A DNA stretch of 64,000 nucleotides from a virus. Below, piece after piece: positions 1 through 64,000 of the stretch. Within the stretch, counting starts at the first letter, position 1, and each line of letters starts with the position of its first letter. The translations under genes and the position numbers were made by a program. Below the pieces are notes generated by a model. It had not been told where the DNA came from and searched no databases. It worked only from the letters and a program-made list of their open reading frames with translations. Location of the stretch: IMG/VR virus record IMGVR_UViG_3300045988_183505, positions 1-64,000 of that record; one strand, written 5' to 3'.

Positions 1-23
1 AACATTCGTTATTATCGGGATAT

Positions 24-53
24 TTTTTGTGCAATGTATACAACAGCTATACA
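24..53 (-). repeat. 30-nt repeat copy A (TTTTTGTGCAATGTATACAAnnGCTATACA) containing the inverted repeat ATGTATA-N7-TATACAT
   Basis: 28/30 identical to 15584..15613. Both copies lie just 3' of a minus-strand stop codon. Confidence 0.6.
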
Positions 54-75
54 TATCGTTTGATTTTATATCAAT

Positions 76-252
76 TTATTTCCGTTCAGGAAAGCCTAAT
101 TTCTTTTTGATATATCTTGCGACCGGCAATCCCTCTTTCTCTGCTGCCTCACGAACTTGATTGTTTTCTTCCGGTGTCAGCACAATTTCAAGTCTAACCC
201 TTGAATCTATATATTTCTTTTGTGCTTTCATTTCTGCCTCTGTCTTGGGCAT
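76..252 (-). CDS. small ribbon-helix-helix (CopG/MobC-like) DNA-binding protein
   Basis: ORF 76..327. The internal ATG at 252 is preceded by AGGAGA. The pattern RLEIVLTPEE..VREAAEKEGLPVARYIKKKL fits strand-helix-helix. Confidence 0.5.
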   Translation of the reverse strand: MPKTEAEMKAQKKYIDSRVRLEIVLTPEENNQVREAAEKEGLPVARYIKKKLGFPERK

Positions 253-343
253 TATGTAGGTCTCCTTTCTTTTTTCTATACATAGTGCTTTTTCTGCTGG
301 TGAGGCACTATAGTTGTTATTATACAAAACCTTGATTGCTTTG

Positions 344-616
344 TCACGTCAGCATTGACGATTCCCATTCTTTTCTTGATTTCAGTGCTTCTGTTTCCGA
401 GAAAAACACAGTCGTTCCAATATCGGAAAATGGCACAACGAGAGAGAAATCAAACACATCGCTGTGAACCAGATATAAAACACTGTAATCCGGTTTGTTC
501 GCAATCCGCACTTTGACAACTTTGCACGAATATACTTCTCTGGCATTCTTATCTTTGATGATGACATAAACCGTGTCGCCAACTTTACACGGTGGCTCAT
601 GTTTTGTTGAGGTCAT
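344..616 (-). CDS. hypothetical protein (SH3/KOW-like small beta protein)
   Basis: ORF 344..748 trimmed to the ATG at 616, just after the upstream stop at 621. Motif KVGDTVYVI..VYSCKVVKV. Confidence 0.45.
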   Translation of the reverse strand: MTSTKHEPPCKVGDTVYVIIKDKNAREVYSCKVVKVRIANKPDYSVLYLVHSDVFDFSLVVPFSDIGTTVFFSETEALKSRKEWESSMLT

Positions 617-620
617 ATTA

Positions 621-1148
621 TCACTTCTTTTTCTCATTGTCTTTTTTTCTGTCAAGAATCTGGCAAACTTTTGCTGCGACTTCGCTTGAATCAAACTTTG
701 CAACAATAAGCAAATCAGAAGCTTCTTGGGGCACATATAAAAACTCATGGTATTTTAGGCTAAGCCCTACATAGTATGCGTTTTCTTCTGTGCCATCGAC
801 AAGTTCCGGACAAAAAGCATCGTGCATTCTTTCTACCTTTAGCACAGCGTCTATTTTTTCCGCAACCTGCTCTGCTCTTTCTTTGGACAAGAAATAGTTG
901 CTGTTCCGGAACAGTCTTGTCCCGATTGTTTCTGTGATGTCATAGCAACTTCTTCCTGTCGGCTCATTGCATTGAATGACATTTACACCATAGTCTCCAA
1001 GCTGGATATACCAGAACGGCTCTCCAGCACCAACACGTTGAATATCCGGTTCATCTTCAATCTCCTGCAAACGCTTTATTTCTTCTTGCAGCTTGGCAAT
1101 CTCATTGTTTGCCTGTTCGATTCTTTCATGTGCTTCCTGCATTGTCAT
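621..1148 (-). CDS. hypothetical protein with N-terminal coiled coil
   Basis: 175-aa ORF in an operon-like tight spacing. No recognisable domain. Confidence 0.55.
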   Translation of the reverse strand: MTMQEAHERIEQANNEIAKLQEEIKRLQEIEDEPDIQRVGAGEPFWYIQLGDYGVNVIQCNEPTGRSCYDITETIGTRLFRNSNYFLSKERAEQVAEKIDAVLKVERMHDAFCPELVDGTEENAYYVGLSLKYHEFLYVPQEASDLLIVAKFDSSEVAAKVCQILDRKKDNEKKK

Positions 1149-1160
1149 ACCGCATTCTCC

Positions 1161-2009
1161 TTACTTGAAAATTGTTCCTTCACATACCTGCGAATTGTCG
1201 GTTATTTCGATGGTGCTGGTTTCTCCCAGTTCTATCACGACAGAAGCCGATTCACCGCCAAACGGCACAATGCCTTTGAAGTTATCACAGTAAATCTTTC
1301 CGTCTTTCAGAACGCCGACATTTCCACGACCATCATGAATTGTACAGCCGTCACGCAGTGTTCGGGTATAAGCGTATCTGCCAACGTAGTTCGGAATATA
1401 CTTCTCGCTTTTGTACTCCGGATATTTCTCTGTCAGCTCTTGATACATCTCCGGTGCGATTTCCTGCATTTCCTTCAAAATATCAGCCACATATTCAAGA
1501 TAGTATCGTTCCAAGCTTTGCCCACACAAATTTCTGGGAGCATAGGACAAAATAGCTTGCAGCAACTCCACATTCATCTCAGCAACCGGAATGCAATATT
1601 CCGATATTGCTGTGTCGCAAAGCAACACATATCCAGACACCACCCTGCTGGTGGAATCATTTTCCTTTGCTTTTCTTGCCCTCACATAACCGCCATTAAA
1701 CCAATAGTAGTCTCCAACTATCGCAAATTTGTTATGGATAGGGCTTTTCAGCTTCGCATATGTTTCATCGCCTGTGTATTTCTGACGGAATGCACCATAC
1801 TTCCTTGCACGGCTAGTGTAGCCTTTTTCCGTTGTCACTGTTCCGTTAGGGCATTTAATGCCCAGTCTTCTCACACACAGGCACTTTCCTTCTTTGTAAA
1901 GAGAACATTTGTCCGGACACTCACAGTAAATTGTGTCGCCTTCCAACGGCGTTTCCTTACCACCGAATATTGATTTGCCACCGTACAAACCTACACAGAT
2001 TTTTCCCAT
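1161..2009 (-). CDS. hypothetical Cys-rich protein
   Basis: ORF 1161..2018. The ATG at 2009 lies 9 nt after AGGAG. Cys cluster CECPDKCSLYKEGKCLCVRRLGIKCPNG. Confidence 0.55.
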   Translation of the reverse strand: MGKICVGLYGGKSIFGGKETPLEGDTIYCECPDKCSLYKEGKCLCVRRLGIKCPNGTVTTEKGYTSRARKYGAFRQKYTGDETYAKLKSPIHNKFAIVGDYYWFNGGYVRARKAKENDSTSRVVSGYVLLCDTAISEYCIPVAEMNVELLQAILSYAPRNLCGQSLERYYLEYVADILKEMQEIAPEMYQELTEKYPEYKSEKYIPNYVGRYAYTRTLRDGCTIHDGRGNVGVLKDGKIYCDNFKGIVPFGGESASVVIELGETSTIEITDNSQVCEGTIFK

Positions 2010-2021
2010 AGTTTTCATCTC

Positions 2022-2258
2022 CTACGCCAGAATAACGCTTTTATATCCGTCCATTTTTTCTGCTTCTTCAAAAGTCACATTTTTGTAATTTTCGTAGCCT
2101 AACGCACTATCGTAACGGAATATTTCCACATAAATATTGTTAATGCCAATGACATCATCGTAACAATCGTATTGCCGCATTTCAATATCACAGTTCTTCA
2201 AGCTGTCCGGAATCTCCTGCAACTGTTGAATCAACTCATTCACAGTCATTTGTTTCAT
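2022..2258 (-). CDS. hypothetical protein
   Basis: 78-aa ORF, tightly packed in the operon. Confidence 0.5.
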   Translation of the reverse strand: MKQMTVNELIQQLQEIPDSLKNCDIEMRQYDCYDDVIGINNIYVEIFRYDSALGYENYKNVTFEEAEKMDGYKSVILA

Positions 2259-2529
2259 CTCCCAACACGTTTATAACTTCGTACTTGCACCAGAAAAAGC
2301 CCTTCTTTGCATATCTTACGATTGCTTCTCTCGCTTCTTCTTTGGAGTAGCAGAAACCGAATCGAACTGTCTGTCCTCTGTTGTCTTCTCCAGAAATAAG
2401 ATAAATTTCTTCTGGCAACATTCCATTATTCATTTTTCCATACACCTCTTTTGGAAACTTTGCAGGATTCTGCATAGAGTGAATATCGTCTGTTGATATA
2501 TCTATTATACTATATCTACCGGTAGACAT
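2236..2529 (-). CDS. hypothetical protein (start uncertain)
   Basis: 97-aa ORF. Its first codons overlap the operator palindrome and -10 box, so the true start is probably internal, for example MNNGM after GAGGTG. Confidence 0.4.
   Translation of the reverse strand: MSTGRYSIIDISTDDIHSMQNPAKFPKEVYGKMNNGMLPEEIYLISGEDNRGQTVRFGFCYSKEEAREAIVRYAKKGFFWCKYEVINVLGDETNDCE
2512..2529. promoter_or_regulatory. operator palindrome, class I (ATATCTACCGGTAGACAT, one mismatch)
   Basis: TCTACCGGTAGA core. On the minus strand it is followed 2 nt later by TATAAT. Confidence 0.6.
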
Positions 2530-2572
2530 ATACTGTGTTATTTTTCAGAATTAAAAACATTTTGTAAAAGTG

Positions 2573-2609
2573 AAAGAGTGTCACAACCTTCAAAGGCATG
2601 ACACTCTTT
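2573..2609 (-). terminator. intrinsic terminator-like hairpin
   Basis: 11-bp stem AAAGAGTGTCA/TGACACTCTTT. On the minus strand it is followed by TTTCACTTTT. Lies 3' of the gene ending at 2623. Confidence 0.6.
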
Positions 2610-2622
2610 TCTAAAGCTTACC

Positions 2623-2811
2623 TCAATTGTTATCGCCACATTTTTCAGCTTGCCACCGGCGAACAATGGCAGATGCCTCTGGAGCTTTCATACCCATTTG
2701 CACTGGACAGCAATTATCTGGCACATTTACTGTTCCACGCCACATCGGGCAAGTAGGACAAGTGTTCTGCTGACACATCTCTGCAAATTCTTGCAATGTT
2801 ACATCTTCCAT
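2623..2811 (-). CDS. small Cys-rich hypothetical protein
   Basis: ORF 2623..2856. The ATG at 2811 follows GAGGGGGG. Motif CPTCPMW..CCPV. Confidence 0.5.
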   Translation of the reverse strand: MEDVTLQEFAEMCQQNTCPTCPMWRGTVNVPDNCCPVQMGMKAPEASAIVRRWQAEKCGDNN

Positions 2812-2868
2812 GCGTATGCCCCCCTCACGATTATTATGAGATTGCCTCACACACATAGTATAGCATAT

Positions 2869-3336
2869 TTACTCAGAAAAGTATGTTCTCAGGCTTTCCG
2901 GTGTAATGACACCGAATACGCCAGCAGCATTGTTGGTGTTGGCATAAGCGTCACGATACGGTTTCTGATTCATAACGATTCGATTCAGTGTTGCTGCACT
3001 GTATGTTCCCATTTGGTACAGCACCTTACAGATTTGCTTCTGGTCTTTCTTTTTCAGCTTTTCATCTGTCTTTATTTGCCTTGCCATAATGCCCCACAAG
3101 GAGCAACCGCCAAATATACGGAAAGTGTAATGCACTTCTTCTACAGCTACGCCCCAGCTGTGAGCGTACAGCTGGTCTGTAAAGCAAGGCGTACCATACT
3201 TTATCATGTACCATGCCTGCACATAGTACAGCATAGAGTTCAGTTTGCTGTTTGTCATGCAGATAGTAGGCTCTGCCACTTCTGCTGCCTCTATCAGAAA
3301 CTTTGCAACAGTCTTCGCCTGATAAGGTTTACGCAT
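2869..3336 (-). CDS. Panacea (SocA/DUF4065)-domain protein, candidate antitoxin
   Basis: KLNSMLYYVQAWYMIKYGTPCFTDQLYAHSWGVAVEEVHYTF matches the remembered Panacea pattern KLqKLlYyaQgw..G.PlF....eAw..GPV...vy. The ATG at 3336 follows GGAAGGTG. Confidence 0.6.
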   Translation of the reverse strand: MRKPYQAKTVAKFLIEAAEVAEPTICMTNSKLNSMLYYVQAWYMIKYGTPCFTDQLYAHSWGVAVEEVHYTFRIFGGCSLWGIMARQIKTDEKLKKKDQKQICKVLYQMGTYSAATLNRIVMNQKPYRDAYANTNNAAGVFGVITPESLRTYFSE

Positions 3337-3811
3337 CTTCTTCACCTTCCATAATCTCGTAGAACTCACTGCCTTTCATTTCAATAAACCCTTCTGGGCA
3401 AGACAACGGTTTCTCCAGAGTGTGTTCCACACTGCAATAGACTTTTTCGCCAGCCGGAAACAACCGAACGCTCGCCTGCAAAATCGTTTCTTCAAAGAAA
3501 AACAGCACAAACGGCTTATATACTCTGTGAACTCCAAGGGCTTTTAATTCCCTGCCAAGACGACTGTATTTCTTGATTCCATAATAAACATTCCCATTAT
3601 CTTCAACTGTTTTCTTCAAGAAATTGTCGTCAGACATATCCGGACGCTTCTTGATGTAGAGAATATCTCCTCTCCAAAGAGCAGGTGATAGAATATTATG
3701 ATTGCTCATAAACTCCCTGACTTTTTCGTTCTGCTTATCGGTTTCATTCCAGTACGTCATGCACTCTGCAAAACGCCCACTATGGGGCGTGATTTCATAA
3801 AACTGTTCCAT
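3329..3811 (-). CDS. hypothetical protein, overlaps the Panacea gene by 8 nt (candidate toxin partner)
   Basis: 160-aa ORF that looks translationally coupled to 2869..3336. No recognisable domain. Confidence 0.5.
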   Translation of the reverse strand: MEQFYEITPHSGRFAECMTYWNETDKQNEKVREFMSNHNILSPALWRGDILYIKKRPDMSDDNFLKKTVEDNGNVYYGIKKYSRLGRELKALGVHRVYKPFVLFFFEETILQASVRLFPAGEKVYCSVEHTLEKPLSCPEGFIEMKGSEFYEIMEGEEDA

Positions 3812-3838
3812 TTCAATCCTGCTCCTTTGGTCGATAGG

Positions 3839-4318
3839 TCAGTCCCAGTAATGTGTTTCTTCGGAATAGACGCACTTTTCAATTCGGCTTTCGCATCGTG
3901 GAATTTCATCGTATGATAATTCTCCCAGATAAGACAGCATAGCCTCTGCTTCTTCTCTGGAATTTATCTGATGTGTCAGCTGACGAGTTGGGCGGTACAC
4001 TCCCAGTGTTATAACATACGGATATTTCTGCTGTCCGTAGTTGTCAAGCGTAAATTCGCCATGCCACCCCTCTTTGCTTTTGAAAAACCAGAACGTCCCT
4101 CTGACGGTTTCTTTGGCTGGCAAATCTTCTTTTCTTTCAGCATCGACATTTATCATGCCTTTCCATATGTTGCCGTCCGGCAGTTGATACTGCAAATGAA
4201 ATTTTCTCTGATAATATCCCATCACTGCACCGTCCCTTCCTTTGACGTGACCGTTTCTTTCTGCATTCCGTATGTAATCATATATCATCATCGCACTCCA
4301 TTTCATCGTAATCACCAT
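3839..4318 (-). CDS. hypothetical protein
   Basis: 159-aa ORF. Start uncertain (M1 or M5). Confidence 0.5.
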   Translation of the reverse strand: MVITMKWSAMMIYDYIRNAERNGHVKGRDGAVMGYYQRKFHLQYQLPDGNIWKGMINVDAERKEDLPAKETVRGTFWFFKSKEGWHGEFTLDNYGQQKYPYVITLGVYRPTRQLTHQINSREEAEAMLSYLGELSYDEIPRCESRIEKCVYSEETHYWD

Positions 4319-4859
4319 CGCAAAAGCATATCTCCATTGCTTTTCTTACTTCTCCAACGATGTCCCGAACAAAATTGTAAAAGCCTTGGCTGAACTGTCC
4401 ATCAACGAACAGCTGTGGCATAGATGTCAGCCTTGGCTCTTTCTCATCATTCGCCCAGATATATTCCATCGAAAAATTCGCTCCGTACTCATCTGCCTGT
4501 ATGAATGATTGGATTTGAAACCGTCCTGCCTGCAAACAGAAAATATCTGCCATAACAGCATTCTTATGCAGGTCTTCGTGCAGAGAAATGTCCATCGTTG
4601 CGGAAACGCCTTTGCCATTCTCTTTGTTCTTGTGATAAAAGCCACAAACAGCATCGCCTTTCTGCACAAGCAATTCTCCGTATTTTGTTTTGTGTCCCAT
4701 GTGCAGTCGTATTGTGTTTTCGTCAAGCATTTCTGTGTCAAGAATCATCGTATCATCAAGCGAATGCGTAAGAAAATGCTGCACACCAAAATCACTTGCT
4801 TTCATATCATCAATCATTTTGAAAAACGCATCTCTTTGTTCGTCTGAATAGTTTTGCAT
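4278..4859 (-). CDS. hypothetical protein
   Basis: ORF 4278..4955 trimmed to the ATG at 4859, preceded by AAAGGAAG. It lies downstream of the helicase stop. Confidence 0.5.
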   Translation of the reverse strand: MQNYSDEQRDAFFKMIDDMKASDFGVQHFLTHSLDDTMILDTEMLDENTIRLHMGHKTKYGELLVQKGDAVCGFYHKNKENGKGVSATMDISLHEDLHKNAVMADIFCLQAGRFQIQSFIQADEYGANFSMEYIWANDEKEPRLTSMPQLFVDGQFSQGFYNFVRDIVGEVRKAMEICFCDGDYDEMECDDDI

Positions 4860-4884
4860 CACACACACTTCCTTTTCTGACATA

Positions 4885-6858
4885 TTACATTGCTTCCAGA
4901 TAATCTGATTCAAAATACGCATCAGACACCTTACCTTTGGTGATTGTTTTTGCAACCGCCTTCATGAATTTCTCTCTGTCTGGAATCACAATACTATATT
5001 GCTCGTTTGTTCTCACATTCCAGAGGATTCCTTTATTCAGCCCAAACGCAACCATGTAGCAAGCACATTGCAAGAAATGCTCATGCGTCAATTCTTCTAC
5101 GAATTTCAGCTCATAGATAGTATTGTTCTTGATAACATCTGGTCTACCGGCAATCTCATACACATTGTCCGAATCGTCCATAAACTGCATGGAAAAGTCT
5201 TCCTGCACTTCTTCCTTGCCAGTGAACTCTGTTCGCAGTCTATCGTGAATCAGCTTAATCTGTTCTTCTGTGATAAACGGCGGTTTTACCTGATGGTAAT
5301 AGCGGTTCTGGTATGTTTCATACGCTGTCAAAAAAAGCACTTTTTCTTCCATAGTTGCATCTTTTTTGAGATTCAGAGGCGGTCTGTCATCAGCAATGTC
5401 CATTGCATACTTAATCTGTGAATCAATGTCATAGTTTTCAAAAAAACTTGCTTCCTGATAGATACCGATACACGGTGACAAGTCAATCATGTAATCTTCC
5501 GAATCTATATCAATAATGGATTCATCTGGTCTTGCCTTTTTCCTTCTGCGAATCAGCTGGAAACACGCTTCCACATCTTCCTTATACTTGAAATCAAACA
5601 TTCCACTCACCTGAAAAGGTCGCTCATACTTCCCATTCAAAGGAAACGGTGTAGCGATGACGCTATCTTCCAAAAGGTCGGAACGTGATGTTTTCACAAC
5701 AATGATTCTCTCTTTGCCTCGGCTCATGGCTACGCAGAAAATGTTCCGTAAAATCTCATATTTTACGTCCGGACAATTTGCTCTCACGCTCCAGTAAGAC
5801 AACGCATAGTCAAAAACTACACAGATTTTTCTTTCCAGTCCTTTGCTGCTGTCAAATGTAGTAAAAATTGCTGTAGACTTATCCGGAATTGTTCTTTTGC
5901 TGCTGTCATCATCAGAGATGCTGGCATAAACCGTCTTCTTATTGAATTTGTCCGGATAATCGTCTTCCAAGTTGTTCAGAACCTTTGACATTTTTCCCCT
6001 TCTTGAACCCAAGCACAAAATATCCGAAGTTTTTTGCTTTGCAAGAAAAGCTGTCACCTCGTCCAAGTCCATCACTTCTACAGAACATTTCTGGTTCACA
6101 CCGGTGATTTGTTTTCCCCAGATTCCACCAAGACGGTTTGCCAGTTCTGCATTAAGACGAAAGCATTTTGTAAATGTGACCGTTGCATAGCTGCTAAGAA
6201 ACTGATTGATAAAAACCGGCACATTTAATGTGGTTTTATCATAAATTTTCTGTTTCATATCACCAACGGCAACAATCTGTATTGCCGGATTGCTTTTCTT
6301 GATACACTCCAGCATCTCCGCAATCTCCTGCTCAATATCCTGATATTCGTCAATTACCAGCAGGTCATACTTTGGCATTCTGATTCTCTCTTTGTTCTTC
6401 AAGAACGTCTGAATCAAATCCGAAATTCCAGCTGAAAGGTGTGCTTTTTCCAAACACATAGAAGCGAATCCATGATAGTTTGTAACTGTCACATTTTTTG
6501 CTCTGATTTTTTCTTTTGCATCAACCTTCAAAAGTGTGTTGTAGGTCAAATACAGTACATTCTTTTCCGGCACTTCATTACAAAGTACCTGAATTGTTGT
6601 GGTCTTTCCACTACCGATGCACGCATCTACCAACACATTCTTTCCTGTCTTTGCAAGTGCAATCATCGACTGCTGTTCTTCTGAAAGGTCTGATAGCTGC
6701 ATAACCGGTGTAGGTGTCCATTTTTCAAACCTACCATCTTCCTCACCGTAGTAATACCATTGCTTTCTTTCTGCATTCCATCTTGCTCCCAGTGCTTTTG
6801 CTTCGTCTTTTTCCGCATATGGTACTCGAAGAAAATGAATCGTATTTCCAATTGACAT
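4885..6858 (-). CDS. UvrD-like SF1 helicase fused to a C-terminal PD-(D/E)XK-like nuclease and an N-terminal DUF5710-like module
   Basis: Walker A DACIGSGKTT and Walker B LLVIDEYQD. C-terminal GRPDV..YELKFV motif. N-terminus VPYAEKDEAKALGARWNAERKQWYY. Confidence 0.75.
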   Translation of the reverse strand: MSIGNTIHFLRVPYAEKDEAKALGARWNAERKQWYYYGEEDGRFEKWTPTPVMQLSDLSEEQQSMIALAKTGKNVLVDACIGSGKTTTIQVLCNEVPEKNVLYLTYNTLLKVDAKEKIRAKNVTVTNYHGFASMCLEKAHLSAGISDLIQTFLKNKERIRMPKYDLLVIDEYQDIEQEIAEMLECIKKSNPAIQIVAVGDMKQKIYDKTTLNVPVFINQFLSSYATVTFTKCFRLNAELANRLGGIWGKQITGVNQKCSVEVMDLDEVTAFLAKQKTSDILCLGSRRGKMSKVLNNLEDDYPDKFNKKTVYASISDDDSSKRTIPDKSTAIFTTFDSSKGLERKICVVFDYALSYWSVRANCPDVKYEILRNIFCVAMSRGKERIIVVKTSRSDLLEDSVIATPFPLNGKYERPFQVSGMFDFKYKEDVEACFQLIRRRKKARPDESIIDIDSEDYMIDLSPCIGIYQEASFFENYDIDSQIKYAMDIADDRPPLNLKKDATMEEKVLFLTAYETYQNRYYHQVKPPFITEEQIKLIHDRLRTEFTGKEEVQEDFSMQFMDDSDNVYEIAGRPDVIKNNTIYELKFVEELTHEHFLQCACYMVAFGLNKGILWNVRTNEQYSIVIPDREKFMKAVAKTITKGKVSDAYFESDYLEAM

Positions 6859-6907
6859 ATGCCTCTCACCTTCCCTTTCAGAGTTTTCCTTACTCTCTTA
6901 TTATATA

Positions 6908-6925
6908 ATATCTACCGGTAGATAT
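6908..6925. promoter_or_regulatory. operator palindrome, class I (perfect 18 bp ATATCTACCGGTAGATAT)
   Basis: Perfect palindrome upstream of the helicase operon. A TATAAT follows on the minus strand. Confidence 0.65.
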
Positions 6926-6969
6926 ATTGTGATTTACTTTTCTAATTCGTAAATCTTTTGTAAATACGA

Positions 6970-7003
6970 AAGAGTGGAATATTTCTCAAACTACCCCACT
7001 CTT
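6970..7003 (-). terminator. intrinsic terminator-like hairpin after parB
   Basis: 8-bp stem AAGAGTGG/CCACTCTT, followed on the minus strand by TCGTATTTACAAAA. Confidence 0.55.
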
Positions 7004-7012
7004 TATTGATTC

Positions 7013-7912
7013 TTATTTGCTTTCAAAGTGCTTTGTCAGCAGTTCTGAGACAAGACTGTCCCATTCCTTTTCGGAATAGTTCACACTGTACTTTTCAGCA
7101 AAACTGCTATAGAGCTTGTTTCTTACAGGTTTCCTCGGCTGCTCCAGAACCGGCAGGAAATCTTCGTAACTTGTCACTTCCTGCTCCTGCGTAATACGTT
7201 CCATAGCCTTAGCCATAGCACGATTTACTTTCTTCCCTGTCTGCTGTACAAACTCATATACAGCGTCCTGCTCATCTGTAGAGAAGCCACAGAAAATTTC
7301 TGCGGTGTCGGTATGCAGTTTATCTTCGTCAATCAGCTTTTTCAGGTCGTCCGTCAAATCCAGAATCTTAATGTAACGATACAAAGACTTCTTGGAAATA
7401 CCGAACTTATCTGCAATCTCCTGTACCGTCATGTCAATATCCTGTCGCATTCCCATATACCGTGCATAAATTTCCGCATATTCTGTTGGAAGCAGCTTAG
7501 ACCGCTGAATATTACACTCTGCAACATACTTTACCGCATCGTCATCTGTGATTTCCCGAACTACACACGGCACGGTCAGCATCTCCAGCTGCTGTGCAGC
7601 AATATATCTGTGATGTCCGGAAATAATCTGGTAATCAGCTCCAACCTTGCGAACAATAAGCGGTGTCACAATGCCAATATCAGCAGCTGACAATTTAATC
7701 TGAGCAACCTTATCATCGGAAATCCGGAACGGCTGGCTCTTGCCCACTTTATCTGTAAACGGCACAATATGATTCAGTTCAATATACTGTACGGTTTCCT
7801 TATCCTTGCCCCACACATTGGCATACGCCTGCTCCAGAGCTTCCGGAACAGGCGTTTCAATCTCCTGTTCCTTTCTTGCCTGCTTCATTGCATTCAAATT
7901 GATTTTACCCAT
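7013..7912 (-). CDS. parB: ParB/Spo0J-family partition protein
   Basis: ParB N-terminal domain pattern PFRISDDKV..IVTPLIVRK..YQIISGHHRYIAAQQL. Adjacent to parA. Confidence 0.85.
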   Translation of the reverse strand: MGKINLNAMKQARKEQEIETPVPEALEQAYANVWGKDKETVQYIELNHIVPFTDKVGKSQPFRISDDKVAQIKLSAADIGIVTPLIVRKVGADYQIISGHHRYIAAQQLEMLTVPCVVREITDDDAVKYVAECNIQRSKLLPTEYAEIYARYMGMRQDIDMTVQEIADKFGISKKSLYRYIKILDLTDDLKKLIDEDKLHTDTAEIFCGFSTDEQDAVYEFVQQTGKKVNRAMAKAMERITQEQEVTSYEDFLPVLEQPRKPVRNKLYSSFAEKYSVNYSEKEWDSLVSELLTKHFESK

Positions 7913-7937
7913 GTTTCGTCTCTCCTTTTCTATGTGC

Positions 7938-8714
7938 TTACTCCTCGATGCGATTCAGAATTTCTTCTGACACTCTGGTGAAAGCAACACCCATGCTGCT
8001 GTTCTTATCATCAACACAGCACTTCTGATTCAGAACTGCCGTTTCACTCTGAGCAGGGCAGAACGGAATCACCGTGTCAAAGGTCAGCTTTTCATATTCT
8101 TCACGCACACTGTCCACGATAGAAGAACTTACATTGGTACGGTTGAACTTGTTCAGCAGGATTCCCAGCACACGCAGATTCTTGTTGGTGCTGTTGTTGA
8201 TAGATGTTACCTTGTTCAGCATCTTTTCCAGTCCGTCAAAACTAAACACGCCGCATTCTACCGGAATCACGATATAATCGCTGGCGTTCATTGCATTGGA
8301 AACGAGCAGGTCAAGCAGTGTTCGGCAGTCAAACAGAATGTAGTCATACTGAGCGTACACATCATTCTGCACAGCACGTTTCAGCACATAATTGCTGTCA
8401 CTGTCATTTGCCATGAAAGTAGTGATACCTGTCAGCATCGGGGAAGACGGTACATAGTCAACGCCACTCTCGCTGTGACGAACAGTGTCTGCATAATCCG
8501 TTTCCATACCTGCGGACAGATTGTAGATTACTTCGGAAATGGTGTACTTACCGTCTTTGATATAGCCCAAAGCACGGCTCGCATTGCCCTGCTGGTCAAG
8601 GTCGATTACCAGAACCTTTTTTCCCTTCTTTGCAAGTCCTCTTGCAATGTTCAGGGTTGCGGTTGTCTTGCCTGCTCCACCTTTCTCAGAGCATACAGAA
8701 ATAATTTTAGCCAT
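7938..8714 (-). CDS. parA: ParA/Soj-family partition ATPase
   Basis: Deviant Walker A SEKGGAGKTT, then VLVIDLDQQGNAS. Confidence 0.9.
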   Translation of the reverse strand: MAKIISVCSEKGGAGKTTATLNIARGLAKKGKKVLVIDLDQQGNASRALGYIKDGKYTISEVIYNLSAGMETDYADTVRHSESGVDYVPSSPMLTGITTFMANDSDSNYVLKRAVQNDVYAQYDYILFDCRTLLDLLVSNAMNASDYIVIPVECGVFSFDGLEKMLNKVTSINNSTNKNLRVLGILLNKFNRTNVSSSIVDSVREEYEKLTFDTVIPFCPAQSETAVLNQKCCVDDKNSSMGVAFTRVSEEILNRIEE

Positions 8715-8771
8715 AGTTCTTCTCTCCTTTTGTTGTATTGGTATTTATTCGTTATTTTTAAGCGTAAAAAA

Positions 8772-10571
8772 TCACGCTACGGTCAGCAAAGGTCGATTCT
8801 CAATCGGAGATGCCAGATAGTAGTCTGATTTTGCCAGCACCTCATTGTACGCCTTTTCGCCTTGGAAACTGTCAATAACCGTCTTTTCTTCTGCGGTCAT
8901 ATCCTTGTAGGACTTCTTACCGTAGGACGGTGGCAGCCAGCCACGGTTCTGTGCAGCATAGATGTTGAATCGGTCAATCAGCTCTGGACAAGTGAATGTG
9001 ATATGCACTGTTCCTTTCTTGTAGAATGTTGCCCGAAAGAATTTGCAGGCAATGTTCTTTGTGATGCCCTGTTCAAAGCTCTTTCTCAGTTCGTTTTCCA
9101 GATTGACTTCCGCAGTCATATCACCATCGAAGAAATTCAGGATTCTTTCGATGTCTGCCAGCGTGTTATATGCTTCGTAAGTACGAGGACTTCCACTCCA
9201 GCTGTCAAAGATGCCATAGCAAGGAAGAATGACTTTCTTTCCGATTTTCCATGCCTTGTTTGTTTTCCAGCCGTCATACAGATGACGGTTCTTCTGGCAT
9301 TCCGGATAATATGCGTGTTCCTCAGTCAGACGGTCATACATCTGTCCGATTTCTTCTTCAATGCCTACCTTGATTTTTGTGTTCATCTCCGCAAGCAAAG
9401 TGCGAATGTTAAACTCTGAAAAATCGTAGTTCGCATAGCTGGAAGTCTGTTCTCTGTACTGCTGTTGCAGTGTGCTTGTCAGCTTACCGACAAACTTCTT
9501 GTTGGAAAGCAGAGCCTTCCAGTATTTCAGGCGAACGCTTTTGACGTATTTGTTTACCGTCAAATCGTGGTCTCCTTCGTCTTTCAGCTGAATCAAAGGC
9601 TTTCTGTATTTCAGTTCGTTTTCGTCAAAAGAACTCTCCAGATACGGTTTCATTCCCTTGTACAGGCGAATCAGCTCCAGACCAGATTTCATTTCAACCT
9701 TATATCTGTTGACAATTGCCCGAACGAAGTCGGCAACTTCAATTTCTTTGCTCTCGTCCGGAGTAAATTCTTCATAATGCTCCGTCTGAGCCATGCGGTC
9801 AAAAATGTCCTGCTCTGTTTCTCTTTCGGGAACAGCCACTTTGATAAGAACTACCTCAACAGCCGTTTTCTTTTCTGCATTGGTAAACTCCTGCTCCAGA
9901 TACTCAATGGACGCATTGTATTCATTTAACAGGCGAACCAGTTCTTTTCTGGTTGCTGTATACGGATTCCGGATAGTTTCTGCATTGAGCAAGCAGATAA
10001 CAGAACCGCCATGTGTTCTTTGCATCTCCAGAGCTTTCAAGAGGTGTTTATCACCATTGGAGAACGGTGGGTTCATCACAATAAGATTGTACCGCTTGAA
10101 CGGTTCATAAGTGAGGAAATCGTCTCCCACAATATGAATCCCATCAGCAAAGAATGTCTTCTTTTCTTCTTCAATGGCATTCAGCTGTGCTTCAAGCTCT
10201 TTCGGAATTGCTGTATATCCAGTATCTCTGTTATACTGCTTCCACTTCCCAAAGCGATTTTCCGCATTAGGGCAACCGCTGTTCTTGATAATCTCACCCT
10301 GCTGACGGTTCAGGCTGTTCTTTCTTTCCTCGGAGAAATTATACCGAAGCACCTGTCGCAGACTAGCATCTGCTTCGATGCAATCAATATCCATGTCATG
10401 TCTGACACTCTCGGTTGCCAAAGCAACTTCCCGAAGAATATCACCTTTTCCGGCAGACGGTTCAAGGACAGTCTGCACCATGTTCCAGTCAATTCCTGCC
10501 AACATACGCTTTACCAGCGTAGCAGGCGTTGGATAAAATTCATCGTTATCTATGGTCTGAATCAATCTCAT
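8772..10571 (-). CDS. N6-adenine DNA methyltransferase (orphan, no cognate restriction gene seen) with a long C-terminal extension
   Basis: SAM motif LEPSAGKGDI and catalytic motif IVMNPPFS. First large gene of the operon with parA and parB. Confidence 0.8.
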   Translation of the reverse strand: MRLIQTIDNDEFYPTPATLVKRMLAGIDWNMVQTVLEPSAGKGDILREVALATESVRHDMDIDCIEADASLRQVLRYNFSEERKNSLNRQQGEIIKNSGCPNAENRFGKWKQYNRDTGYTAIPKELEAQLNAIEEEKKTFFADGIHIVGDDFLTYEPFKRYNLIVMNPPFSNGDKHLLKALEMQRTHGGSVICLLNAETIRNPYTATRKELVRLLNEYNASIEYLEQEFTNAEKKTAVEVVLIKVAVPERETEQDIFDRMAQTEHYEEFTPDESKEIEVADFVRAIVNRYKVEMKSGLELIRLYKGMKPYLESSFDENELKYRKPLIQLKDEGDHDLTVNKYVKSVRLKYWKALLSNKKFVGKLTSTLQQQYREQTSSYANYDFSEFNIRTLLAEMNTKIKVGIEEEIGQMYDRLTEEHAYYPECQKNRHLYDGWKTNKAWKIGKKVILPCYGIFDSWSGSPRTYEAYNTLADIERILNFFDGDMTAEVNLENELRKSFEQGITKNIACKFFRATFYKKGTVHITFTCPELIDRFNIYAAQNRGWLPPSYGKKSYKDMTAEEKTVIDSFQGEKAYNEVLAKSDYYLASPIENRPLLTVA

Positions 10572-10583
10572 GGCAATATCTCC

Positions 10584-10982
10584 TTATTTTCTGTTTGTGT
10601 ATTCGTGTACCAGTTTCTCAATTGCAACATAAAGTGCTTTCAGGTCATCATCAGTCATTCCGACTGTTTCGATGCCGTCATCGGTGTACTCGCTCTTGCA
10701 CACCATAACGTGTCCAACCAGCGGCTGACCGTGTTCCATGAAACCGTACAGCAATGAAGCGATTCCATTTAACTTGCAACCATTAAAGATGCCCTCATCA
10801 TCGCATACCAGACAGAGGTTTTTCAGTTCCGGAAACTCTGCCAAGCCGTGTGCTTCGACAATATCAATCGTATCGCAGTCCAAATTCTGATAGTAGAAGT
10901 CCAGTCCTGCTTCCTTGTCAAACGGCATTTCTTCACTGACCGTTCCTTTTTCTGTTGCTCTTAAAATCAATACTTTTTCCAT
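10584..10982 (-). CDS. hypothetical protein (possibly DUF3846-like)
   Basis: 132-aa ORF with a good RBS (AAGAGGAG). The family assignment comes from memory only. Confidence 0.45.
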   Translation of the reverse strand: MEKVLILRATEKGTVSEEMPFDKEAGLDFYYQNLDCDTIDIVEAHGLAEFPELKNLCLVCDDEGIFNGCKLNGIASLLYGFMEHGQPLVGHVMVCKSEYTDDGIETVGMTDDDLKALYVAIEKLVHEYTNRK

Positions 10983-11104
10983 TTTTTCATACTCCTCTTT
11001 TCTTATGTTGTGTTTCGTTGTGTTGCTGTTTTTTCGTTATTTTTTCTGTAAAAAAAAGCACACTTTGCATATCTTTTATGTGTTCCTTACAGTATCTATT
11101 ATAG

Positions 11105-11122
11105 CATATCTACCGGTAGATA
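11105..11122. promoter_or_regulatory. operator palindrome, class I (perfect 18 bp ATATCTACCGGTAGATAT)
   Basis: On the minus strand it is followed by GC then TATAAT (TGc extended -10). Upstream of the operon from 10982 through the methyltransferase to parAB. Confidence 0.65.
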
Positions 11123-11170
11123 TATAGTCTTTTTTGCAAAAAAGTTGTGAATGTTTTGTAAAGCTTGCAA

Positions 11171-11208
11171 AATGCAAAAAGCCCCTGCTTTACTGGTAGA
11201 GCAAGGGC
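11171..11208 (-). terminator. intrinsic terminator
   Basis: Minus strand reads GCCCTTGC-loop-GCAGGGGC followed by TTTTTGCATTTT. Lies 3' of the gene ending at 11216. Confidence 0.6.
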
Positions 11209-11215
11209 ATATGTG

Positions 11216-11668
11216 TTATGACCAGAACAAGTCACTGTCTGCATTGATACATTCTTTTATCAGTTCCACAAAATCTTGAAAACCGCATTCCTGCCTTATC
11301 AGATTTCCGAATTTATCATTTACGAATCGAAAACCGTAGACGATATTGTTGTCATAGCTGGAGATTTGGTCATATAGTTCTATACAGGTGCTTTTAGAGA
11401 TTTCCCCAGCACAATCCGACTGGAGCAGAAAATCTTTTACACCAGACGGCATTTCGCTGGCTTGCAGGATTCTGTCCATGCCTGCGTCCCACTTCTCCAG
11501 AGCCTGTTTGCGGTCATCTCCATATGGAATCTCCATAATTTTTATGTACTGCTGCCAGACGTTCTTGTCGAACAGTTCAGCTACTTTTGCTCTGAGAAAA
11601 AAGAAATTCCTATAGCCGATTTCCATTTCAGATTTCGTCTTTCTGCACTCCAATGTAATTGACATCAT
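11216..11668 (-). CDS. hypothetical protein
   Basis: 150-aa ORF. Confidence 0.5.
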   Translation of the reverse strand: MMSITLECRKTKSEMEIGYRNFFFLRAKVAELFDKNVWQQYIKIMEIPYGDDRKQALEKWDAGMDRILQASEMPSGVKDFLLQSDCAGEISKSTCIELYDQISSYDNNIVYGFRFVNDKFGNLIRQECGFQDFVELIKECINADSDLFWS

Positions 11669-11689
11669 TATCTCTCCATTCCCTATTTG

Positions 11690-12424
11690 CTACTGGATTT
11701 TCCGGATTTCCTGCACATAAGTATTGGTGCGGCTCTGCACCTTTTCGGAAAACTCTGCTGCCACACGGCAGCTTTCACTGATGCTGTCATCGTCAGCATC
11801 TACCAGCACATTCATTGCGATGTCAATGCACTTACGCAACTCTGTAAGCCGTGTTCTCTTTACCCAGTCAAATATCACAGCCTTATCCAGTCCAACCTCT
11901 GAGAGCAGGTTCAGAAGGGGCATATTGGGCTTGCTGACTGTGATACCTGTAATCTGCAATCCCTTTCCTGTACTGTTTGCCTGCTTCTTCGGGACATCGC
12001 ATACTGCTGTTTCTGCGGTAATATAGCACAGTACAACTTCTGGAGTATCACTTCGGAACACTTTGACTGTTTTGGAACGGTCATACCCCAGCTTCTTTTC
12101 TCTTACATCAAGGATAGACACCTTAATGCAATTCCGGATTCCCATGCAATAAAACACATCTGCCAGAATAGATTCCAGTTCGTGTGCAATCGAATGATAT
12201 TTCACACTCTTGCACTGCTCTGTGAGGAAATATGCTGTTCCAATCAATCCGATTTCATCTGCAATGTTTTCTATTGTTGTTTCTGACAGCATTTTCTTTG
12301 CTGTTTCGTAATCTCTGATACTTGTCCACTTATCAAACAGAGAAGAACCTCTGCCTCTGCACGAATAGCCCAGCCGATTTATCAGCTTTTGATTGCATTC
12401 CATGCTTTTTGCAAGCTCTCTCAT
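11690..12424 (-). CDS. hypothetical protein
   Basis: 244-aa ORF with RBS AAGGTAGGGTG upstream. Confidence 0.5.
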   Translation of the reverse strand: MRELAKSMECNQKLINRLGYSCRGRGSSLFDKWTSIRDYETAKKMLSETTIENIADEIGLIGTAYFLTEQCKSVKYHSIAHELESILADVFYCMGIRNCIKVSILDVREKKLGYDRSKTVKVFRSDTPEVVLCYITAETAVCDVPKKQANSTGKGLQITGITVSKPNMPLLNLLSEVGLDKAVIFDWVKRTRLTELRKCIDIAMNVLVDADDDSISESCRVAAEFSEKVQSRTNTYVQEIRKIQ

Positions 12425-12467
12425 TTCACACCCTACCTTTTCTTATAGATTCTATCAGTATCATATC

Positions 12468-12485
12468 ATATCTTACAGCAGATAT
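12468..12485. promoter_or_regulatory. operator, class I variant (ATATCT-TACAGC-AGATAT)
   Basis: The outer 6-bp arms are identical to the perfect copies and the central 6 bp differ. On the minus strand it is followed 2 nt later by TATGAT. Confidence 0.5.
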
Positions 12486-12599
12486 ATTGCAGTTTGTATT
12501 GGCATACTGTAAATTTTTCTGGACAATAACTTCAAAATGCTTGTACATAAAAACTACCCAACCCACACTTGCAGGCTGAGTAGTGATTCTGCTATTTAG

Positions 12600-13232
12600 T
12601 TATGCAGGAATGGTGTCTGCATGGGGATTGCTGTGGCATTCCCATTGATGCCTGCATTTCTTATTTTCTTTCCAATTGTTTTCTGACTTATAAAACTTCG
12701 GGTCAAGCTGATATGCACAGAAAAATCCAGCGGAATACTTTGCTCTGAGCATTCCTTTGGAATCCAGTATCAGTTTATTCCGGATTCCTTTGTGCCAGTG
12801 ATGATTCCAGCCTTTTTTGTGTCGCTTGCCTTGTTTCTTCTTACGGCTATAATTCAGCCGTTCTTCCGCAAAGCATACTGCATGAGCGAGAATTGCTTCG
12901 TGGTAGTTTCGCAGGTCAAGCACTCGGAGATTTTCTCTCTTAAAACTGCACAGTTGCTTATTTCTCACGAAGTAAACAGCATCATCATTGTCTGAATTTG
13001 GATATGCTGGAGAATACAAGCCGAGGTCAGCCCCTGACATATTCTGTTCTGCTTCCATACGTTTCAATCGCATATCATAATCATTTATGGCAAGATGTGT
13101 TCCGTAATGCCCTCGGAGATAACGTGACATATTCCGGATAAACTCCTGCTCTGTTTCGCCGTAAACAATGCTGTTTCTCTCCAGCAATGTTCCAACTTCG
13201 TCAAAGGTCAAGCTGCACCAGTAATATGCCAT
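12600..13232 (-). CDS. hypothetical protein
   Basis: ORF 12600..13277 trimmed to the ATG at 13232 after AAGGAG. Confidence 0.5.
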   Translation of the reverse strand: MAYYWCSLTFDEVGTLLERNSIVYGETEQEFIRNMSRYLRGHYGTHLAINDYDMRLKRMEAEQNMSGADLGLYSPAYPNSDNDDAVYFVRNKQLCSFKRENLRVLDLRNYHEAILAHAVCFAEERLNYSRKKKQGKRHKKGWNHHWHKGIRNKLILDSKGMLRAKYSAGFFCAYQLDPKFYKSENNWKENKKCRHQWECHSNPHADTIPA

Positions 13233-13246
13233 ATTTCCACACTCCT

Positions 13247-13486
13247 TTATGTCAGGCTTGCTGCATAAGCAAAACACAGCTGTTGGTTCTTAAAGATATG
13301 TTCGTATGGCACATCGACAACATTGTCTCTTTCATCATGCACCACAAAAGTTGCGGATTCCTTCCCAGTCCGGATTTTAAGAATCGCTCCAATCAGACAA
13401 TTCGGCAAACTAGGGCAGCAGCCTTTCTTGTAGTAATACACTCTGTCGCCAACAGAGAACCCTTTATATGTCTTTGTCTCATTCAT
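13247..13486 (-). CDS. hypothetical small protein (SH3-like GDRVYYYKKG)
   Basis: ORF 13247..13495. The ATG at 13486 lies 9 nt after GGGAG. Confidence 0.45.
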   Translation of the reverse strand: MNETKTYKGFSVGDRVYYYKKGCCPSLPNCLIGAILKIRTGKESATFVVHDERDNVVDVPYEHIFKNQQLCFAYAASLT

Positions 13487-13685
13487 GATACTCACTCCCT
13501 ACTGCACTTCCGTATTCATCACACAACGCCAAGCCGTCCTGTAATCCGTCTTCTCTGCCTTTTTTGTAACCAGCATTTTTTCCTGCCTCGTACCCACGGT
13601 CATAAGCTTTCTGTTTGCAAATCAGTGTCGCAGCAGTTAATGCAGTCGTACCAACCAGCAGGTACAATACCGTTGCCTTTTTCAT
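13479..13685 (-). CDS. small membrane-anchored protein
   Basis: The ATG at 13685 follows AAAGGAG. N-terminal hydrophobic segment KKATVLYLLVGTTALTAATLI. Confidence 0.5.
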   Translation of the reverse strand: MKKATVLYLLVGTTALTAATLICKQKAYDRGYEAGKNAGYKKGREDGLQDGLALCDEYGSAVGSEYHE

Positions 13686-13699
13686 GCCAGACACTCCTT

Positions 13700-13960
13700 T
13701 CATTCAACATCGTCTTCCGGTTCAGCCTCTGCCTCTGCATCAGATTCTTCCTCTGCATTTTCCGGCTGCTCGTCTTCTCCTTCTCCCATTGCCGTCATGT
13801 AAGCGTTGTACAATCCTTTGGCATTTCCAAAGGATTCTGTTCCGGCTTTCTGTACATTGTTGTACATCTCCAGACCACGCTTAGAAAGCAGAATGCAGGA
13901 GATTACTACTCCGATTAAAAAGCCAATAAATCCAGCCAGTAAGTAACCAAAAATGCCCAT
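13700..13960 (-). CDS. small membrane protein with an acidic tail
   Basis: N-terminal TM segment GIFGYLLAGFIGFLIGVVISCILL. C-terminus is rich in E, D and A. Confidence 0.55.
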   Translation of the reverse strand: MGIFGYLLAGFIGFLIGVVISCILLSKRGLEMYNNVQKAGTESFGNAKGLYNAYMTAMGEGEDEQPENAEEESDAEAEAEPEDDVE

Positions 13961-14472
13961 TATTTTTCCTCACTTTCTGATAACAAATCATCATGTTTTG
14001 TGTTTGGCGGTTCTGAAACCGCTTTTGCATAATTGTTTTCTATCAGCCACATCTGTACCATTTCTCCGTCTGAAAAGTACAGGTACGCCTGCAAATCACC
14101 GTCTGCTGTTTCCTTTTCCTCGTCATATTCCAAATAAAGCGTGTCACCTTTTTGCAGCTTTTCGTCCAGCACCGAAACATCTTCCAACGGTTCAATGCCA
14201 ATCAAATGTACTGTCCGGTTTTCTTTGTCCACCCGAACTCGAAAGGTGTCAAGTTCTTCTGCACTGATATAGTTTCCTGACACCGCTGTGCTTGCTTCTT
14301 TCAAATTATTCGTTATATTTTCCAAATCCTCTTTTTCATTTCCACCAAGGATTCCAGAAAAGATAGTGGATAAATGAATATACTTCACGCCCTTGCCTAC
14401 GTCCGTCAAGAAACAAAACGCCATGATTCCGACACATGATGCCATCATTACCATATATCCTGTTTTGTTCAT
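13960..14472 (-). CDS. membrane-anchored protein with an SNase (thermonuclease)-like OB fold, possibly degenerate
   Basis: N-terminal TM segment. FRVRVD..RTVHLIGIEPLE and LQAYLYFSDGEMVQMWLIENNYAKAV align by eye to staphylococcal nuclease FRLLLVDTPE and [26 protein letters not shown]. Confidence 0.45.
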   Translation of the reverse strand: MNKTGYMVMMASCVGIMAFCFLTDVGKGVKYIHLSTIFSGILGGNEKEDLENITNNLKEASTAVSGNYISAEELDTFRVRVDKENRTVHLIGIEPLEDVSVLDEKLQKGDTLYLEYDEEKETADGDLQAYLYFSDGEMVQMWLIENNYAKAVSEPPNTKHDDLLSESEEK

Positions 14473-14966
14473 GTGTTTTCTCCTATTCTGATAAACGCCT
14501 TTGTCAACACAATGGGATATACACGTTTGCCGTTTTCAAATGTCTGCCGGTGAAATTCATACGTTAGAGATTCGCCTTCCAGCCTTAAACACTTCCCATA
14601 AGCATAGTCTACAATCTTCTTCGCACAAACAACCGCAATCATCTGATTTGCAAATTCCGGCTCTGTCCCAGACCGCAGCTGGCTTACCAGTCGTTTCCCT
14701 TTAATGCCTGCCAATGCAAGCAATTCTTCCAAGGAGACTTCACAACCAATCAGCTGTTCTCTACGCCTTGCAAATGTACAGAAGACCAGTGCAAATGCAC
14801 TCTTTATTCCAGATAGGGACAATGGATTCTCTGCTGACACATTGAAATTGAAATCTGTCAGATTCAGATATGTTCCGTCCTCTTTCCGCATCATCACCGA
14901 TATGTCCACAAAGTCATACTTTGCTTTTGGTTCGCCGATTTTCGGCATTGCAATCACTGTAAACAC
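14469..14966 (-). CDS. hypothetical protein (start uncertain)
   Basis: 165-aa ORF. Alternative starts are a GTG at 14957 and an ATG at 14948. Confidence 0.5.
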   Translation of the reverse strand: MFTVIAMPKIGEPKAKYDFVDISVMMRKEDGTYLNLTDFNFNVSAENPLSLSGIKSAFALVFCTFARRREQLIGCEVSLEELLALAGIKGKRLVSQLRSGTEPEFANQMIAVVCAKKIVDYAYGKCLRLEGESLTYEFHRQTFENGKRVYPIVLTKAFIRIGENT

Positions 14967-15055
14967 TCCCTACACTACCGTCACGCCCTGCAAAAAAGTC
15001 CGGTTTCGGCTTTCTGCCGTTGCCGGACTGCAATTGCTCGTATGTCTGTGCTGTA

Positions 15056-15403
15056 TTACAGCTTCACAACCTTTGTTGCGAAAATCTTGAACGAAAGATG
15101 GCTGTTACCGTTGTTATCCACATATTCGTCCACTCCGAACTGACCGCTTACCAGTACGTTACAGCCGTTGTAGTCATCTTCCTCAATCTCGCACTTATCG
15201 AAAGAGCAGAACACTGCCACATTCATGGACGGCTTCCATGAGCCATCTTCACGCTTGCCTGCATTCTTTGTGCAGCGGAGCATTACGCCGTTCTTAATCT
15301 CCTTGCACTCGAAGGAACGCAGCTTCCAGTCCATGACCAGATTCTGATTCTGATTCTGATTTTCGTTGTTCTCGTTGTTTCCATTCTTGTTGAAGTTTGC
15401 CAT
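15056..15403 (-). CDS. SSB-like OB-fold protein (putative ssDNA-binding)
   Basis: N/Q-rich N-terminus. The core GVMLRCTKNAGKREDGSWKPSMNVAVFCSF..VLVSGQFGVDEYVDNNGNSHLSFKIFATKV resembles the SSB strand pattern. Confidence 0.5.
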   Translation of the reverse strand: MANFNKNGNNENNENQNQNQNLVMDWKLRSFECKEIKNGVMLRCTKNAGKREDGSWKPSMNVAVFCSFDKCEIEEDDYNGCNVLVSGQFGVDEYVDNNGNSHLSFKIFATKVVKL

Positions 15404-15516
15404 AATTTTTTCCTTTCCGGTGCTTATGCACCTTACGCTCTTTATTCGTTGTGTGGGTGATTTTTCGTTATTTTATGATAAAAAATAACGGTGATTATCT
15501 CTCAACCACTGTACTT

Positions 15517-15545
15517 ATTATAGCATATTCGGTATACATTGTCAA
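15517..15545 (-). promoter_or_regulatory. consensus sigma-A-type promoter (TTGACA-17 nt-TATAAT, TGc extended -10)
   Basis: Minus strand reads TTGACAatgtataccgaatatgcTATAAT. The spacer carries a degenerate copy of the class I operator. Confidence 0.75.
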
Positions 15546-15583
15546 CCGTTGTGGCGTAGAATATCCGTTATTTATCCCCTTTG

Positions 15584-15613
15584 TTTTTGTGCAATGTATA
15601 CAATGGCTATACA
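15584..15613 (-). repeat. 30-nt repeat copy B
   Basis: 28/30 identical to 24..53. Flanking similarity continues (..CGTTATT..ATC..). Confidence 0.6.
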
Positions 15614-15834
15614 AGAACCGGTACATTGTTGAAAGAATTACTTCTGCACACTGTCAACATTTCCTGTTTCAGCCACTTTTCAAACCCCTTGGGAAGATTG
15701 CCGTACAATTCAATGAAATACCACAGCACTGTAGACTTTCCTCGAATTGCGTATCGCTGGCAGAACAACCGCCACTCAACATCAGTCATGCCCATATCAG
15801 ACTTAAAGTTATTAAACATTTCACGTTCTTTCAT
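15607..15834 (-). CDS. hypothetical small protein
   Basis: 75-aa ORF with AGGAG 7 nt upstream of the ATG. Confidence 0.5.
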   Translation of the reverse strand: MKEREMFNNFKSDMGMTDVEWRLFCQRYAIRGKSTVLWYFIELYGNLPKGFEKWLKQEMLTVCRSNSFNNVPVLV

Positions 15835-15878
15835 TTTTCTGCTCCTCTCACTTTGGATAAGTGATGATTTATTTCAGT

Positions 15879-17000
15879 TTATTTGTCTTTATTTTCTTTC
15901 TCTTGCCGGATAATCAGAATTACAAATGCGATTACCAACAGGAGAATTAAAATCAAAAACCACTGCCATTTTTTCAGATGTTTTGCAACCTCTGTCACTT
16001 CCGTCTTTGTGGTTTGCACGTCCGAACCGGTCGCTACTTTTACCGGCTTTTCCGTTTCTGTTGTGGGGGTAGCAATTTCTGCTGTATCAGATGTCTGTCC
16101 TTCTGTATCAGACTGCTCCTGTTCTGTAGAGGATACCTGCGTTGTGTCCTGAATCACAACGTCCGGAATATCATTTCTATACTTTTGAAGCACTCTTTCC
16201 AGACTAAGTACATATGGCTCTTTTTCCGTATTATCTGGTGCAATCTGAATTGCATTCTCATACGGGAGTGCCACTTCTGCACTTGGAATATTATATGTAT
16301 TCAGATTCGTAACATTGTAACTGCCTGCTTTCATTCGTACCAGATAAGGTTGATTTGCCTTGACCGGAAATTCAAAATAGGTATCTTCGTCCATCAAATG
16401 CAACGTCACCAATACGTCAGCTGGAGAATCAATCTCCAGCCAACCAATATTTTCTACCCAACTTGGAATGTTGTCGCCATACTGGTCATCAAGCGTCCCT
16501 GCTCGGTCTTTGCTGTACCAGTAGGCATAACTAAGAACAACTGTAGAATATGTGATTTCATCTCTGGTGTAGGTCTGTAAGATGCCGGTTTCTTTGCCTT
16601 CCATAAAGTCATCATAGGACGGCTTATACACATATACCTTGTATTGTGTATCATAGAACTCGTTGCCTTCTTTGATGTAAGTATTGAACCACCAATCTTC
16701 TGCATAGAACGATTGAAAAGCTTCTTCTGATATTTCCTTATCAGGAGTATTTATCAAGATATAATTGCTGTGCTGCAATTGTTCTTCCAGCTTTTCTGTT
16801 TCTTCTCTGTTTTCCGCTTTCACGCCAGCATACTCATTCAAGCCGCCCTGCTTAAACCAGTTGCCATCATCATCAAGCTGATACGATGCAGCCTCTGTTG
16901 GCTCTGTCGTCTGCTGTGTGGCACACACTGGAATAGTCGTTATGCTGCTGCCAACCAGTAATGCAGACAGCAGACCTGCAACCCAGAAATACTTTTTCAT
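15879..17000 (-). CDS. secreted, C-terminally membrane-anchored surface protein
   Basis: Signal peptide MKKYFWVAGLLSALLVGSSITTIPVCA. T/E/Q-rich stalk. C-terminal TM segment WQWFLILILLLVIAFVILII. No LPXTG motif seen. Confidence 0.6.
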   Translation of the reverse strand: MKKYFWVAGLLSALLVGSSITTIPVCATQQTTEPTEAASYQLDDDGNWFKQGGLNEYAGVKAENREETEKLEEQLQHSNYILINTPDKEISEEAFQSFYAEDWWFNTYIKEGNEFYDTQYKVYVYKPSYDDFMEGKETGILQTYTRDEITYSTVVLSYAYWYSKDRAGTLDDQYGDNIPSWVENIGWLEIDSPADVLVTLHLMDEDTYFEFPVKANQPYLVRMKAGSYNVTNLNTYNIPSAEVALPYENAIQIAPDNTEKEPYVLSLERVLQKYRNDIPDVVIQDTTQVSSTEQEQSDTEGQTSDTAEIATPTTETEKPVKVATGSDVQTTKTEVTEVAKHLKKWQWFLILILLLVIAFVILIIRQEKENKDK

Positions 17001-17536
17001 GCACCTTCTCCTTCACCCAAAATCAAATTGCGGTAATGTGCTTCTCCCATCATGGTTTGACATTCCAGAAATGCTTTTTTGCATCGTGCCTGACGCATAT
17101 TTGATGTGTTCCGGATAAAGCACTCCATCTGTTCAAAGAACTCATATCTGTAGTAAAGAATCTCCAGAATGATTGCCATATCTTCTACTTTCCAGAACCG
17201 CATTTCATTTATGCCTTTGATTCCTACATACATCTTACTGTTCCAGATGAAATTCCAAAGGCGATACTGTCGCAGAATTTCTTCTGTTGCATATTCCTTT
17301 GCCTTTTCCAGCGTATCGCACCCCAGTACATGACGATACACAAACCACATTAAATAATACCCCTGCCTTTTCTGCATTTCACTCCGGTAGTATTCTTTGT
17401 CCTCAGTCAGACTTCCTGCAAAGTTACTGTCCCGAAAGAGACAGGTCTTTGAGCCGTCTACCGTGTTTGCAAAATCGTAGAGCAGGTTCTTGTCCATTAC
17501 ATCTAAAAATCCCCAAGTCGTATAATTTTTTCCCAT
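16997..17536 (-). CDS. hypothetical protein
   Basis: 179-aa ORF overlapping the downstream gene by 4 nt. Confidence 0.5.
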   Translation of the reverse strand: MGKNYTTWGFLDVMDKNLLYDFANTVDGSKTCLFRDSNFAGSLTEDKEYYRSEMQKRQGYYLMWFVYRHVLGCDTLEKAKEYATEEILRQYRLWNFIWNSKMYVGIKGINEMRFWKVEDMAIILEILYYRYEFFEQMECFIRNTSNMRQARCKKAFLECQTMMGEAHYRNLILGEGEGA

Positions 17537-17557
17537 AAGTAAATCTTCCCTTGCCTT

Positions 17558-19291
17558 TCATTCTTCCATTGGATTTGTGTAGTAGTAAACTTCCAGTTCT
17601 TCTCTCGCCCTAGTCACTGCCGTATACAGCAGCCGTTTGTCTACCATGCTGTCATTCTCCGGAAGAAAAACCATCACTCTTTTTGCTTCACTTCCCTGCA
17701 TCTTATGAACAGTGATTGCATACGCCAGCGTAATATCCTTCCGGTGTGAATTTTTGACTACAATTCGCTTGCCCTCAATTTCAATCGTTACTCCCTTACT
17801 ATTGGCTGATACCACTGTGCCAATATCTCCATTGCAATAGGACTTTGTATTGCGAATCGTCATAATTTTATCGCCCTCATTCAGCTGCTCCTCTCCCTTT
17901 CTAAGAAAAGCGTTGATTTGCCGATTCAGGTCGTTGTATGGAGAAATGATTTGTGTATCTTCATCTCTCGTCAGCAGGTCTCCGATTTCCATAAAAGAAA
18001 TGTGGCGTACTGTAACTCCTCTGCCACATTCCAAAGGCATTCCGGCAAGTGCATTTTTTGCATTGTTCAGAATGTCTGTCCCCTCAGCTTGTCTATGATT
18101 GATAGTCAGCCGGTACACTCCAAGCGTCTTCATAAAATCAAAAAATGGTTCTCCATAGCCTACCGGATAAAGCTGGTTATGGTCTCCAACAAAAATTATC
18201 TTGCTGCTTTTTTCTACTGCACTTAACAAGTCATACATCAGCGATGTATCTACCATGGAGCTTTCATCTACAATAATCAGACGATATGGCAGCAGATTTT
18301 TGCTGTTATAAAACACATAATCATCATCTGGAACTTTTCGCAATGCTCCATGAATCGTAGTGGCAGGCATCTTTGTTTTCTCCGCAAGTCGTCTGGCTGC
18401 TTTTCCTGTCGGTGCAATCAAAAGCACATTCTTTTTCTTATAGTGCATGGAATAGCACTCAATAATATTCTGTATAACCGTAGTCTTTCCCACGCCTGCA
18501 CCGCCGGTAATAATGCAAGGCAGACTTGTCCGTAAGCTCCAGAGTGTGTCAATTTGTTCCTGTTCCAGCGTACTATCCTTGATTTTGTCGATGTACGCCT
18601 GAATTTCATCTTTTGTCAGAAGCTCGTACTCCTGCTGCTTTCTTTCTTCAATATCCTGTCGAACAAATTCTTCTTTTTCTTTCAGCTCATTGTCCCATAC
18701 CATACCGCTACCAAAACCATATCCGCTTGCCTGCAAGCACATGATTTTCAAAGAGTACATCAACTGCTCATATGCACCTTCCTGCTCCACTTCATTGAAG
18801 TATGACAGATACTCGTCCACTTTATAAGCAATCTTTCTCTTTCTTCTGGCACAGCGAATCACTTCCCTGCCAAGTGCCTGTGTCCGCTCTACTGCTTCTG
18901 CATTATCAACCATTTCTTTATGTACCTTGTCTGCATCTGGAAACGGCAAGACGTTATAAATTTCCTCTGCTCTTGTCGATGCAACGTCCCAGTTGTAGCC
19001 TTCCTGTTTTAACGTCTGATGTATTTCCAGCTTTCTTCCATATTGCTCTGGATTTACTCCAGCTTTTTCAAGTGCAGCAATATTTTTATCTGTCGGTTCT
19101 ACGCAGTAGTCCACTACTTTCCTGCCGTCCAGCTCTGCACCAATCGTCATACCGTGAAACAAGTCCGGAATATTGCCGTAAATGCAAATTCTCCTCTTTT
19201 CACCCTGTGGAATCACAATTGCAGAACGTATCCGGTCTTTTGGTTCGTATCCTGTCGGCACGACCATTTTCAATACAAAATACCAGTTCAT
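17558..19291 (-). CDS. RecD/TraA-like SF1 helicase
   Basis: Walker A TGGAGVGKTT, Walker B LIIVDESSMVD, FVGDHNQLYPV, AITVHKMQGSE and LLYTAVTRAREEL. Confidence 0.85.
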   Translation of the reverse strand: MNWYFVLKMVVPTGYEPKDRIRSAIVIPQGEKRRICIYGNIPDLFHGMTIGAELDGRKVVDYCVEPTDKNIAALEKAGVNPEQYGRKLEIHQTLKQEGYNWDVASTRAEEIYNVLPFPDADKVHKEMVDNAEAVERTQALGREVIRCARRKRKIAYKVDEYLSYFNEVEQEGAYEQLMYSLKIMCLQASGYGFGSGMVWDNELKEKEEFVRQDIEERKQQEYELLTKDEIQAYIDKIKDSTLEQEQIDTLWSLRTSLPCIITGGAGVGKTTVIQNIIECYSMHYKKKNVLLIAPTGKAARRLAEKTKMPATTIHGALRKVPDDDYVFYNSKNLLPYRLIIVDESSMVDTSLMYDLLSAVEKSSKIIFVGDHNQLYPVGYGEPFFDFMKTLGVYRLTINHRQAEGTDILNNAKNALAGMPLECGRGVTVRHISFMEIGDLLTRDEDTQIISPYNDLNRQINAFLRKGEEQLNEGDKIMTIRNTKSYCNGDIGTVVSANSKGVTIEIEGKRIVVKNSHRKDITLAYAITVHKMQGSEAKRVMVFLPENDSMVDKRLLYTAVTRAREELEVYYYTNPMEE

Positions 19292-19376
19292 TTATGTATC
19301 ACTCTTTCACATTTTTCAGGCATTTCCCAGTGCCTTTTTTGCTCTATTTTAATTATACGCAATCCCACATTTTCAA

Positions 19377-19394
19377 AATGTATAGATGTACATT
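19377..19394. promoter_or_regulatory. inverted repeat, class II (AATGTA-N6-TACATT)
   Basis: Lies 20 nt upstream (minus sense) of a TATAAT at 19352..19357, ahead of the RecD-like helicase operon. Confidence 0.5.
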
Positions 19395-19493
19395 TATCAA
19401 AAAACCACGCAAATCACAATAGCGAAAACTACTGATAATTTGCATGGTATTTTGACTATTTTTTTGTAAAATAAACTGTAATAAATCCAAACA

Positions 19494-19724
19494 CTACAGT
19501 TTGTCAACTTCAAATTCCTGCAAGTAGGGAAGGTATGCTGTATATGCCTTGTTCATTGCACAATGCACACCATGTTCTCCACGATAAAGAAGCCCTACTT
19601 CACGAAAATCACTTTGCAATTCATCTTTGCTTGCAACTGCAATAATGCAGACTGTACCGATGTGATGCAAAAAATAGATAGTTTCCAGACTGTGTGCTTT
19701 TGCAACCGCACCGACAATCTCCAT
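19494..19724 (-). CDS. hypothetical small protein
   Basis: ORF 19494..19856 trimmed to the ATG at 19724 after GAGGGGTG, just downstream of the lipoprotein stop. Confidence 0.45.
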   Translation of the reverse strand: MEIVGAVAKAHSLETIYFLHHIGTVCIIAVASKDELQSDFREVGLLYRGEHGVHCAMNKAYTAYLPYLQEFEVDKL

Positions 19725-19728
19725 ATCA

Positions 19729-20991
19729 TCACCCCTCGCTGTCTGTTGCTTCTGTTTCCGTGGTGTCAGCAGGCTGTGCATCTTCTCCTGTTTCAGTTTC
19801 AGAGCTGTCCTCTGTTTGCTTTTCTTCTGCCTTCTTTGTCTTAATTTCCTGCCCACCTACCAGCTCTTTCAGCTGAACAATGCTTTCCAGCTGAGGAATC
19901 AAAGTATCATCGCTGCCAACCAGAGAGTATTCAAAACGCTCATAATCTGTAGACAGTTTGTTATATGTGGTGACAATCAAAATGCCGTCCTTATAGACAA
20001 TACCCTGCTGCAAGTCCTTGTCCTCAAACACCCAGTCATAGTTCATATTGTTGACCGCACCCAAGAACATACTGTCATTAACACCATACATGGTAGCAAT
20101 ATCGCCGTTTTCATTCAGCACGCCCCACTGCTGAAACTCCTTGTTTTTTGCTTCGTTTTCTGTAATGATTTCGCCTTTGCTGTCTTTTTCTTCTAATTCT
20201 TCATACGGCGTAAATGTAGTTCTCTGACCGTCCTGTGTCAGCTTGCTGTAATAAAACTCCTTAATGGTACGTCCAGAAATCAGTGTGTCACTGTCTGCCG
20301 GATTCAGAACAACCAAAAGTCTTTCTCTGCTAGTCTGAATCGCAAAGGTGTCATTATTGATTCTGGCATACTCAAACATCTGTGTGGTGATTTCCGGCAT
20401 CACAGTGTAAGAGGAATTGACATCTGTTTCCTGATATGCCTTACACCAGTCCTTATCACAGTCATACAGCATACGATAGTCATAATAGCCACTTGTGATA
20501 TTCTCCCATGTTCCAGCAACTCCGGAAATACTGTAATCATCTTTTTCATTTCTTGTGATAGTGCAAGTAAGGTTTTCACCATCAGAGAATTTTCCGGTTT
20601 GAGAACGATATTGTGACAATATCGTATCCCAATCTGTTTCTTCCTCATTAAACCACTGAGTATCTTCAATGATAGAATTATCCAGCAAGGTAGAAACAAA
20701 ATCCTGATAGCCGTCTGTTGTCCAATAGGAGTTTGGGTTTTCAGAACGCACTACACCATTGTTCTGCTTCATGCCGTCCATAACGTCCAGAATCATATTT
20801 TTCAAGGTCAGTGTTCGCATCACACCGCCTCTATAATCGTTCTGCTGATTTTCATTATCTGTACCTGTCTGAATTGTCGATACCGGAGCAGCAGATTCTT
20901 CCGAAGATTCTTCCTTTTTTGTTCCGCAACCTGCTACAGACATACACATTATCAGCGATAATGTCAGTGCTGCAATTTTCTTCATTCTCAT
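19729..20991 (-). CDS. lipoprotein (T4SS-associated by context)
   Basis: Signal and lipobox MKKIAALTLSLIMCMSVAGC, followed by a T/E/S-rich linker. Confidence 0.7.
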   Translation of the reverse strand: MRMKKIAALTLSLIMCMSVAGCGTKKEESSEESAAPVSTIQTGTDNENQQNDYRGGVMRTLTLKNMILDVMDGMKQNNGVVRSENPNSYWTTDGYQDFVSTLLDNSIIEDTQWFNEEETDWDTILSQYRSQTGKFSDGENLTCTITRNEKDDYSISGVAGTWENITSGYYDYRMLYDCDKDWCKAYQETDVNSSYTVMPEITTQMFEYARINNDTFAIQTSRERLLVVLNPADSDTLISGRTIKEFYYSKLTQDGQRTTFTPYEELEEKDSKGEIITENEAKNKEFQQWGVLNENGDIATMYGVNDSMFLGAVNNMNYDWVFEDKDLQQGIVYKDGILIVTTYNKLSTDYERFEYSLVGSDDTLIPQLESIVQLKELVGGQEIKTKKAEEKQTEDSSETETGEDAQPADTTETEATDSEG

Positions 20992-21118
20992 ATTTTGTCG
21001 CCCTTTCTATTCAAAATTCGATAAGAAAAGGGTTGTTTCAGCTTTCGCCAAAACAACCCTAGTTCTTGCCCTAGCTGTTTTACGCTTTAATACGCCTTTG
21101 TGCAGGTATTGTTACCGA

Positions 21119-21511
21119 TTATGCACCAGCACCGTTGTCGATTACGCCCAGTCCAGCAAGGATAGACTTCAAAGCGGTGCAGGCAATGCCAGCCAGTGCC
21201 ATGATGATGCCCTTTGTCTTCGCTTCCGGCTGGTTCTGCATGAAGGACTGTACTACTTCATACAGACCGTACACAATAAGTGCAACGCCGACAAAACGTG
21301 TGACGGTCAGCAGAACGCCAATTACCTTACCCATCAGGTCGCCTGCATTACCTCCAGTATTGTTGATTTTGACACTTTCGCCACCAAAACTGTCATTTGC
21401 AAATGCTGTGGTCGTGAACATAGATGTTGCGATTGCGGCAGAAGCAGAAGCTGCATAAATGCTCTTTGCCAGTCTGCTTGCCTTCTTCTTGATTGTAACT
21501 TCTTTCTTCAT
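21119..21511 (-). CDS. Maff2/VirB2-like small membrane (pilin-like) protein
   Basis: Long signal-like N-terminus. FVGVALIVYGLYEVVQSFMQNQPEAKTKGIIMALAGIACTAL resembles the remembered Maff2 pattern G..WG...L.eG....NP.AK..G. Confidence 0.55.
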   Translation of the reverse strand: MKKEVTIKKKASRLAKSIYAASASAAIATSMFTTTAFANDSFGGESVKINNTGGNAGDLMGKVIGVLLTVTRFVGVALIVYGLYEVVQSFMQNQPEAKTKGIIMALAGIACTALKSILAGLGVIDNGAGA

Positions 21512-21541
21512 TGGAGTTTCTCCCTTTCTGATGTGACACGC

Positions 21542-21946
21542 TCACTTTGCAAGCCGTGCCAAGTCTTGTTTGCTTATTTTCTCAACTGTGCCTGTTTGGA
21601 TAACAGACCATTCAGTCGGAATGCGGATATTTTTGCCGTACAGTTTCTCGAACTCGTCCACATTGTATTCAAAGTCCGTTTCCCATATCAGCGTCTTTGG
21701 CATCAGAATTTTTTCTCTACCCACAGTACGAATATACTGAAACACCGTCATACCATGAGGCTTGAAAAATCCGATGATAAGAACAATCGCCAGAGGTATA
21801 AATGCAATAGAAACATCACCAGCCAGCTTGTAAGTCAGGAAAGCAGCAGCCAACCCAACTGCTACAAATCCAGCTTCCTTAAAACTGAAATTGCCGATGT
21901 CTTTTGTTTTATACTTCCGAATGTCTTGTGAAATCTGTACTTCCAT
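21542..21946 (-). CDS. PrgI-family (VirB3-like) T4SS membrane protein
   Basis: N-terminus QDIRKYKTKDIGNFSFKEAGF followed by two TM segments, as in PrgI-family proteins. Confidence 0.6.
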   Translation of the reverse strand: MEVQISQDIRKYKTKDIGNFSFKEAGFVAVGLAAAFLTYKLAGDVSIAFIPLAIVLIIGFFKPHGMTVFQYIRTVGREKILMPKTLIWETDFEYNVDEFEKLYGKNIRIPTEWSVIQTGTVEKISKQDLARLAK

Positions 21947-21971
21947 AAGCCCTTTGTCCTTTCACTAATGT

Positions 21972-21991
21972 TATGTAACGCCAAAAAAGAA
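21972..21991 (-). promoter_or_regulatory. conserved 20-nt leader motif, copy 1 (sense TTCTTTTTTGGCGTTACATA)
   Basis: Identical 20-mer at four sites, always in the sense orientation upstream of an operon. This copy lies about 25 nt before the ATG at 21946. Confidence 0.6.
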
Positions 21992-22036
21992 TAGCGTGAT
22001 TTTCTGAAAATTATTTTGATAACTTTTTATGAACGA

Positions 22037-22948
22037 TTAAGACAGCACTTCCTTCGTTGCAGTTCTTGCAGCACCAAGTACACCAATTTCTGCAATCGGC
22101 ACAACAATCAGCTGAACCATGTTCTTAATAAGTGTCCATAGCAAATCTAATTGCTCTGCTCCACTCGATGCACCGGAAGCAAGGTCTGTCATCGCCTTGT
22201 TCCAGTCTGTAACCGCCAGTCCAAGACCAATTTTGGGGATTATGATAAACGCCATGCCATACAGCGTCATTGCCAATAAGCCTTTTAGCCAACGCATAGT
22301 GCCGGACGAAAGCCCTGTACCATAAATATCAGCTGCTGCAATTGGAGAAAGACCAATTCTAAACAAAAATTCAATCTTATATCCAATCGCCTTGTACCAC
22401 CACACAAAAGAGCAAACCAGAGTGACCAGCAAGCAGGCAATCAGCGGAATCAAAAACACCAATAGTGCCAATAATCCCATTGCACCGACAACGTTTTCAT
22501 TGATTGCCTGTACAGTGGCTTCAACATCTGTTGTGAGAGAATTACCAGTCCACGTCCAATTTCGTACTTTTGAAATGATTGCATTGTGCAATCCAAGAAT
22601 CCACGACACAATCTTTGAATAGTTCATCAGCACAATCAGAGAAGCAACAAATTTCAAAAACGGTGCTCCAAAAGTTTTCAGTGTGATGTCATTCCCTTCA
22701 AAGCCGTACCTGCGGTTGATTTCCAATAAGAAATAAATAATTGCAAAGCCAAGACCAATGATTGAAAAATAAGAAAACATCTGATTCATAATGTCACTGC
22801 CATTAAACCACTCCGACTTAAACATCAGCTGGTTGTACGCAATACCGTTAGCAATGCCATTTGTCATCTGTCCTGTTGTCGGGTCTTTATCTCCCAAAAG
22901 CAGCGTAAACAGGAACTTAATCATACTTCCAATAGCGTCACCAAACAT
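22037..22948 (-). CDS. polytopic membrane protein, VirB6/TrbL-like T4SS channel component
   Basis: At least six hydrophobic segments. Positioned between the T4CP gene and the VirB3-like gene. Confidence 0.55.
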   Translation of the reverse strand: MFGDAIGSMIKFLFTLLLGDKDPTTGQMTNGIANGIAYNQLMFKSEWFNGSDIMNQMFSYFSIIGLGFAIIYFLLEINRRYGFEGNDITLKTFGAPFLKFVASLIVLMNYSKIVSWILGLHNAIISKVRNWTWTGNSLTTDVEATVQAINENVVGAMGLLALLVFLIPLIACLLVTLVCSFVWWYKAIGYKIEFLFRIGLSPIAAADIYGTGLSSGTMRWLKGLLAMTLYGMAFIIIPKIGLGLAVTDWNKAMTDLASGASSGAEQLDLLWTLIKNMVQLIVVPIAEIGVLGAARTATKEVLS

Positions 22949-22965
22949 GATAAGATTCCCCCTTT

Positions 22966-24786
22966 CTACTGTTCATTTTTGAACAGATTTTCGTTGTTGT
23001 TATTGCGGTAATATTTCTCCACATCAATGTGCAGCTTTTTCACTTCCTGCACATTTTTCCATCTCTTATGATGTGTCAAATTTAGCTTCTGGCAGATATA
23101 TGGTGTCACATCACGAATAATGACAATCTCATCATCTCTGCCATTCTGATTGATGGCACTGATTTCATCTATGCTCATAAGGTCAACCTCTGTAGGTGTA
23201 TATGAGGTAGAAATTCCGGAATTAGAACTGGAAGTAGATTTCTGACGTATCGTTGTTTTTCCCAGAATCTTCTGTATTTCTTCCTTGTCCTCTTTCAGGA
23301 TAGAGCCGAGAAAAATCGTGGTATCAACGTTCGCCATAACCGTCTCATGCTCTCCGTCTTTATACATGGTCTTTAACTGCCCAATATCCTGTATAACAAC
23401 GTGCGAACCAATACGATATTTACGGCTTGTTGAAAGAATTGTCAGGAAATTCGGGATTTCCCCGATGTTCTTAAACTCGTCCAGCAAGAAATTTACATGA
23501 ATCGGCAGGGAAGGGTCTCCACCTGCATATTCATCTGCATTCCATACGACCATCTTGTCCAAGTCGTTTACCAGTCTTACCAGAGGAGCTTTCAGGACAG
23601 AGGTTTTATACGCCTTGCCATTGAACATCACATTGTAGATTTTTGTGCCATTGATATAGTCATTTTCTTCAATGTTTGCTTCTGTGACATTCTCATAAAA
23701 CTCCTTCGCTTCTTCCTCAGAATCGAAATAGTCAAATACCGGCAATCCCATTTTGTAGCCGATGTGGAATTTTCCTCTTAGCTTACGCTCTCCCAGCTCA
23801 TACAGTCTTCCGTAGAGCTGCGAATAAAGCATTGCAATCAGGAAGTTGTACGCCTGATGCGACTGCGGTATACCCAGAAACAGATACGATTGCTGTGTGG
23901 CAATCTTATCAATATTGATATTCATTTCAGGGTATTTCTCATTTTTTCTCGTAATGTAATCTACTTCTTTGGTTGAGAAAATCTGTAAGTCAACCGCCGT
24001 AGTAATCAAAATGGTGTTGGCTGTTTTCTGCGGTGCAATCAGGAAAGTATCGTAGTATGATTTTGCCTTGTACGGTCTTCCTTCTGCGTCCATCTTTGCA
24101 AACCAGCTGTTCATCAACTGTGTCAACGGACTATCTTCATCGCTTTCATCATCGACTTTCGCCATCTGTACCAGTTCCAGTACCTTCTTGAAGCATTTAT
24201 CCTTTTCCGGAATATCATCATTCTCCAGCACAAAGTAGATAATTGCTGTCAGGAAAGCTTTCTCTGATTTGTCCCAGAACGGGTCAGAACCGCCAGCCTC
24301 TTTACCGGCTTTTGCATTCTTCATGTACAGGTCTACCAGAATATCTACCTTTGTTTCTGAGATAGCTCCAGACGAATCATATACATTCAAAAGCGGATTG
24401 TAATTGTTGGATAACGTGAAATCCGAGGCATTGAACAAATAAACGTTATAGCCTCTGGAAAGCAGATACGGTGCAAATGACCGGAAAATATCTCCAGAAG
24501 GGTCTGTGATAATCATGGAGCAATTTTCCTGCAAGATATTTGGCTTGATATACTTGAAGGTTTTACCTGTACCAGTACCGCCAATAACCAATACATTTGC
24601 AGAACGGTTTACTTTTTTATTGTCCAGCGACAATCCCAGCAGCTGCTGGTTATACACGCCGAACAGCATATTATTGTCAATCTGATTTGCAACATCGACC
24701 TGTCCTGTTTTCGGAAACTTGCCAGCTTTCTTCGGCTTGCCTCTTGCACCGGCAGATTGATTTTCTTTCAAAGCAAGTGCCTTCAT
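22966..24786 (-). CDS. type IV coupling protein (VirD4/TraG-like) NTPase body, lacking N-terminal TM helices
   Basis: Walker A VIGGTGTGKT and Walker B FLLDEFKNIG. The ATG at 24786 follows AAAGGAG. Confidence 0.85.
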   Translation of the reverse strand: MKALALKENQSAGARGKPKKAGKFPKTGQVDVANQIDNNMLFGVYNQQLLGLSLDNKKVNRSANVLVIGGTGTGKTFKYIKPNILQENCSMIITDPSGDIFRSFAPYLLSRGYNVYLFNASDFTLSNNYNPLLNVYDSSGAISETKVDILVDLYMKNAKAGKEAGGSDPFWDKSEKAFLTAIIYFVLENDDIPEKDKCFKKVLELVQMAKVDDESDEDSPLTQLMNSWFAKMDAEGRPYKAKSYYDTFLIAPQKTANTILITTAVDLQIFSTKEVDYITRKNEKYPEMNINIDKIATQQSYLFLGIPQSHQAYNFLIAMLYSQLYGRLYELGERKLRGKFHIGYKMGLPVFDYFDSEEEAKEFYENVTEANIEENDYINGTKIYNVMFNGKAYKTSVLKAPLVRLVNDLDKMVVWNADEYAGGDPSLPIHVNFLLDEFKNIGEIPNFLTILSTSRKYRIGSHVVIQDIGQLKTMYKDGEHETVMANVDTTIFLGSILKEDKEEIQKILGKTTIRQKSTSSSNSGISTSYTPTEVDLMSIDEISAINQNGRDDEIVIIRDVTPYICQKLNLTHHKRWKNVQEVKKLHIDVEKYYRNNNNENLFKNEQ

Positions 24787-24799
24787 GTTTACTCCTTTC

Positions 24800-25753
24800 T
24801 TAATCCATGAACTTCTTTTTGAACGACTTGAAATCACTGTTTTTCCCTAACCGTGCATTGCCATGTTCATGACCTACTCTGGAGAGTTTCTTTTGCTCTT
24901 TGTCCAGATAGATAAACACACCAATGAGTGCTAATATGCCGAATCCAATTAAGAAGTCCATGCCAAAAATCGAACCATATATCGGTGATGTCACAATCTG
25001 CATACCGCTTTCCAGTCCCATAAGACCATTCCATAAAGCCGACATACTACTGATGCTGTCATCTCCAACAGATACAGCATACGAATTCCCCAGAACACCT
25101 GCTCCAATGCCGACAGCCACGCACACTAACAGAAACATGACAATCTTTTTTACCGGATTGCCATTCGCATTTTTTGGTGTGGCATACTTTGTCTTTGGAC
25201 GCTTTACCAGTCCCTTGTAGGTTCGCACTTTTGTGCCAGCAAGCGTCATCTCTGGCATATCTGTTTCCGGCTCTGCATTCGGCTGTTCTTTTCCCAGCAT
25301 ATGTAGGAAGAAGCGAATACCGTTGATTACAACACTTCTGCGTTCTTCTTCGGCTTTTATCTGTTCTTCACTTTTCACAGCAGCGTATTTTGCACTTTCC
25401 TTGTTCGGAAACACCTTTGATTCTTCCGGCAAGTCTTCCGCTGGAGTTTCCTCTTTCTGCATCTCCGGAGCAGGTCGATTCCTTCCAGTGTCTACGCCGT
25501 TGCTTTCCAACTGTGAGTAAAATTCCTCATTACTGAGTGAAGGCTCATCATCGTCATCATAGGAATTCTCATAACCGTCTCCCAGTTCACCAACACCATA
25601 TGCCTGATAAATTTCCTTCTCCTCAGTTTCCTCTGTTGCTGTTCCTGCTGCCTCAGCAGCAGTGCTTTCTTCCTGTGCCGATTCGTCCGGATTATCAGGT
25701 GGAATCCCATTTCCAAAAATCGAACCGGCTTTTGACATATCCAGTTTATTCAT
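24800..25753 (-). CDS. membrane protein carrying the missing T4CP N-terminal module (two TM helices plus an HG.AR-like motif)
   Basis: Acidic N-terminus. TM segments IVMFLLVCVAVGIGAGVLG and FLIGFGILALIGVFIYL, then GHEHGNARLG, which resembles the VirD4 HGSARWA motif. Confidence 0.5.
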   Translation of the reverse strand: MNKLDMSKAGSIFGNGIPPDNPDESAQEESTAAEAAGTATEETEEKEIYQAYGVGELGDGYENSYDDDDEPSLSNEEFYSQLESNGVDTGRNRPAPEMQKEETPAEDLPEESKVFPNKESAKYAAVKSEEQIKAEEERRSVVINGIRFFLHMLGKEQPNAEPETDMPEMTLAGTKVRTYKGLVKRPKTKYATPKNANGNPVKKIVMFLLVCVAVGIGAGVLGNSYAVSVGDDSISSMSALWNGLMGLESGMQIVTSPIYGSIFGMDFLIGFGILALIGVFIYLDKEQKKLSRVGHEHGNARLGKNSDFKSFKKKFMD

Positions 25754-26439
25754 CAGTCTTTCACCACTCGTTTGTATTCTTCCACGTCAAAATTGTCTGG
25801 CTGTATTTTTTCAATTTGCGGCATCACCTTATTGATGATGTAAAGCACCATTTTGTATGTGGAAGTTCTGTCGATTTCGATTGCTTCATAAAGCAGCTCC
25901 TCAATCATGTTTTCGCTGCCCTTTGCTTCTGGGGAACTGTAGTAAATCCGAAATACATTGTCCTGAAAAGTTGCTTTCCAACGCCCTATGCTGGTTTGAC
26001 CTTTCAGAACATAATCATAGAAGTACATGAATCCCAATCCCTGTTCGCATTTGCCAACCGGATTTGCTGAATTGCTGGAAATGATACAGCTGTCCGTCAT
26101 CACCATGTACTTTGAAATAACACCCATGTCATTTATCCAAAGAGGACTGTCCTTGCTATGAGCCGTATGCACATAAATTTGCGGACTGTCGTTGTAATAC
26201 TCATAGGACAGCGGAGAACAGATAACCGGATTTTGTATACTTTCGATTTCATTCTCAATTGCCCGAACATCAACCACCTCGTCCGTTACGCCATACAGCT
26301 TTCGGATTTTCAACCCGAACATTCTGGTTTCTTCCACTTCTTCCACCAGCATCTTCTCGGAAATGTTGAGATTATTCAGCAAAAGATAGATTAAAAGCAC
26401 TCTTACTGTGTTTTCACTTTTGCGGTATTTATAGAACAT
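25753..26439 (-). CDS. hypothetical protein (T4SS operon)
   Basis: ORF 25753..26481 trimmed to the ATG at 26439 after AAAGGAAG. Confidence 0.5.
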   Translation of the reverse strand: MFYKYRKSENTVRVLLIYLLLNNLNISEKMLVEEVEETRMFGLKIRKLYGVTDEVVDVRAIENEIESIQNPVICSPLSYEYYNDSPQIYVHTAHSKDSPLWINDMGVISKYMVMTDSCIISSNSANPVGKCEQGLGFMYFYDYVLKGQTSIGRWKATFQDNVFRIYYSSPEAKGSENMIEELLYEAIEIDRTSTYKMVLYIINKVMPQIEKIQPDNFDVEEYKRVVKD

Positions 26440-26487
26440 TTCTGCACTTCCTTTGACGTAAATTCGGGGCTTCTCCCTCATTGAAAA

Positions 26488-26507
26488 TATGTAACGCCAA
26501 AAAAGAA
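26488..26507 (-). promoter_or_regulatory. conserved 20-nt leader motif, copy 2
   Basis: Same 20-mer. Here it immediately follows a terminator-like hairpin. Confidence 0.6.
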
Positions 26508-26537
26508 AACGTCCCTGCTTCCCCGAAGGGAAACAAG
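26495..26537 (-). terminator. terminator-like hairpin after the 1913-aa gene
   Basis: Minus strand reads CTTGTTTCCC-TTCG-GGGAAGCAGG, then GACGTTTTCTTTTTT. Confidence 0.55.
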
Positions 26538-26578
26538 AACGCTTTCATGTATAGGAAGTGTAAATTTATGGAATTGTC

Positions 26579-29500
26579 TTAATGAAAACTAATCTTTGCT
26601 TTGTACACCTTACCTTGGTCTGCTGGTCGGTCGATGTTCATAAGCCATGTATAAGTTTTTCCTGCCTTTGTTGTAAGAGCATTATGATTGCTCTCACCGT
26701 GGAGATAGATGTTGCCCTTGCCGTTGTATGTAGTAAGGTCAATGCACAAAGGAACACCTGCTTGCAGAGTACGCCCACATTGCAGCTTAATATCTTCGTC
26801 CAACTCTCCCAGATAGATGACGTATGATTCGTCCTTGAACCGGTTCATTGCACTGATAAAGCTGCCAGACCAACCGTCACCTTCCTCTGCTGCATTCAAA
26901 ACAGATTCCTGAACCCAGCCATAGCCCTTTGTCATGCCATGCCTCAACAGGTCAGCCGGTAGCAAAGAATCTCTGCTCGTCATTACCTGCCAGCCATACT
27001 TGGTGCTTACTTCATTGGATAATGAAGAACCAGTTCGATTCACCTTTCCAGCCTTGAAATAGATAAACCTTGCAAAATCCTCACTGTTGCCAGCCGTACA
27101 GCTTGCTGAGTATTGGACTGTTTTGGTTTCTCCGGCAACACTAACCGATACTGACCGCCCCTTATCCGCAGTAGACAAGAAACCATGTCCAGTGTGCATC
27201 TCACTGTAATGTCCACGACCTACCCACCGTAAAGCGTATTCTACGGTATCCTGCCGTTCCTGAGTAAAGCTTGCTCCATACTTTGTTTTCAGAGCGTCCA
27301 TGATGTTTTTGACATCTGTGTCGGAGAGTGCGGTAAGCGGATTGACATTCTCGTTATTGCTTCTGTCCTTCCAACTCTTTGTCATATTCAGCTCCAGAGG
27401 AACATCAAAGCCATAGCAATCATTCCAGTCCATTGCCATACGATGCAGTGCAAGCACCATATTATCTTCCGTCCAGCCTTCATATTGCTGCAAGAAAGCC
27501 TTCGTAGTCGGCTTGCCGGACTTAATCGGGAATAAGTATCTTCCCTTTTTAATGCCACAGTCTACATCGAAAATGTCTCTCAGCATATGTGCTCTCGAAG
27601 AAATTCCAGATGCGTCAATTCCATCTGTACCCTCTGCCCATTCCGTGCCGCTGATAATCAGGTTTACGCCTTCCATTCCAGTAACACTGCCTTGTGGGTC
27701 TTCCAGAGGCGATTCGCACCCACCGCTTTGACTATATGTCAATGCAGTGGAATAATCGAACTTACTTCTGTCATATTTGCCTTTGATAGCTCCATAGCCA
27801 TTATCTTTCAGCACAAAGTCATCAGCTCGTGTTTCGGACGACTTCGTGCTATAAATACCGGTCATCGCCATCTGCTCATTCGTTGCAGAGAAAACAACGC
27901 CCTGTGAATGTACACAGATATGACCGCCGCAATAGCTGTATTCATGCCCTTGGCACTTACGTTCATAGATTTCTGTTCTTTGCTGTAATGCAACCGCATT
28001 ACCAGAATATTTAGTTCGATACTGCGTTTTATACCTATTTGCCCATTTTGCATGAGGATAGCAGTAGTCTGGTTGCTCATCTCTATTTGTTGATTGCAAG
28101 TCCCATTTACCATCTTTCTCGTAGTAATATTGGAAGGATATTTTGTTTTGGTCATACAAATATTTCATCAGCTGTGTACGCCCGACATCATCTTTATACT
28201 TATAGACAGTTGTTCCGTCAGTCTCTTGTCTTGCCCATTGCCAATTTGTTATACTTGAATCACATTCCAAAGAAAGCTTTTCATTAAATTTTACATATTC
28301 ATATATTATGTTCATGCCTGCAATAGCTGGGTCGTCTTGAAAATGATAATATAACATATTATTATACAGATACGCATACTGCATTTCTCTCCGTACAAAT
28401 ACCTGCTTTGTTTGGCTATCTACTTTTTGGGAATCACGAACAGCGAATGCAGGTTTACTGTAACTTGTCTTTCTGAAAGTGTTTTTATCTGCTGAAACCC
28501 AATATGTTGAATCAGGTATCTCCACTTTATCATATGCTTTTTTCAATGCCCCTTCGAGAGCATCTTCACCACTTTTTTCAGCTTCGCTTTCACTATCTTT
28601 CCAGTCGCCCCATACTGACTGCCTTATTGTTGTCCAGTCAACTGTAACATCACTTTTTAATGACCAGCAGCCTTCACGCAACTTTGAAACTATTTTCTGA
28701 TATGTTGCTTCATTGTTTGTAAATCCACTCCATAAACAAAGCTTTTGTACATTATCAGAGGTCATATTGTCCTCTGTCGAAACTGTAATATCAAACCCGT
28801 TGTTTTCATTCAAGAAATACTTATTGTTTCCTTTTTCCACAAACGGCTCAACCTTGCCATTGGAAGTCATTGCAACCTCGAATTTGCTTGTCACTGGAGA
28901 AACACACAATTTTACTTCACTTGCCTGTTTCTGTGTCAAATCCTGTGTCTTATCCGTGCCGCCTTTCAGCACAAATTTGTTTCCAGCATTTTTACCAGTC
29001 AGATAATCTGCAACTGGATAATACTCCACTTTCAGCTGTATTTCTTGCTGATGGCTGCATTCAAACAGTGTGGTTGCATAGTTCTGTATCGTCTTGAAAC
29101 TTACTGTACCAGAAAGATTCAATGCGTCCTTAAAGCTTTCCGGCTGCTCTGTCCCATTCCACCATGCAGAAATCGCATCACCTGCCCATTTGAACACACT
29201 TTTCACCTTCGCACAGAAATTATCAAAGTTGATTTGTGAAGGCGAACGCCCCAAAATAGATGTCATACTTGCATCGTCAAAATCGTCCAGCGTGAACTGA
29301 TACAAAGTATCCGTCATTGAGATAATGTCTTTAATGTTACAGGTATGACCGCTCTCGATTGCTGAATAGCCTGCCAGAGAAGCATTGGTGTAATCATCAA
29401 ATCCACCAGCGGTATTATCTGTGCTGTAGTCTCCTCGAATACTTGCATCATTTTTGCCGTTGATAAAAGATGCTGACGTGCTGTTTCCTTCTGTACGGAC

Positions 29501-32320
29501 ATTGAAAGAATTGGTATTCGCTGAAACTTCCACAATCGTTCTGCCGTCATACCCATCTACCTTTGTCAGATATTCTGCATTATCCGAACTGGAAACAGCT
29601 CCATGAAATGGGTTGATATAGAAATAGCCGCTATCCACTTCAAGGTTATCCATATTGCCAACATAGGTACTCATATTTTCATAATTGATACCATACTTTA
29701 AGTCGGCTCTATTGTTGTAAAGCTCATCGAAGTTTCTCAATGATGCAATCCATTCGTCCTGTTCATCACCCAGATACTCATACAGCCGGAATGCAACTGT
29801 ATCTTCATAGGTGTCTGGAGCAAGCACATTATCAATCAGCTTATACGGCAGATTCGCAAACGACTGAATCACAGAGATTGCAACAATTGCAACTGCCAGC
29901 TGGCAACTGATACCGAAAATTGCAGCAGCACCAATCAGCACCACTTTGGCAGCGAACGCAGATACTGCTTTTGTCACTGCGGTAAAAGCTTTGCCCAGCT
30001 TTGTGTTCGCCAACTTCTTTTTCCAGTCCAGCTTATTCTTTACGCCGCTTTTCCAACTCTTGAACGACTGGTTCATCTGCTGGACTTTCTGCTTACCGGA
30101 ATATGCTTTGTTTCGCACTTTAGAAACTTTACCTGTCTTTTTCGGCTCAACTTTCTTTTTCTGTGCTTTTGCAGACGGCGGTTTGTGAGAACTCCTCAGC
30201 TTTCCAACCTTTTCCCTCTGCGTCTTCTTTATCTGCCGCTTTGCTTTTCCTTTTTTATGAGCATTCCGAACAGTCGTCACCAGATTCTTGGTGTACTTCT
30301 GTGTTCGCTGTACGCCACGCTTAATCGTTTGCAGTTCGCCGATTGTCTGCTGACTTTCCATGTCATCATTCAGCTTCAACAAGCCACTTGCTGCCATTGC
30401 CGACAAGGAAGTGGACATTGTATTTCCAGAAAGAGAAGTCAATGAGGCTTCCTTATTCTTCGTAGCTTGAAAAGCACCCTTCTTATTGATTTCACCAATA
30501 AGCTTTCTGGAACTTTCTGAAATGCCCAATGCTTTCATCTGGGCAGCCGTCAACCCTTCCAGCATTTGATGGTCGAATTTTCCGTTGACCTTAATGAACT
30601 GGAATCCTGCTTTTTCGGCTCTTTTCAGGAACTCACTGTTTATCTGGTGCAGGTCTTTCAATTTCATTGGATTCGTTGCAGAGAATCGCTTTCCGAAATC
30701 TTTATTGATTGCTTCCAGATGCTTGGACGCAGTAGAAAACATTCCCTGCTCTATCTCTGACAGCTTTACCGATTCAGCCATTGCTTCCAGCTTGTTTTTC
30801 ACATCTTCTGGTAAAGCACCGCCTGAACGCTGAATATCTTTTTTGATACTTCCAATGAGATTGCCTAAGTCAATTCTGTCTTTATAAGTTGCAGCTCCAC
30901 GATTGATAGACAGTTTGGCAATCAAATCCTTCTGTTCTTTCGTGAGCTTTACTGCCGGATTTGTAGATAATGCAGTAAGTGTGTCAATTTGATACTGATT
31001 CAGTTCCACAAAAGAGGACATAGACAACGCAACCATCTCTGTGTTTATGTTGTCTACGATGTTTTTTGCAGCCCCAAACGTGTACTGTTCCTTGAAGTCT
31101 GTATGATACTCCTGCTTATACTGAGACATTTGCATTGCCTCAGCATTCTTTTTTTGCACCGCTTGCTTTTTTGTCCGGATATTTGTACGAGTGGCGGCAT
31201 CATGAACAGTTTTCTGCCGCTTCTCATGCCGTGATAAAATCTGCTTGCGGAGCTTTTCATCGGTGACAACTCTGCCATTCATGACAACAGTGTCATTTCC
31301 CAGTACAACTGCGGTCTTACGTCTGCTCTGCGGAAGGCTGTGCGATAACGCTTCACCATTTCTGTCCAGACGCTGATTCAGCATAGACTGGGTATCTCGC
31401 TTTTCTTCACCGCCGCCCCACTGTTCCATTGTCTTGCCGACATTCATCACGCCAGCAACTACACCGCCCAGTTCATCAAGATTCCGAAGATACATATATG
31501 CCAACTGGTCTGTATATGTACCACGATTCGTCATCTCCGGAGTGGCGTTTTCCTGCTGCATTTCTTTTTGGGTTTCAGCATTGCCGTAACCCATTGCATT
31601 GTACGTCTTAACGAAATCGCTTGCCTGTACTTTTTGACCGCTTGCTTCATTTTTCTTCTGCTCATTGTAATCTGACTGTTCCTTTCCATTCAGATGTACT
31701 GTGTGCAGAATGTCTGTCAAAATCAGCTGCTGGTCTGCATTCAAGCTATCCTGAACAGTCTGGCTGGAAAGAGCCTTCTCCAGCTCCTCACGGCGTTCAA
31801 ACGAAGTGACTTCGTTGAGTGTGATTGCCTCTTGCAGTGCAGCTCCTGCATCTGGAGACAGCTGCTTTCGGATAGAATCATCACTGTAAAGTGCATGGAG
31901 CAGGTCTGTCTGTTCTTCTTTCAGCGTCACATTTTGCGGTGCAAATTTGATTCCATCTGTCATCGTATCAAATTTATACCGGTCTATCTCTGCTGGAATT
32001 TCTACCAGATACTGTCCATTCAACTTCTGTCCGGCAGGCGTTACTTCCACGCCCATCCTTTTCATCTCAAAGATGAATTTACGTTCTTCTGCCTTAGATG
32101 TAAACGCCACACGTTCATAATCCTGCTTCCGGTACTCCGGCTTTGGCGGCTCGCCATTTTTTTGCTTCTGCGGCTTTAGTGTGCCGTTTTCAGCGTGCAG
32201 GCTTGCAAACATATCATCTACTGCGGCGTTATACTGTCTGGCAACTTCATTGTATGCTCGTGACGATTTATCTGCTGTACCATTGGAGATAAATTCACCG
32301 AAGTTAGAAAGCCCACTCAT
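26579..32320 (-). CDS. giant T4SS-associated protein (1913 aa) with a central TM segment and a C-terminal NlpC/P60- or CHAP-like cell-wall hydrolase region
   Basis: K-rich stretch followed by TM helices (AKVVLIGAAAIFGISCQLAVAIVAISVI). C-terminus has WVGRGHYS..SASCTAGNSEDFARFIY..LLPADLLRHG, a Cys..His papain-like pattern. Confidence 0.7.
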   Translation of the reverse strand: MSGLSNFGEFISNGTADKSSRAYNEVARQYNAAVDDMFASLHAENGTLKPQKQKNGEPPKPEYRKQDYERVAFTSKAEERKFIFEMKRMGVEVTPAGQKLNGQYLVEIPAEIDRYKFDTMTDGIKFAPQNVTLKEEQTDLLHALYSDDSIRKQLSPDAGAALQEAITLNEVTSFERREELEKALSSQTVQDSLNADQQLILTDILHTVHLNGKEQSDYNEQKKNEASGQKVQASDFVKTYNAMGYGNAETQKEMQQENATPEMTNRGTYTDQLAYMYLRNLDELGGVVAGVMNVGKTMEQWGGGEEKRDTQSMLNQRLDRNGEALSHSLPQSRRKTAVVLGNDTVVMNGRVVTDEKLRKQILSRHEKRQKTVHDAATRTNIRTKKQAVQKKNAEAMQMSQYKQEYHTDFKEQYTFGAAKNIVDNINTEMVALSMSSFVELNQYQIDTLTALSTNPAVKLTKEQKDLIAKLSINRGAATYKDRIDLGNLIGSIKKDIQRSGGALPEDVKNKLEAMAESVKLSEIEQGMFSTASKHLEAINKDFGKRFSATNPMKLKDLHQINSEFLKRAEKAGFQFIKVNGKFDHQMLEGLTAAQMKALGISESSRKLIGEINKKGAFQATKNKEASLTSLSGNTMSTSLSAMAASGLLKLNDDMESQQTIGELQTIKRGVQRTQKYTKNLVTTVRNAHKKGKAKRQIKKTQREKVGKLRSSHKPPSAKAQKKKVEPKKTGKVSKVRNKAYSGKQKVQQMNQSFKSWKSGVKNKLDWKKKLANTKLGKAFTAVTKAVSAFAAKVVLIGAAAIFGISCQLAVAIVAISVIQSFANLPYKLIDNVLAPDTYEDTVAFRLYEYLGDEQDEWIASLRNFDELYNNRADLKYGINYENMSTYVGNMDNLEVDSGYFYINPFHGAVSSSDNAEYLTKVDGYDGRTIVEVSANTNSFNVRTEGNSTSASFINGKNDASIRGDYSTDNTAGGFDDYTNASLAGYSAIESGHTCNIKDIISMTDTLYQFTLDDFDDASMTSILGRSPSQINFDNFCAKVKSVFKWAGDAISAWWNGTEQPESFKDALNLSGTVSFKTIQNYATTLFECSHQQEIQLKVEYYPVADYLTGKNAGNKFVLKGGTDKTQDLTQKQASEVKLCVSPVTSKFEVAMTSNGKVEPFVEKGNNKYFLNENNGFDITVSTEDNMTSDNVQKLCLWSGFTNNEATYQKIVSKLREGCWSLKSDVTVDWTTIRQSVWGDWKDSESEAEKSGEDALEGALKKAYDKVEIPDSTYWVSADKNTFRKTSYSKPAFAVRDSQKVDSQTKQVFVRREMQYAYLYNNMLYYHFQDDPAIAGMNIIYEYVKFNEKLSLECDSSITNWQWARQETDGTTVYKYKDDVGRTQLMKYLYDQNKISFQYYYEKDGKWDLQSTNRDEQPDYCYPHAKWANRYKTQYRTKYSGNAVALQQRTEIYERKCQGHEYSYCGGHICVHSQGVVFSATNEQMAMTGIYSTKSSETRADDFVLKDNGYGAIKGKYDRSKFDYSTALTYSQSGGCESPLEDPQGSVTGMEGVNLIISGTEWAEGTDGIDASGISSRAHMLRDIFDVDCGIKKGRYLFPIKSGKPTTKAFLQQYEGWTEDNMVLALHRMAMDWNDCYGFDVPLELNMTKSWKDRSNNENVNPLTALSDTDVKNIMDALKTKYGASFTQERQDTVEYALRWVGRGHYSEMHTGHGFLSTADKGRSVSVSVAGETKTVQYSASCTAGNSEDFARFIYFKAGKVNRTGSSLSNEVSTKYGWQVMTSRDSLLPADLLRHGMTKGYGWVQESVLNAAEEGDGWSGSFISAMNRFKDESYVIYLGELDEDIKLQCGRTLQAGVPLCIDLTTYNGKGNIYLHGESNHNALTTKAGKTYTWLMNIDRPADQGKVYKAKISFH

Positions 32321-32341
32321 AATTTGTCAGCTCCTTTCTTC

Positions 32342-32962
32342 TTACAGATGCAGAAACTGGTCGTTGCCAATCACATCTTCATTTTCCTCTGAATTATCGT
32401 CTTCGTCATCGTAATCGTCTGCTACACCAGCATCTCGGCTATCCGGCTCATCTCTTGCCAGAAGTTCTTCCTCATACTCAACTTCGTCCAGTGTCATTTC
32501 TTCAATGCCAAAATAAGCACTGCTCGCATCGAACAGCAGAACCAGCTCATCTTCTTCTGTTGACATGAAAAGTGGACGAAAAAAAGACAGCACATATACT
32601 CGGCTATCTTCCAGTTCCGGCTTCACCAAGTCCAGAACGACTGCATAATCATTCGGCTTGCCTTCCAAAGCTTTCTGTGTGCCTCTCTGCAATGCAATGT
32701 CCCACATAGACCGAAGCCGCAGAATATCCTTGCTTTTGTCGATGGTTGCTTTCAAGGTAACTCGTACCAGATTGTCGTCCAGAAAAACAGTGGTTTCTAC
32801 CGGTGTTGTTTCCTGCTTGACTTCCACATTATTCATTGTGCCGTCTCTCAGGGTAAGAAACTGTTTCAGTGTCGCCACTGCATCGCAGAGCTGCGTCTTC
32901 TGCAACACTGTTCTCAGTTCTGACAGTTCCTCTGTTTCATTTGCCTCAATAATGCGTAACAT
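32342..32962 (-). CDS. hypothetical protein with a strongly acidic C-terminus
   Basis: 206-aa ORF with the tail DDYDDEDDNSEENED. Confidence 0.5.
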   Translation of the reverse strand: MLRIIEANETEELSELRTVLQKTQLCDAVATLKQFLTLRDGTMNNVEVKQETTPVETTVFLDDNLVRVTLKATIDKSKDILRLRSMWDIALQRGTQKALEGKPNDYAVVLDLVKPELEDSRVYVLSFFRPLFMSTEEDELVLLFDASSAYFGIEEMTLDEVEYEEELLARDEPDSRDAGVADDYDDEDDNSEENEDVIGNDQFLHL

Positions 32963-32973
32963 AATGCTCCTTT

Positions 32974-34032
32974 CTAGGAAATGGGTATCAATTCAACATA
33001 ATTGTCATCAGAAAACACGCCATACAGCTTGCCTTTCTTTTCAATGACACCCTCTGTATTGATTACTGCCGTTCCGTTTTCTAACAGAACATAGTCCATA
33101 TAGCCTTGGATATTTTTCCGAATCGGATAGATTTCTCTTTTGGAGCTGATTCTTTTGCCGAAATTTGCCGGTACACAAGAACCTTCATGAGTGCGAATCT
33201 CCAGTTCACACTGTTCCGGTTCGTCCGGCATCATCTCATCTTTCATCTGATATACCGCAGTATTCAAATGCCCTTCTCTGTCATATCTTGCACTGACAGA
33301 AAATACAATCCCTTCAACTCCAAAATGCACATCTTTCCCTTGCATGACACGATACTCCAGCAAATCATCTACCACAACAATCAGCGGCAGGCTTTCCATT
33401 GGAGAGCGAAATTCTGTAGGGAAGATATGCACAGTCACTTCTTTGAAAACCGGTGATGTTACCGCAATCTTTGCTACGGAATACCACATGGTTTCTTTAT
33501 ATTTTCTTTCAAATGTTTCTTGCAGACCGACCGGCGTATTGCCTTTTCCGGCAAGAAGTGAATCTCCAGACTTTGCTTTGGAATGCTTCTTTGCCTTGTC
33601 CTGATACATCAGCTCCACGCCAACACTTCTTTGTTGGTCAAGGTCTGCTGCATCAAAATATTCCGGTACAAATCCGTAATAAACATCAATAAACTCATTC
33701 GGTGCATCTAAAATGCTTTTTAATTCTTGTACACCACTCTCCGGAACAAAAATATTCAGCTTTTCACCTTGAATACGGAACACATAGAATCCTTCCAAAG
33801 ATACCATGAATTTCCGCAAGGTGTAACTCCCGAACGCATAGCTAATCCGATTCGCTTTTCGCAGGTCTACGTTCAAGCAGACAAGATACATCTCGTCCTC
33901 ACGCTTTATCTGCTGTGCAAAATCCAGAAAAGCAAATTCGTTCGGGAATCCTGCTTTTTCCGTGAAGTGGTCTTTACAAGTCAGCTCCAACTTTTCAGTG
34001 CTGGTATAATTCTTGTAAACCTTCTCCTGCAT
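32974..34032 (-). CDS. degenerate GGDEF-like (palm nucleotidyl cyclase fold) protein with an unknown C-terminal domain
   Basis: DHFTEKAGFPNEFAF, LVCLNVDLRKANRISYAFGSYTLRKF, FRIQGEKLNIFV and ELMYQDKAKKHS parallel GGDEF blocks DxLTGLxNRxxF, DiDhFKxiNDxyGHxxGDxvL, RxGGDEFxil and AlYxAKxxGRN. The signature is QGEKL (33757..33771). Confidence 0.5.
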   Translation of the reverse strand: MQEKVYKNYTSTEKLELTCKDHFTEKAGFPNEFAFLDFAQQIKREDEMYLVCLNVDLRKANRISYAFGSYTLRKFMVSLEGFYVFRIQGEKLNIFVPESGVQELKSILDAPNEFIDVYYGFVPEYFDAADLDQQRSVGVELMYQDKAKKHSKAKSGDSLLAGKGNTPVGLQETFERKYKETMWYSVAKIAVTSPVFKEVTVHIFPTEFRSPMESLPLIVVVDDLLEYRVMQGKDVHFGVEGIVFSVSARYDREGHLNTAVYQMKDEMMPDEPEQCELEIRTHEGSCVPANFGKRISSKREIYPIRKNIQGYMDYVLLENGTAVINTEGVIEKKGKLYGVFSDDNYVELIPIS

Positions 34033-34034
34033 GG

Positions 34035-34505
34035 TTAATCTGCTCCTTCTCCTGAAACATCGTCCGTTTCACTATCGGAAATCATCTGTTCCAGATATTC
34101 ATATGCAACTATCTCTGGCTTTTCTGTCATAAGAATTGTTCGTATCGTCATAATCCCGAAATTCTTATGCTGATTCTTTGTGACAGCTGCAATCTTGTAG
34201 GCATTCTCCGGTATCGGTTCAATGTGATATTCTTCACAAATACTCATGATTTTCTGATACCGAGAATAGTCCATTTTATTGTTGAAGCGTCTTTTTGCGT
34301 CCACTTCATATAGCTTTCGTTTTAATAACGAAACCAGAAAACTGACCTCTTTCTTTTCATACACCCTTTCAGCCAGTCCCTTGTGTTCCAGAAGCTCTAC
34401 GCAAGCCTCTGAAACGATGTCATCTGCACTTGTCCCCATATGGCAACACATTTTTTGCAGTGGCTTTGCTTGCTTTTGCAACGTAGTTACTATCCATTCC
34501 CACAT
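34035..34505 (-). CDS. small sigma-70-family-like or HTH regulator (weak)
   Basis: The ATG at 34505 follows AAAGGGGTG. SADDIVSEACVELLEH is region-2-like. The C-terminus AYKIAAVTKNQHKNFGIMTIRTIL is region-4/HTH-like. Confidence 0.35.
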   Translation of the reverse strand: MWEWIVTTLQKQAKPLQKMCCHMGTSADDIVSEACVELLEHKGLAERVYEKKEVSFLVSLLKRKLYEVDAKRRFNNKMDYSRYQKIMSICEEYHIEPIPENAYKIAAVTKNQHKNFGIMTIRTILMTEKPEIVAYEYLEQMISDSETDDVSGEGAD

Positions 34506-34524
34506 GACTACACCCCTTTCTCCG

Positions 34525-34704
34525 TCATTTTGCGTTGCAGCGTAAGTCTTTGTTTTCAGACTTCTTATCATTCGCAATCCTACGGATTATTTCTCCGGCT
34601 TCTGTCAAGGAATTTCCAAGGCAGTAATTATCCGGCGAAGCATAGTATGGTGTATCGCTCAGGAATTTTTGCAAGTCTTCTTTGTCTCGAAAGTTCAAAT
34701 TCAT
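34525..34704 (-). CDS. hypothetical small protein
   Basis: ORF 34525..34734 trimmed to the ATG at 34704 after GGAGAG. Confidence 0.3.
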   Translation of the reverse strand: MNLNFRDKEDLQKFLSDTPYYASPDNYCLGNSLTEAGEIIRRIANDKKSENKDLRCNAK

Positions 34705-34913
34705 CACTCTCCATAAGGTGTGAGACATACACACAAAGCAAATACGCTTTCAATCATTACAGCTGCTTGTCCGCAGACCATAATCAATGGATTTGGATAA
34801 ACCAAAACCCTCAGATATGTATGCCTATAGATGGTAAACCCAAACGTGGGGAACGTTGCCCAGAACAGGGCAGAAAATCTCTGTCTATAGTATAACATAT
34901 CCAAGGGGATTGA

Positions 34914-34931
34914 AATGTATAATTGTACATC
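34914..34931. promoter_or_regulatory. inverted repeat, class II (AATGTATAATTGTACATC)
   Basis: 15/18 identical to 19377..19394. Lies about 22 nt upstream (minus sense) of TACTAT, between the VirB4 gene and the sigma-like/GGDEF-like operon. Confidence 0.45.
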
Positions 34932-34976
34932 TATCCTGTTTTTTGGACAGAACAGATGAAGTTACCTTTTGTCAGG

Positions 34977-37535
34977 TCACGCCTCTGCGGTAGAGCTTTT
35001 TTCAGAGGGTACAGTGAACTTCTTCCGCTTTTCATCATTCGGGTTCGTACTCATGATGTGGTAAAGCTCGGAATCCACCGGCAGCTTATAGTCGAATGGA
35101 ATCAAAACGGAGTTGTTATAAATCAGTCCCATACCAGACGGCTTATCCTTGATGAAGTCAATCAGGTTATCGGAGATGCCGTACAGCTGCTGGAGCTGGC
35201 TTCTACCGATAGGGGACTGGTTCAGGAATACGAAGAATCCGGAGTTGTTGAACATCGCAGTACCCTGCTGAGTACGGAGCAGGTCGGCAACGTCCTGAGT
35301 GATACCGGTCATGATACCGCCGTACTTACGAACTCGCTTGAAGTACGCCATGATTGTGGTTGCAGAGCTTTCTGTCTGGAAGAACAAGTGGAACTCATCA
35401 AGGTATACCCAAACAGACTTACCGGTATGATACTTTTCATTTTCCTCACGGTTCTTAACTACTCGTGTCCAGATGTTAGAAAGGCAAACCTTCATCGCCA
35501 TTTCCTTCATCTTTTCCGGCAGATACAGCAGATTGAAAATTGTCAGTCTGTCGCCGGTACGGACATTTGTTTTATGTGCAAACAAGTTATAGTTACCAAT
35601 GCAGTACGGCTCGATTGCCATTGCAATCTTATTGCCTTCTGCACTCTTGTCTTCCAGCAGTTCATTATAAAAATCAACCAGTGTCGGACAAATCTCGGTA
35701 TCAATATCCTGTTTCTTACCGTCATTCTTACGCCGTGTCATTTCATCAATGTACGGCTCATACATACGGTTGCAGCAACGGTGGATTACATTGACTTCAT
35801 AGGAGTTACACTCTCTGCCCTTACCAAGAACAGATTCCACCAAGCCAACCATGTAGTCGCACTTTTCTACCAGCGGCGATGCCTTCGGGTCGTCCCATTC
35901 CATCGACATATCGCACGGATTGATATGGAAATCCGACTTTGCTTCCAAGTCGATTACAATGCCGCCGAATGCCTCTGCAATTACACGGTACTCATTCTCA
36001 GGGTCAAGGATAATCATATCGTCCTTGCCGTCCAGCAAGTTCGGAATCAGCTCACCCTTTGTGAGAAACGACTTACCAGAACCAGACTGTCCAAAGATAA
36101 GTCCATTCGCCAGACGAGAACGCTTGCGGTCATACATAATCATATTTTTTGATACCGCATTGATGCCGTAGAAGTGTCCACGCTTATCCACCAGTTCCTG
36201 AATATTGAAGGGGAACAATGCACACGCATTATCACAAGTCAGCATACGGTCAATAATGATTTTGCTGTTACCAACCAGAGTTGCTGTGTTCAGTGCTGCG
36301 TGCTGCTGCCCAATCAGATAGGAAGGTGTTACAGAGAAGTCGGCACACACAGACTTGTACTGAGCTGTGATGTCTTTCAGCTCTGCCTCGGTTTCTCCGA
36401 AGATGGTCACACACATAGTTGCATAGAACAGTTTCTTGCCTTCATTAACAACATCATTACGAAGCTTTTTTGCCTGCTCCTGAGCCAGCTGCAAATCTTC
36501 ATTCATCAGGGAAGGGTCATAGCCGCTTTTATATGCCTGCTGACTGGCTTTGATTACGTCCGCTTTGATTGAGGTGTTCATCATTTTTACAGAAGTCAGA
36601 GCCTTCTTTCTCGGTACTGGCTTCAACTGAATCACTGTTACCATCTCATACGGCATATTCGTTGCCTTTGTCAGGAAAGAAGTGTCCAGCTGCTGAGGCA
36701 GATTGACAAATGCAAAGGATTCGCAGAAACGATTGTCGTCCAGCTGCAATCCCTGACGAAGTTTTGTCACACACTGCGGAGCAATCGTATCCTTTACTGA
36801 TACACCAGCTTTTTTCAGTGCAGTCAAATCCAAATAAGGAGTTTCATTTCCTTCTCCGTCAACCTGCTTTGCAATATATCGACCAAATTCCTCACGATAC
36901 GGAATGCCTTCCGTACCATTCAGAATTTCACGCATCAGCTCCAGACGTTCGATTGCATCAAGCTGTCTAACACCGACCTTATTGATTGCCTTGGTTGCTT
37001 CCTGCAATGCTACGTCTGCGGCATTGAACACGCTATCTGCTTCATCAAGATTTCTTGCCTTGGCACAGAGCATAATGTATTTCATCTTAGAAATATCATT
37101 ACGACCTTCCTCAATCTTCGCATCAATGATAACGTTGTAGTCATTGCGATAGATGTCCAGATTGTCGCCCTGCTCTTTGATATGATAAGAGTTGACAAGC
37201 TGCTCCAGCGTGCTTCGCTTATTCACAATAATGATGTTGACCTCAACATTGTCCGGAAAGCGGTTAATCAGCTTTGCATAGTTGATAAGAATATCTTCCT
37301 GCCGTTCTTCCGGTTCTGTTACAAAGTTGCTGTCCACCAACTCATAAAGTTTGGAGTAGTAGCCTTTTTTCAGAATCACACCTTCTTTGGTGATTCCGTC
37401 AAAGTCCAGAAGTTCCTGCACAGTGCGAATACGCATTGCCTGCGGCTTCTTGCCCTGCTTTTTCTGGTTCTTCTGGTTCGGGACTGCCGGTACAGCAGTC
37501 TGCGAATTTTGATTCTTGTTTCCAAATAAACTCAT
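34977..37535 (-). CDS. VirB4-like T4SS ATPase
   Basis: 852 aa. Walker A FGQSGSGKSF and Walker B VWVYLDEFHLFF. Confidence 0.9.
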   Translation of the reverse strand: MSLFGNKNQNSQTAVPAVPNQKNQKKQGKKPQAMRIRTVQELLDFDGITKEGVILKKGYYSKLYELVDSNFVTEPEERQEDILINYAKLINRFPDNVEVNIIIVNKRSTLEQLVNSYHIKEQGDNLDIYRNDYNVIIDAKIEEGRNDISKMKYIMLCAKARNLDEADSVFNAADVALQEATKAINKVGVRQLDAIERLELMREILNGTEGIPYREEFGRYIAKQVDGEGNETPYLDLTALKKAGVSVKDTIAPQCVTKLRQGLQLDDNRFCESFAFVNLPQQLDTSFLTKATNMPYEMVTVIQLKPVPRKKALTSVKMMNTSIKADVIKASQQAYKSGYDPSLMNEDLQLAQEQAKKLRNDVVNEGKKLFYATMCVTIFGETEAELKDITAQYKSVCADFSVTPSYLIGQQHAALNTATLVGNSKIIIDRMLTCDNACALFPFNIQELVDKRGHFYGINAVSKNMIMYDRKRSRLANGLIFGQSGSGKSFLTKGELIPNLLDGKDDMIILDPENEYRVIAEAFGGIVIDLEAKSDFHINPCDMSMEWDDPKASPLVEKCDYMVGLVESVLGKGRECNSYEVNVIHRCCNRMYEPYIDEMTRRKNDGKKQDIDTEICPTLVDFYNELLEDKSAEGNKIAMAIEPYCIGNYNLFAHKTNVRTGDRLTIFNLLYLPEKMKEMAMKVCLSNIWTRVVKNREENEKYHTGKSVWVYLDEFHLFFQTESSATTIMAYFKRVRKYGGIMTGITQDVADLLRTQQGTAMFNNSGFFVFLNQSPIGRSQLQQLYGISDNLIDFIKDKPSGMGLIYNNSVLIPFDYKLPVDSELYHIMSTNPNDEKRKKFTVPSEKSSTAEA

Positions 37536-37552
37536 CGTATCTTCCTTTCTGA

Positions 37553-38908
37553 TTACGCTTTCGTCTGCTCCAACTTTCTTTCTTCCTGCTTCTGCTTTTG
37601 CTGCAAGTCATGTCTTTCAAAATAGTCAACCTGTACCTGCTGTTCCTGCATCAGCTTCTCCAGAACGACACGACCGAAATCATATTCATCGTGTTGCATT
37701 CGTTCCATATATATTTTTCTTCCTCGCAGTTCTTCAAACCGAAGATTCTCTCCCAGTTCCAAAAGTGCATTCATGGTTTCCTGTGCATTGTCCACCTTCA
37801 AAAACGCATACAGTCTATTGCTTGTACGAGAGCTTCTTATTGCAACATTTCTTTTTACTGTATATGCCGCCTTTGACATGATGTACGCTTCACCATTCTC
37901 TGAAATGAATGCTGACTGCGGTGAAGGTTTTCTCCTGTCGTGAGAAAATTCAAATACCAAAATTGCATTATCTTCTATCTCACGACCAGCGTAACTGCCA
38001 TCATAAACATTCAGCTTTGTACTTCGTGCCGGAACATATTTTTTCTGTTTCATCTTTTCTAAATCCTGACGCAGATATGGGTATCTGTTTCGTGTCATGA
38101 CCTCACGAAGAATTTTATTTTCTGCTTCCAGTGCATCAATTTTTTGCAGCAAAGGAATCAGACTTACATCTCTTTTCTCTACGCCGTTTGCTTGTGCCAG
38201 TGAGAAAATTTGCAGAATATCTTTTTGCAGATATTTCTTTTGAGTTTCCATCGCTTCTACTTCGCTCCGAAGTTTTTCCAACTTCATTTGCAACACAGTT
38301 TTATTTCCTTCTGCTGTCGCATTGTTCAGAATTGCCGCTTCATATTGCAGCTGTTCTTTCACATATCGTGACAACCTGTGGTGCATCGTAGAAAGATATT
38401 TTCTTGTAACAGCTTCCTTGCCGCAAAGTCTTTCAAACGGAGTGTCGCTCGGTAAGCCCTTTTTCTCCAGCCACGCTTTTTCTCTTTCAGTTGTTGCTTC
38501 CTTTTCTTTTACCGTTGGAACAAAATCCAAATGCAAGTGAGGTGTTACTTCATCTTTGTGGACAACGGCATTGATGATATTTTTTTCTCCAAAATCTTTG
38601 CAGAAAAAATCGTAAATCGCTTGAAAAAAAGCTCTCTCATCTTCCGGTTTCACATTGCTAGGAAGTGTTACCACAAGTTCTCCAAGGACTGTAGGAGCAT
38701 TTACGCCTGACGCTTTCCGTCCAATGTAAATCTCGCTCAGTCGCTTATCTAATTCTTCTGGACTTCCACGCTTTAAGTGGTAATTGAACATGGTCTTCGC
38801 ATCATCAATCATCTCATTGCTATGCTGTACTCCATCTCCTGCTGTTCGGTTATTGTGCTGGAACAGCCGACCAACAGAGTGCTGCTTGAACTTCGCAATA
38901 CTCGCCAC
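37553..38908 (-). CDS. MobV-family (Mob/Pre, plasmid recombination enzyme) relaxase
   Basis: GTG start after AGGAGAGGTG. Motif HNNR near the N-terminus and the MobV signature HKDEVTPHLHLDFVP (HxDExxPHxH). Coiled-coil C-terminus. Confidence 0.85.
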   Translation of the reverse strand: MASIAKFKQHSVGRLFQHNNRTAGDGVQHSNEMIDDAKTMFNYHLKRGSPEELDKRLSEIYIGRKASGVNAPTVLGELVVTLPSNVKPEDERAFFQAIYDFFCKDFGEKNIINAVVHKDEVTPHLHLDFVPTVKEKEATTEREKAWLEKKGLPSDTPFERLCGKEAVTRKYLSTMHHRLSRYVKEQLQYEAAILNNATAEGNKTVLQMKLEKLRSEVEAMETQKKYLQKDILQIFSLAQANGVEKRDVSLIPLLQKIDALEAENKILREVMTRNRYPYLRQDLEKMKQKKYVPARSTKLNVYDGSYAGREIEDNAILVFEFSHDRRKPSPQSAFISENGEAYIMSKAAYTVKRNVAIRSSRTSNRLYAFLKVDNAQETMNALLELGENLRFEELRGRKIYMERMQHDEYDFGRVVLEKLMQEQQVQVDYFERHDLQQKQKQEERKLEQTKA

Positions 38909-38947
38909 TTATGATTCACCTCTCCTTTTTTGTGTTCCTATATTCGT

Positions 38948-38967
38948 TATGTAACGCCAAAAAAGAA
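38948..38967 (-). promoter_or_regulatory. conserved 20-nt leader motif, copy 3
   Basis: Same 20-mer, about 40 nt upstream of the relaxase start. Confidence 0.6.
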
Positions 38968-39040
38968 AACGAAAACTGCTTTCAGATTATTTTGTCAAGG
39001 TACGAAAATACATCTGGATTCCCTTAAATCAACATCGGAA

Positions 39041-39055
39041 ATCCCATCTAAAACA
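39041..39055. repeat. direct repeat flanking the oriT-like hairpin (ATCCCATCTAAAACA)
   Basis: Matches 39125..39138 (ATCCATCTAAAACA) apart from one extra C. Confidence 0.55.
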
Positions 39056-39067
39056 GGTACTTGCGTT

Positions 39068-39097
39068 GGTATTGGTATAACAAGATATACCAATACC
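39068..39097 (-). other. candidate oriT: perfect 12-bp inverted repeat with a 6-nt loop (minus sense GGTATTGGTATA-TCTTGT-TATACCAATACC)
   Basis: Upstream of the MobV relaxase. The xxGTATA/TATACxx arms and the loop ..TTG/TTATAC mirror the pMV158 oriT as remembered (AAAGTATA-GTGTGT-TATACTTT, nick at GTGTG/TT). Confidence 0.6.
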
Positions 39098-39124
39098 TGC
39101 TTTTGCGATATGATTGCTAAAAAA

Positions 39125-39138
39125 ATCCATCTAAAACA
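39125..39138. repeat. direct repeat flanking the oriT-like hairpin, second copy
   Basis: See 39041..39055. Confidence 0.55.
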
Positions 39139-39200
39139 ATAAGGGACGAACAGCTATATGCCATTCGCCCCCACACTATCTATCTGGTTGTATATAATGC

Positions 39201-39491
39201 TTACTTATTTGCAAAGTTGTTTGCAACCGCTTCTTTGAAACACTTGCTCGGCTTGAACTTCGGAATCATCTTTTCTGGTACGTCCTTTGCTGTACCAGTA
39301 GCAAGATTATGCACTGTTCTTGCCTTCTGCTTGAACGGCTCAAATGTACCAAAACCGATAAACTGAATCCGTTCACCAGCTGCCACCGCATCAACGATAG
39401 CACTCAGAAAATCGTCAACGATTTCCATTGTCTGAACCTGCGTCAGACCGTTCTTCTTTGCGATTTCTTTTACGATATTCTTTTTGTTCAT
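39201..39491 (-). CDS. hup: HU/IHF-family DNA-binding protein
   Basis: MNKKNIVKEIAKKNGLTQVQ..FIGFGTFEPFKQKARTVHNLATG..IPKFKPSK is the canonical HU pattern. Confidence 0.9.
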   Translation of the reverse strand: MNKKNIVKEIAKKNGLTQVQTMEIVDDFLSAIVDAVAAGERIQFIGFGTFEPFKQKARTVHNLATGTAKDVPEKMIPKFKPSKCFKEAVANNFANK

Positions 39492-39565
39492 TGTGATTAA
39501 CTCCTTTGTGAAAAAATGATTTTTATAATAGCCGCCGGTGCATCAGCGGCAATTATTACTGCAAA

Positions 39566-41041
39566 TTATTTTTGTATCAGAACAACATACTTTCTTTGCC
39601 CTTCCGATTCCTTGTCAGCATAATCTATTTGCCAGTCGTTACTCAAAAGGTAATCAATTGTAACTGCACTTTTCTGATTCAGAATGATTGCATCAAATTG
39701 AAACGTGTCCATAAATTTCTCTATGTCACCCTGCTTGTTGAAGGACGCATCACGAAAACAATTTGCTCCAGACAATGTTTCTTCATCAAAAAAATCTGCT
39801 CTTGCATCAACAAAATCCGGTAAACCATTATAGATAAGATATGCTCCCAAGTCATAATCATTATACGCTCTCTGAAAATTTTTTTCTTTCAGGTACTCTA
39901 TCAGTCCAGTAGAAACTTCTTCATATTTACAAGATTGGTATTCCCTTATTGTTTCAGCAAACAGGAGACAAGAGCAGCAACCACAAACTATCATCACAAG
40001 TGCATTTTTAGAAAACATTTTGCACTTTACAAATAGCGTGCTATCCATTGTCTTGATAACTTCAAGCAGCATTGGAATCATTGCAATTTCCATATACATA
40101 TACATACGAATATGGATTCCAGTCATGCCAAGCATCATTACGATTGGAAATATTTTTTTGAGTGAAATATTCTTTTTCTGTAGGACAAAAAATATGAAAA
40201 ACAGAATAAGACAAATCACAATTGGATAAAAAAGAAAAGTTGCTTTGTACCATTCATGTACACCATCTTTTGTATAAGAAACATTGTGAAACAAAGCATA
40301 TCCATACAGTTTAATGCCATATGGATTTATCATTCCAATCAAAATACTGACAACCAATGCGATGAAATCTGTTCTTGCGTTTTCCTTACTCTGTCTATGA
40401 AAAAGATTGCCTACTTGAAAATCCGGAATCAGATTCATAACAGCAAATACAGCTAAAATTGCAAAGTAAAAAAGCATACTTGAACCATGCAGATTTGCCC
40501 ATAGCAATGATATGATTCCCAGTACAAAAATCTTTTTCTTTGATGGCTTATCCTGTTGCAGGCAGTAATATGCCAGTGCAAAAAGCATACAGTCAAAAAC
40601 TCTTGTTCTTGCCAGATAGCAGCTGTCCACAACTATCCATATCACTACGCAATGTGCAAGCAATTTTGAAAAAGCATTTCCGTTCCAGTTTTTCAAAAAT
40701 GTAAACCGAAACACTAATGCACATATTGTTGATGTGGCAAATACAAAAGCAATTACTGCATTCATTATCGGCTGAAATAGAACAGAGAATCCGTAAGCAA
40801 TCACTGTTCCAAGCCATGAGTGCTGTATTTCTGAACCGCCACGTTCCTGTGCAATCCACGAGTAAGCATCTACGCCGTGAAAGTTTGGTTTTCCATTCAC
40901 GATAGCTTTTCCCAACACACAATACCAGTTGAAATCTCCATCATGCGATTCCATTAAACAAATCGCACAGAACACAGTGACCAATCCTGTAATCAATGAA
41001 AATAAAATTATATCTACGATTTCTTTTTCTCTGCTTTTCAT
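39566..41041 (-). CDS. polytopic membrane protein, GT-C glycosyltransferase-like (weak) with a C-terminal soluble domain
   Basis: Its ATG overlaps the topoisomerase stop (ATGA). More than ten hydrophobic segments. The early loop DGDFNWY and LWANLHGS are reminiscent of GT-C enzymes. Confidence 0.5.
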   Translation of the reverse strand: MKSREKEIVDIILFSLITGLVTVFCAICLMESHDGDFNWYCVLGKAIVNGKPNFHGVDAYSWIAQERGGSEIQHSWLGTVIAYGFSVLFQPIMNAVIAFVFATSTICALVFRFTFLKNWNGNAFSKLLAHCVVIWIVVDSCYLARTRVFDCMLFALAYYCLQQDKPSKKKIFVLGIISLLWANLHGSSMLFYFAILAVFAVMNLIPDFQVGNLFHRQSKENARTDFIALVVSILIGMINPYGIKLYGYALFHNVSYTKDGVHEWYKATFLFYPIVICLILFFIFFVLQKKNISLKKIFPIVMMLGMTGIHIRMYMYMEIAMIPMLLEVIKTMDSTLFVKCKMFSKNALVMIVCGCCSCLLFAETIREYQSCKYEEVSTGLIEYLKEKNFQRAYNDYDLGAYLIYNGLPDFVDARADFFDEETLSGANCFRDASFNKQGDIEKFMDTFQFDAIILNQKSAVTIDYLLSNDWQIDYADKESEGQRKYVVLIQK

Positions 41042-43236
41042 TTCTTCCCCCAGCCTGTTTTTTTCTTTCCCCAGCCGGAAGAAGATGATGTGCTTTTCTT
41101 TGCACCCCATGAAGATTGTTTTGGTTCAGCTTTCTTTGAACCGTTTCCTTTTGGCTTTGAATCCACAAATTCAAATCTGGTTTTATGATTGCTCTTATCC
41201 AAAACCAATTTCGCCTTAAATGATTTTCCAGCTTGGGACTTAAATGTATATGCCTTTGTTTTTCCCTTTGCAATCAAATCTTCAAGGTCGCTTTCTTTCA
41301 TCTTATGACCGCAAATTTCCAACCCGAAAGAGAACTTACAAGTACAATACCAACCGTATCGTCCATACTTCAATGCCGAACCACAACAAGGACAGATGTG
41401 TTCTTTTCCACTACCTTTATTGTTGAAGTTCTCTAAATGCTCATGGTTCTCTGAAAGAATTTTCCTCGTAGTGTCTGCAACATAAGTTTCTACTTCTTTC
41501 AGATAATTTTCTTTGTCCAACGCTCTGGTTGCAATCGCATTTAAGCTTGATTCCATCTCCGCAGTTTTCAGTGGCGAAATCAACTGCTCGTCATACTTTT
41601 CTACAATCGGAATGACTTTTTTCCCAAACTCAGTCGGAGCAATTTTCTGTTTTGCATCTACTGTGATGAACTCCTTTTCTTTGAGCTTTTCAATAATAGA
41701 TGCTCTTGTCGCAGAAGTTCCAATGCCGCAAGTCTTAATCTGTTCTCGCAGTTCTTCATCATCAATCAACCGTCCTGCTTTTTCCATTGCAAGAATCAGA
41801 GAACCGGTCGTGTAAGCAACAGGCGGTTTGGTCTCCATGTTATAAACACAGAAAGCATCAACTGATACGGTTTCACCTTTTCTCGGAACAGGCTTATCCG
41901 CAATATCATCACCTTCTGTATTTTCCTTGAATCCGGTCTGCTTGATAATTCGATAACTTTCAAAAAATCTTTCTTTGTTCTGGTGAATGTACACGATAGA
42001 AACTGCATCGTAAATGAACGGCGGTTTCATTGTGTTCTGGAATCTTTTCAGAATAACACTGTATACCTTCGCTTCCAGACCGGATAAGTTGTTAGGGTTG
42101 CCTTGTAATGTTGGAATAATTGCGTAGTGGTCGGTAACTTTACTATCATCGACATATCTATCCGGAATCTGGTAGCCTTTCTTTCTCAAATCTTCTGCAA
42201 CTGCACTTGAAAGAAAACGGCAATCAGTTCTTGGGTATGTAGTGTATTTTGCCTCATAGAGTGACTGTGCAATCGAAAGCGTGTTTGCCGGAGAAATCTT
42301 AAATGCTTTGGAACAATACGCCTGTAAATCTGCCAAATTGAACAGATAGGGAGCATACTCTGTTTTGGTTGTTACCTTAACATTATCTACCGTCAGCACT
42401 CTGCTCTGATTGCATTCTTCAACAAGTTCCTTTGCCTGCTTTTCTTGCAAAAAGCCATTTTCATTATACAGGTCATCACTTTCGTAAAACCGGCTTTCTT
42501 TCACCGCTTTCCATGATGCGAACTTGTCTGCCTTAACTCCATAATAATATGTTTTCGTAAATTCATCAATGTCTTTTTGCCGGTTTACAATCATCGCCAG
42601 CGTTGGTGTCATCACACGTCCGCAATTCATCAATTTTCCGGAAGTCAATGTGAATCCTTCTGTAAAATTCATGCCAATCAGCCAGTCTGAAATTGCTCTT
42701 GCATAGCCGCTGTCAATCATCGGCTGATACTCTGCATAAGGCTTTGCATCACGAATGCCGTTCAGAATAGATTCTTCTGTATAGCTGTCAATCCACACAA
42801 CTCGTTCATCAATTTTAGGTGCTGCCTTGAATATCTGATTGCGGATAAGAGCCTGAATATAGATTCCTTCTCGTCCACTATCGCCTGCATAGTAAATTCG
42901 TTCCACATCTTTTCGTGTGTACAGTGACTTTACAATCTTGAACTGCTTATATGTAGACTTTTGAGGTTCATATTTGAACTGCTTTGGAATCATCGGCAAA
43001 TGCTCTTTACTCCATCTGCCGCCCCAGTCTGGGTTCTGCACTTCCGGAGAGCTAATTGCAATCAAATGTCCAACCGCCCATGTGATAATCACATCTTTCT
43101 TCAAAACAGGGCTATATCCTTCCACATAACCATCGGTTTTTTCAGAGGGCTTTACCCCCAGCACCTTTTTGTACTCCTGTGCCACTAACGGTTTCTCTGT
43201 AATGATAATCGTACTCAAACCTGTTCTCCTTCCCAA
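41038..43236 (-). CDS. topB: DNA topoisomerase III (type IA)
   Basis: TOPRIM IIITEKP..DSGREG. Active-site block KYTTYPRTDCRFLS. Zn ribbon CPCCGSALKYGRYGWYCTC. Basic tail with three W-G-x-K-K repeats. Confidence 0.9.
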   Translation of the reverse strand: MGRRTGLSTIIITEKPLVAQEYKKVLGVKPSEKTDGYVEGYSPVLKKDVIITWAVGHLIAISSPEVQNPDWGGRWSKEHLPMIPKQFKYEPQKSTYKQFKIVKSLYTRKDVERIYYAGDSGREGIYIQALIRNQIFKAAPKIDERVVWIDSYTEESILNGIRDAKPYAEYQPMIDSGYARAISDWLIGMNFTEGFTLTSGKLMNCGRVMTPTLAMIVNRQKDIDEFTKTYYYGVKADKFASWKAVKESRFYESDDLYNENGFLQEKQAKELVEECNQSRVLTVDNVKVTTKTEYAPYLFNLADLQAYCSKAFKISPANTLSIAQSLYEAKYTTYPRTDCRFLSSAVAEDLRKKGYQIPDRYVDDSKVTDHYAIIPTLQGNPNNLSGLEAKVYSVILKRFQNTMKPPFIYDAVSIVYIHQNKERFFESYRIIKQTGFKENTEGDDIADKPVPRKGETVSVDAFCVYNMETKPPVAYTTGSLILAMEKAGRLIDDEELREQIKTCGIGTSATRASIIEKLKEKEFITVDAKQKIAPTEFGKKVIPIVEKYDEQLISPLKTAEMESSLNAIATRALDKENYLKEVETYVADTTRKILSENHEHLENFNNKGSGKEHICPCCGSALKYGRYGWYCTCKFSFGLEICGHKMKESDLEDLIAKGKTKAYTFKSQAGKSFKAKLVLDKSNHKTRFEFVDSKPKGNGSKKAEPKQSSWGAKKSTSSSSGWGKKKTGWGKK

Positions 43237-43499
43237 GCATTATTTAACTTTTGTAAGAATGCAATAAAATATTGCAGACTTTCTTTCCTGCAAAATCGCA
43301 TTTCAATATATTCTCCAGAGAGCAATGCCAACGGAACATCTTCTGTTCCTGCTTCGATTACTCCGTCCGGATTTTCCATTTCGCATATCCTGATAATTCG
43401 TGTTTTACTGTCTTTTTCCTGATAACCAACTAAGCACTTGTTAGGAAGTGTATCAGACCCAAATACCACCATTGGTGTTCTCTTATTCCGTCCAGCCAT
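43215..43499 (-). CDS. hypothetical protein
   Basis: ORF 43215..43691 trimmed to the ATG at 43499 after GAGGA. Overlaps its neighbours by a few nt. Confidence 0.45.
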   Translation of the reverse strand: MAGRNKRTPMVVFGSDTLPNKCLVGYQEKDSKTRIIRICEMENPDGVIEAGTEDVPLALLSGEYIEMRFCRKESLQYFIAFLQKLNNAWEGEQV

Positions 43500-43836
43500 T
43501 TTCATCGTCCTCATATTCGTCATCAAAATCAGCGAACTCCGCTTCAACACTTTCCAGATATTCTTCATACTGCTGTTTCCGCAAAGCATTTTCTTCTTTT
43601 TTCTGTCGATATGATTTCTTTCCAGTAAACACTCTCTTTTCTGGAATGCCAAGCTCCTTTCTTCGTTCTTCTGCCTGTTCGTCCTGTACAATATGCTTAT
43701 TTGTTAGGTAAATCTGCCATGCAAGCAACAAGGCAAATATTATTGTCACAAGAAACATAGACTTGATATTGACGAACGTAAGAAGTATCACAAGTCCATA
43801 CAGAAGGCACGTTTTTACATCTTTCTTAAATCTCAT
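43483..43836 (-). CDS. membrane protein (two TM helices) with an acidic tail
   Basis: TM segments CLLYGLVILLTFV and MFLVTIIFALLLAWQIYL. Confidence 0.5.
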   Translation of the reverse strand: MRFKKDVKTCLLYGLVILLTFVNIKSMFLVTIIFALLLAWQIYLTNKHIVQDEQAEERRKELGIPEKRVFTGKKSYRQKKEENALRKQQYEEYLESVEAEFADFDDEYEDDENGWTE

Positions 43837-43848
43837 GAAATGCTCCTC

Positions 43849-44088
43849 TCAGATTATTTCTTCAAAGTCGTCTAAACTTCCGACAATGGATTCAATTTCC
43901 GACTGTGGCTGTGGATTCTGCATTCCAACAGATACACCTTTTCGCTGATTATTCTTGAATTTCGACCATACACTATTCGGTACAGTCTGATTCACTTTTT
44001 CAGCCAGTTCCACCACTTCACGCTCCCTTGCAGTTGCATTTTCAATCGTGATAATCACTGCATCGTCTTTATACAGAATGTTCAGCAT
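43849..44088 (-). CDS. hypothetical small protein
   Basis: 79-aa ORF, tightly spaced. Confidence 0.45.
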   Translation of the reverse strand: MLNILYKDDAVIITIENATAREREVVELAEKVNQTVPNSVWSKFKNNQRKGVSVGMQNPQPQSEIESIVGSLDDFEEII

Positions 44089-44090
44089 AA

Positions 44091-44369
44091 TCAGTCCTCA
44101 CTTTCATTTAAGGATTTCAGCAATACTTTCATCTCCAGATATGACACTATCTTTTTTAAGGCATTCAGCCGAATCGGGTGTCCTACACGATAAAACAGCT
44201 TATCCACCACATTTCTCGTCATACCTGTTTCCCTTGCCAGCTTCCGCTTAGAAACACCTTTCGCTTCCATCGCTTCTGCTATTTGCTGAACGCTTTCTTC
44301 GGGCAGATATACCATGATGCCTTCTTCCCTCACCGCATACAGCAATCTTTGCATTCTTGGTCTTGCCAT
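44091..44369 (-). CDS. helix-turn-helix (XRE-like) regulator
   Basis: VSKRKLARETGMTRNVVDKL is an HTH pattern. Alternative start at 44315. Confidence 0.5.
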   Translation of the reverse strand: MARPRMQRLLYAVREEGIMVYLPEESVQQIAEAMEAKGVSKRKLARETGMTRNVVDKLFYRVGHPIRLNALKKIVSYLEMKVLLKSLNESED

Positions 44370-44425
44370 TCGTATTTTTCTCCTTTCCTCTGCTTATCCG
44401 CAGATTTATTACAGTTTATTTTGAC

Positions 44426-44965
44426 TTAATCGCCTGCCTCTGCATTCTGGTAAAAAGTATTCAGCTTATCCTGTTCCGATTCACAAAGCAGTACCTTGCT
44501 TTTGAACTCACAATAGCGAACATTTGAACCATAGCTTTTCCACACAATTTCCGGATTCAAAATATATACATTTGCACTTCCGGATTTCATGATATACAGT
44601 ATCTTTTCTTCTCGCAGCACTCTGACTGCTCTTGTAACGGAAGATTTTGAAACCTGAAAATATTCTGCCAAAAAAGTATAACTGCATACCAAACTATTCA
44701 GTCCGTCCATGCGGTCTGCGATAAACAGGTAAATCTGCATTGCCAGAGCATTCTTTTGCGTCAAAGCAATCAACTTATCTGTTCCATCAAGGTTCGTCTG
44801 TGCAAACCTCTCATAAGGGGAGTGCCGTTCTTTTCTGTGCAGCTTCTCCTGCATTTCAGTAATCTTCTGGAGTGCCTGCTCACGTTCTTCAAAGGTTACA
44901 TCATATTCTGCTGGATTATCTCCTACAGAAAAACTTCCCTTCGCTTCAAGTCCACTATTTTTCAA
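44426..44965 (-). CDS. repL: RepL-like winged-helix replication/maintenance protein
   Basis: TTG start 9 nt after AAAGGAG. NALAMQIYLFIADRMDGLNSLVCSYTFLAEYFQVSKSSVTRAVRVLREEKILYIMKSGSANVYILNPE resembles firmicute RepL. Confidence 0.55.
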   Translation of the reverse strand: MKNSGLEAKGSFSVGDNPAEYDVTFEEREQALQKITEMQEKLHRKERHSPYERFAQTNLDGTDKLIALTQKNALAMQIYLFIADRMDGLNSLVCSYTFLAEYFQVSKSSVTRAVRVLREEKILYIMKSGSANVYILNPEIVWKSYGSNVRYCEFKSKVLLCESEQDKLNTFYQNAEAGD

Positions 44966-44995
44966 GTGACACTGCTCCTTTCTGTATTCAACTCG

Positions 44996-45221
44996 TGACT
45001 ATCGCAATCGTCATTTCTGAATATGTCCTATTCAAATTTGACTATGCCGCAATCATCGTATGACTATATTATAGCACAATAACCCAAGGTGTTCAATCGT
45101 TGTCATGTATGAAAAATCGTTATTTTGTTTCACATTTTTTGTGTGGAACGTACATGGATTGTGGAAAACCTGTAACCGAGTAGTCACGCTGTGACTATAG
45201 CAGTAGTCACCACATGACTAT
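44996..45221. repeat. TGACTAT repeat cluster (5 direct copies plus 2 inverted TAGTCAC) around the repL promoter
   Basis: TGACTAT at 44996, 45039, 45061, 45192 and 45215. TAGTCAC at 45181 and 45204, forming TAGTCAC-gct-GTGACTA. Confidence 0.6.
45068..45096 (-). promoter_or_regulatory. promoter of the repL-like gene (TTGAAC-17 nt-TATAAT, TGc extended -10)
   Basis: Minus strand reads TTGAACaccttgggttattgtgcTATAAT. Confidence 0.7.
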
Positions 45222-45387
45222 TCCCCGACTCATAAAAAAACGTGAATCTGACGCATTTTCGGGACTTAATGTCTGTGAAGGGGTATTTGTCTCTCTTTAT
45301 ATCTTATTACGCCATCAAGCAGCTGAATGGTGTTCGCCTTTGAGCCGTTGCTCGCTTCCTAACGTATTTCCCATTTGCTCACAACGG

Positions 45388-45432
45388 GGACTGCTAGTTT
45401 GCAAGTTGCTATTTCTATCAGCAGTCCTTTTG
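45388..45432 (+). terminator. plus-strand intrinsic terminator (possible 3' end of a small RNA)
   Basis: GGACTGCT-24 nt-AGCAGTCC followed by TTTTGAG. There is no T-tract in the minus orientation. Confidence 0.5.
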
Positions 45433-45741
45433 AGGGACAGAAAAGTGAGAACACCGTGAAGTGAAATAAACTAACGTAAACTGTACAACAAACAGGATTG
45501 CCTCTCCCTATTAGAGTGAAAAAAGCTAATTCTTTTTTCCAGAAATGGGGCTTTATGCAATTTACCCAACTCATCAGCCAACGGCTTTCTCATGCTTTTT
45601 ACTAAATCCATAAGCCGTTGAGACGTTCTGCCGTTCCAATTCCATTCCTGTTTCCAAGTAAGGCAGCTATGCAGTGCCTGTAATTCATCAGACCGTTCCT
45701 GCAATTCAATCAACAATTCTGTATTGCTATGTATTTTATTT

Positions 45742-45790
45742 GCACCAGTTTTTAACTGGTGCATTGCCATAAAGCTTTGCTTTATGGCAA
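45742..45790. other. two adjacent perfect hairpins next to the iterons
   Basis: GCACCAGTT-TTT-AACTGGTGC (45742..45762) and TTGCCATAAAGC-TTT-GCTTTATGGCAA (45764..45790). Confidence 0.6.
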
Positions 45791-45822
45791 ATAAGAGTAA
45801 TACTATAAGCACACTGTATTGA

Positions 45823-45951
45823 ATGGGAATACAGTATTAGCTAATACCATATGGGTAATTCTGTATTAGCTAATAGATTGCTAACTGTACATGGGTAATA
45901 CTATAAGCTAATACTATAAGCATACTGTATATGGGTAATAGATAACTAATA
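45823..45951 (+). repeat. iteron array, four units ATGGG(T)AAT..(C/G)TAATA (candidate oriV)
   Basis: Units start at 45823, 45851, 45891 and 45931 (spacing 28, 40 and 40 bp), for example ATGGGTAATTCTGTATTAGCTAATA. Confidence 0.65.
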
Positions 45952-46203
45952 CTACATAGGTTAAGTATTATAATGGCATTTTTGCCCCAAAGTTTCTTTG
46001 CAAAGTCTGCTATAATTGCAAATCAGTTCTAAGCTATCTACAAGCCGTTTTGAGAGCTTTTTGCTTTTGCCAGCAAGTTTTCTTGCAAGCGTTGTTAGAA
46101 CGCCGCAGAACGAATCCTAATACACTTTCCGCTGGGTTTCCAGCTTAATTCTTCTCACATTCCACTTTCTTCCCGATATGCCTCTTTGCTTTCTAGGCAC
46201 GCT

Positions 46204-46223
46204 TTCTTTTTTGGCGTTACATA
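46204..46223 (+). promoter_or_regulatory. conserved 20-nt leader motif, copy 4 (plus orientation)
   Basis: TTCTTTTTTGGCGTTACATA. The orientation flips together with the direction of transcription. Confidence 0.6.
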
Positions 46224-46383
46224 ACGCAAGTGAAAGGTGATGACAGATTCAGACATTACAGTTTTTGTGATACGGAATACCGACACGAAAGCTTTTCTTC
46301 ACCCAAATGTGAGGTGCAATGTTTGAACAACGCTCCGCAGGCATGAACTGTGCCGGTAAGGAGCAAGACAAGAGAAAGCAGGT

Positions 46384-46716
46384 ATGTGTATGGACTATTT
46401 TGCTCCCGAAATTTACGACAAGAAATTTTTGAAACCGGAAGACCAGAATGTTCTGGAAAAAATGCAGGACATGAGAGACCGTGTTCTGAATGATGATGTA
46501 CTGGAAGATTATCTTTCTGAAACTGTTGATAGTGATATGCCGGTGATGTGCAGTCTTGTCCGTGAGACGTTGAGCAAATTCATCGAATATCTGGTACTGC
46601 AATCAGAATACCGCTTTTGCGATTTCATCATCAGCTGCATCGAAGATTATCCGGAAGCGATGTATCAGGAACTCGTTACTAAGGCAAAAGAAAAGGAAAA
46701 AAGCAATGTACAGTGA
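46384..46716 (+). CDS. hypothetical acidic protein
   Basis: 110-aa ORF and the first gene of the plus arm. Weak RBS. Confidence 0.45.
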   Translation: MCMDYFAPEIYDKKFLKPEDQNVLEKMQDMRDRVLNDDVLEDYLSETVDSDMPVMCSLVRETLSKFIEYLVLQSEYRFCDFIISCIEDYPEAMYQELVTKAKEKEKSNVQ

Positions 46717-46924
46717 CACTCTCCTGATAGTGAGATGGACAAATTTGCACAACGGAGACAGCGGATATGTCAAATCTTTGCACCGCCAAGAGCGATATTT
46801 TGAAAGCACACACGTTGTAGAAGAAGCCAAAGTTTTCAGTGCAAGAGGAATTAAGCAGATGCTTTATCTGCTCCGCTCTTACAATCCAGAAAACGCCTAT
46901 TCTACTGAACCTCTCGGTTATTGA
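46706..46924 (+). CDS. hypothetical small protein
   Basis: 72-aa ORF with AAGGAAAA upstream. Overlaps the previous gene by 11 nt. Confidence 0.4.
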   Translation: MYSDTLLIVRWTNLHNGDSGYVKSLHRQERYFESTHVVEEAKVFSARGIKQMLYLLRSYNPENAYSTEPLGY

Positions 46925-46957
46925 AAAATCATACCGATACAACCAAAAGGAAATTAT

Positions 46958-47416
46958 ATGCAAAAAGAACTCCCGAACGCCATTGAAATCTCCACTAAAG
47001 TGCTGGACGATGCTGTGGCTTTTACAAGCAATTATTTTCAGTATGTGAAAAAGAACAAGCCTCACGTTTATCTCCAGCTGTCGGCACAGGAGCTGTTTGA
47101 TATTAACGCTGAATATCTACCGGACAGCTTCTTTGGTTCTCCGGAGATGCAAGCCTTGAACGATGCAGTTGACGGATTGAACATTGATGAAATCAGTCCA
47201 ATCTTGAATGCGATTTTGCAGGAATGCGGCTTCTATTCGACAGATGATAAGTATCGTGTACCCGTTGATTGCGATGTATGCACTTCTCTGGGTTATATCG
47301 CTCCAGAAAGAAATTACAGTTGGAAGAAAATCGTCCTTTGCGGCACTGCTCTTATCATGGCTGGTGTTACGTCATGTGCGATTGTCGCTATAAAAAGAAA
47401 ATCCAAGAAAGGATAA
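46958..47416 (+). CDS. tail-anchored membrane protein
   Basis: C-terminal TM segment IVLCGTALIMAGVTSCAIVAI followed by KRKSKKG. Confidence 0.5.
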   Translation: MQKELPNAIEISTKVLDDAVAFTSNYFQYVKKNKPHVYLQLSAQELFDINAEYLPDSFFGSPEMQALNDAVDGLNIDEISPILNAILQECGFYSTDDKYRVPVDCDVCTSLGYIAPERNYSWKKIVLCGTALIMAGVTSCAIVAIKRKSKKG

Positions 47417-47422
47417 TACGCT

Positions 47423-49768
47423 ATGGCAAACGACTTGAAAATCACGCCTGACCAGCTGGAAGAACCAATGCTGGACGAAGGCAAAGTGAATGTCAATTTG
47501 ACACTCTATGACAATCAGCTGGAAGAAATGGCAAGTCGTTCTTCTCTGTACCAGCACATCAGTGAAACACAGAATGCAGACGTGTCTTTCGCTGACTTGC
47601 TGGCAGATGACAGCACAACACTTCAAGCTTATACGGATTTTTATCCCGATAAGCCGCCAGAAACAACACTTAGCCTGCAAAGTGATACCTATGGCTGGTG
47701 CGATTTTGTTGTTCCAACGACAGATACTGAAAAGAATCAGCTGAAAGCCGGATTGGAAGATGTAGCAAGCAGGGAACACACAAGTGCCGATGCAATGATG
47801 TATGAAGTCTTCAAGGAAGAATGGATTGCAGACCACATTGATGATGTGACTATGACAGCTACTGAGGCATTATATGAGAACAGCGAAGAATCAATAGGAC
47901 TGACGTTTGAACAGTATGTGCAGGAGTACGGATTTGAAGACGGTTCTGCACCGCCCTCTTTTGCCGAGTTTTTGGAGAACGACTATACGGAAAGACCAGC
48001 AGAGCAGTCACAGCAGATGTCTTCTGCATCTCCGTATATGAGCAACGATTTTATAGAACAGCCGGAAGAAACTGCTCCTGCTGCGGAACAGTCAGATACT
48101 TCATCAACGAACAATGCGTATGAGCAGGAATATATGCTTTTAGACCGTTTGAAGTCTGATTGTGAATATTATCTCAACACAAATGCAACCGAAGAAAACA
48201 ATCATTTGTGGGCTGGCAATCCGGAAGCTCAGATTGAAAAAATGCAGGAGCTTTATGATATGCTCCCTGAAAAACCGGAATGGCTAACACAGGAAGACAT
48301 CAATCAATATGCACAGCAAATGATTCCGGAAAAGGAGGCTGAAATGGCAATTGCTACTGTTCAAGTCAGAAATATGTTGGTAAATGAGGACGGCAATCTC
48401 TTTGCCACGATGGAAGTGAATCGTTCTCGTATGGAAGAGATGCTAAATGATGCCAACTCGCCCTTGCTGAAAGGAAAAGACATTCACGAGCTGGTTTATT
48501 TCAATGATGCAGCCTCTCCTATTTTGGCGGCGGAAATAAATCGTGATGAATCCGTGCAGGTTTCTGCAATCATGAGGGACGGTTACGAGGAAATTGAAGT
48601 ACCCTTGTCTCTTGATGATAATACAATTGCAGAAATCAAAGATGCTGTCAAAGAAAACGTGGAACAGAGCCTTGATGTTTCTGTCCAGCATTTTTTTGAA
48701 ACTGCCGAGCCGAATCATAATTACTCGCAGGAAGAAGTTCACGCTCTTGCCGAAACGGTCGGTAAATTCGTGACAGCATATCAGGAGGAGCAAGAGCCGG
48801 AAAAAGAATTTTCTCTGGAAAAGAATATTCAGCGTATCGAAGAGGGACTTACTTCTCCGGAAATTCTGCCCAGACTTACTGCGGAACTGGACAAGGCGAT
48901 TGATGTTTCGCAACGAACAACCAGTGAAGGCATCTTCCTTCTTCCTGACAGAATCGTGGAGCAGGCGGTAGAAGTTGCACAGCAGATGGAAATGTACACA
49001 AAACCGCTGGGATTTGAAAAAAACGAGATTGTACAGTTTGACGGCGAAGTTATTATGGACACCGAGACTGCCGATGGAGAAACAAAGCCAACCATCAATC
49101 TGGCGTTGTACATGACAGACGATTTTATGGAACAGGCTCTGGATAGAGCTGGCATTTTTGATGTAAACAATCCAGCTTATCAAGCAGACAGCTTTGAAGA
49201 GCTGATGTTCAATGAAGACGGCACATTCAAAACCTATGTAAACGGCTACATTGATATTTCTGAAAACAAAGAAGTAGACTTCCGTCTGTATACCAGTGGC
49301 GATGCTGAAATAAATGTTCCGCTTTCTGATTCTGAAAAACGTGTCGTGCTGGACAAAGCAGAAGCATATATCGAACAGGAAACCGGCATGACATTTGAGC
49401 AGAATATCGAAGACCTGCGGAACAGCTCTAATGACTGGTATGCGGTGAAAATGGATATTGGCGACACAGTAAATGCTTTCTTTGAAAATGGTGGGGCAGA
49501 GCCGACCACTTCAAAAAGTGGCACATTTACAGTAGCAAAAGCTCCGGAAGGGGAAGCTATCCAACTGATTGACAATGACCTGAAAATGTCTATGGCTGAA
49601 ATGACACCGGCAGACAATGGGTACGTTATCCAAAACTCCATTAACGCAGTTATCAAAGAAGGACTGGAAAATGGCTTAAAACGTGCGGACATGGTTGCTT
49701 CTCAGGAAGTCCAAAAAGAGCAGCCTGCACCGGAAAAGAAGCACAAACAGTCTATCGAAAGAGACTAA
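47423..49768 (+). CDS. large acidic protein (781 aa) with internal repeats, ends KKHKQSIERD
   Basis: Rich in D and E. Block YMLLDRLKSDCEYYLN..HLWAGNPEAQIEKMQELYDMLPEKPEWLT. Repeated ..EIEVPLSLDD.. and ..EINVPLSDSE.. modules. Confidence 0.65.
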   Translation: MANDLKITPDQLEEPMLDEGKVNVNLTLYDNQLEEMASRSSLYQHISETQNADVSFADLLADDSTTLQAYTDFYPDKPPETTLSLQSDTYGWCDFVVPTTDTEKNQLKAGLEDVASREHTSADAMMYEVFKEEWIADHIDDVTMTATEALYENSEESIGLTFEQYVQEYGFEDGSAPPSFAEFLENDYTERPAEQSQQMSSASPYMSNDFIEQPEETAPAAEQSDTSSTNNAYEQEYMLLDRLKSDCEYYLNTNATEENNHLWAGNPEAQIEKMQELYDMLPEKPEWLTQEDINQYAQQMIPEKEAEMAIATVQVRNMLVNEDGNLFATMEVNRSRMEEMLNDANSPLLKGKDIHELVYFNDAASPILAAEINRDESVQVSAIMRDGYEEIEVPLSLDDNTIAEIKDAVKENVEQSLDVSVQHFFETAEPNHNYSQEEVHALAETVGKFVTAYQEEQEPEKEFSLEKNIQRIEEGLTSPEILPRLTAELDKAIDVSQRTTSEGIFLLPDRIVEQAVEVAQQMEMYTKPLGFEKNEIVQFDGEVIMDTETADGETKPTINLALYMTDDFMEQALDRAGIFDVNNPAYQADSFEELMFNEDGTFKTYVNGYIDISENKEVDFRLYTSGDAEINVPLSDSEKRVVLDKAEAYIEQETGMTFEQNIEDLRNSSNDWYAVKMDIGDTVNAFFENGGAEPTTSKSGTFTVAKAPEGEAIQLIDNDLKMSMAEMTPADNGYVIQNSINAVIKEGLENGLKRADMVASQEVQKEQPAPEKKHKQSIERD

Positions 49769-49793
49769 ATCAAATACAGAAAGGATAATCAAC

Positions 49794-50114
49794 ATGAGAA
49801 AAAAAGATGCAGTTGCAGAAAAGACGCTGGCGAAAATTCGCAAAGAAGAAGATAAACTGGCTGGTCTTGAACTGAAAAAAGAAGAACTGGAAAATCAAAT
49901 CAAGGAATGCAAGGCTGGTATTGCAGAACTGCGAAAGCAGGAAAAGCGTGAGAAGCTGGAAGCTATCGCTGAACTGAATGATAAAGCTGGCATTTCTTTG
50001 GACGACCTTCTGAAAGCTGCTCAGTCTGGAGACTTTTTCTCTTTGCAGGAAAAGCTGGAGCAGGCAAGCGAACCACACGACACTTCTGTTTCTGCTGACA
50101 CAGATGCAGAATAG
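49794..50114 (+). CDS. coiled-coil small protein (DUF4315-like)
   Basis: The ATG at 49794 follows AAAGGA. Heptad-rich segment KIRKEEDKLAGLELKKEELENQIKECKAGIAELRKQEKREKLEAI. Confidence 0.5.
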   Translation: MRKKDAVAEKTLAKIRKEEDKLAGLELKKEELENQIKECKAGIAELRKQEKREKLEAIAELNDKAGISLDDLLKAAQSGDFFSLQEKLEQASEPHDTSVSADTDAE

Positions 50115-50196
50115 TGGTTATACATAAAACCTTCCTTCTTAGGGCTGTTTGTCTGCGGATAAGCAGCCTTTTTTCAAAACAGAAAGAGGTGATACT

Positions 50197-50733
50197 TTGA
50201 ACGGCAATTGCCACTTTATCTTTGGTGCAAGTGTTGGTGCATCTCTGGCAATGAATATTGATAAGTTGGATTTCTTCTTTCCCCGAATTATGGACACACC
50301 GGAAATGGCAGTCTTGTTTGTTATGGGTGGTCTTCTCGGCGGTATCTTTCCGGATATTGATAACCCTACTAGCTATGTTGGAAAGCTGACAGCACCAGTA
50401 AGCCGATGGCTCGGCAAGGTTTCAGCTACAATGGGGAAGGAAGGCTGGAATCACAGAGGTATTCTTCATGACCCGATTGTCTATTTGATAGGACTGTTTT
50501 TATGCACTTATCAATTTCCACCGCTGATAGGATTCTTTGTCGGCTGTCTCTCTCACTTGTTTTTAGATATGTTCAATCCAGTAGGCATACCATTTCTTTT
50601 TGGCGTAAAACATCTTCGGCTTGCAAAAGTCCCTAGCAGCAGTAAGCAAGCAATCACTTTGACGTGGATTGCTACTGGAGCAGTATTCTTTGCAGGACTG
50701 GCAGGGTGCTTCTATCCTGCTCTTCTATCTTAA
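50197..50733 (+). CDS. YdjM-family membrane-bound metal-dependent hydrolase
   Basis: TTG start after AGAGGTG. H..FG..., GGIFPDIDNPTS, NHRGILHD and LSHLFLDMFN match YdjM/DUF457 motifs. Confidence 0.65.
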   Translation: MNGNCHFIFGASVGASLAMNIDKLDFFFPRIMDTPEMAVLFVMGGLLGGIFPDIDNPTSYVGKLTAPVSRWLGKVSATMGKEGWNHRGILHDPIVYLIGLFLCTYQFPPLIGFFVGCLSHLFLDMFNPVGIPFLFGVKHLRLAKVPSSSKQAITLTWIATGAVFFAGLAGCFYPALLS

Positions 50734-50776
50734 ATCATACGCAAATAAACCCGCATAAACTGAAAGGAAACATAAA

Positions 50777-51757
50777 ATGAAAGCTTCGTTATTTTTGCTG
50801 ATTATCTTCGTCCTTGTTGTTCTTGCTTCAAGGGTTCGTGTTGTGCCACAGGCATACATTGTAGTTGTGGAACGACTGGGAACATTCTATAAGCAGTGGG
50901 GAGCTGGTGTCCATTTTTTGATGCCGGTACTGGATAAGCAGGCAAGAAAAATCTCTATCAAGGAGCAGGTGGTAGACTTTAAGCCACAGGCGGTTATCAC
51001 AAAGGATAATGTTACCATGCAGATTGATACTGTTATCTTCTATCAGGTCATGGACGCTGTAAAGTATGTGTACGGCGTAGAAAAGCCAATGCAAGCGATT
51101 GAGAATCTGACTGCGACAACTCTCCGTAACATCATCGGCGATATGGAACTGGACGCAACGCTGACTTCTCGTGATGTTATCAATACTCGTATCACCGATA
51201 TTCTTGACCACGCAACCGACCGCTGGGGAATCAAAGTTCTGCGAGTAGAATTGAAAAACATTCTGCCGCCAGCAGAGATTCGTGATGCTATGGAAAAACA
51301 GATGAAGGCAGAGCGTGAAAAGCGTGAGAAAATTTTGAAGGCACAGGGCGAACGTGAATATCAGGTCACTGTTGCACAGGGCGAAAAGGAAGCCAAAATT
51401 CTTCGGGCAGAGGCTGATAAGCAAACCGCAATCTTAAAAGCAGAGGCAGACAAGGAAGCTGTGATTCTTCGTGGTGAAGCAATCAAGGAGCAGAAAATGC
51501 GTATCGCTGTTGGTGAAGCTCAGGCTATTCGTGAAGTACAGGCTGCAACTGCGGAAAGCTTGGTGAAGCTGAATAATGCAAATCCGAATCAAGCTGTCCT
51601 GACATTAAAATCGCTGGAAGCCTTTGAAAAGGCTGCGGACGGCAAAGCAACTAAGATTATTATTCCCAGCGAGATTCAGGGCGTGGCTGGTCTTGCTGCC
51701 GGATTGAAAGGCGTACTGGAGCAAAATAGTGCCGAAAGCAATACAGAAGATAAATAA
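50777..51757 (+). CDS. SPFH/band-7 (stomatin/prohibitin-like) membrane protein
   Basis: N-terminal TM segment, then VVERLGTFYKQWGAGVHFLMP..VITKDNVTMQIDTVIFYQV..TLRNIIGDMELDATLTSRD..WGIKVLRVELKNI. Confidence 0.9.
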   Translation: MKASLFLLIIFVLVVLASRVRVVPQAYIVVVERLGTFYKQWGAGVHFLMPVLDKQARKISIKEQVVDFKPQAVITKDNVTMQIDTVIFYQVMDAVKYVYGVEKPMQAIENLTATTLRNIIGDMELDATLTSRDVINTRITDILDHATDRWGIKVLRVELKNILPPAEIRDAMEKQMKAEREKREKILKAQGEREYQVTVAQGEKEAKILRAEADKQTAILKAEADKEAVILRGEAIKEQKMRIAVGEAQAIREVQAATAESLVKLNNANPNQAVLTLKSLEAFEKAADGKATKIIIPSEIQGVAGLAAGLKGVLEQNSAESNTEDK

Positions 51758-51811
51758 TCGTAAGTATATAAGTACAGCAGCTATACAAAACAACAAAATA
51801 ACGATATTGTA

Positions 51812-51840
51812 TTGACAGTGCAGTTTTTTCGTATTATAAT
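51812..51840 (+). promoter_or_regulatory. perfect consensus promoter TTGACA-17 nt-TATAAT
   Basis: TTGACAgtgcagttttttcgtatTATAAT. Confidence 0.8.
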
Positions 51841-51846
51841 AGTAGT

Positions 51847-52097
51847 TGTGGGAAACCACTAAGCTGGTTGCTCTTTTTCCTACGCTCCGGAAACTTTTTC
51901 ACTCATGTTACGTTTCCAGAGCTAGGCTTGAACGCACCGCCGGAAGGTGCTTAATGATAAAAACGGTGTAATCCGATGGACAGTCCGTTATACGTTTGAA
52001 AGTATCCGTTGTCGGGCTGACAATAGGTACACCGAAGTAGCAGGCATTGTCAATATCGGCAGTGCCTGTTTTCTTTTACCTTGAAAGGAAGATTACA
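51847..52097 (+). promoter_or_regulatory. about 250-nt structured 5' leader (candidate riboswitch, attenuator or small RNA) of unknown class
   Basis: GTGG-GAAA-CCAC (51848..51859). Long hairpin 51879..51894 with 51912..51926. GCACC-N7-GGTGC (51934..51950). The terminator comes last. Confidence 0.55.
52039..52077 (+). terminator. intrinsic terminator inside the leader, just before the RBS of the 52098 gene
   Basis: CAGGCA-16 nt-TGCCTG followed by TTTTCTTTT. Confidence 0.6.
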
Positions 52098-53309
52098 ATG
52101 GAAAATTTACAGCAAAGCACCTATGAAAATGCTGGTCGCTTGATGAATCTTTATGATTACATGGCTGCTATCGGTGATGACAACTATGAAAATCTGTACG
52201 ATGATATTACCCAAGATGTCGATGTGAGATACAGAAGTGATGACAGTGATTATCAGGAATGGGTTGACCAGCTGGCAAAAGAGCATGATTTGTTCTCGAA
52301 AGAAAGCATGGAGAAAATCAATGCTCGATTTGAACCTCAGATTTTTGTAGCAGACGATTCTGCCAAAATCGCTCCTGTTGTATATGATAACCAATACGAC
52401 ACCTATCTGACGTTGGACAAATTTGCAGATGAACTTGAAAGCTATGCAGATATGGACATTGAAGGGGAGAATGAGGTTTATCAAGAAGGTTACTTTTCTC
52501 CTTATTACATGGACGAACCGCCAACAAAAAAAGTTTCCTTTTCCGGCACTTTGGAAACAAGTATGCGTGAACTGGTTCAGGACTTTTATCAGTGGCTGGG
52601 TGAAATTGACGATGAAATCGCACAGCATCTGGAGCAGGTGAGTGAAGATAAGAATATCCCAGCAAGTGAGGTTGCTGTCCTTGCAATCAGCCAGTCTGAC
52701 CGATTGATGACAGCAAACGACTATCTCGTTGCATCGTCTCCAGATATTTATTCCATGTATGAAGATATTGCTGATTACGGATTCAATTACGATGTGAATT
52801 TAGATAACAGCCTGCTCCAGAGCAAGATGCCAGAAATCGAAAAAATTATTCAGGAACATGGTGGCGTTTCCAATCGTACACAGGACGAACTGGAAGACCG
52901 CTTTGAACCACAGGTGCTTGTACGAGACGGCGGCGAAGCAATTGTTACTCCGCTGGTGTACGACAATCAGGAAAATAAGTATATTACAGTCAGCAGTGTG
53001 GCTGATACGTTGAAGGAGATGCTGATTCCTGATGTTCATGGTGAAATCACTGCTGAAAATGGTGAATCTATTCCGTTCAATGCACACATGGACGTAGAAA
53101 GCGAATCTAAACGTATCCTTGCAGACAGCTACAAGCAAAATGCAACATACTTGAAGGAGGCACTTGTCGAAGTAAGAGAGGCATACAAAGATGATATGCC
53201 GAAGCTGAAAGCTACTGTTGACCATTTCAAAGAAAAAATGTCCATTCTGTATGATAAGCGGCAATCAGAAGTGCAGCCCAAAAAAGATTCACAGAACATA
53301 GAGCGATAA
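52098..53309 (+). CDS. highly acidic protein with an internal tandem duplication, ends KKDSQNIER
   Basis: The ATG at 52098 follows GAAAGGAAG. Repeats are ARFEPQIFVADDSAKIAPVVYDNQYDTYLT and DRFEPQVLVRDGGEAIVTPLVYDNQENKYIT. Confidence 0.6.
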   Translation: MENLQQSTYENAGRLMNLYDYMAAIGDDNYENLYDDITQDVDVRYRSDDSDYQEWVDQLAKEHDLFSKESMEKINARFEPQIFVADDSAKIAPVVYDNQYDTYLTLDKFADELESYADMDIEGENEVYQEGYFSPYYMDEPPTKKVSFSGTLETSMRELVQDFYQWLGEIDDEIAQHLEQVSEDKNIPASEVAVLAISQSDRLMTANDYLVASSPDIYSMYEDIADYGFNYDVNLDNSLLQSKMPEIEKIIQEHGGVSNRTQDELEDRFEPQVLVRDGGEAIVTPLVYDNQENKYITVSSVADTLKEMLIPDVHGEITAENGESIPFNAHMDVESESKRILADSYKQNATYLKEALVEVREAYKDDMPKLKATVDHFKEKMSILYDKRQSEVQPKKDSQNIER

Positions 53310-53372
53310 TTGTGATAACGGTTACGATGTGATAAAATTAAACAAATACACATTAGAAAGTTGGGATAAATT

Positions 53373-54239
53373 ATGGGTTTTGCATCAAAAGAACAAGTTG
53401 ACACAATTTCAGCACTAACTTCGCAGCTATATCGCTACTACTCTACCGCCTATTATGAAGGAGTGTACAGCGGCAAATTAGATAAAGCCATTGAACACGA
53501 CTTGATTCCATGGCTTTTGGAATTGAAAAAAGAAGTGGAAGCAGAAGGTTGCCACTTAGATTCGATGGGGGTTTATTTCAGAAATGACAGACCTGTCTTA
53601 CAGTATGGCAGAACTGTCGTATGCAGTTATGACGCTATGGACAATGCCACTATGCGAAAGCTAAAGCTTCCGCTTACCGATGTTAAATTGGTTCGGAAAG
53701 AAGTAGAGGCTGACCTTTATCAGATGATAATGGACTTAAAATCTGGTATGACTGTGGAACAGTTTGCAGAGAAGTATCGTGGAAATGATATATACCACGG
53801 CGTTCCAGAACTGGAGCAGCACATACTGGAGCAGATAAGTTCCGGCAACAGTGATGACGTAACACTTAATGCTATAATCGCCAATGGAAAATCAGTTTCT
53901 GTTATTAGAGCAAATCTTCAATCAGACCTTGCCGTAGCAAAATTTCTATCTCAAAACTACCTTGTTCGTGTGGGATATAACGATGGTAAGATTGTTCTGG
54001 GAGATTCTGTTATAGACCGTTATGCCATTCGGGTTCGCTGTATAAAAAGTGACGCAAATGCAAGTTTCAAAAAAGACCCACTCAAAATCAAATGTTTTGA
54101 GGTGGATTTGAAATTTGCAAATGGGAACAGAAGTTTACTGACATTTAGACCGAGTGATAGCCCTTTTTATGTTCCGCAAATAGAAAAGGTTTTAACTGAA
54201 AATGCAATTGGAGAGGAGAAGAAACAACGTGGACGGTAA
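53373..54239 (+). CDS. hypothetical protein, ends EEKKQRGR
   Basis: 288-aa ORF. Confidence 0.55.
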   Translation: MGFASKEQVDTISALTSQLYRYYSTAYYEGVYSGKLDKAIEHDLIPWLLELKKEVEAEGCHLDSMGVYFRNDRPVLQYGRTVVCSYDAMDNATMRKLKLPLTDVKLVRKEVEADLYQMIMDLKSGMTVEQFAEKYRGNDIYHGVPELEQHILEQISSGNSDDVTLNAIIANGKSVSVIRANLQSDLAVAKFLSQNYLVRVGYNDGKIVLGDSVIDRYAIRVRCIKSDANASFKKDPLKIKCFEVDLKFANGNRSLLTFRPSDSPFYVPQIEKVLTENAIGEEKKQRGR

Positions 54240-55317
54240 TCAATCTATCAATCAGATGTTAGCAATCCACAAGGAGCAGGAACTGGAAATTCAGAACATG
54301 GATTTTCAGAACCTGTCCGACCATGACAAACAAGTTCTTGCTGAATATGCAGAAACCAAAGTGTTGCTGCATAATACAGCAAATGTAATTCAATTTGTCC
54401 AAAACTCTGCACAGGTTATTACAGACGAAAATGGACAAAAGCAGGCAGTAGGTATGCTGGATAAGGAATCTTATGCGGAGCTTTCTGTATTTGCTACCAT
54501 GAATCAAAATCCGGAACTTCTGGAAATGGCGAAGCAAAGTCAGATAACCGAACTGCCGCTTTCTGAAAAAGCTGCCCTCTGGGAAAAAGGGGAGAACACG
54601 CAGCAAGAAATTTTGCTTCACACGCCAGCTACTGTTGATAATTTTGTAGAAGCTGGATACGACAGTTTCTATGTTGGAGATGGCACTGTTGAAGTGCTGG
54701 ACGCAACACTTGCAGATGCGATGGAGCTGATGAAAGATTATGGTATTGACCAATCTGATGTGTATAACAGTACACGGGAACAATTCCGACTGATGCAGGA
54801 ACAGCAGTCACTTGTGAACTATGAATACACCGAAAAAGAGCAGGAACTTTCTGAGGAAAATGAATATTTACAGCGGCAGATGGAATTACAGGAAATTGCA
54901 AAACAAGCCGTTGAAGAAAACTACTCCAAAGATGATAAAGACGGTTTGCAGGAACGGTTCTCTCTCACTACAGAAGAAGTTGCTGCCGTTGCTGTTGCAA
55001 TGCAGACTTACGAATGGATAAAGCTTGCAGAAGCATGGGAACAGGAGAACCTTGCCGAGAAAACAAAAGAACAAGAGCCTGCTGAAATCGTAGAAAGCTC
55101 TGATGGGTATGTCATGGCAATGAGCAAAATGACACCGCAGAATGAGAAACAGCTGCAATCCAGAATTGAGAACGGCAATGAGGTAATTCATCATGAAACA
55201 GCAAGGGAAACAACAACAGACCCTGCACAGGTGAAACCGAATGTAAAGCTGGAAACAGCTCAAAACAAAGGCACACAAGAAAAGAAAGCAAGACAGGTAG
55301 ATTATGACAGGGATTAA
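54202..55317 (+). CDS. acidic hypothetical protein, ends KKARQVDYDRD (start uncertain)
   Basis: 371-aa ORF. Alternative starts are a GTG at 54229 after GGAGAGGAG and an ATG at 54256. Confidence 0.55.
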   Translation: MQLERRRNNVDGNQSINQMLAIHKEQELEIQNMDFQNLSDHDKQVLAEYAETKVLLHNTANVIQFVQNSAQVITDENGQKQAVGMLDKESYAELSVFATMNQNPELLEMAKQSQITELPLSEKAALWEKGENTQQEILLHTPATVDNFVEAGYDSFYVGDGTVEVLDATLADAMELMKDYGIDQSDVYNSTREQFRLMQEQQSLVNYEYTEKEQELSEENEYLQRQMELQEIAKQAVEENYSKDDKDGLQERFSLTTEEVAAVAVAMQTYEWIKLAEAWEQENLAEKTKEQEPAEIVESSDGYVMAMSKMTPQNEKQLQSRIENGNEVIHHETARETTTDPAQVKPNVKLETAQNKGTQEKKARQVDYDRD

Positions 55318-55330
55318 AAGAAAGTAGCCT

Positions 55331-55352
55331 TTGGTATATCTTGTTATACCAA
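55331..55352 (+). other. second copy of the oriT-like hairpin, inverted relative to copy 1 (TTGGTATA-TCTTGT-TATACCAA)
   Basis: The 25-nt stretch 55331..55355 is the exact reverse complement of 39069..39093. Confidence 0.6.
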
Positions 55353-55441
55353 TACTACTATTATTTGCCCTATTTATTTTTATCAAAAAATAACGAAAAA
55401 CCACCTGTACAACAACTCATAAGCAAGACGAAAGGATTCAT

Positions 55442-55825
55442 ATGAATAGCTTATATAACATTTTTCAAAATGAAAAAGAGCGGAATCCGGATATGACCGT
55501 GTACTACAACAAGCAGACGAACTCTATCTCTTATCGGAATGAAGAAGGCACTTTGACAGCATTGTTTCGTGGAGAGAATGAGTATTTCTACTTCAAATCT
55601 CCAAACAAAAAGCCGGAAGAAATGCAGACCAATATCGGAGATATGATTCTTAACACCTATGGTGAAAAGAATGGCATTATCCGTGGCAGAATGCAAAATG
55701 AATTTTTCGATACGCCGGAACGATTTAAGCGTCTGGCAAAAGATTATCAGAACTGCCGAGATGAAATCGGCATTGATGACAACCCTAAGAAATCAACAAA
55801 GCGTAAAAACGTAGAAAGGGATTAA
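55442..55825 (+). CDS. hypothetical protein, ends KKSTKRKNVERD
   Basis: 127-aa ORF with RBS GAAAGGA. Confidence 0.55.
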   Translation: MNSLYNIFQNEKERNPDMTVYYNKQTNSISYRNEEGTLTALFRGENEYFYFKSPNKKPEEMQTNIGDMILNTYGEKNGIIRGRMQNEFFDTPERFKRLAKDYQNCRDEIGIDDNPKKSTKRKNVERD

Positions 55826-55827
55826 GT

Positions 55828-56118
55828 ATGAGCATGGAATCAAAAACCTATGAGAATGTGTATCTCGCATTCTCCCCTGACAAAGATGTGGAATTTCTGA
55901 ATGACAATCTGTCGAAACCGATTATCGGCACATTGAAAATCAACTTCAAAGAAACTCATATGTCTTTTACCTTCCGCAGTACGAACACGAAGGAAATTTA
56001 CCATGATGAAACAACAATGGCATCTTCTCCGGACGAAATTGTTGTGGACAATGAATTTGTTCTTCCCTGCGAAGAAGGAAACTGGATATTCCGTTTTGTA
56101 GATGATAGAAAGGAGTAA
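55828..56118 (+). CDS. hypothetical protein
   Basis: 96-aa ORF. Its start lies 2 nt after the upstream stop, and the SD sequence sits in the upstream gene's tail codons. Confidence 0.5.
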   Translation: MSMESKTYENVYLAFSPDKDVEFLNDNLSKPIIGTLKINFKETHMSFTFRSTNTKEIYHDETTMASSPDEIVVDNEFVLPCEEGNWIFRFVDDRKE

Positions 56119-56122
56119 ATGA

Positions 56123-59100
56123 ATGTCAAAGCTAAGAGATGTTGGTAATCAGGAAGAAATGATGGCAAAAGACAAAGCCGAGGAACGCCGCATATTCAGA
56201 GAAATGCTTTCTGGTATGACAACGGCAGAACGTAATTCTCTGATTACAAAAGATAAGCTGTTCCCCCCGATTCACTATCAGGCAGAATCTGAAAAAGGCA
56301 AAGACAGAACCGTGCTGTATTTCATGAAAAAAGTACGTGATGCTCTGCCGCCCAGACCTAATATTCCCAACATTCCGTATGGTGCGTCAGCCGAAGCAAA
56401 AGAACAAATCATTCGTACTGCACAGGACAAATATATTGATATGATAAGCGGATATTGTGACCTTATCCAAGAACTCGATTCGCTTGAAGACTGTCGCAAT
56501 TTTCCTAATCGTGTAAAAGAAGAAGGCGTGTCTACCACTCTCCCTAAATCAAGGGACACATATAAATTGACAAAAGCAATCTGCTGTGCCAATGACACTG
56601 TTTCTTTGCGTAGGGAAAGCGAAAGAAAGCAGTTCTGCTTCACTCCAGAAGAAAAAGCACTCGCCGACTATCAGATTCTCACTTATAACGGAGAAAATGT
56701 AAAGGTCAAGCAAAATTACCGGAATGAAGATTATTTGCATATTTCAGGATTCGGGTATCGGCGTAGCATATTCAATGCTCCCCCTGAATTGCTGAATATG
56801 GATAATTGGAAAGAAGGTACTTCCTTTGCGTTCAACATAAAAAACAGTGAGATTATCGCTGTCAATTCTGAATCACAAGAAGCTGTACGAGAAAAAATCA
56901 TCGAATACGAATTTGCTAAAGCAGCCGCAGTGAAGGAAGCTAAAAAAGGGACTGGAACAAAACGCCTCATTCCTCCCCCTCTGAAACATATCCGTGAATC
57001 AGCGACAGACTATCGTGACAGCAAAGATGCAACACAGGAAGATTTGATGGCTACATTCCAATTGAAAGCAGTTGCATTCGGCAATTCCATGCCGAACGAT
57101 GAACGGCAAACACACGCAAATTTTTGCTATGACGCATTCAAAGACCTTGCCAAAGCGATGAATGTTGCTGATGAAGATATTGGCTTAGGCAATAGAATCG
57201 GAATGCAGTACGGAGCAAATGGCAGAGGTGGTAAAGGAGCGGCAGCTGCTCACTACTCTATTTATGCACACAACATCAACCTGACCCGAATGAGTGGTGC
57301 AGGAAGTCTGGCACATGAATGGGGACACGCTCTTGACCATTTTATCGGGGAACGCATCGAAACATTTGAAATTACCGCTTCGGAAGGAGCAGCAGACCAC
57401 TTCGATAGCAATAATCCGATGTGTGGTGTAATGCGTGCTATCAAATACAAAGAAGTTGATGGCAAAACCGTTCCTACAGATTACCTGAACGCAGCGAATG
57501 AGCTTGATGCCACTTATTCCAAAACCGGTAATGGTTACTGGAACAGCGATGTCGAACTTTTTGCAAGAGCCTTTTCCTGCTATGTCAAGGATAAGCTGTC
57601 TCCTGACAATTCTGATTATCTTTGCGGACACACTGACTGGTATGCTCAGGGAGAACAAGGCAAGGTTGCTGTAATGCCTCTTGGTGAAGAACGTCAGCAT
57701 ATCAATGAAGCGATTGATAAAATGCTGGAGACCTTAAAAGAAAGAGGAATCCTGCACGAACGTCCGGAACAGGATAAATCAAAAAGCTTCACCCCTCTGG
57801 AAGTTGAAGATGAGCCGAGGAAAAAGAGAGAACCGTCACATAAATCTGCATCTTCTACCCCGAAAGAAAAACCGGAGCAGTCATCAGAGGACAGCAAACA
57901 GCTTACTTTAGACGATATTGAAGGGCAAGAACCAGAAGCTCCCAGCACTGAGGCTGAGAACAATCTCCAGCAAGAGTTGGAAGAACTAAAATCAGTTCTG
58001 CAAGCGACAAATGATGCTAAAGAGCTGGCAATTGGTGATGTTGTTCGCATGGACGGCTACAAGGCATTGGATAACAAATTCAACCTTGTAGAAATTCCTA
58101 GTGCCTACGGTGTGGTTACAGAAGTGAGTGATGACCATATCTCCTTTGATACTTACAAGGATAAAGATGCAAAGGACTTTACTGGGAAAGAGACTATGTT
58201 CAGCACTGACGGCAATCCGTGGCAGCAACAGCTTGCCAGCCGTGGCTTTGAACTTGTTTCAAAAGCAGAACCGGTAAAAGAGGTTGAACAACAGGTCACA
58301 AAAGAAACAGAGACAGCAGAACCGGAAAAGAAAGAAGAACCAGTTATTACTCCCCCACCAACGGCAGAAGATACGAAAGGAGAAAATAGCGAGATGAAGG
58401 GAACGTTCCAGCATAATACAAATTTGGATATGCTGAAAGATACGCTGGAAAAGCATGAACCTTTTGTGGCGATTGCAGTAAGCACAACAGGAATTGACCG
58501 TAAAGATTTTTCAGGGCATGAGCCGATTCGTGTTGCAGTTGCTCGATACGAATATGACGAATCCGTAGCTGCTTATAAGCCAAGCCTTTCTTTTGATGAA
58601 CAGGTACTTGCAAATAAAGAAGCAATTCAGAATGCGGTCGATAACATAGAACACTACGATGTTTTCAAGAATGCAGGACTGGTTTTTCCGGAATACCGTG
58701 CGAATGCACTAAGCAAGGAAGATTTTCAGCAAAAGTTCAACAGCTTCATGCAGGCAATCAGTGATGATAAACCTCTTGTTATCGAAAATGGTAGCAGAGG
58801 ATTTGCAGCACAATATCTGGACAAAATCGGCTGTGCAGATACCCTGCATACTCTGGCAGAGGAACATCGTGTCATTCAGCAGACCGGTATCAATCAGGAA
58901 TATTTGCACACGATTAAGGGTAGCACATTGGAAGCCCTTCGTAATAAGATGAACAATACAGAAATTGAAGGCAAAATCATCGGTGCAGACAATCGTGTAC
59001 AGGTCATGGCTGAATGTGCTATTCAGTATGGCAGAGAGCAAAATGTACTGGAAAGCGATGTTCTCTCCCACCTCATGCAGGAAGACATTGAACGGAGAGA

Positions 59101-60766
59101 CGATTATTCCAGAAAAGGCGTAGAAAAATACCAGAACAGTGATATTGAAGGGAAATTTGCTACGCTTATTGAAATGGGTGCATTGAACGCAGATGCGGTC
59201 ATGGACAGAGACGGCGATTGCGACATCAACAAACTGTATGATGCTATGGAATCCAGTAAGGGCGTTATTGTGATGCAGGTAGCCACGACCGGCTTTGACC
59301 ATAATAAGCCAAGCCCTCAGCTGACAGGAGAACCGATTCAGATTACTGCTGCTGCCTACCCAATTGTCGATGGAAAAATCAATCCGGACGCTCCGGAAGA
59401 CAGCATTTCCTTTAACATTCAGGCATCTCCTCGTGCTGTAACCACGGCTATGCAACGTGCCGAACATGGTGGCTTTGACACATTCAAGGACGCAAAAATC
59501 AACACTTCTGAATATCTCAGCGGAAAAGGTGTTGTTTTGCAGGAAGATGCGGCGAAGAAAATCAACGAGTTTTTCCAGAAACATGATGATTACACCTTGA
59601 TTACCAATGGCAGTGCAAAAGGCTCTGATTACAGCTTTTCGCAGACTGCAATTTCCAACTTAGGAAATCTGCCGATGACACAGCAGAACTATGTGGATTT
59701 TACCCAAGCGGTAAAAGAATACAGCTATCAGCAGCTCCATAGTGATGCGATTCCGGAAAACGTAGCACTTGACCCGAACAATATTCAGAAATTTTCTCTG
59801 GGCGATATTGCAAAGAGCAATGGCGTACTGAATGTAGACGGAACACAGTACAAAGTTTACTTCATGGCACAGGTTGTAAGTAATGTAGCTGAACAGCATC
59901 GTGAGCTGACACAGCCAGAACAGGTACACACGCAAGAATCCCCTGCACAGGAAATTCCTACCGTACAGGAAACAGCCAAAGAAGTTGAACCGAACTTGTC
60001 TTCTGCTCCAGAAGCTCCTCAGAACACGCAGGAAGCCACACAGCCAACTTCTGAACCGCCACAGGTAAATCAGCCTGCTCCGGAAAAGCAGCCCTCTCCT
60101 GCCGCTGAAACACCTTTTATGGGCGTTCCAGAAAACACACCAGCAGCTGTACACGAACTGCCGACTGAAAAGCAGACTGATATTTCCAAGGACGACATTA
60201 CAGATGCACTTGATTCTGTCGCATTAGAGGGACAGGGTGTCGCTTATGACGAAGTAAGAGACGATGCAGAAAATGCGGAAAAATCTTCTCAAACAGCTCC
60301 GGAAATGCAAAGCAGTGGTTTTACCAATTCCGATGTCAGCAAGCTGATAGATGTTATTGCGGTTCAGAACACCGTACTCACCAAACAAAGTGAAGCATTG
60401 ATGGCACAAACCAATAAACTGGTAGAAGTAATGGAGACACAGAATCAAATGATACGTTCCATCATCGAGTTACAGCACAACAGCATGGGCATGGATAGAA
60501 CCCCTGTGCAGGAAGCCCCAGCCCCAATACATGAAGCGACTTCCGCAGACATTCCTGCTGCAAAAACTCCACAGGAAAAGCTTCGTGCTGTACAGGACGT
60601 GATAAGAGATGTTCGTAAGGAAATAAATTCTCCTTCCGGTTCTGTTGTTGACAAGGACATGAGCATCGTTTTGTCAAAGCTGTCTAATATGGCAAATAAT
60701 CTGGACAAGCAGGAACAGCAGCATAAAAAGTCTTCACCGCAGAAGGGCGTGGAGCAAGGAGCATAA
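56123..60766 (+). CDS. large polyvalent protein (1547 aa): zincin HEXXH domain, two DnaQ-like exonuclease-fold modules lacking the acidic catalytic residues, a P/Q/E-rich linker and a C-terminal coiled coil
   Basis: AGSLAHEWGHALDH (HEWGH at 57314..57328). FVAIAVSTTGIDRKD..EPIRVAVARY and VIVMQVATTGFDHNK..EPIQITAAAY parallel Exo I vvfDlETTGl..IiEiaa, with D and E replaced. Confidence 0.75.
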   Translation: MSKLRDVGNQEEMMAKDKAEERRIFREMLSGMTTAERNSLITKDKLFPPIHYQAESEKGKDRTVLYFMKKVRDALPPRPNIPNIPYGASAEAKEQIIRTAQDKYIDMISGYCDLIQELDSLEDCRNFPNRVKEEGVSTTLPKSRDTYKLTKAICCANDTVSLRRESERKQFCFTPEEKALADYQILTYNGENVKVKQNYRNEDYLHISGFGYRRSIFNAPPELLNMDNWKEGTSFAFNIKNSEIIAVNSESQEAVREKIIEYEFAKAAAVKEAKKGTGTKRLIPPPLKHIRESATDYRDSKDATQEDLMATFQLKAVAFGNSMPNDERQTHANFCYDAFKDLAKAMNVADEDIGLGNRIGMQYGANGRGGKGAAAAHYSIYAHNINLTRMSGAGSLAHEWGHALDHFIGERIETFEITASEGAADHFDSNNPMCGVMRAIKYKEVDGKTVPTDYLNAANELDATYSKTGNGYWNSDVELFARAFSCYVKDKLSPDNSDYLCGHTDWYAQGEQGKVAVMPLGEERQHINEAIDKMLETLKERGILHERPEQDKSKSFTPLEVEDEPRKKREPSHKSASSTPKEKPEQSSEDSKQLTLDDIEGQEPEAPSTEAENNLQQELEELKSVLQATNDAKELAIGDVVRMDGYKALDNKFNLVEIPSAYGVVTEVSDDHISFDTYKDKDAKDFTGKETMFSTDGNPWQQQLASRGFELVSKAEPVKEVEQQVTKETETAEPEKKEEPVITPPPTAEDTKGENSEMKGTFQHNTNLDMLKDTLEKHEPFVAIAVSTTGIDRKDFSGHEPIRVAVARYEYDESVAAYKPSLSFDEQVLANKEAIQNAVDNIEHYDVFKNAGLVFPEYRANALSKEDFQQKFNSFMQAISDDKPLVIENGSRGFAAQYLDKIGCADTLHTLAEEHRVIQQTGINQEYLHTIKGSTLEALRNKMNNTEIEGKIIGADNRVQVMAECAIQYGREQNVLESDVLSHLMQEDIERRDDYSRKGVEKYQNSDIEGKFATLIEMGALNADAVMDRDGDCDINKLYDAMESSKGVIVMQVATTGFDHNKPSPQLTGEPIQITAAAYPIVDGKINPDAPEDSISFNIQASPRAVTTAMQRAEHGGFDTFKDAKINTSEYLSGKGVVLQEDAAKKINEFFQKHDDYTLITNGSAKGSDYSFSQTAISNLGNLPMTQQNYVDFTQAVKEYSYQQLHSDAIPENVALDPNNIQKFSLGDIAKSNGVLNVDGTQYKVYFMAQVVSNVAEQHRELTQPEQVHTQESPAQEIPTVQETAKEVEPNLSSAPEAPQNTQEATQPTSEPPQVNQPAPEKQPSPAAETPFMGVPENTPAAVHELPTEKQTDISKDDITDALDSVALEGQGVAYDEVRDDAENAEKSSQTAPEMQSSGFTNSDVSKLIDVIAVQNTVLTKQSEALMAQTNKLVEVMETQNQMIRSIIELQHNSMGMDRTPVQEAPAPIHEATSADIPAAKTPQEKLRAVQDVIRDVRKEINSPSGSVVDKDMSIVLSKLSNMANNLDKQEQQHKKSSPQKGVEQGA

Positions 60767-60769
60767 ATA

Positions 60770-61687
60770 ATGGGCAAAAGTTTACAACTAAGCTATGACA
60801 GAGATGCACTGTGCAAGGCAATCCCTATAGAAGATGTGATTCAGCTGTATGCAGGAATCCGGACAGACCGGCGAGGCAACATTTCATGCCCATCTCCGAA
60901 CCATGCTGATAAGCACCCTTCCACTAAAATTTTTCATGATTCCAACACTTGCTTTTGTTTCAGCTGCAAAAAAAGTTATGACCCTGTTTCACTTGCATTT
61001 GACTACAATCCGAATTTAAGCACTCCGGAATTGTATAAGAAGCTAACCGAAGATTTCGGCATACCACTGGAATCCGTCAGCAATATTCAGCAGGTGCGAG
61101 AAGTGGAACAGGCGAACCGTGAAAAGCGGTTTATTGACGTATTTCCACTCAGCGTTTCTGAGTGCAAAAGAATCGGTCTTGATGGTGTTCTCGGTGCAGT
61201 GAAGCCAGATGAAAACAGAGAAGATGACGATAAACCGCCAGAAGTTCAGGAACGCTTTCCGTCTTTGATGGAACTCTGGAAAACAGAGAAAGCAGCCGTG
61301 GAATCTCTTTTAATTGCGAAGTGCGATGATACTTTGGACGACTTGAAAAGTGAATTGGACTGGAAAACAGAACACTTCCTAAGTGTCTATAAGGACTTTA
61401 CTCCGCACAGTGCAGATTTTCAGGAAGCACAAAGAATCCATGAGGCGGTAGAACGCTATAAATCGACCGACACTCCTGTCAAAGTGAATATGATGTCAAA
61501 GCATGATGACGCATTATATACAAAATACGCCTTTTTCAAGGACAGTGTTGATGATTTGAAACAGCTCCGTGCTGAAATGTCCAGTGTCCTCAGAATCAAG
61601 GAGAAAGTGTTGAGCCAGCAAAAGGAACGGCAAAAGGAGCAGTTCAAGGGATTTCATAAAAAGAAAACAACCGTAGAAAGGGACTAA
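60770..61687 (+). CDS. CHC2 (DnaG-type) zinc-finger protein without a TOPRIM or primase catalytic domain, ends KKKTTVERD
   Basis: CPSPNHADKHPSTKIFHDSNTCFCFSCKKSYDPVSL matches CPFH....PS......f.CFgCg..GD. Confidence 0.65.
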   Translation: MGKSLQLSYDRDALCKAIPIEDVIQLYAGIRTDRRGNISCPSPNHADKHPSTKIFHDSNTCFCFSCKKSYDPVSLAFDYNPNLSTPELYKKLTEDFGIPLESVSNIQQVREVEQANREKRFIDVFPLSVSECKRIGLDGVLGAVKPDENREDDDKPPEVQERFPSLMELWKTEKAAVESLLIAKCDDTLDDLKSELDWKTEHFLSVYKDFTPHSADFQEAQRIHEAVERYKSTDTPVKVNMMSKHDDALYTKYAFFKDSVDDLKQLRAEMSSVLRIKEKVLSQQKERQKEQFKGFHKKKTTVERD

Positions 61688-61691
61688 AAAC

Positions 61692-62738
61692 ATGAGTGGC
61701 TATGCAATAGACAGCAATGGCAATGCTGTTGCTATCAATAATGCAAAGCAAATACAGATGGTACAACCTTTGGAAAATCGCAGGAAGGAGCTGGTGAAAT
61801 ATGTTTATCAGCTCACTCCCCTGCTCCAGAGTGCAGGGTTGAATGTGAATACAAATCAGTTCACTTTGTTATTTTCTCCAAACGGCATACTCGAAAAAAT
61901 TGTGCTGTTTGCCAAAATACCATTACAGTCTAACAGCCCTTTAGTAAAGCAGGCTTTTGAAGCAAGTACCCATTATGATTATCCGTTTCAAAGCAATCAG
62001 CAGAAGGCTTTTCTAAAAAGCATTTATTGCATTCAGGTAAACTACAAACCAACATGGTGGTATGTTAGTGCCGAAGTTATTACGTTAGAACGGAATATCA
62101 TAGACGGCATTTGGATTTCTGCCAAAAAAGAAGCCTCTATCCCTTATTATGCGTTTCAATCGAAATACCAGCTGAAAAGTGTCGAACAGCCAATCCAGTC
62201 GCCGCAGACGTTCTGGTGTATATCTCTTACCGGAGAATCTTTACCAGACAACGTGAACGACCTGTTCCCACTCATGGCACAGATTCCAAGTAAAAGTACG
62301 ATACTTGCAGATGCAGTATCAAAAGTAAATCAGAACATCGGAATTTCTGCAAAGGATTCCAATAGCAATCAAATCTCCAGCTGTTTAAGGCTGATAAATT
62401 CACCTCTGAATGGCAAGATATATCCTTTGTACAAGGAACTGAAACAATTTATTTCCAGAACATATCCGTATGCAGATGATGAACACGGTGCATTTAACAT
62501 CTCTTACAAAGATGATGCAATCCGTTTCCAGTTGCAGGACGGACGAAAAGCAGAGATATTCGTCAAGGGTAATGCTTCATCTCCCACCTTTGTCTCTGGT
62601 GGATATACCGTAAAGGGCATATCTGCTATGGAAGAAGCAATCGCCAATGGCAACTGCTTCCGTAAGACAACATGGTTTGATGCTAAAGCAAGCCCTTATA
62701 TCCTGCGTAAACCACGAAAAGAAAATAAACCGAAGTAA
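61692..62738 (+). CDS. hypothetical protein, ends LRKPRKENKPK
   Basis: 348-aa ORF. Its start lies 4 nt after the upstream stop. Confidence 0.55.
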   Translation: MSGYAIDSNGNAVAINNAKQIQMVQPLENRRKELVKYVYQLTPLLQSAGLNVNTNQFTLLFSPNGILEKIVLFAKIPLQSNSPLVKQAFEASTHYDYPFQSNQQKAFLKSIYCIQVNYKPTWWYVSAEVITLERNIIDGIWISAKKEASIPYYAFQSKYQLKSVEQPIQSPQTFWCISLTGESLPDNVNDLFPLMAQIPSKSTILADAVSKVNQNIGISAKDSNSNQISSCLRLINSPLNGKIYPLYKELKQFISRTYPYADDEHGAFNISYKDDAIRFQLQDGRKAEIFVKGNASSPTFVSGGYTVKGISAMEEAIANGNCFRKTTWFDAKASPYILRKPRKENKPK

Positions 62739-62766
62739 ATCATACGAAATGAAAGAGGGTAACACA

Positions 62767-64000
62767 ATGGCAAATAAAAGTACCGCAGCCGATGAGAAAA
62801 AGTCATGGCTGAAAAAAATTCTGGAGAAGTTAAAAAAACTGGTTGAGCGAAGCAAAGCTCCCACCTTGTTCCAGAAGTATGAGGAAATCCAGAAGAACCT
62901 GAATGAAATGGTAGAACAAAATGAGGTCAGCACAGAAGCTCTGAAAGACTTGTATTCTATCACGGCAGAAATGGAAGGTAAACTCGGCGGCATGGAAGAA
63001 GAAGACAAGCAGACGCTTGAAACTGGTCTTAGCGACATAGAACAAAGCATGAAGGAAGAAGTTGCCAAGCATCATACTGAAATCACCGGAGACATTTGCC
63101 GAGCTTTGTCTGACGTGTCTGGCTTGGACTATGATGATGTGAAGCAGATGCTTTTCAATTCTGACGCTACACAAATTTTCACTTCCGGCACAGACACCTA
63201 CATCTCTTTGGAAAAACTCGGTTCTTTCAAGGCAAATGTTGTATTGGAAGAAGATGCAAGAAACGCCTTTGTGTTGTTTGAAAAAGCTGATATTCCGGAA
63301 AATGCACAGCAGTATCTCATGGAAAATGATACAGAAAGCACTTTGATTTCCGCACTGAACCAAACATACGCAGAAAAGGTGCGGTCTGACCGTGCAGCTG
63401 AACAGGCTACAGAAGGCATAGAAACTACATTGCCATCTGGGAAACAGCCAAGAGAACGAAAAACACGACTTGAAAGATTTCGTGACAAATATGCAAACAT
63501 GGCAGAAAATCAAGACACGTTCGTCATCAGCAAGCTGTTTGAGGACAACTCATTCCGTCTGAGATACCCTGATGGAAATATGCTTGTTGTTTCCAAGAAA
63601 GCAGAAGGCGAATATCGAACCAGCCTTTATCGTAACACCTCTCCTTCCCTGACAATCAATGGTGCTTCTTCTGAAATTGGTGTCTGGAAAAGCGAAAACG
63701 GCAGAATCTCTGCCAACTTTACTTTGCCAAATGAGCCGTCAGTCAGCATCTTGTTCCATTCCGCAGAGATGAAAGAATATCTCCAGACTATCGGTGTGCC
63801 GAAAGATATGATTCAGCAGCTGTCTGACAATACATCTAACGGCAAATCGGAACGTGTCAACAAGGCTGATTTTGAGAAGGTGCAGAAATTATATGACACT
63901 ATCAGAGATTCCTTCGATAACGGCGTAAATCAAATGGGCGAGGTCGTAGCAGACCATTGCCTTTCTATGCACCACCCCACATTTGGCAAGGGACATACCT
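62767..64000 (+). CDS. hypothetical protein, partial (runs off the window end and is absent from the supplied ORF track)
   Basis: Hand translation from the ATG at 62767 (after AAAGAGGG) shows no stop up to 64000. An internal RERKTRLERFRD resembles the C-terminal tails of neighbouring proteins. Confidence 0.55.
   Translation, partial: MANKSTAADEKKSWLKKILEKLKKLVERSKAPTLFQKYEEIQKNLNEMVEQNEVSTEALKDLYSITAEMEGKLGGMEEEDKQTLETGLSDIEQSMKEEVAKHHTEITGDICRALSDVSGLDYDDVKQMLFNSDATQIFTSGTDTYISLEKLGSFKANVVLEEDARNAFVLFEKADIPENAQQYLMENDTESTLISALNQTYAEKVRSDRAAEQATEGIETTLPSGKQPRERKTRLERFRDKYANMAENQDTFVISKLFEDNSFRLRYPDGNMLVVSKKAEGEYRTSLYRNTSPSLTINGASSEIGVWKSENGRISANFTLPNEPSVSILFHSAEMKEYLQTIGVPKDMIQQLSDNTSNGKSERVNKADFEKVQKLYDTIRDSFDNGVNQMGEVVADHCLSMHHPTFGKGHT

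Follow-up and report, generated by a model that had tools for sequence, protein, structure and literature searches.

A fusion of a zincin/LPD1 scaffold with twin predicted DnaQ-fold pseudo-exonuclease modules, encoded next to a DnaG-type zinc-binding-domain gene in a conjugative element

The 1547-aa ORF located at positions 56123-60766 of the window (the whole 64,000-nt stretch of DNA that was analysed) is a gene fusion, in which an N-terminal zincin/LPD1 scaffold (aa 1 to ~716) is followed, from M758 onwards, by two tandem modules predicted to adopt the DnaQ fold and to have lost the exonuclease active site. The window is a conjugative element, whose genes include those for VirD4, VirB4, a MobV relaxase, TopoIII and ParAB. 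The C-terminal half belongs to a cassette of conserved four-gene order (127-aa protein, twin dead exonuclease, DnaG zinc-binding-domain protein, ~348-aa protein) found in conjugative elements of gut Clostridia. Our joint reading, which is put forward tentatively, is that the fusion of the zincin scaffold with the dead twin might act as a non-catalytic binder for priming or establishing transferred DNA. The features of the region are as follows:

55442-55825, + strand: cassette gene 1, conserved 127-aa protein (tblastn matches in 23 related loci)
56123-60766, + strand: full ORF, 1547 aa, ATG start, zincin/LPD1 polyvalent scaffold fused to the twin pseudo-exonuclease protein
56123-56947, + strand: N-terminal helical and beta region, aa 1-275 (conserved in 30 aligned homologues)
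57002-57745, + strand: zincin-like metallopeptidase, aa 294-541 (Pfam, NCBIfam and PHROG matches, conserved ligands)
57314-57328, + strand: HEWGH motif, aa 398
57554-57556, + strand: third-ligand candidate E478 (conservation)
57755-58027, + strand: disordered linker of acidic composition, aa 545-635 (AF2 pLDDT; net charge -11)
58040-58192, + strand: small beta domain, aa 640-690 (AF2 strands aa 640-678, pLDDT 65-81)
58376-58396, + strand: putative relic, possibly functional internal start, AAAGGAG, 11-nt spacer and ATG of M758 (MKGTF...)
58403-59047, + strand: pseudo-exonuclease module 1, aa 761-975, DnaQ-like fold (predicted structure and alignment)
59048-59209, + strand: helical inter-module linker, aa 976-1029, with a conserved GKxKYxN...K motif (alignment, AF2)
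59210-59917, + strand: pseudo-exonuclease module 2, aa 1030-1265 (internal repeat of module 1, BLASTP and hhalign)
59918-60322, + strand: disordered acidic stretch rich in Pro, Gln and Glu, aa 1266-1400 (AF2; net charge -21)
60323-60763, + strand: C-terminal helical, coiled-coil-like region, family motif DVxxLxxxIxxQ...EQ (alignment)
60770-61687, + strand: cassette gene 3, 305-aa DnaG-type CHC2 zinc-binding domain protein (Pfam Zn_ribbon_DnaG)
61692-62738, + strand: cassette gene 4, conserved 348-aa protein (tblastn matches in 22 loci)

The long ORF reported in the initial annotation was found as an ATG-start frame with exactly the coordinates given there, and the motifs lie where they had been placed (HEWGH at aa 398, IAVSTTGI at aa 784, VIENGSRGF at aa 886, MQVATTGF at aa 1051 and LITNGSAKG at aa 1159). 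A Shine-Dalgarno sequence (AAAGGAG) is located 7 nt 5' of the initial ATG. In homologues, the C-terminal half is usually a standalone gene, whose product begins with MKGxF in the alignment, and the in-frame ATG of M758 corresponds precisely to the start point of these standalone homologues. The prevalence of standalone genes among the C-half homologues, together with the presence of a Shine-Dalgarno sequence and an ATG precisely at the fusion junction, could point to an assembly or frameshift artefact merging two separate genes. Nevertheless, this explanation is highly improbable: the junction is 99-100% identical in an independent metagenome contig (L011), the same scaffold and twin modules are fused in a Lachnoclostridium MAG (L009, 1778-aa ORF), and at least five further representatives of 1365-2216 aa (P0022, P0046, P0047, P0062 and P0073) join LPD1 with both modules.

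As judged from its sequence, the HEWGH zincin module is real, and the earlier suggestion of a zincin within a polyvalent-type protein was confirmed by several profile matches. Pfam LPD1 (PF18796) matches aa 466-541 (E 9.2e-16, 58 bits versus a cut-off of 27), PHROG polyvalent families match aa 252-541, and almost the entire NCBIfam CLCA_X model (NF041907), which represents bacterial relatives of the CLCA zincin domain, aligns with aa 294-538 (E 3.5e-34). The score of the latter (118.4 bits) is far under the curated cut-off of 260 bits, and the module is thus considered a relative of CLCA_X, not a member. No substitution of H398, E399, H402 or E478 occurs among 30 homologues, and the module combines, as in gluzincins, an HEXXH helix with a downstream Glu ligand. 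A Foldseek search with the 760-aa model did not recover a zincin. Most of aa 41-270 was predicted with AF2 pLDDT values above 89, except for ~aa 81-90 and 131-150, and the fold search of the predicted model gave no significant PDB match for the N-terminal region (aa 1-275). Within the acidic linker, pLDDT falls below 50 at aa 551-554 and 562-608, with a better-scoring helix at ~aa 609-630. The small beta domain is still part of the N-half family, since N-half homologues at other loci align to ~aa 716. The ORF is carried by a conjugative element, and its product unites several unrelated domains (zincin/LPD1, small beta domain, a pair of predicted DnaQ-fold modules and coiled coil), the arrangement that defines polyvalent proteins of such elements and phages. 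Indeed, the N-half is a common polyvalent-protein scaffold, whose cargo in homologues includes Toprim primase, MuF_C, YodL and ArdC-N; a DUF3991-Toprim-AAA cargo was found in P0156 and, according to precomputed Pfam lists, also in P0157, P0159 and P0160.

The two modules of the C-terminal half are true internal repeats, with 28% identity by BLASTP (E 5e-9) and a profile-profile hhalign probability of 98.9% (E 1.2e-17, 154 columns). Their boundaries lie at ~58403 and ~59210; the split points proposed in the initial annotation (58460 and 59263) coincide with the Exo I-like motifs. When aa 761-1300 were modelled with AF2 (pLDDT 86.9, pTM 0.79), both modules exhibited the element order beta1-beta2-beta3-alpha-beta4-alpha-beta5-alpha, which matches the DnaQ topology; an RNase H-like alpha/beta fold with this topology was found in the predicted structure only. 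In a Foldseek search against PDB, the top matches came almost exclusively from DEDD exonucleases (PARN, RNase T, 3'hExo, DnaQ epsilon, TREX1 and ExoI), with moderate quality (E 3e-5 to 1e-2, target TM 0.45-0.67, rmsd 4-8 A), and phage DEDDh/DnaQ proteins ranked first in the BFVD search. No sequence-profile link between the modules and DEDD enzymes was detected in Pfam, including RNase_T (PF00929), or in PDB profile searches, and hhalign against E. coli DnaQ gave E values of 0.04-0.1; given these negative profile searches, the fold call rests on one AF2 model and the moderate Foldseek matches. Thus, the proposal of two tandem DnaQ-like folds stands on the side of structure prediction (AF2 model, Foldseek against PDB and BFVD), but Pfam and PDB sequence profiles see no such relationship. 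On the predicted structure, the twin modules are a new, unannotated and presumably inactive branch of a known fold. Beyond them, pLDDT drops below 50 from residue 506 of the modelled segment, in the disordered region, and the sole PDB matches of the C-terminal helical region were weak ones to coiled-coil proteins. The GKxKYxN...K motif of the inter-module linker also stands ahead of the module in single-module relatives.

The register of the catalytic site was taken from a colinear, statistically non-significant alignment to E. coli DnaQ. In this alignment, the replacement of the catalytic D and E in the Exo I-like blocks, noted from the motifs at the outset, was recovered as V-x-S in module 1 (D to V, E to S) and Q-x-A in module 2 (D to Q, E to A); likewise, the Exo II-like blocks described as degenerate map to the beta4/alphaB element, their place in genuine DEDDh enzymes, with the Asp replaced by A in module 1 and by S in module 2. 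At the Exo III motif, H/Y-x4-D, H and D are changed to G and V in module 1, and both are lost in module 2, with an adjacent Lys. At the aligned exonuclease-site positions, neither the Asp/Glu metal ligands nor the His that acts as general base are present in either module, as far as sequence comparison indicates. A residue census of 221 domain copies from 134 proteins, in which Exo II could be aligned in 197 copies and Exo III in 150, extends this to the family. The Exo II Asp position is occupied by A, S, T, C or V (D in 0/197) and the Exo III Asp position by C, V, I or A, never D, with R/K just before it in 142/150; G, S or T is found in place of the Exo III His, which persists in 9/150. The flanking groove motifs are kept, namely TTG after beta1, the [YF]DxF...GI[DN]xxxY loop and a D-x-T-Q/KEY element after beta5, and the positions conserved family-wide are T26, T27, G28, D87, F89, G93, I94, Y99, D162, E169, Y170 and R/K213. 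That the modules might still be active nucleases, or another kind of enzyme, through a non-canonical site is very unlikely. The Exo I D-x-E does persist in 17-18 of the 221 copies, all in one distant sister clade (DVETTG), three or four acidic positions (D87, D95, D162 and E169) are conserved throughout the family, and Maelstrom, another DEDD-derived domain, offers a precedent by cleaving RNA with a non-canonical site. However, D87 and D162 align with the non-catalytic E61 and D129 of epsilon in the colinear E. coli DnaQ alignment, the Exo II/III aspartates are present in 0/221 copies, and the metal region is taken up by a basic residue.

The cassette partners were also characterized. The 127-aa protein gene lies directly 5' of the standalone twin-module homologues; its product matched no family in Pfam, NCBIfam and PHROG searches, and the 348-aa protein had no match in Pfam, NCBIfam, PHROG or PDB. 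The profile of the 305-aa protein (A7) matches the DnaG zinc-binding domains 1d0q (E 2.5e-9) and 2au3 (E 1.1e-8), with C40, H45, C63 and C66 invariant, and the C-terminal part of the protein is helical and without Toprim. The DnaG zinc-binding-domain gene is located 3' of the twin-module gene in 25/32 loci, the other seven being four cut contigs, L028, where the available downstream sequence is limited to ~750 nt, and two distant relatives; a single-module relative (P0096) also has it. The orthologue in L009 includes a Toprim domain, but in most loci this neighbour is without a catalytic primase domain, and hence the cassette alone cannot synthesise primers. The region surrounding the related loci is rich in conflict-type domains (PARP, ArdC-N, GGDEF, HD-YodL and DHH).

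Non-catalytic binding tied to priming or establishment is the most likely role of the twin modules. Since the dead pair adjoins a primase-type zinc-finger gene, it probably binds, and does not cut, on DNA entry into a new cell. Zincin modules have been proposed to autoprocess polyvalent proteins, and conjugative polyvalent proteins to aid replication restart on incoming ssDNA (Iyer et al., 2017; PMC5512222). Following the zincin proposal, the N-half would probably process or release its cargo, which would be the C-terminal half from M758. The twin modules, which we infer to be a non-catalytic binding unit, would bind a 3' end or a primer terminus, or else dock on a replication partner, in cooperation with the DnaG zinc-binding-domain neighbour and the two other cassette proteins. 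Together, the cassette proteins would bring about establishment of the incoming single strand in the recipient cell, through priming/complementary-strand synthesis and/or end protection. RNase T and TREX enzymes function as dimers, and the tandem pair could be an intramolecular mimic of such a dimer.

Each module is acidic (pI ~5, net charge -11), as is the whole protein (net charge -82), so extensive binding to the DNA backbone is not obvious; this acidity is at least as compatible with protein binding or DNA mimicry as with DNA binding. A role as an anti-defence decoy or sponge that sequesters nucleotide second messengers, caps DNA ends against host nucleases or mimics the DNA or protein targets of restriction, CBASS or similar systems in the recipient would agree with such a charge, which is comparable to that of the DNA-mimic anti-restriction proteins ArdA and Ocr, with the polyvalent nature of the protein and the conflict-type domains around related loci, and with a groove retained after the loss of catalysis, which suits ligand sequestration. 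We nevertheless regard this role as unlikely. Pfam, PHROG and other sequence searches revealed no likeness to known sponge or anti-defence proteins, the tight, ancient linkage is with the DnaG zinc-binding-domain gene and not with a variable defence-countering locus, and the cassette make-up is stable over 25-40% identity, in contrast to the usual shuffling of arms-race effectors. The standalone gene, the DnaG-type cassette partner and the Toprim siblings indicate priming/DNA establishment at least as strongly as anti-defence. A similarly doubtful alternative is a protein-protein adaptor or replisome mimic that, with no nucleic-acid binding, recruits or blocks host polymerase, clamp, SSB or primase at the normal docking sites of an epsilon-like/exonuclease partner, the coiled-coil tail serving for oligomerisation. 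The acidic modules, the coiled-coil tail and long linkers of the family and the acidic C-terminal tails of single-module relatives (e.g., DDDIGRP, DDGIDR) are consistent with it, and catalytic parts are missing from the 'exonuclease' of the cassette as well as from its 'primase', as expected for in-trans mimics of host enzymes. However, the highest conservation, placed through the weak DnaQ alignment, lines the former substrate groove (TTG, GI[DN], R/K213) and no obvious separate surface.

The scaffold is of a known type, represented by zincin-hub conjugative polyvalent proteins such as zincin-LPD1 with a DUF3991-Toprim primase (TraC1-like; PMC5512222), with which the ORF shares the HEXXH + Glu zincin, LPD1, disordered linkers between domains and the conjugative context. 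It differs in its cargo, a DnaQ-fold pseudo-enzyme pair that is absent from the main text of PMC5512222 and falls outside all Pfam LPD models. Compared with DEDDh exonucleases (Pol III epsilon, RNase T, TREX1/2, 3'hExo, PARN and ExoI), the modules exhibit the same predicted fold and strand/helix order, and share the TTG turn after beta1, the GI loop and a D-T/S element after beta5. In contrast, all five catalytic residues are replaced in both modules, which are without a Pfam RNase_T or significant sequence-profile match and carry additional helices, together with a long helical linker and a coiled-coil tail. Dead DEDD-derived domains likewise combine this fold with a degenerate active site (Exuperantia EXO-like, Maelstrom, ESRP1 N-terminal and Pol alpha exonuclease-like). 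They work by binding RNA, DNA or proteins, and were among the Foldseek matches of the modules (5l7z, 9nhc_F, 7wrn, 5iud/5exr). Whereas these are eukaryotic, single-copy and from unrelated contexts, the twin-module family is bacterial, borne by mobile elements, tandemly duplicated and linked to a DnaG zinc-binding-domain gene.

The 1547-aa ORF at 56123-60766 (+) was confirmed in the window, with an ATG start that is preceded, at a distance of 7 nt, by the ribosome-binding site AAAGGAG. The initial annotation had read its product as a polyvalent-type zincin followed by two tandem DnaQ-like folds with replaced catalytic residues, and the five motifs that it quoted were all found at their positions in the protein:

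aa 398, HEWGH, zincin motif
aa 784, IAVSTTGI, Exo I-like block of module 1
aa 886, VIENGSRGF, Exo II-like block of module 1
aa 1051, MQVATTGF, Exo I-like block of module 2
aa 1159, LITNGSAKG, Exo II-like block of module 2

The two modules (aa 761-975 and aa 1030-1265) are homologous to each other, with 28% identity by BLASTP (E 5e-9) and a probability of 98.9% in the profile-profile comparison with hhalign (E 1.2e-17). They very probably adopt the proposed DnaQ-type fold, as indicated by structure prediction while sequence profiles remained silent. In the AF2 model computed on the module alignment (pLDDT 86.9, pTM 0.79), both modules exhibit the same order of elements, namely three strands, helices, a fourth strand, a helix, a fifth strand and helices. 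Comparison of this model with the PDB by Foldseek yielded 22 matches at E <= 1e-3, every one a DEDD exonuclease, including PARN, RNase T, 3'hExo, the DnaQ domain of S. thermophilus, TREX1 homologues and ExoI. Down to E 1e-2, the matches include Pol III epsilon, Cap18 and ERI2, together with the dead DEDD domains of Exuperantia, Maelstrom, ESRP1 and Pol alpha; the latter bind instead of cutting, and by analogy the modules might do the same. DEDDh/DnaQ proteins of phages and giant viruses were retrieved from BFVD with the same model. Pfam gave no DnaQ-type match for the modules at E <= 1, and neither phmmer nor three profile searches against the PDB linked them to DnaQ. Using hhalign in local mode, the alignment to E. 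coli DnaQ was colinear over about 170 columns at a non-significant E of 0.04-0.1, and in global mode it was meaningless. Of the features that define DEDD exonucleases, the modules share only the fold, as predicted, and lack all the catalytic and sequence ones.

The residue register of the catalytic positions was taken from this colinear, non-significant local alignment. A search of 1.84 billion representative proteins with the merged module profile retrieved 146 proteins at E <= 1e-3, of which about 70 have two modules, and 221 domain copies from 134 of the 146 were aligned to the module HMM. In this census, the Exo I Asp position is occupied by Q, H, A, V or S (D in only 17 of 221 copies), the Exo I Glu position by A, S or G (E in only 18 of 221) and the Exo III His position by G, S or T (H in 9 copies). 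No copy holds Asp at either the Exo II or the Exo III Asp position, and the residue preceding the latter is R in 72 and K in 70 of 150 copies. Both the census and the alignment to E. coli DnaQ, colinear though non-significant, agree with the replaced catalytic D/E and the degenerate Exo II blocks first noticed in the target. The positions conserved throughout the family are TTG, P39, A76, [YF]DxF, GI[DN], Y99, F138, D162, KEY and R/K213, and the residues flanking the old groove appear to be under purifying selection. Catalytic acids at shifted positions, the alternative named in the initial annotation, were considered and appear unlikely: D87 and D162 align to E61 and D129 of epsilon, which are conserved, non-catalytic positions, so that relocation seems absent as judged from the sequence alignment. 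The modules are quite probably inactivated, and that they constitute an active enzyme is hardly credible.

The copies keeping D-x-E belong to one distant clade, P0104 and relatives with YDVETTG, in which the acids of Exo II and Exo III are missing too. After beta3, this sister clade (P0104, P0109, P0111-P0115 and others; locus L006) has a helical insertion of about 120-180 aa, and it ends in an additional domain that is strongly conserved (C-terminal, ...GNDRRYVDxDKMFExNDNFEITLEGEKEPIKTWEELEAKIKALN...); its search against Pfam and the PDB gave no match. In many relatives (P0003, P0100, P0118, P0135, P0153), a short conserved peptide, LYSDxxGxxxDVVxGxVxKVGExxIPHVSEA, lies between the modules and a coiled coil; it is absent from the target protein.

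The N-terminal half, with its zincin and LPD1, identifies the target as a genuine polyvalent protein, as anticipated. Pfam LPD1 was matched at aa 466-541 (E 9e-16), aa 252-541 are spanned by PHROG families of large phage proteins, and NCBIfam CLCA_X aligned to aa 294-538 (E 3.5e-34) with a score under its curated cut-off. H398, E399, H402 and E478, the last within the region of the LPD1 model, are invariant in an alignment of 30 homologues, and this combination of HEXXH and Glu is the gluzincin signature. A search with aa 1-760 retrieved 334 proteins at E <= 0.001. Since LPD1 is present in 119 of the best 120 of these (the exception, P0015, is a fragment), many of the matches listed are standalone proteins of about 582 aa, and others carry varied N- or C-terminal cargo (DUF3991-Toprim-AAA_28, MuF_C, YodL, ArdC-N), the N-terminal half is, judging by these relatives, a common scaffold of polyvalent proteins. 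Such proteins were described by Iyer et al. (2017), who proposed an autoprocessing role for the zincin in the polypeptide (PMC5512222). The AF2 model of aa 1-760 (pLDDT 75.7) comprises the following regions:

aa 40-275, ordered region
aa 300-545, zincin
between the zincin and the small beta domain, acidic disordered linker
aa 640-690, small beta domain

Foldseek comparison of this multi-domain model with the PDB gave nothing significant (OB-like fragments only, E > 0.07), so that the zincin assignment is based on motifs and HMMs.

A search with aa 761-1300 retrieved only 15 proteins, 12 of them standalone (685-931 aa). Most standalone homologues start with MKGxF, equivalent to M758-K-G-T-F of the target. 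At the junction (58376-58396), AAAGGAG, an 11-nt spacer and the ATG of M758 lie in frame inside the target ORF, with the ATG at the exact start point of the standalone homologues. From this arrangement, a stop codon formerly upstream of M758 has evidently been lost; internal initiation may persist, and the C-terminal half might also be made separately. An assembly artefact was rejected as the origin of the fused ORF: an independent contig (L011) is 99-100% identical to the window across the junction, a Lachnoclostridium MAG encodes a fused ORF of 1778 aa, and LPD1 occurs with two modules in five other representatives (1365-2216 aa). The public metagenome contigs L011 (OHBM01000312.1, 39.7 kb) and L012 are 99-100% identical to the window at 52.4-62.7 kb, and the element has thus been sampled independently.

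The twin-module gene belongs to a cassette whose order (127-aa, twin-module, 305-aa and 348-aa homologues) is fixed among 32 related loci compared by tblastn. Its other members in the window, each with tblastn homologues in related loci, are:

55442-55825 (+), gene for the 127-aa protein
60770-61687 (+), gene for the 305-aa protein
61692-62738 (+), gene for the 348-aa protein

The 305-aa gene was found in 25 of the 32 loci, being missing from four cut contigs, from two distant relatives and from L028, where the downstream sequence extends for only about 750 nt; it also lies 3' of the single-module relative P0096. The profile of its family, in which C-H-C-C residues are invariant, matches DnaG zinc-binding domains (1d0q, E 2.5e-9; 2au3, E 1.1e-8), and the protein consists of a DnaG zinc-binding domain and a helical domain, without the Toprim/RNA-polymerase catalytic part. 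Among its orthologues, a Toprim domain was found only in that of the Lachnoclostridium locus (L009 10686-12284), inserted between the zinc-binding and helical parts; therefore, both the "exonuclease" and the "primase" are devoid of catalytic parts in most elements. Profile searches with the 348-aa protein against the PDB gave no match. Hosts are named for three genome contigs (uncultured Clostridia, Lachnoclostridium, Oscillospiraceae), and the cassette is also present on three IMG/VR contigs.

Many proteins encoded on the cassette strand share a C-terminal tail, Lys-rich at -12 to -6, hydrophobic at -3 and followed by [E/D]-R and an optional final D or P (e.g., ...KHKQSIERD, ...KRKNVERD, ...KKKTTVERD, ...QVDYDRD, ...SQNIER). 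Tail-bearing genes, also found in loci L001-L034, are located in the window at:

47423-49768 (+)
52047-53309 (+)
54202-55317 (+)
55442-55825 (+)
60770-61687 (+)

These represent 5 of 13 plus-strand genes of the window, whereas 0 of 33 genes on the minus strand have the tail (Fisher p 9e-4). When the related loci are included, the tail occurs in 58 of 452 distinct ORFs, where 3.3 would be expected (binomial p 4e-52); the cassette strand encodes 57 of these 58. Relatives of the target with a single module end likewise (DDGIDR, DDGYDR, DEPER); the target itself ends in GVEQGA, without the tail. The tail may serve these proteins as a common tag, either for processing or for export as type IV secretion substrates. 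A literature search below full-text level found no article devoted to such a signal in Gram-positive systems.

In gut Clostridia, conjugative elements are major vehicles of gene transfer and, to our knowledge, almost nothing is known about the establishment of their DNA in a new host. The module pair would be a non-catalytic binding unit for a 3' end, a primer terminus or a replisome partner, acting in the establishment of the transferred strand, with the zincin serving for processing. This role linked to priming or establishment is put forward tentatively. The twin modules are linked to the gene for a primase-derived zinc-binding protein and, in the target's element, joined to a zincin scaffold whose cargo in other proteins includes a Toprim primase. 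Because the modules are acidic (pI about 5; net charge of the whole protein -82) and the cassette usually lacks a catalytic primase, two further roles are conceivable: a decoy against host defences, as suggested in the initial annotation, and a pure protein adaptor or replisome mimic, either of which we consider unlikely. A joint reading appears more doubtful still, in which the four cassette proteins would enter the recipient and take over its replication enzymes, the zinc-binding domain providing template recognition in trans for the host primase, the dead pair holding the growing 3' end on behalf of the host polymerase, and the K-rich ...[IVY]-[ED]-R-(D) tail serving as export signal of this Gram-positive type IV secretion system.

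The family is small and hitherto without a model in Pfam, NCBIfam or PHROG, none of which covers the modules (146 representative clusters among 1.84 billion). DnaQ is unmentioned in the main text of the polyvalent-protein paper (PMC5512222), and literature searches yielded no earlier account of an inactive DnaQ domain in the polyvalent proteins of conjugative elements. A proofreading-exonuclease fold, as predicted, would here have become a non-catalytic module, and its family is fixed in one cassette beside a zinc-binding protein of primase origin. This would provide one example of mobile elements using pseudo-enzymes derived from replication proteins. The repertoire of polyvalent proteins would gain a new cargo type, and concrete constructs and partners for testing are now defined.

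The window corresponds to a conjugative, plasmid-like element encoding VirD4- and VirB4-type ATPases, a MobV relaxase, TopoIII, ParA/ParB and a RepL-like protein; Megablast found no counterpart in collections of plasmids and phages. Transcription diverges at about 46 kb (approximately 44400-47400), and GC and AT skew switch sign there. This switch, together with the RepL-like gene and ParA/ParB, suggests a plasmid-type replicon with the target operon beginning beside the replication region. A 1913-aa ORF (26579-32320, -) within the transfer-gene block has no Pfam match at all. Replication and partition genes and further polyvalent-type proteins of the element are located at:

7013-8714 (-), ParA/ParB
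8772-10571 (-), 599-aa polyvalent-type protein with DUF4942 and a Dam-like adenine methyltransferase
44426-44965 (-), RepL-like gene
47423-49768 (+), 781-aa polyvalent-type protein with LPD11
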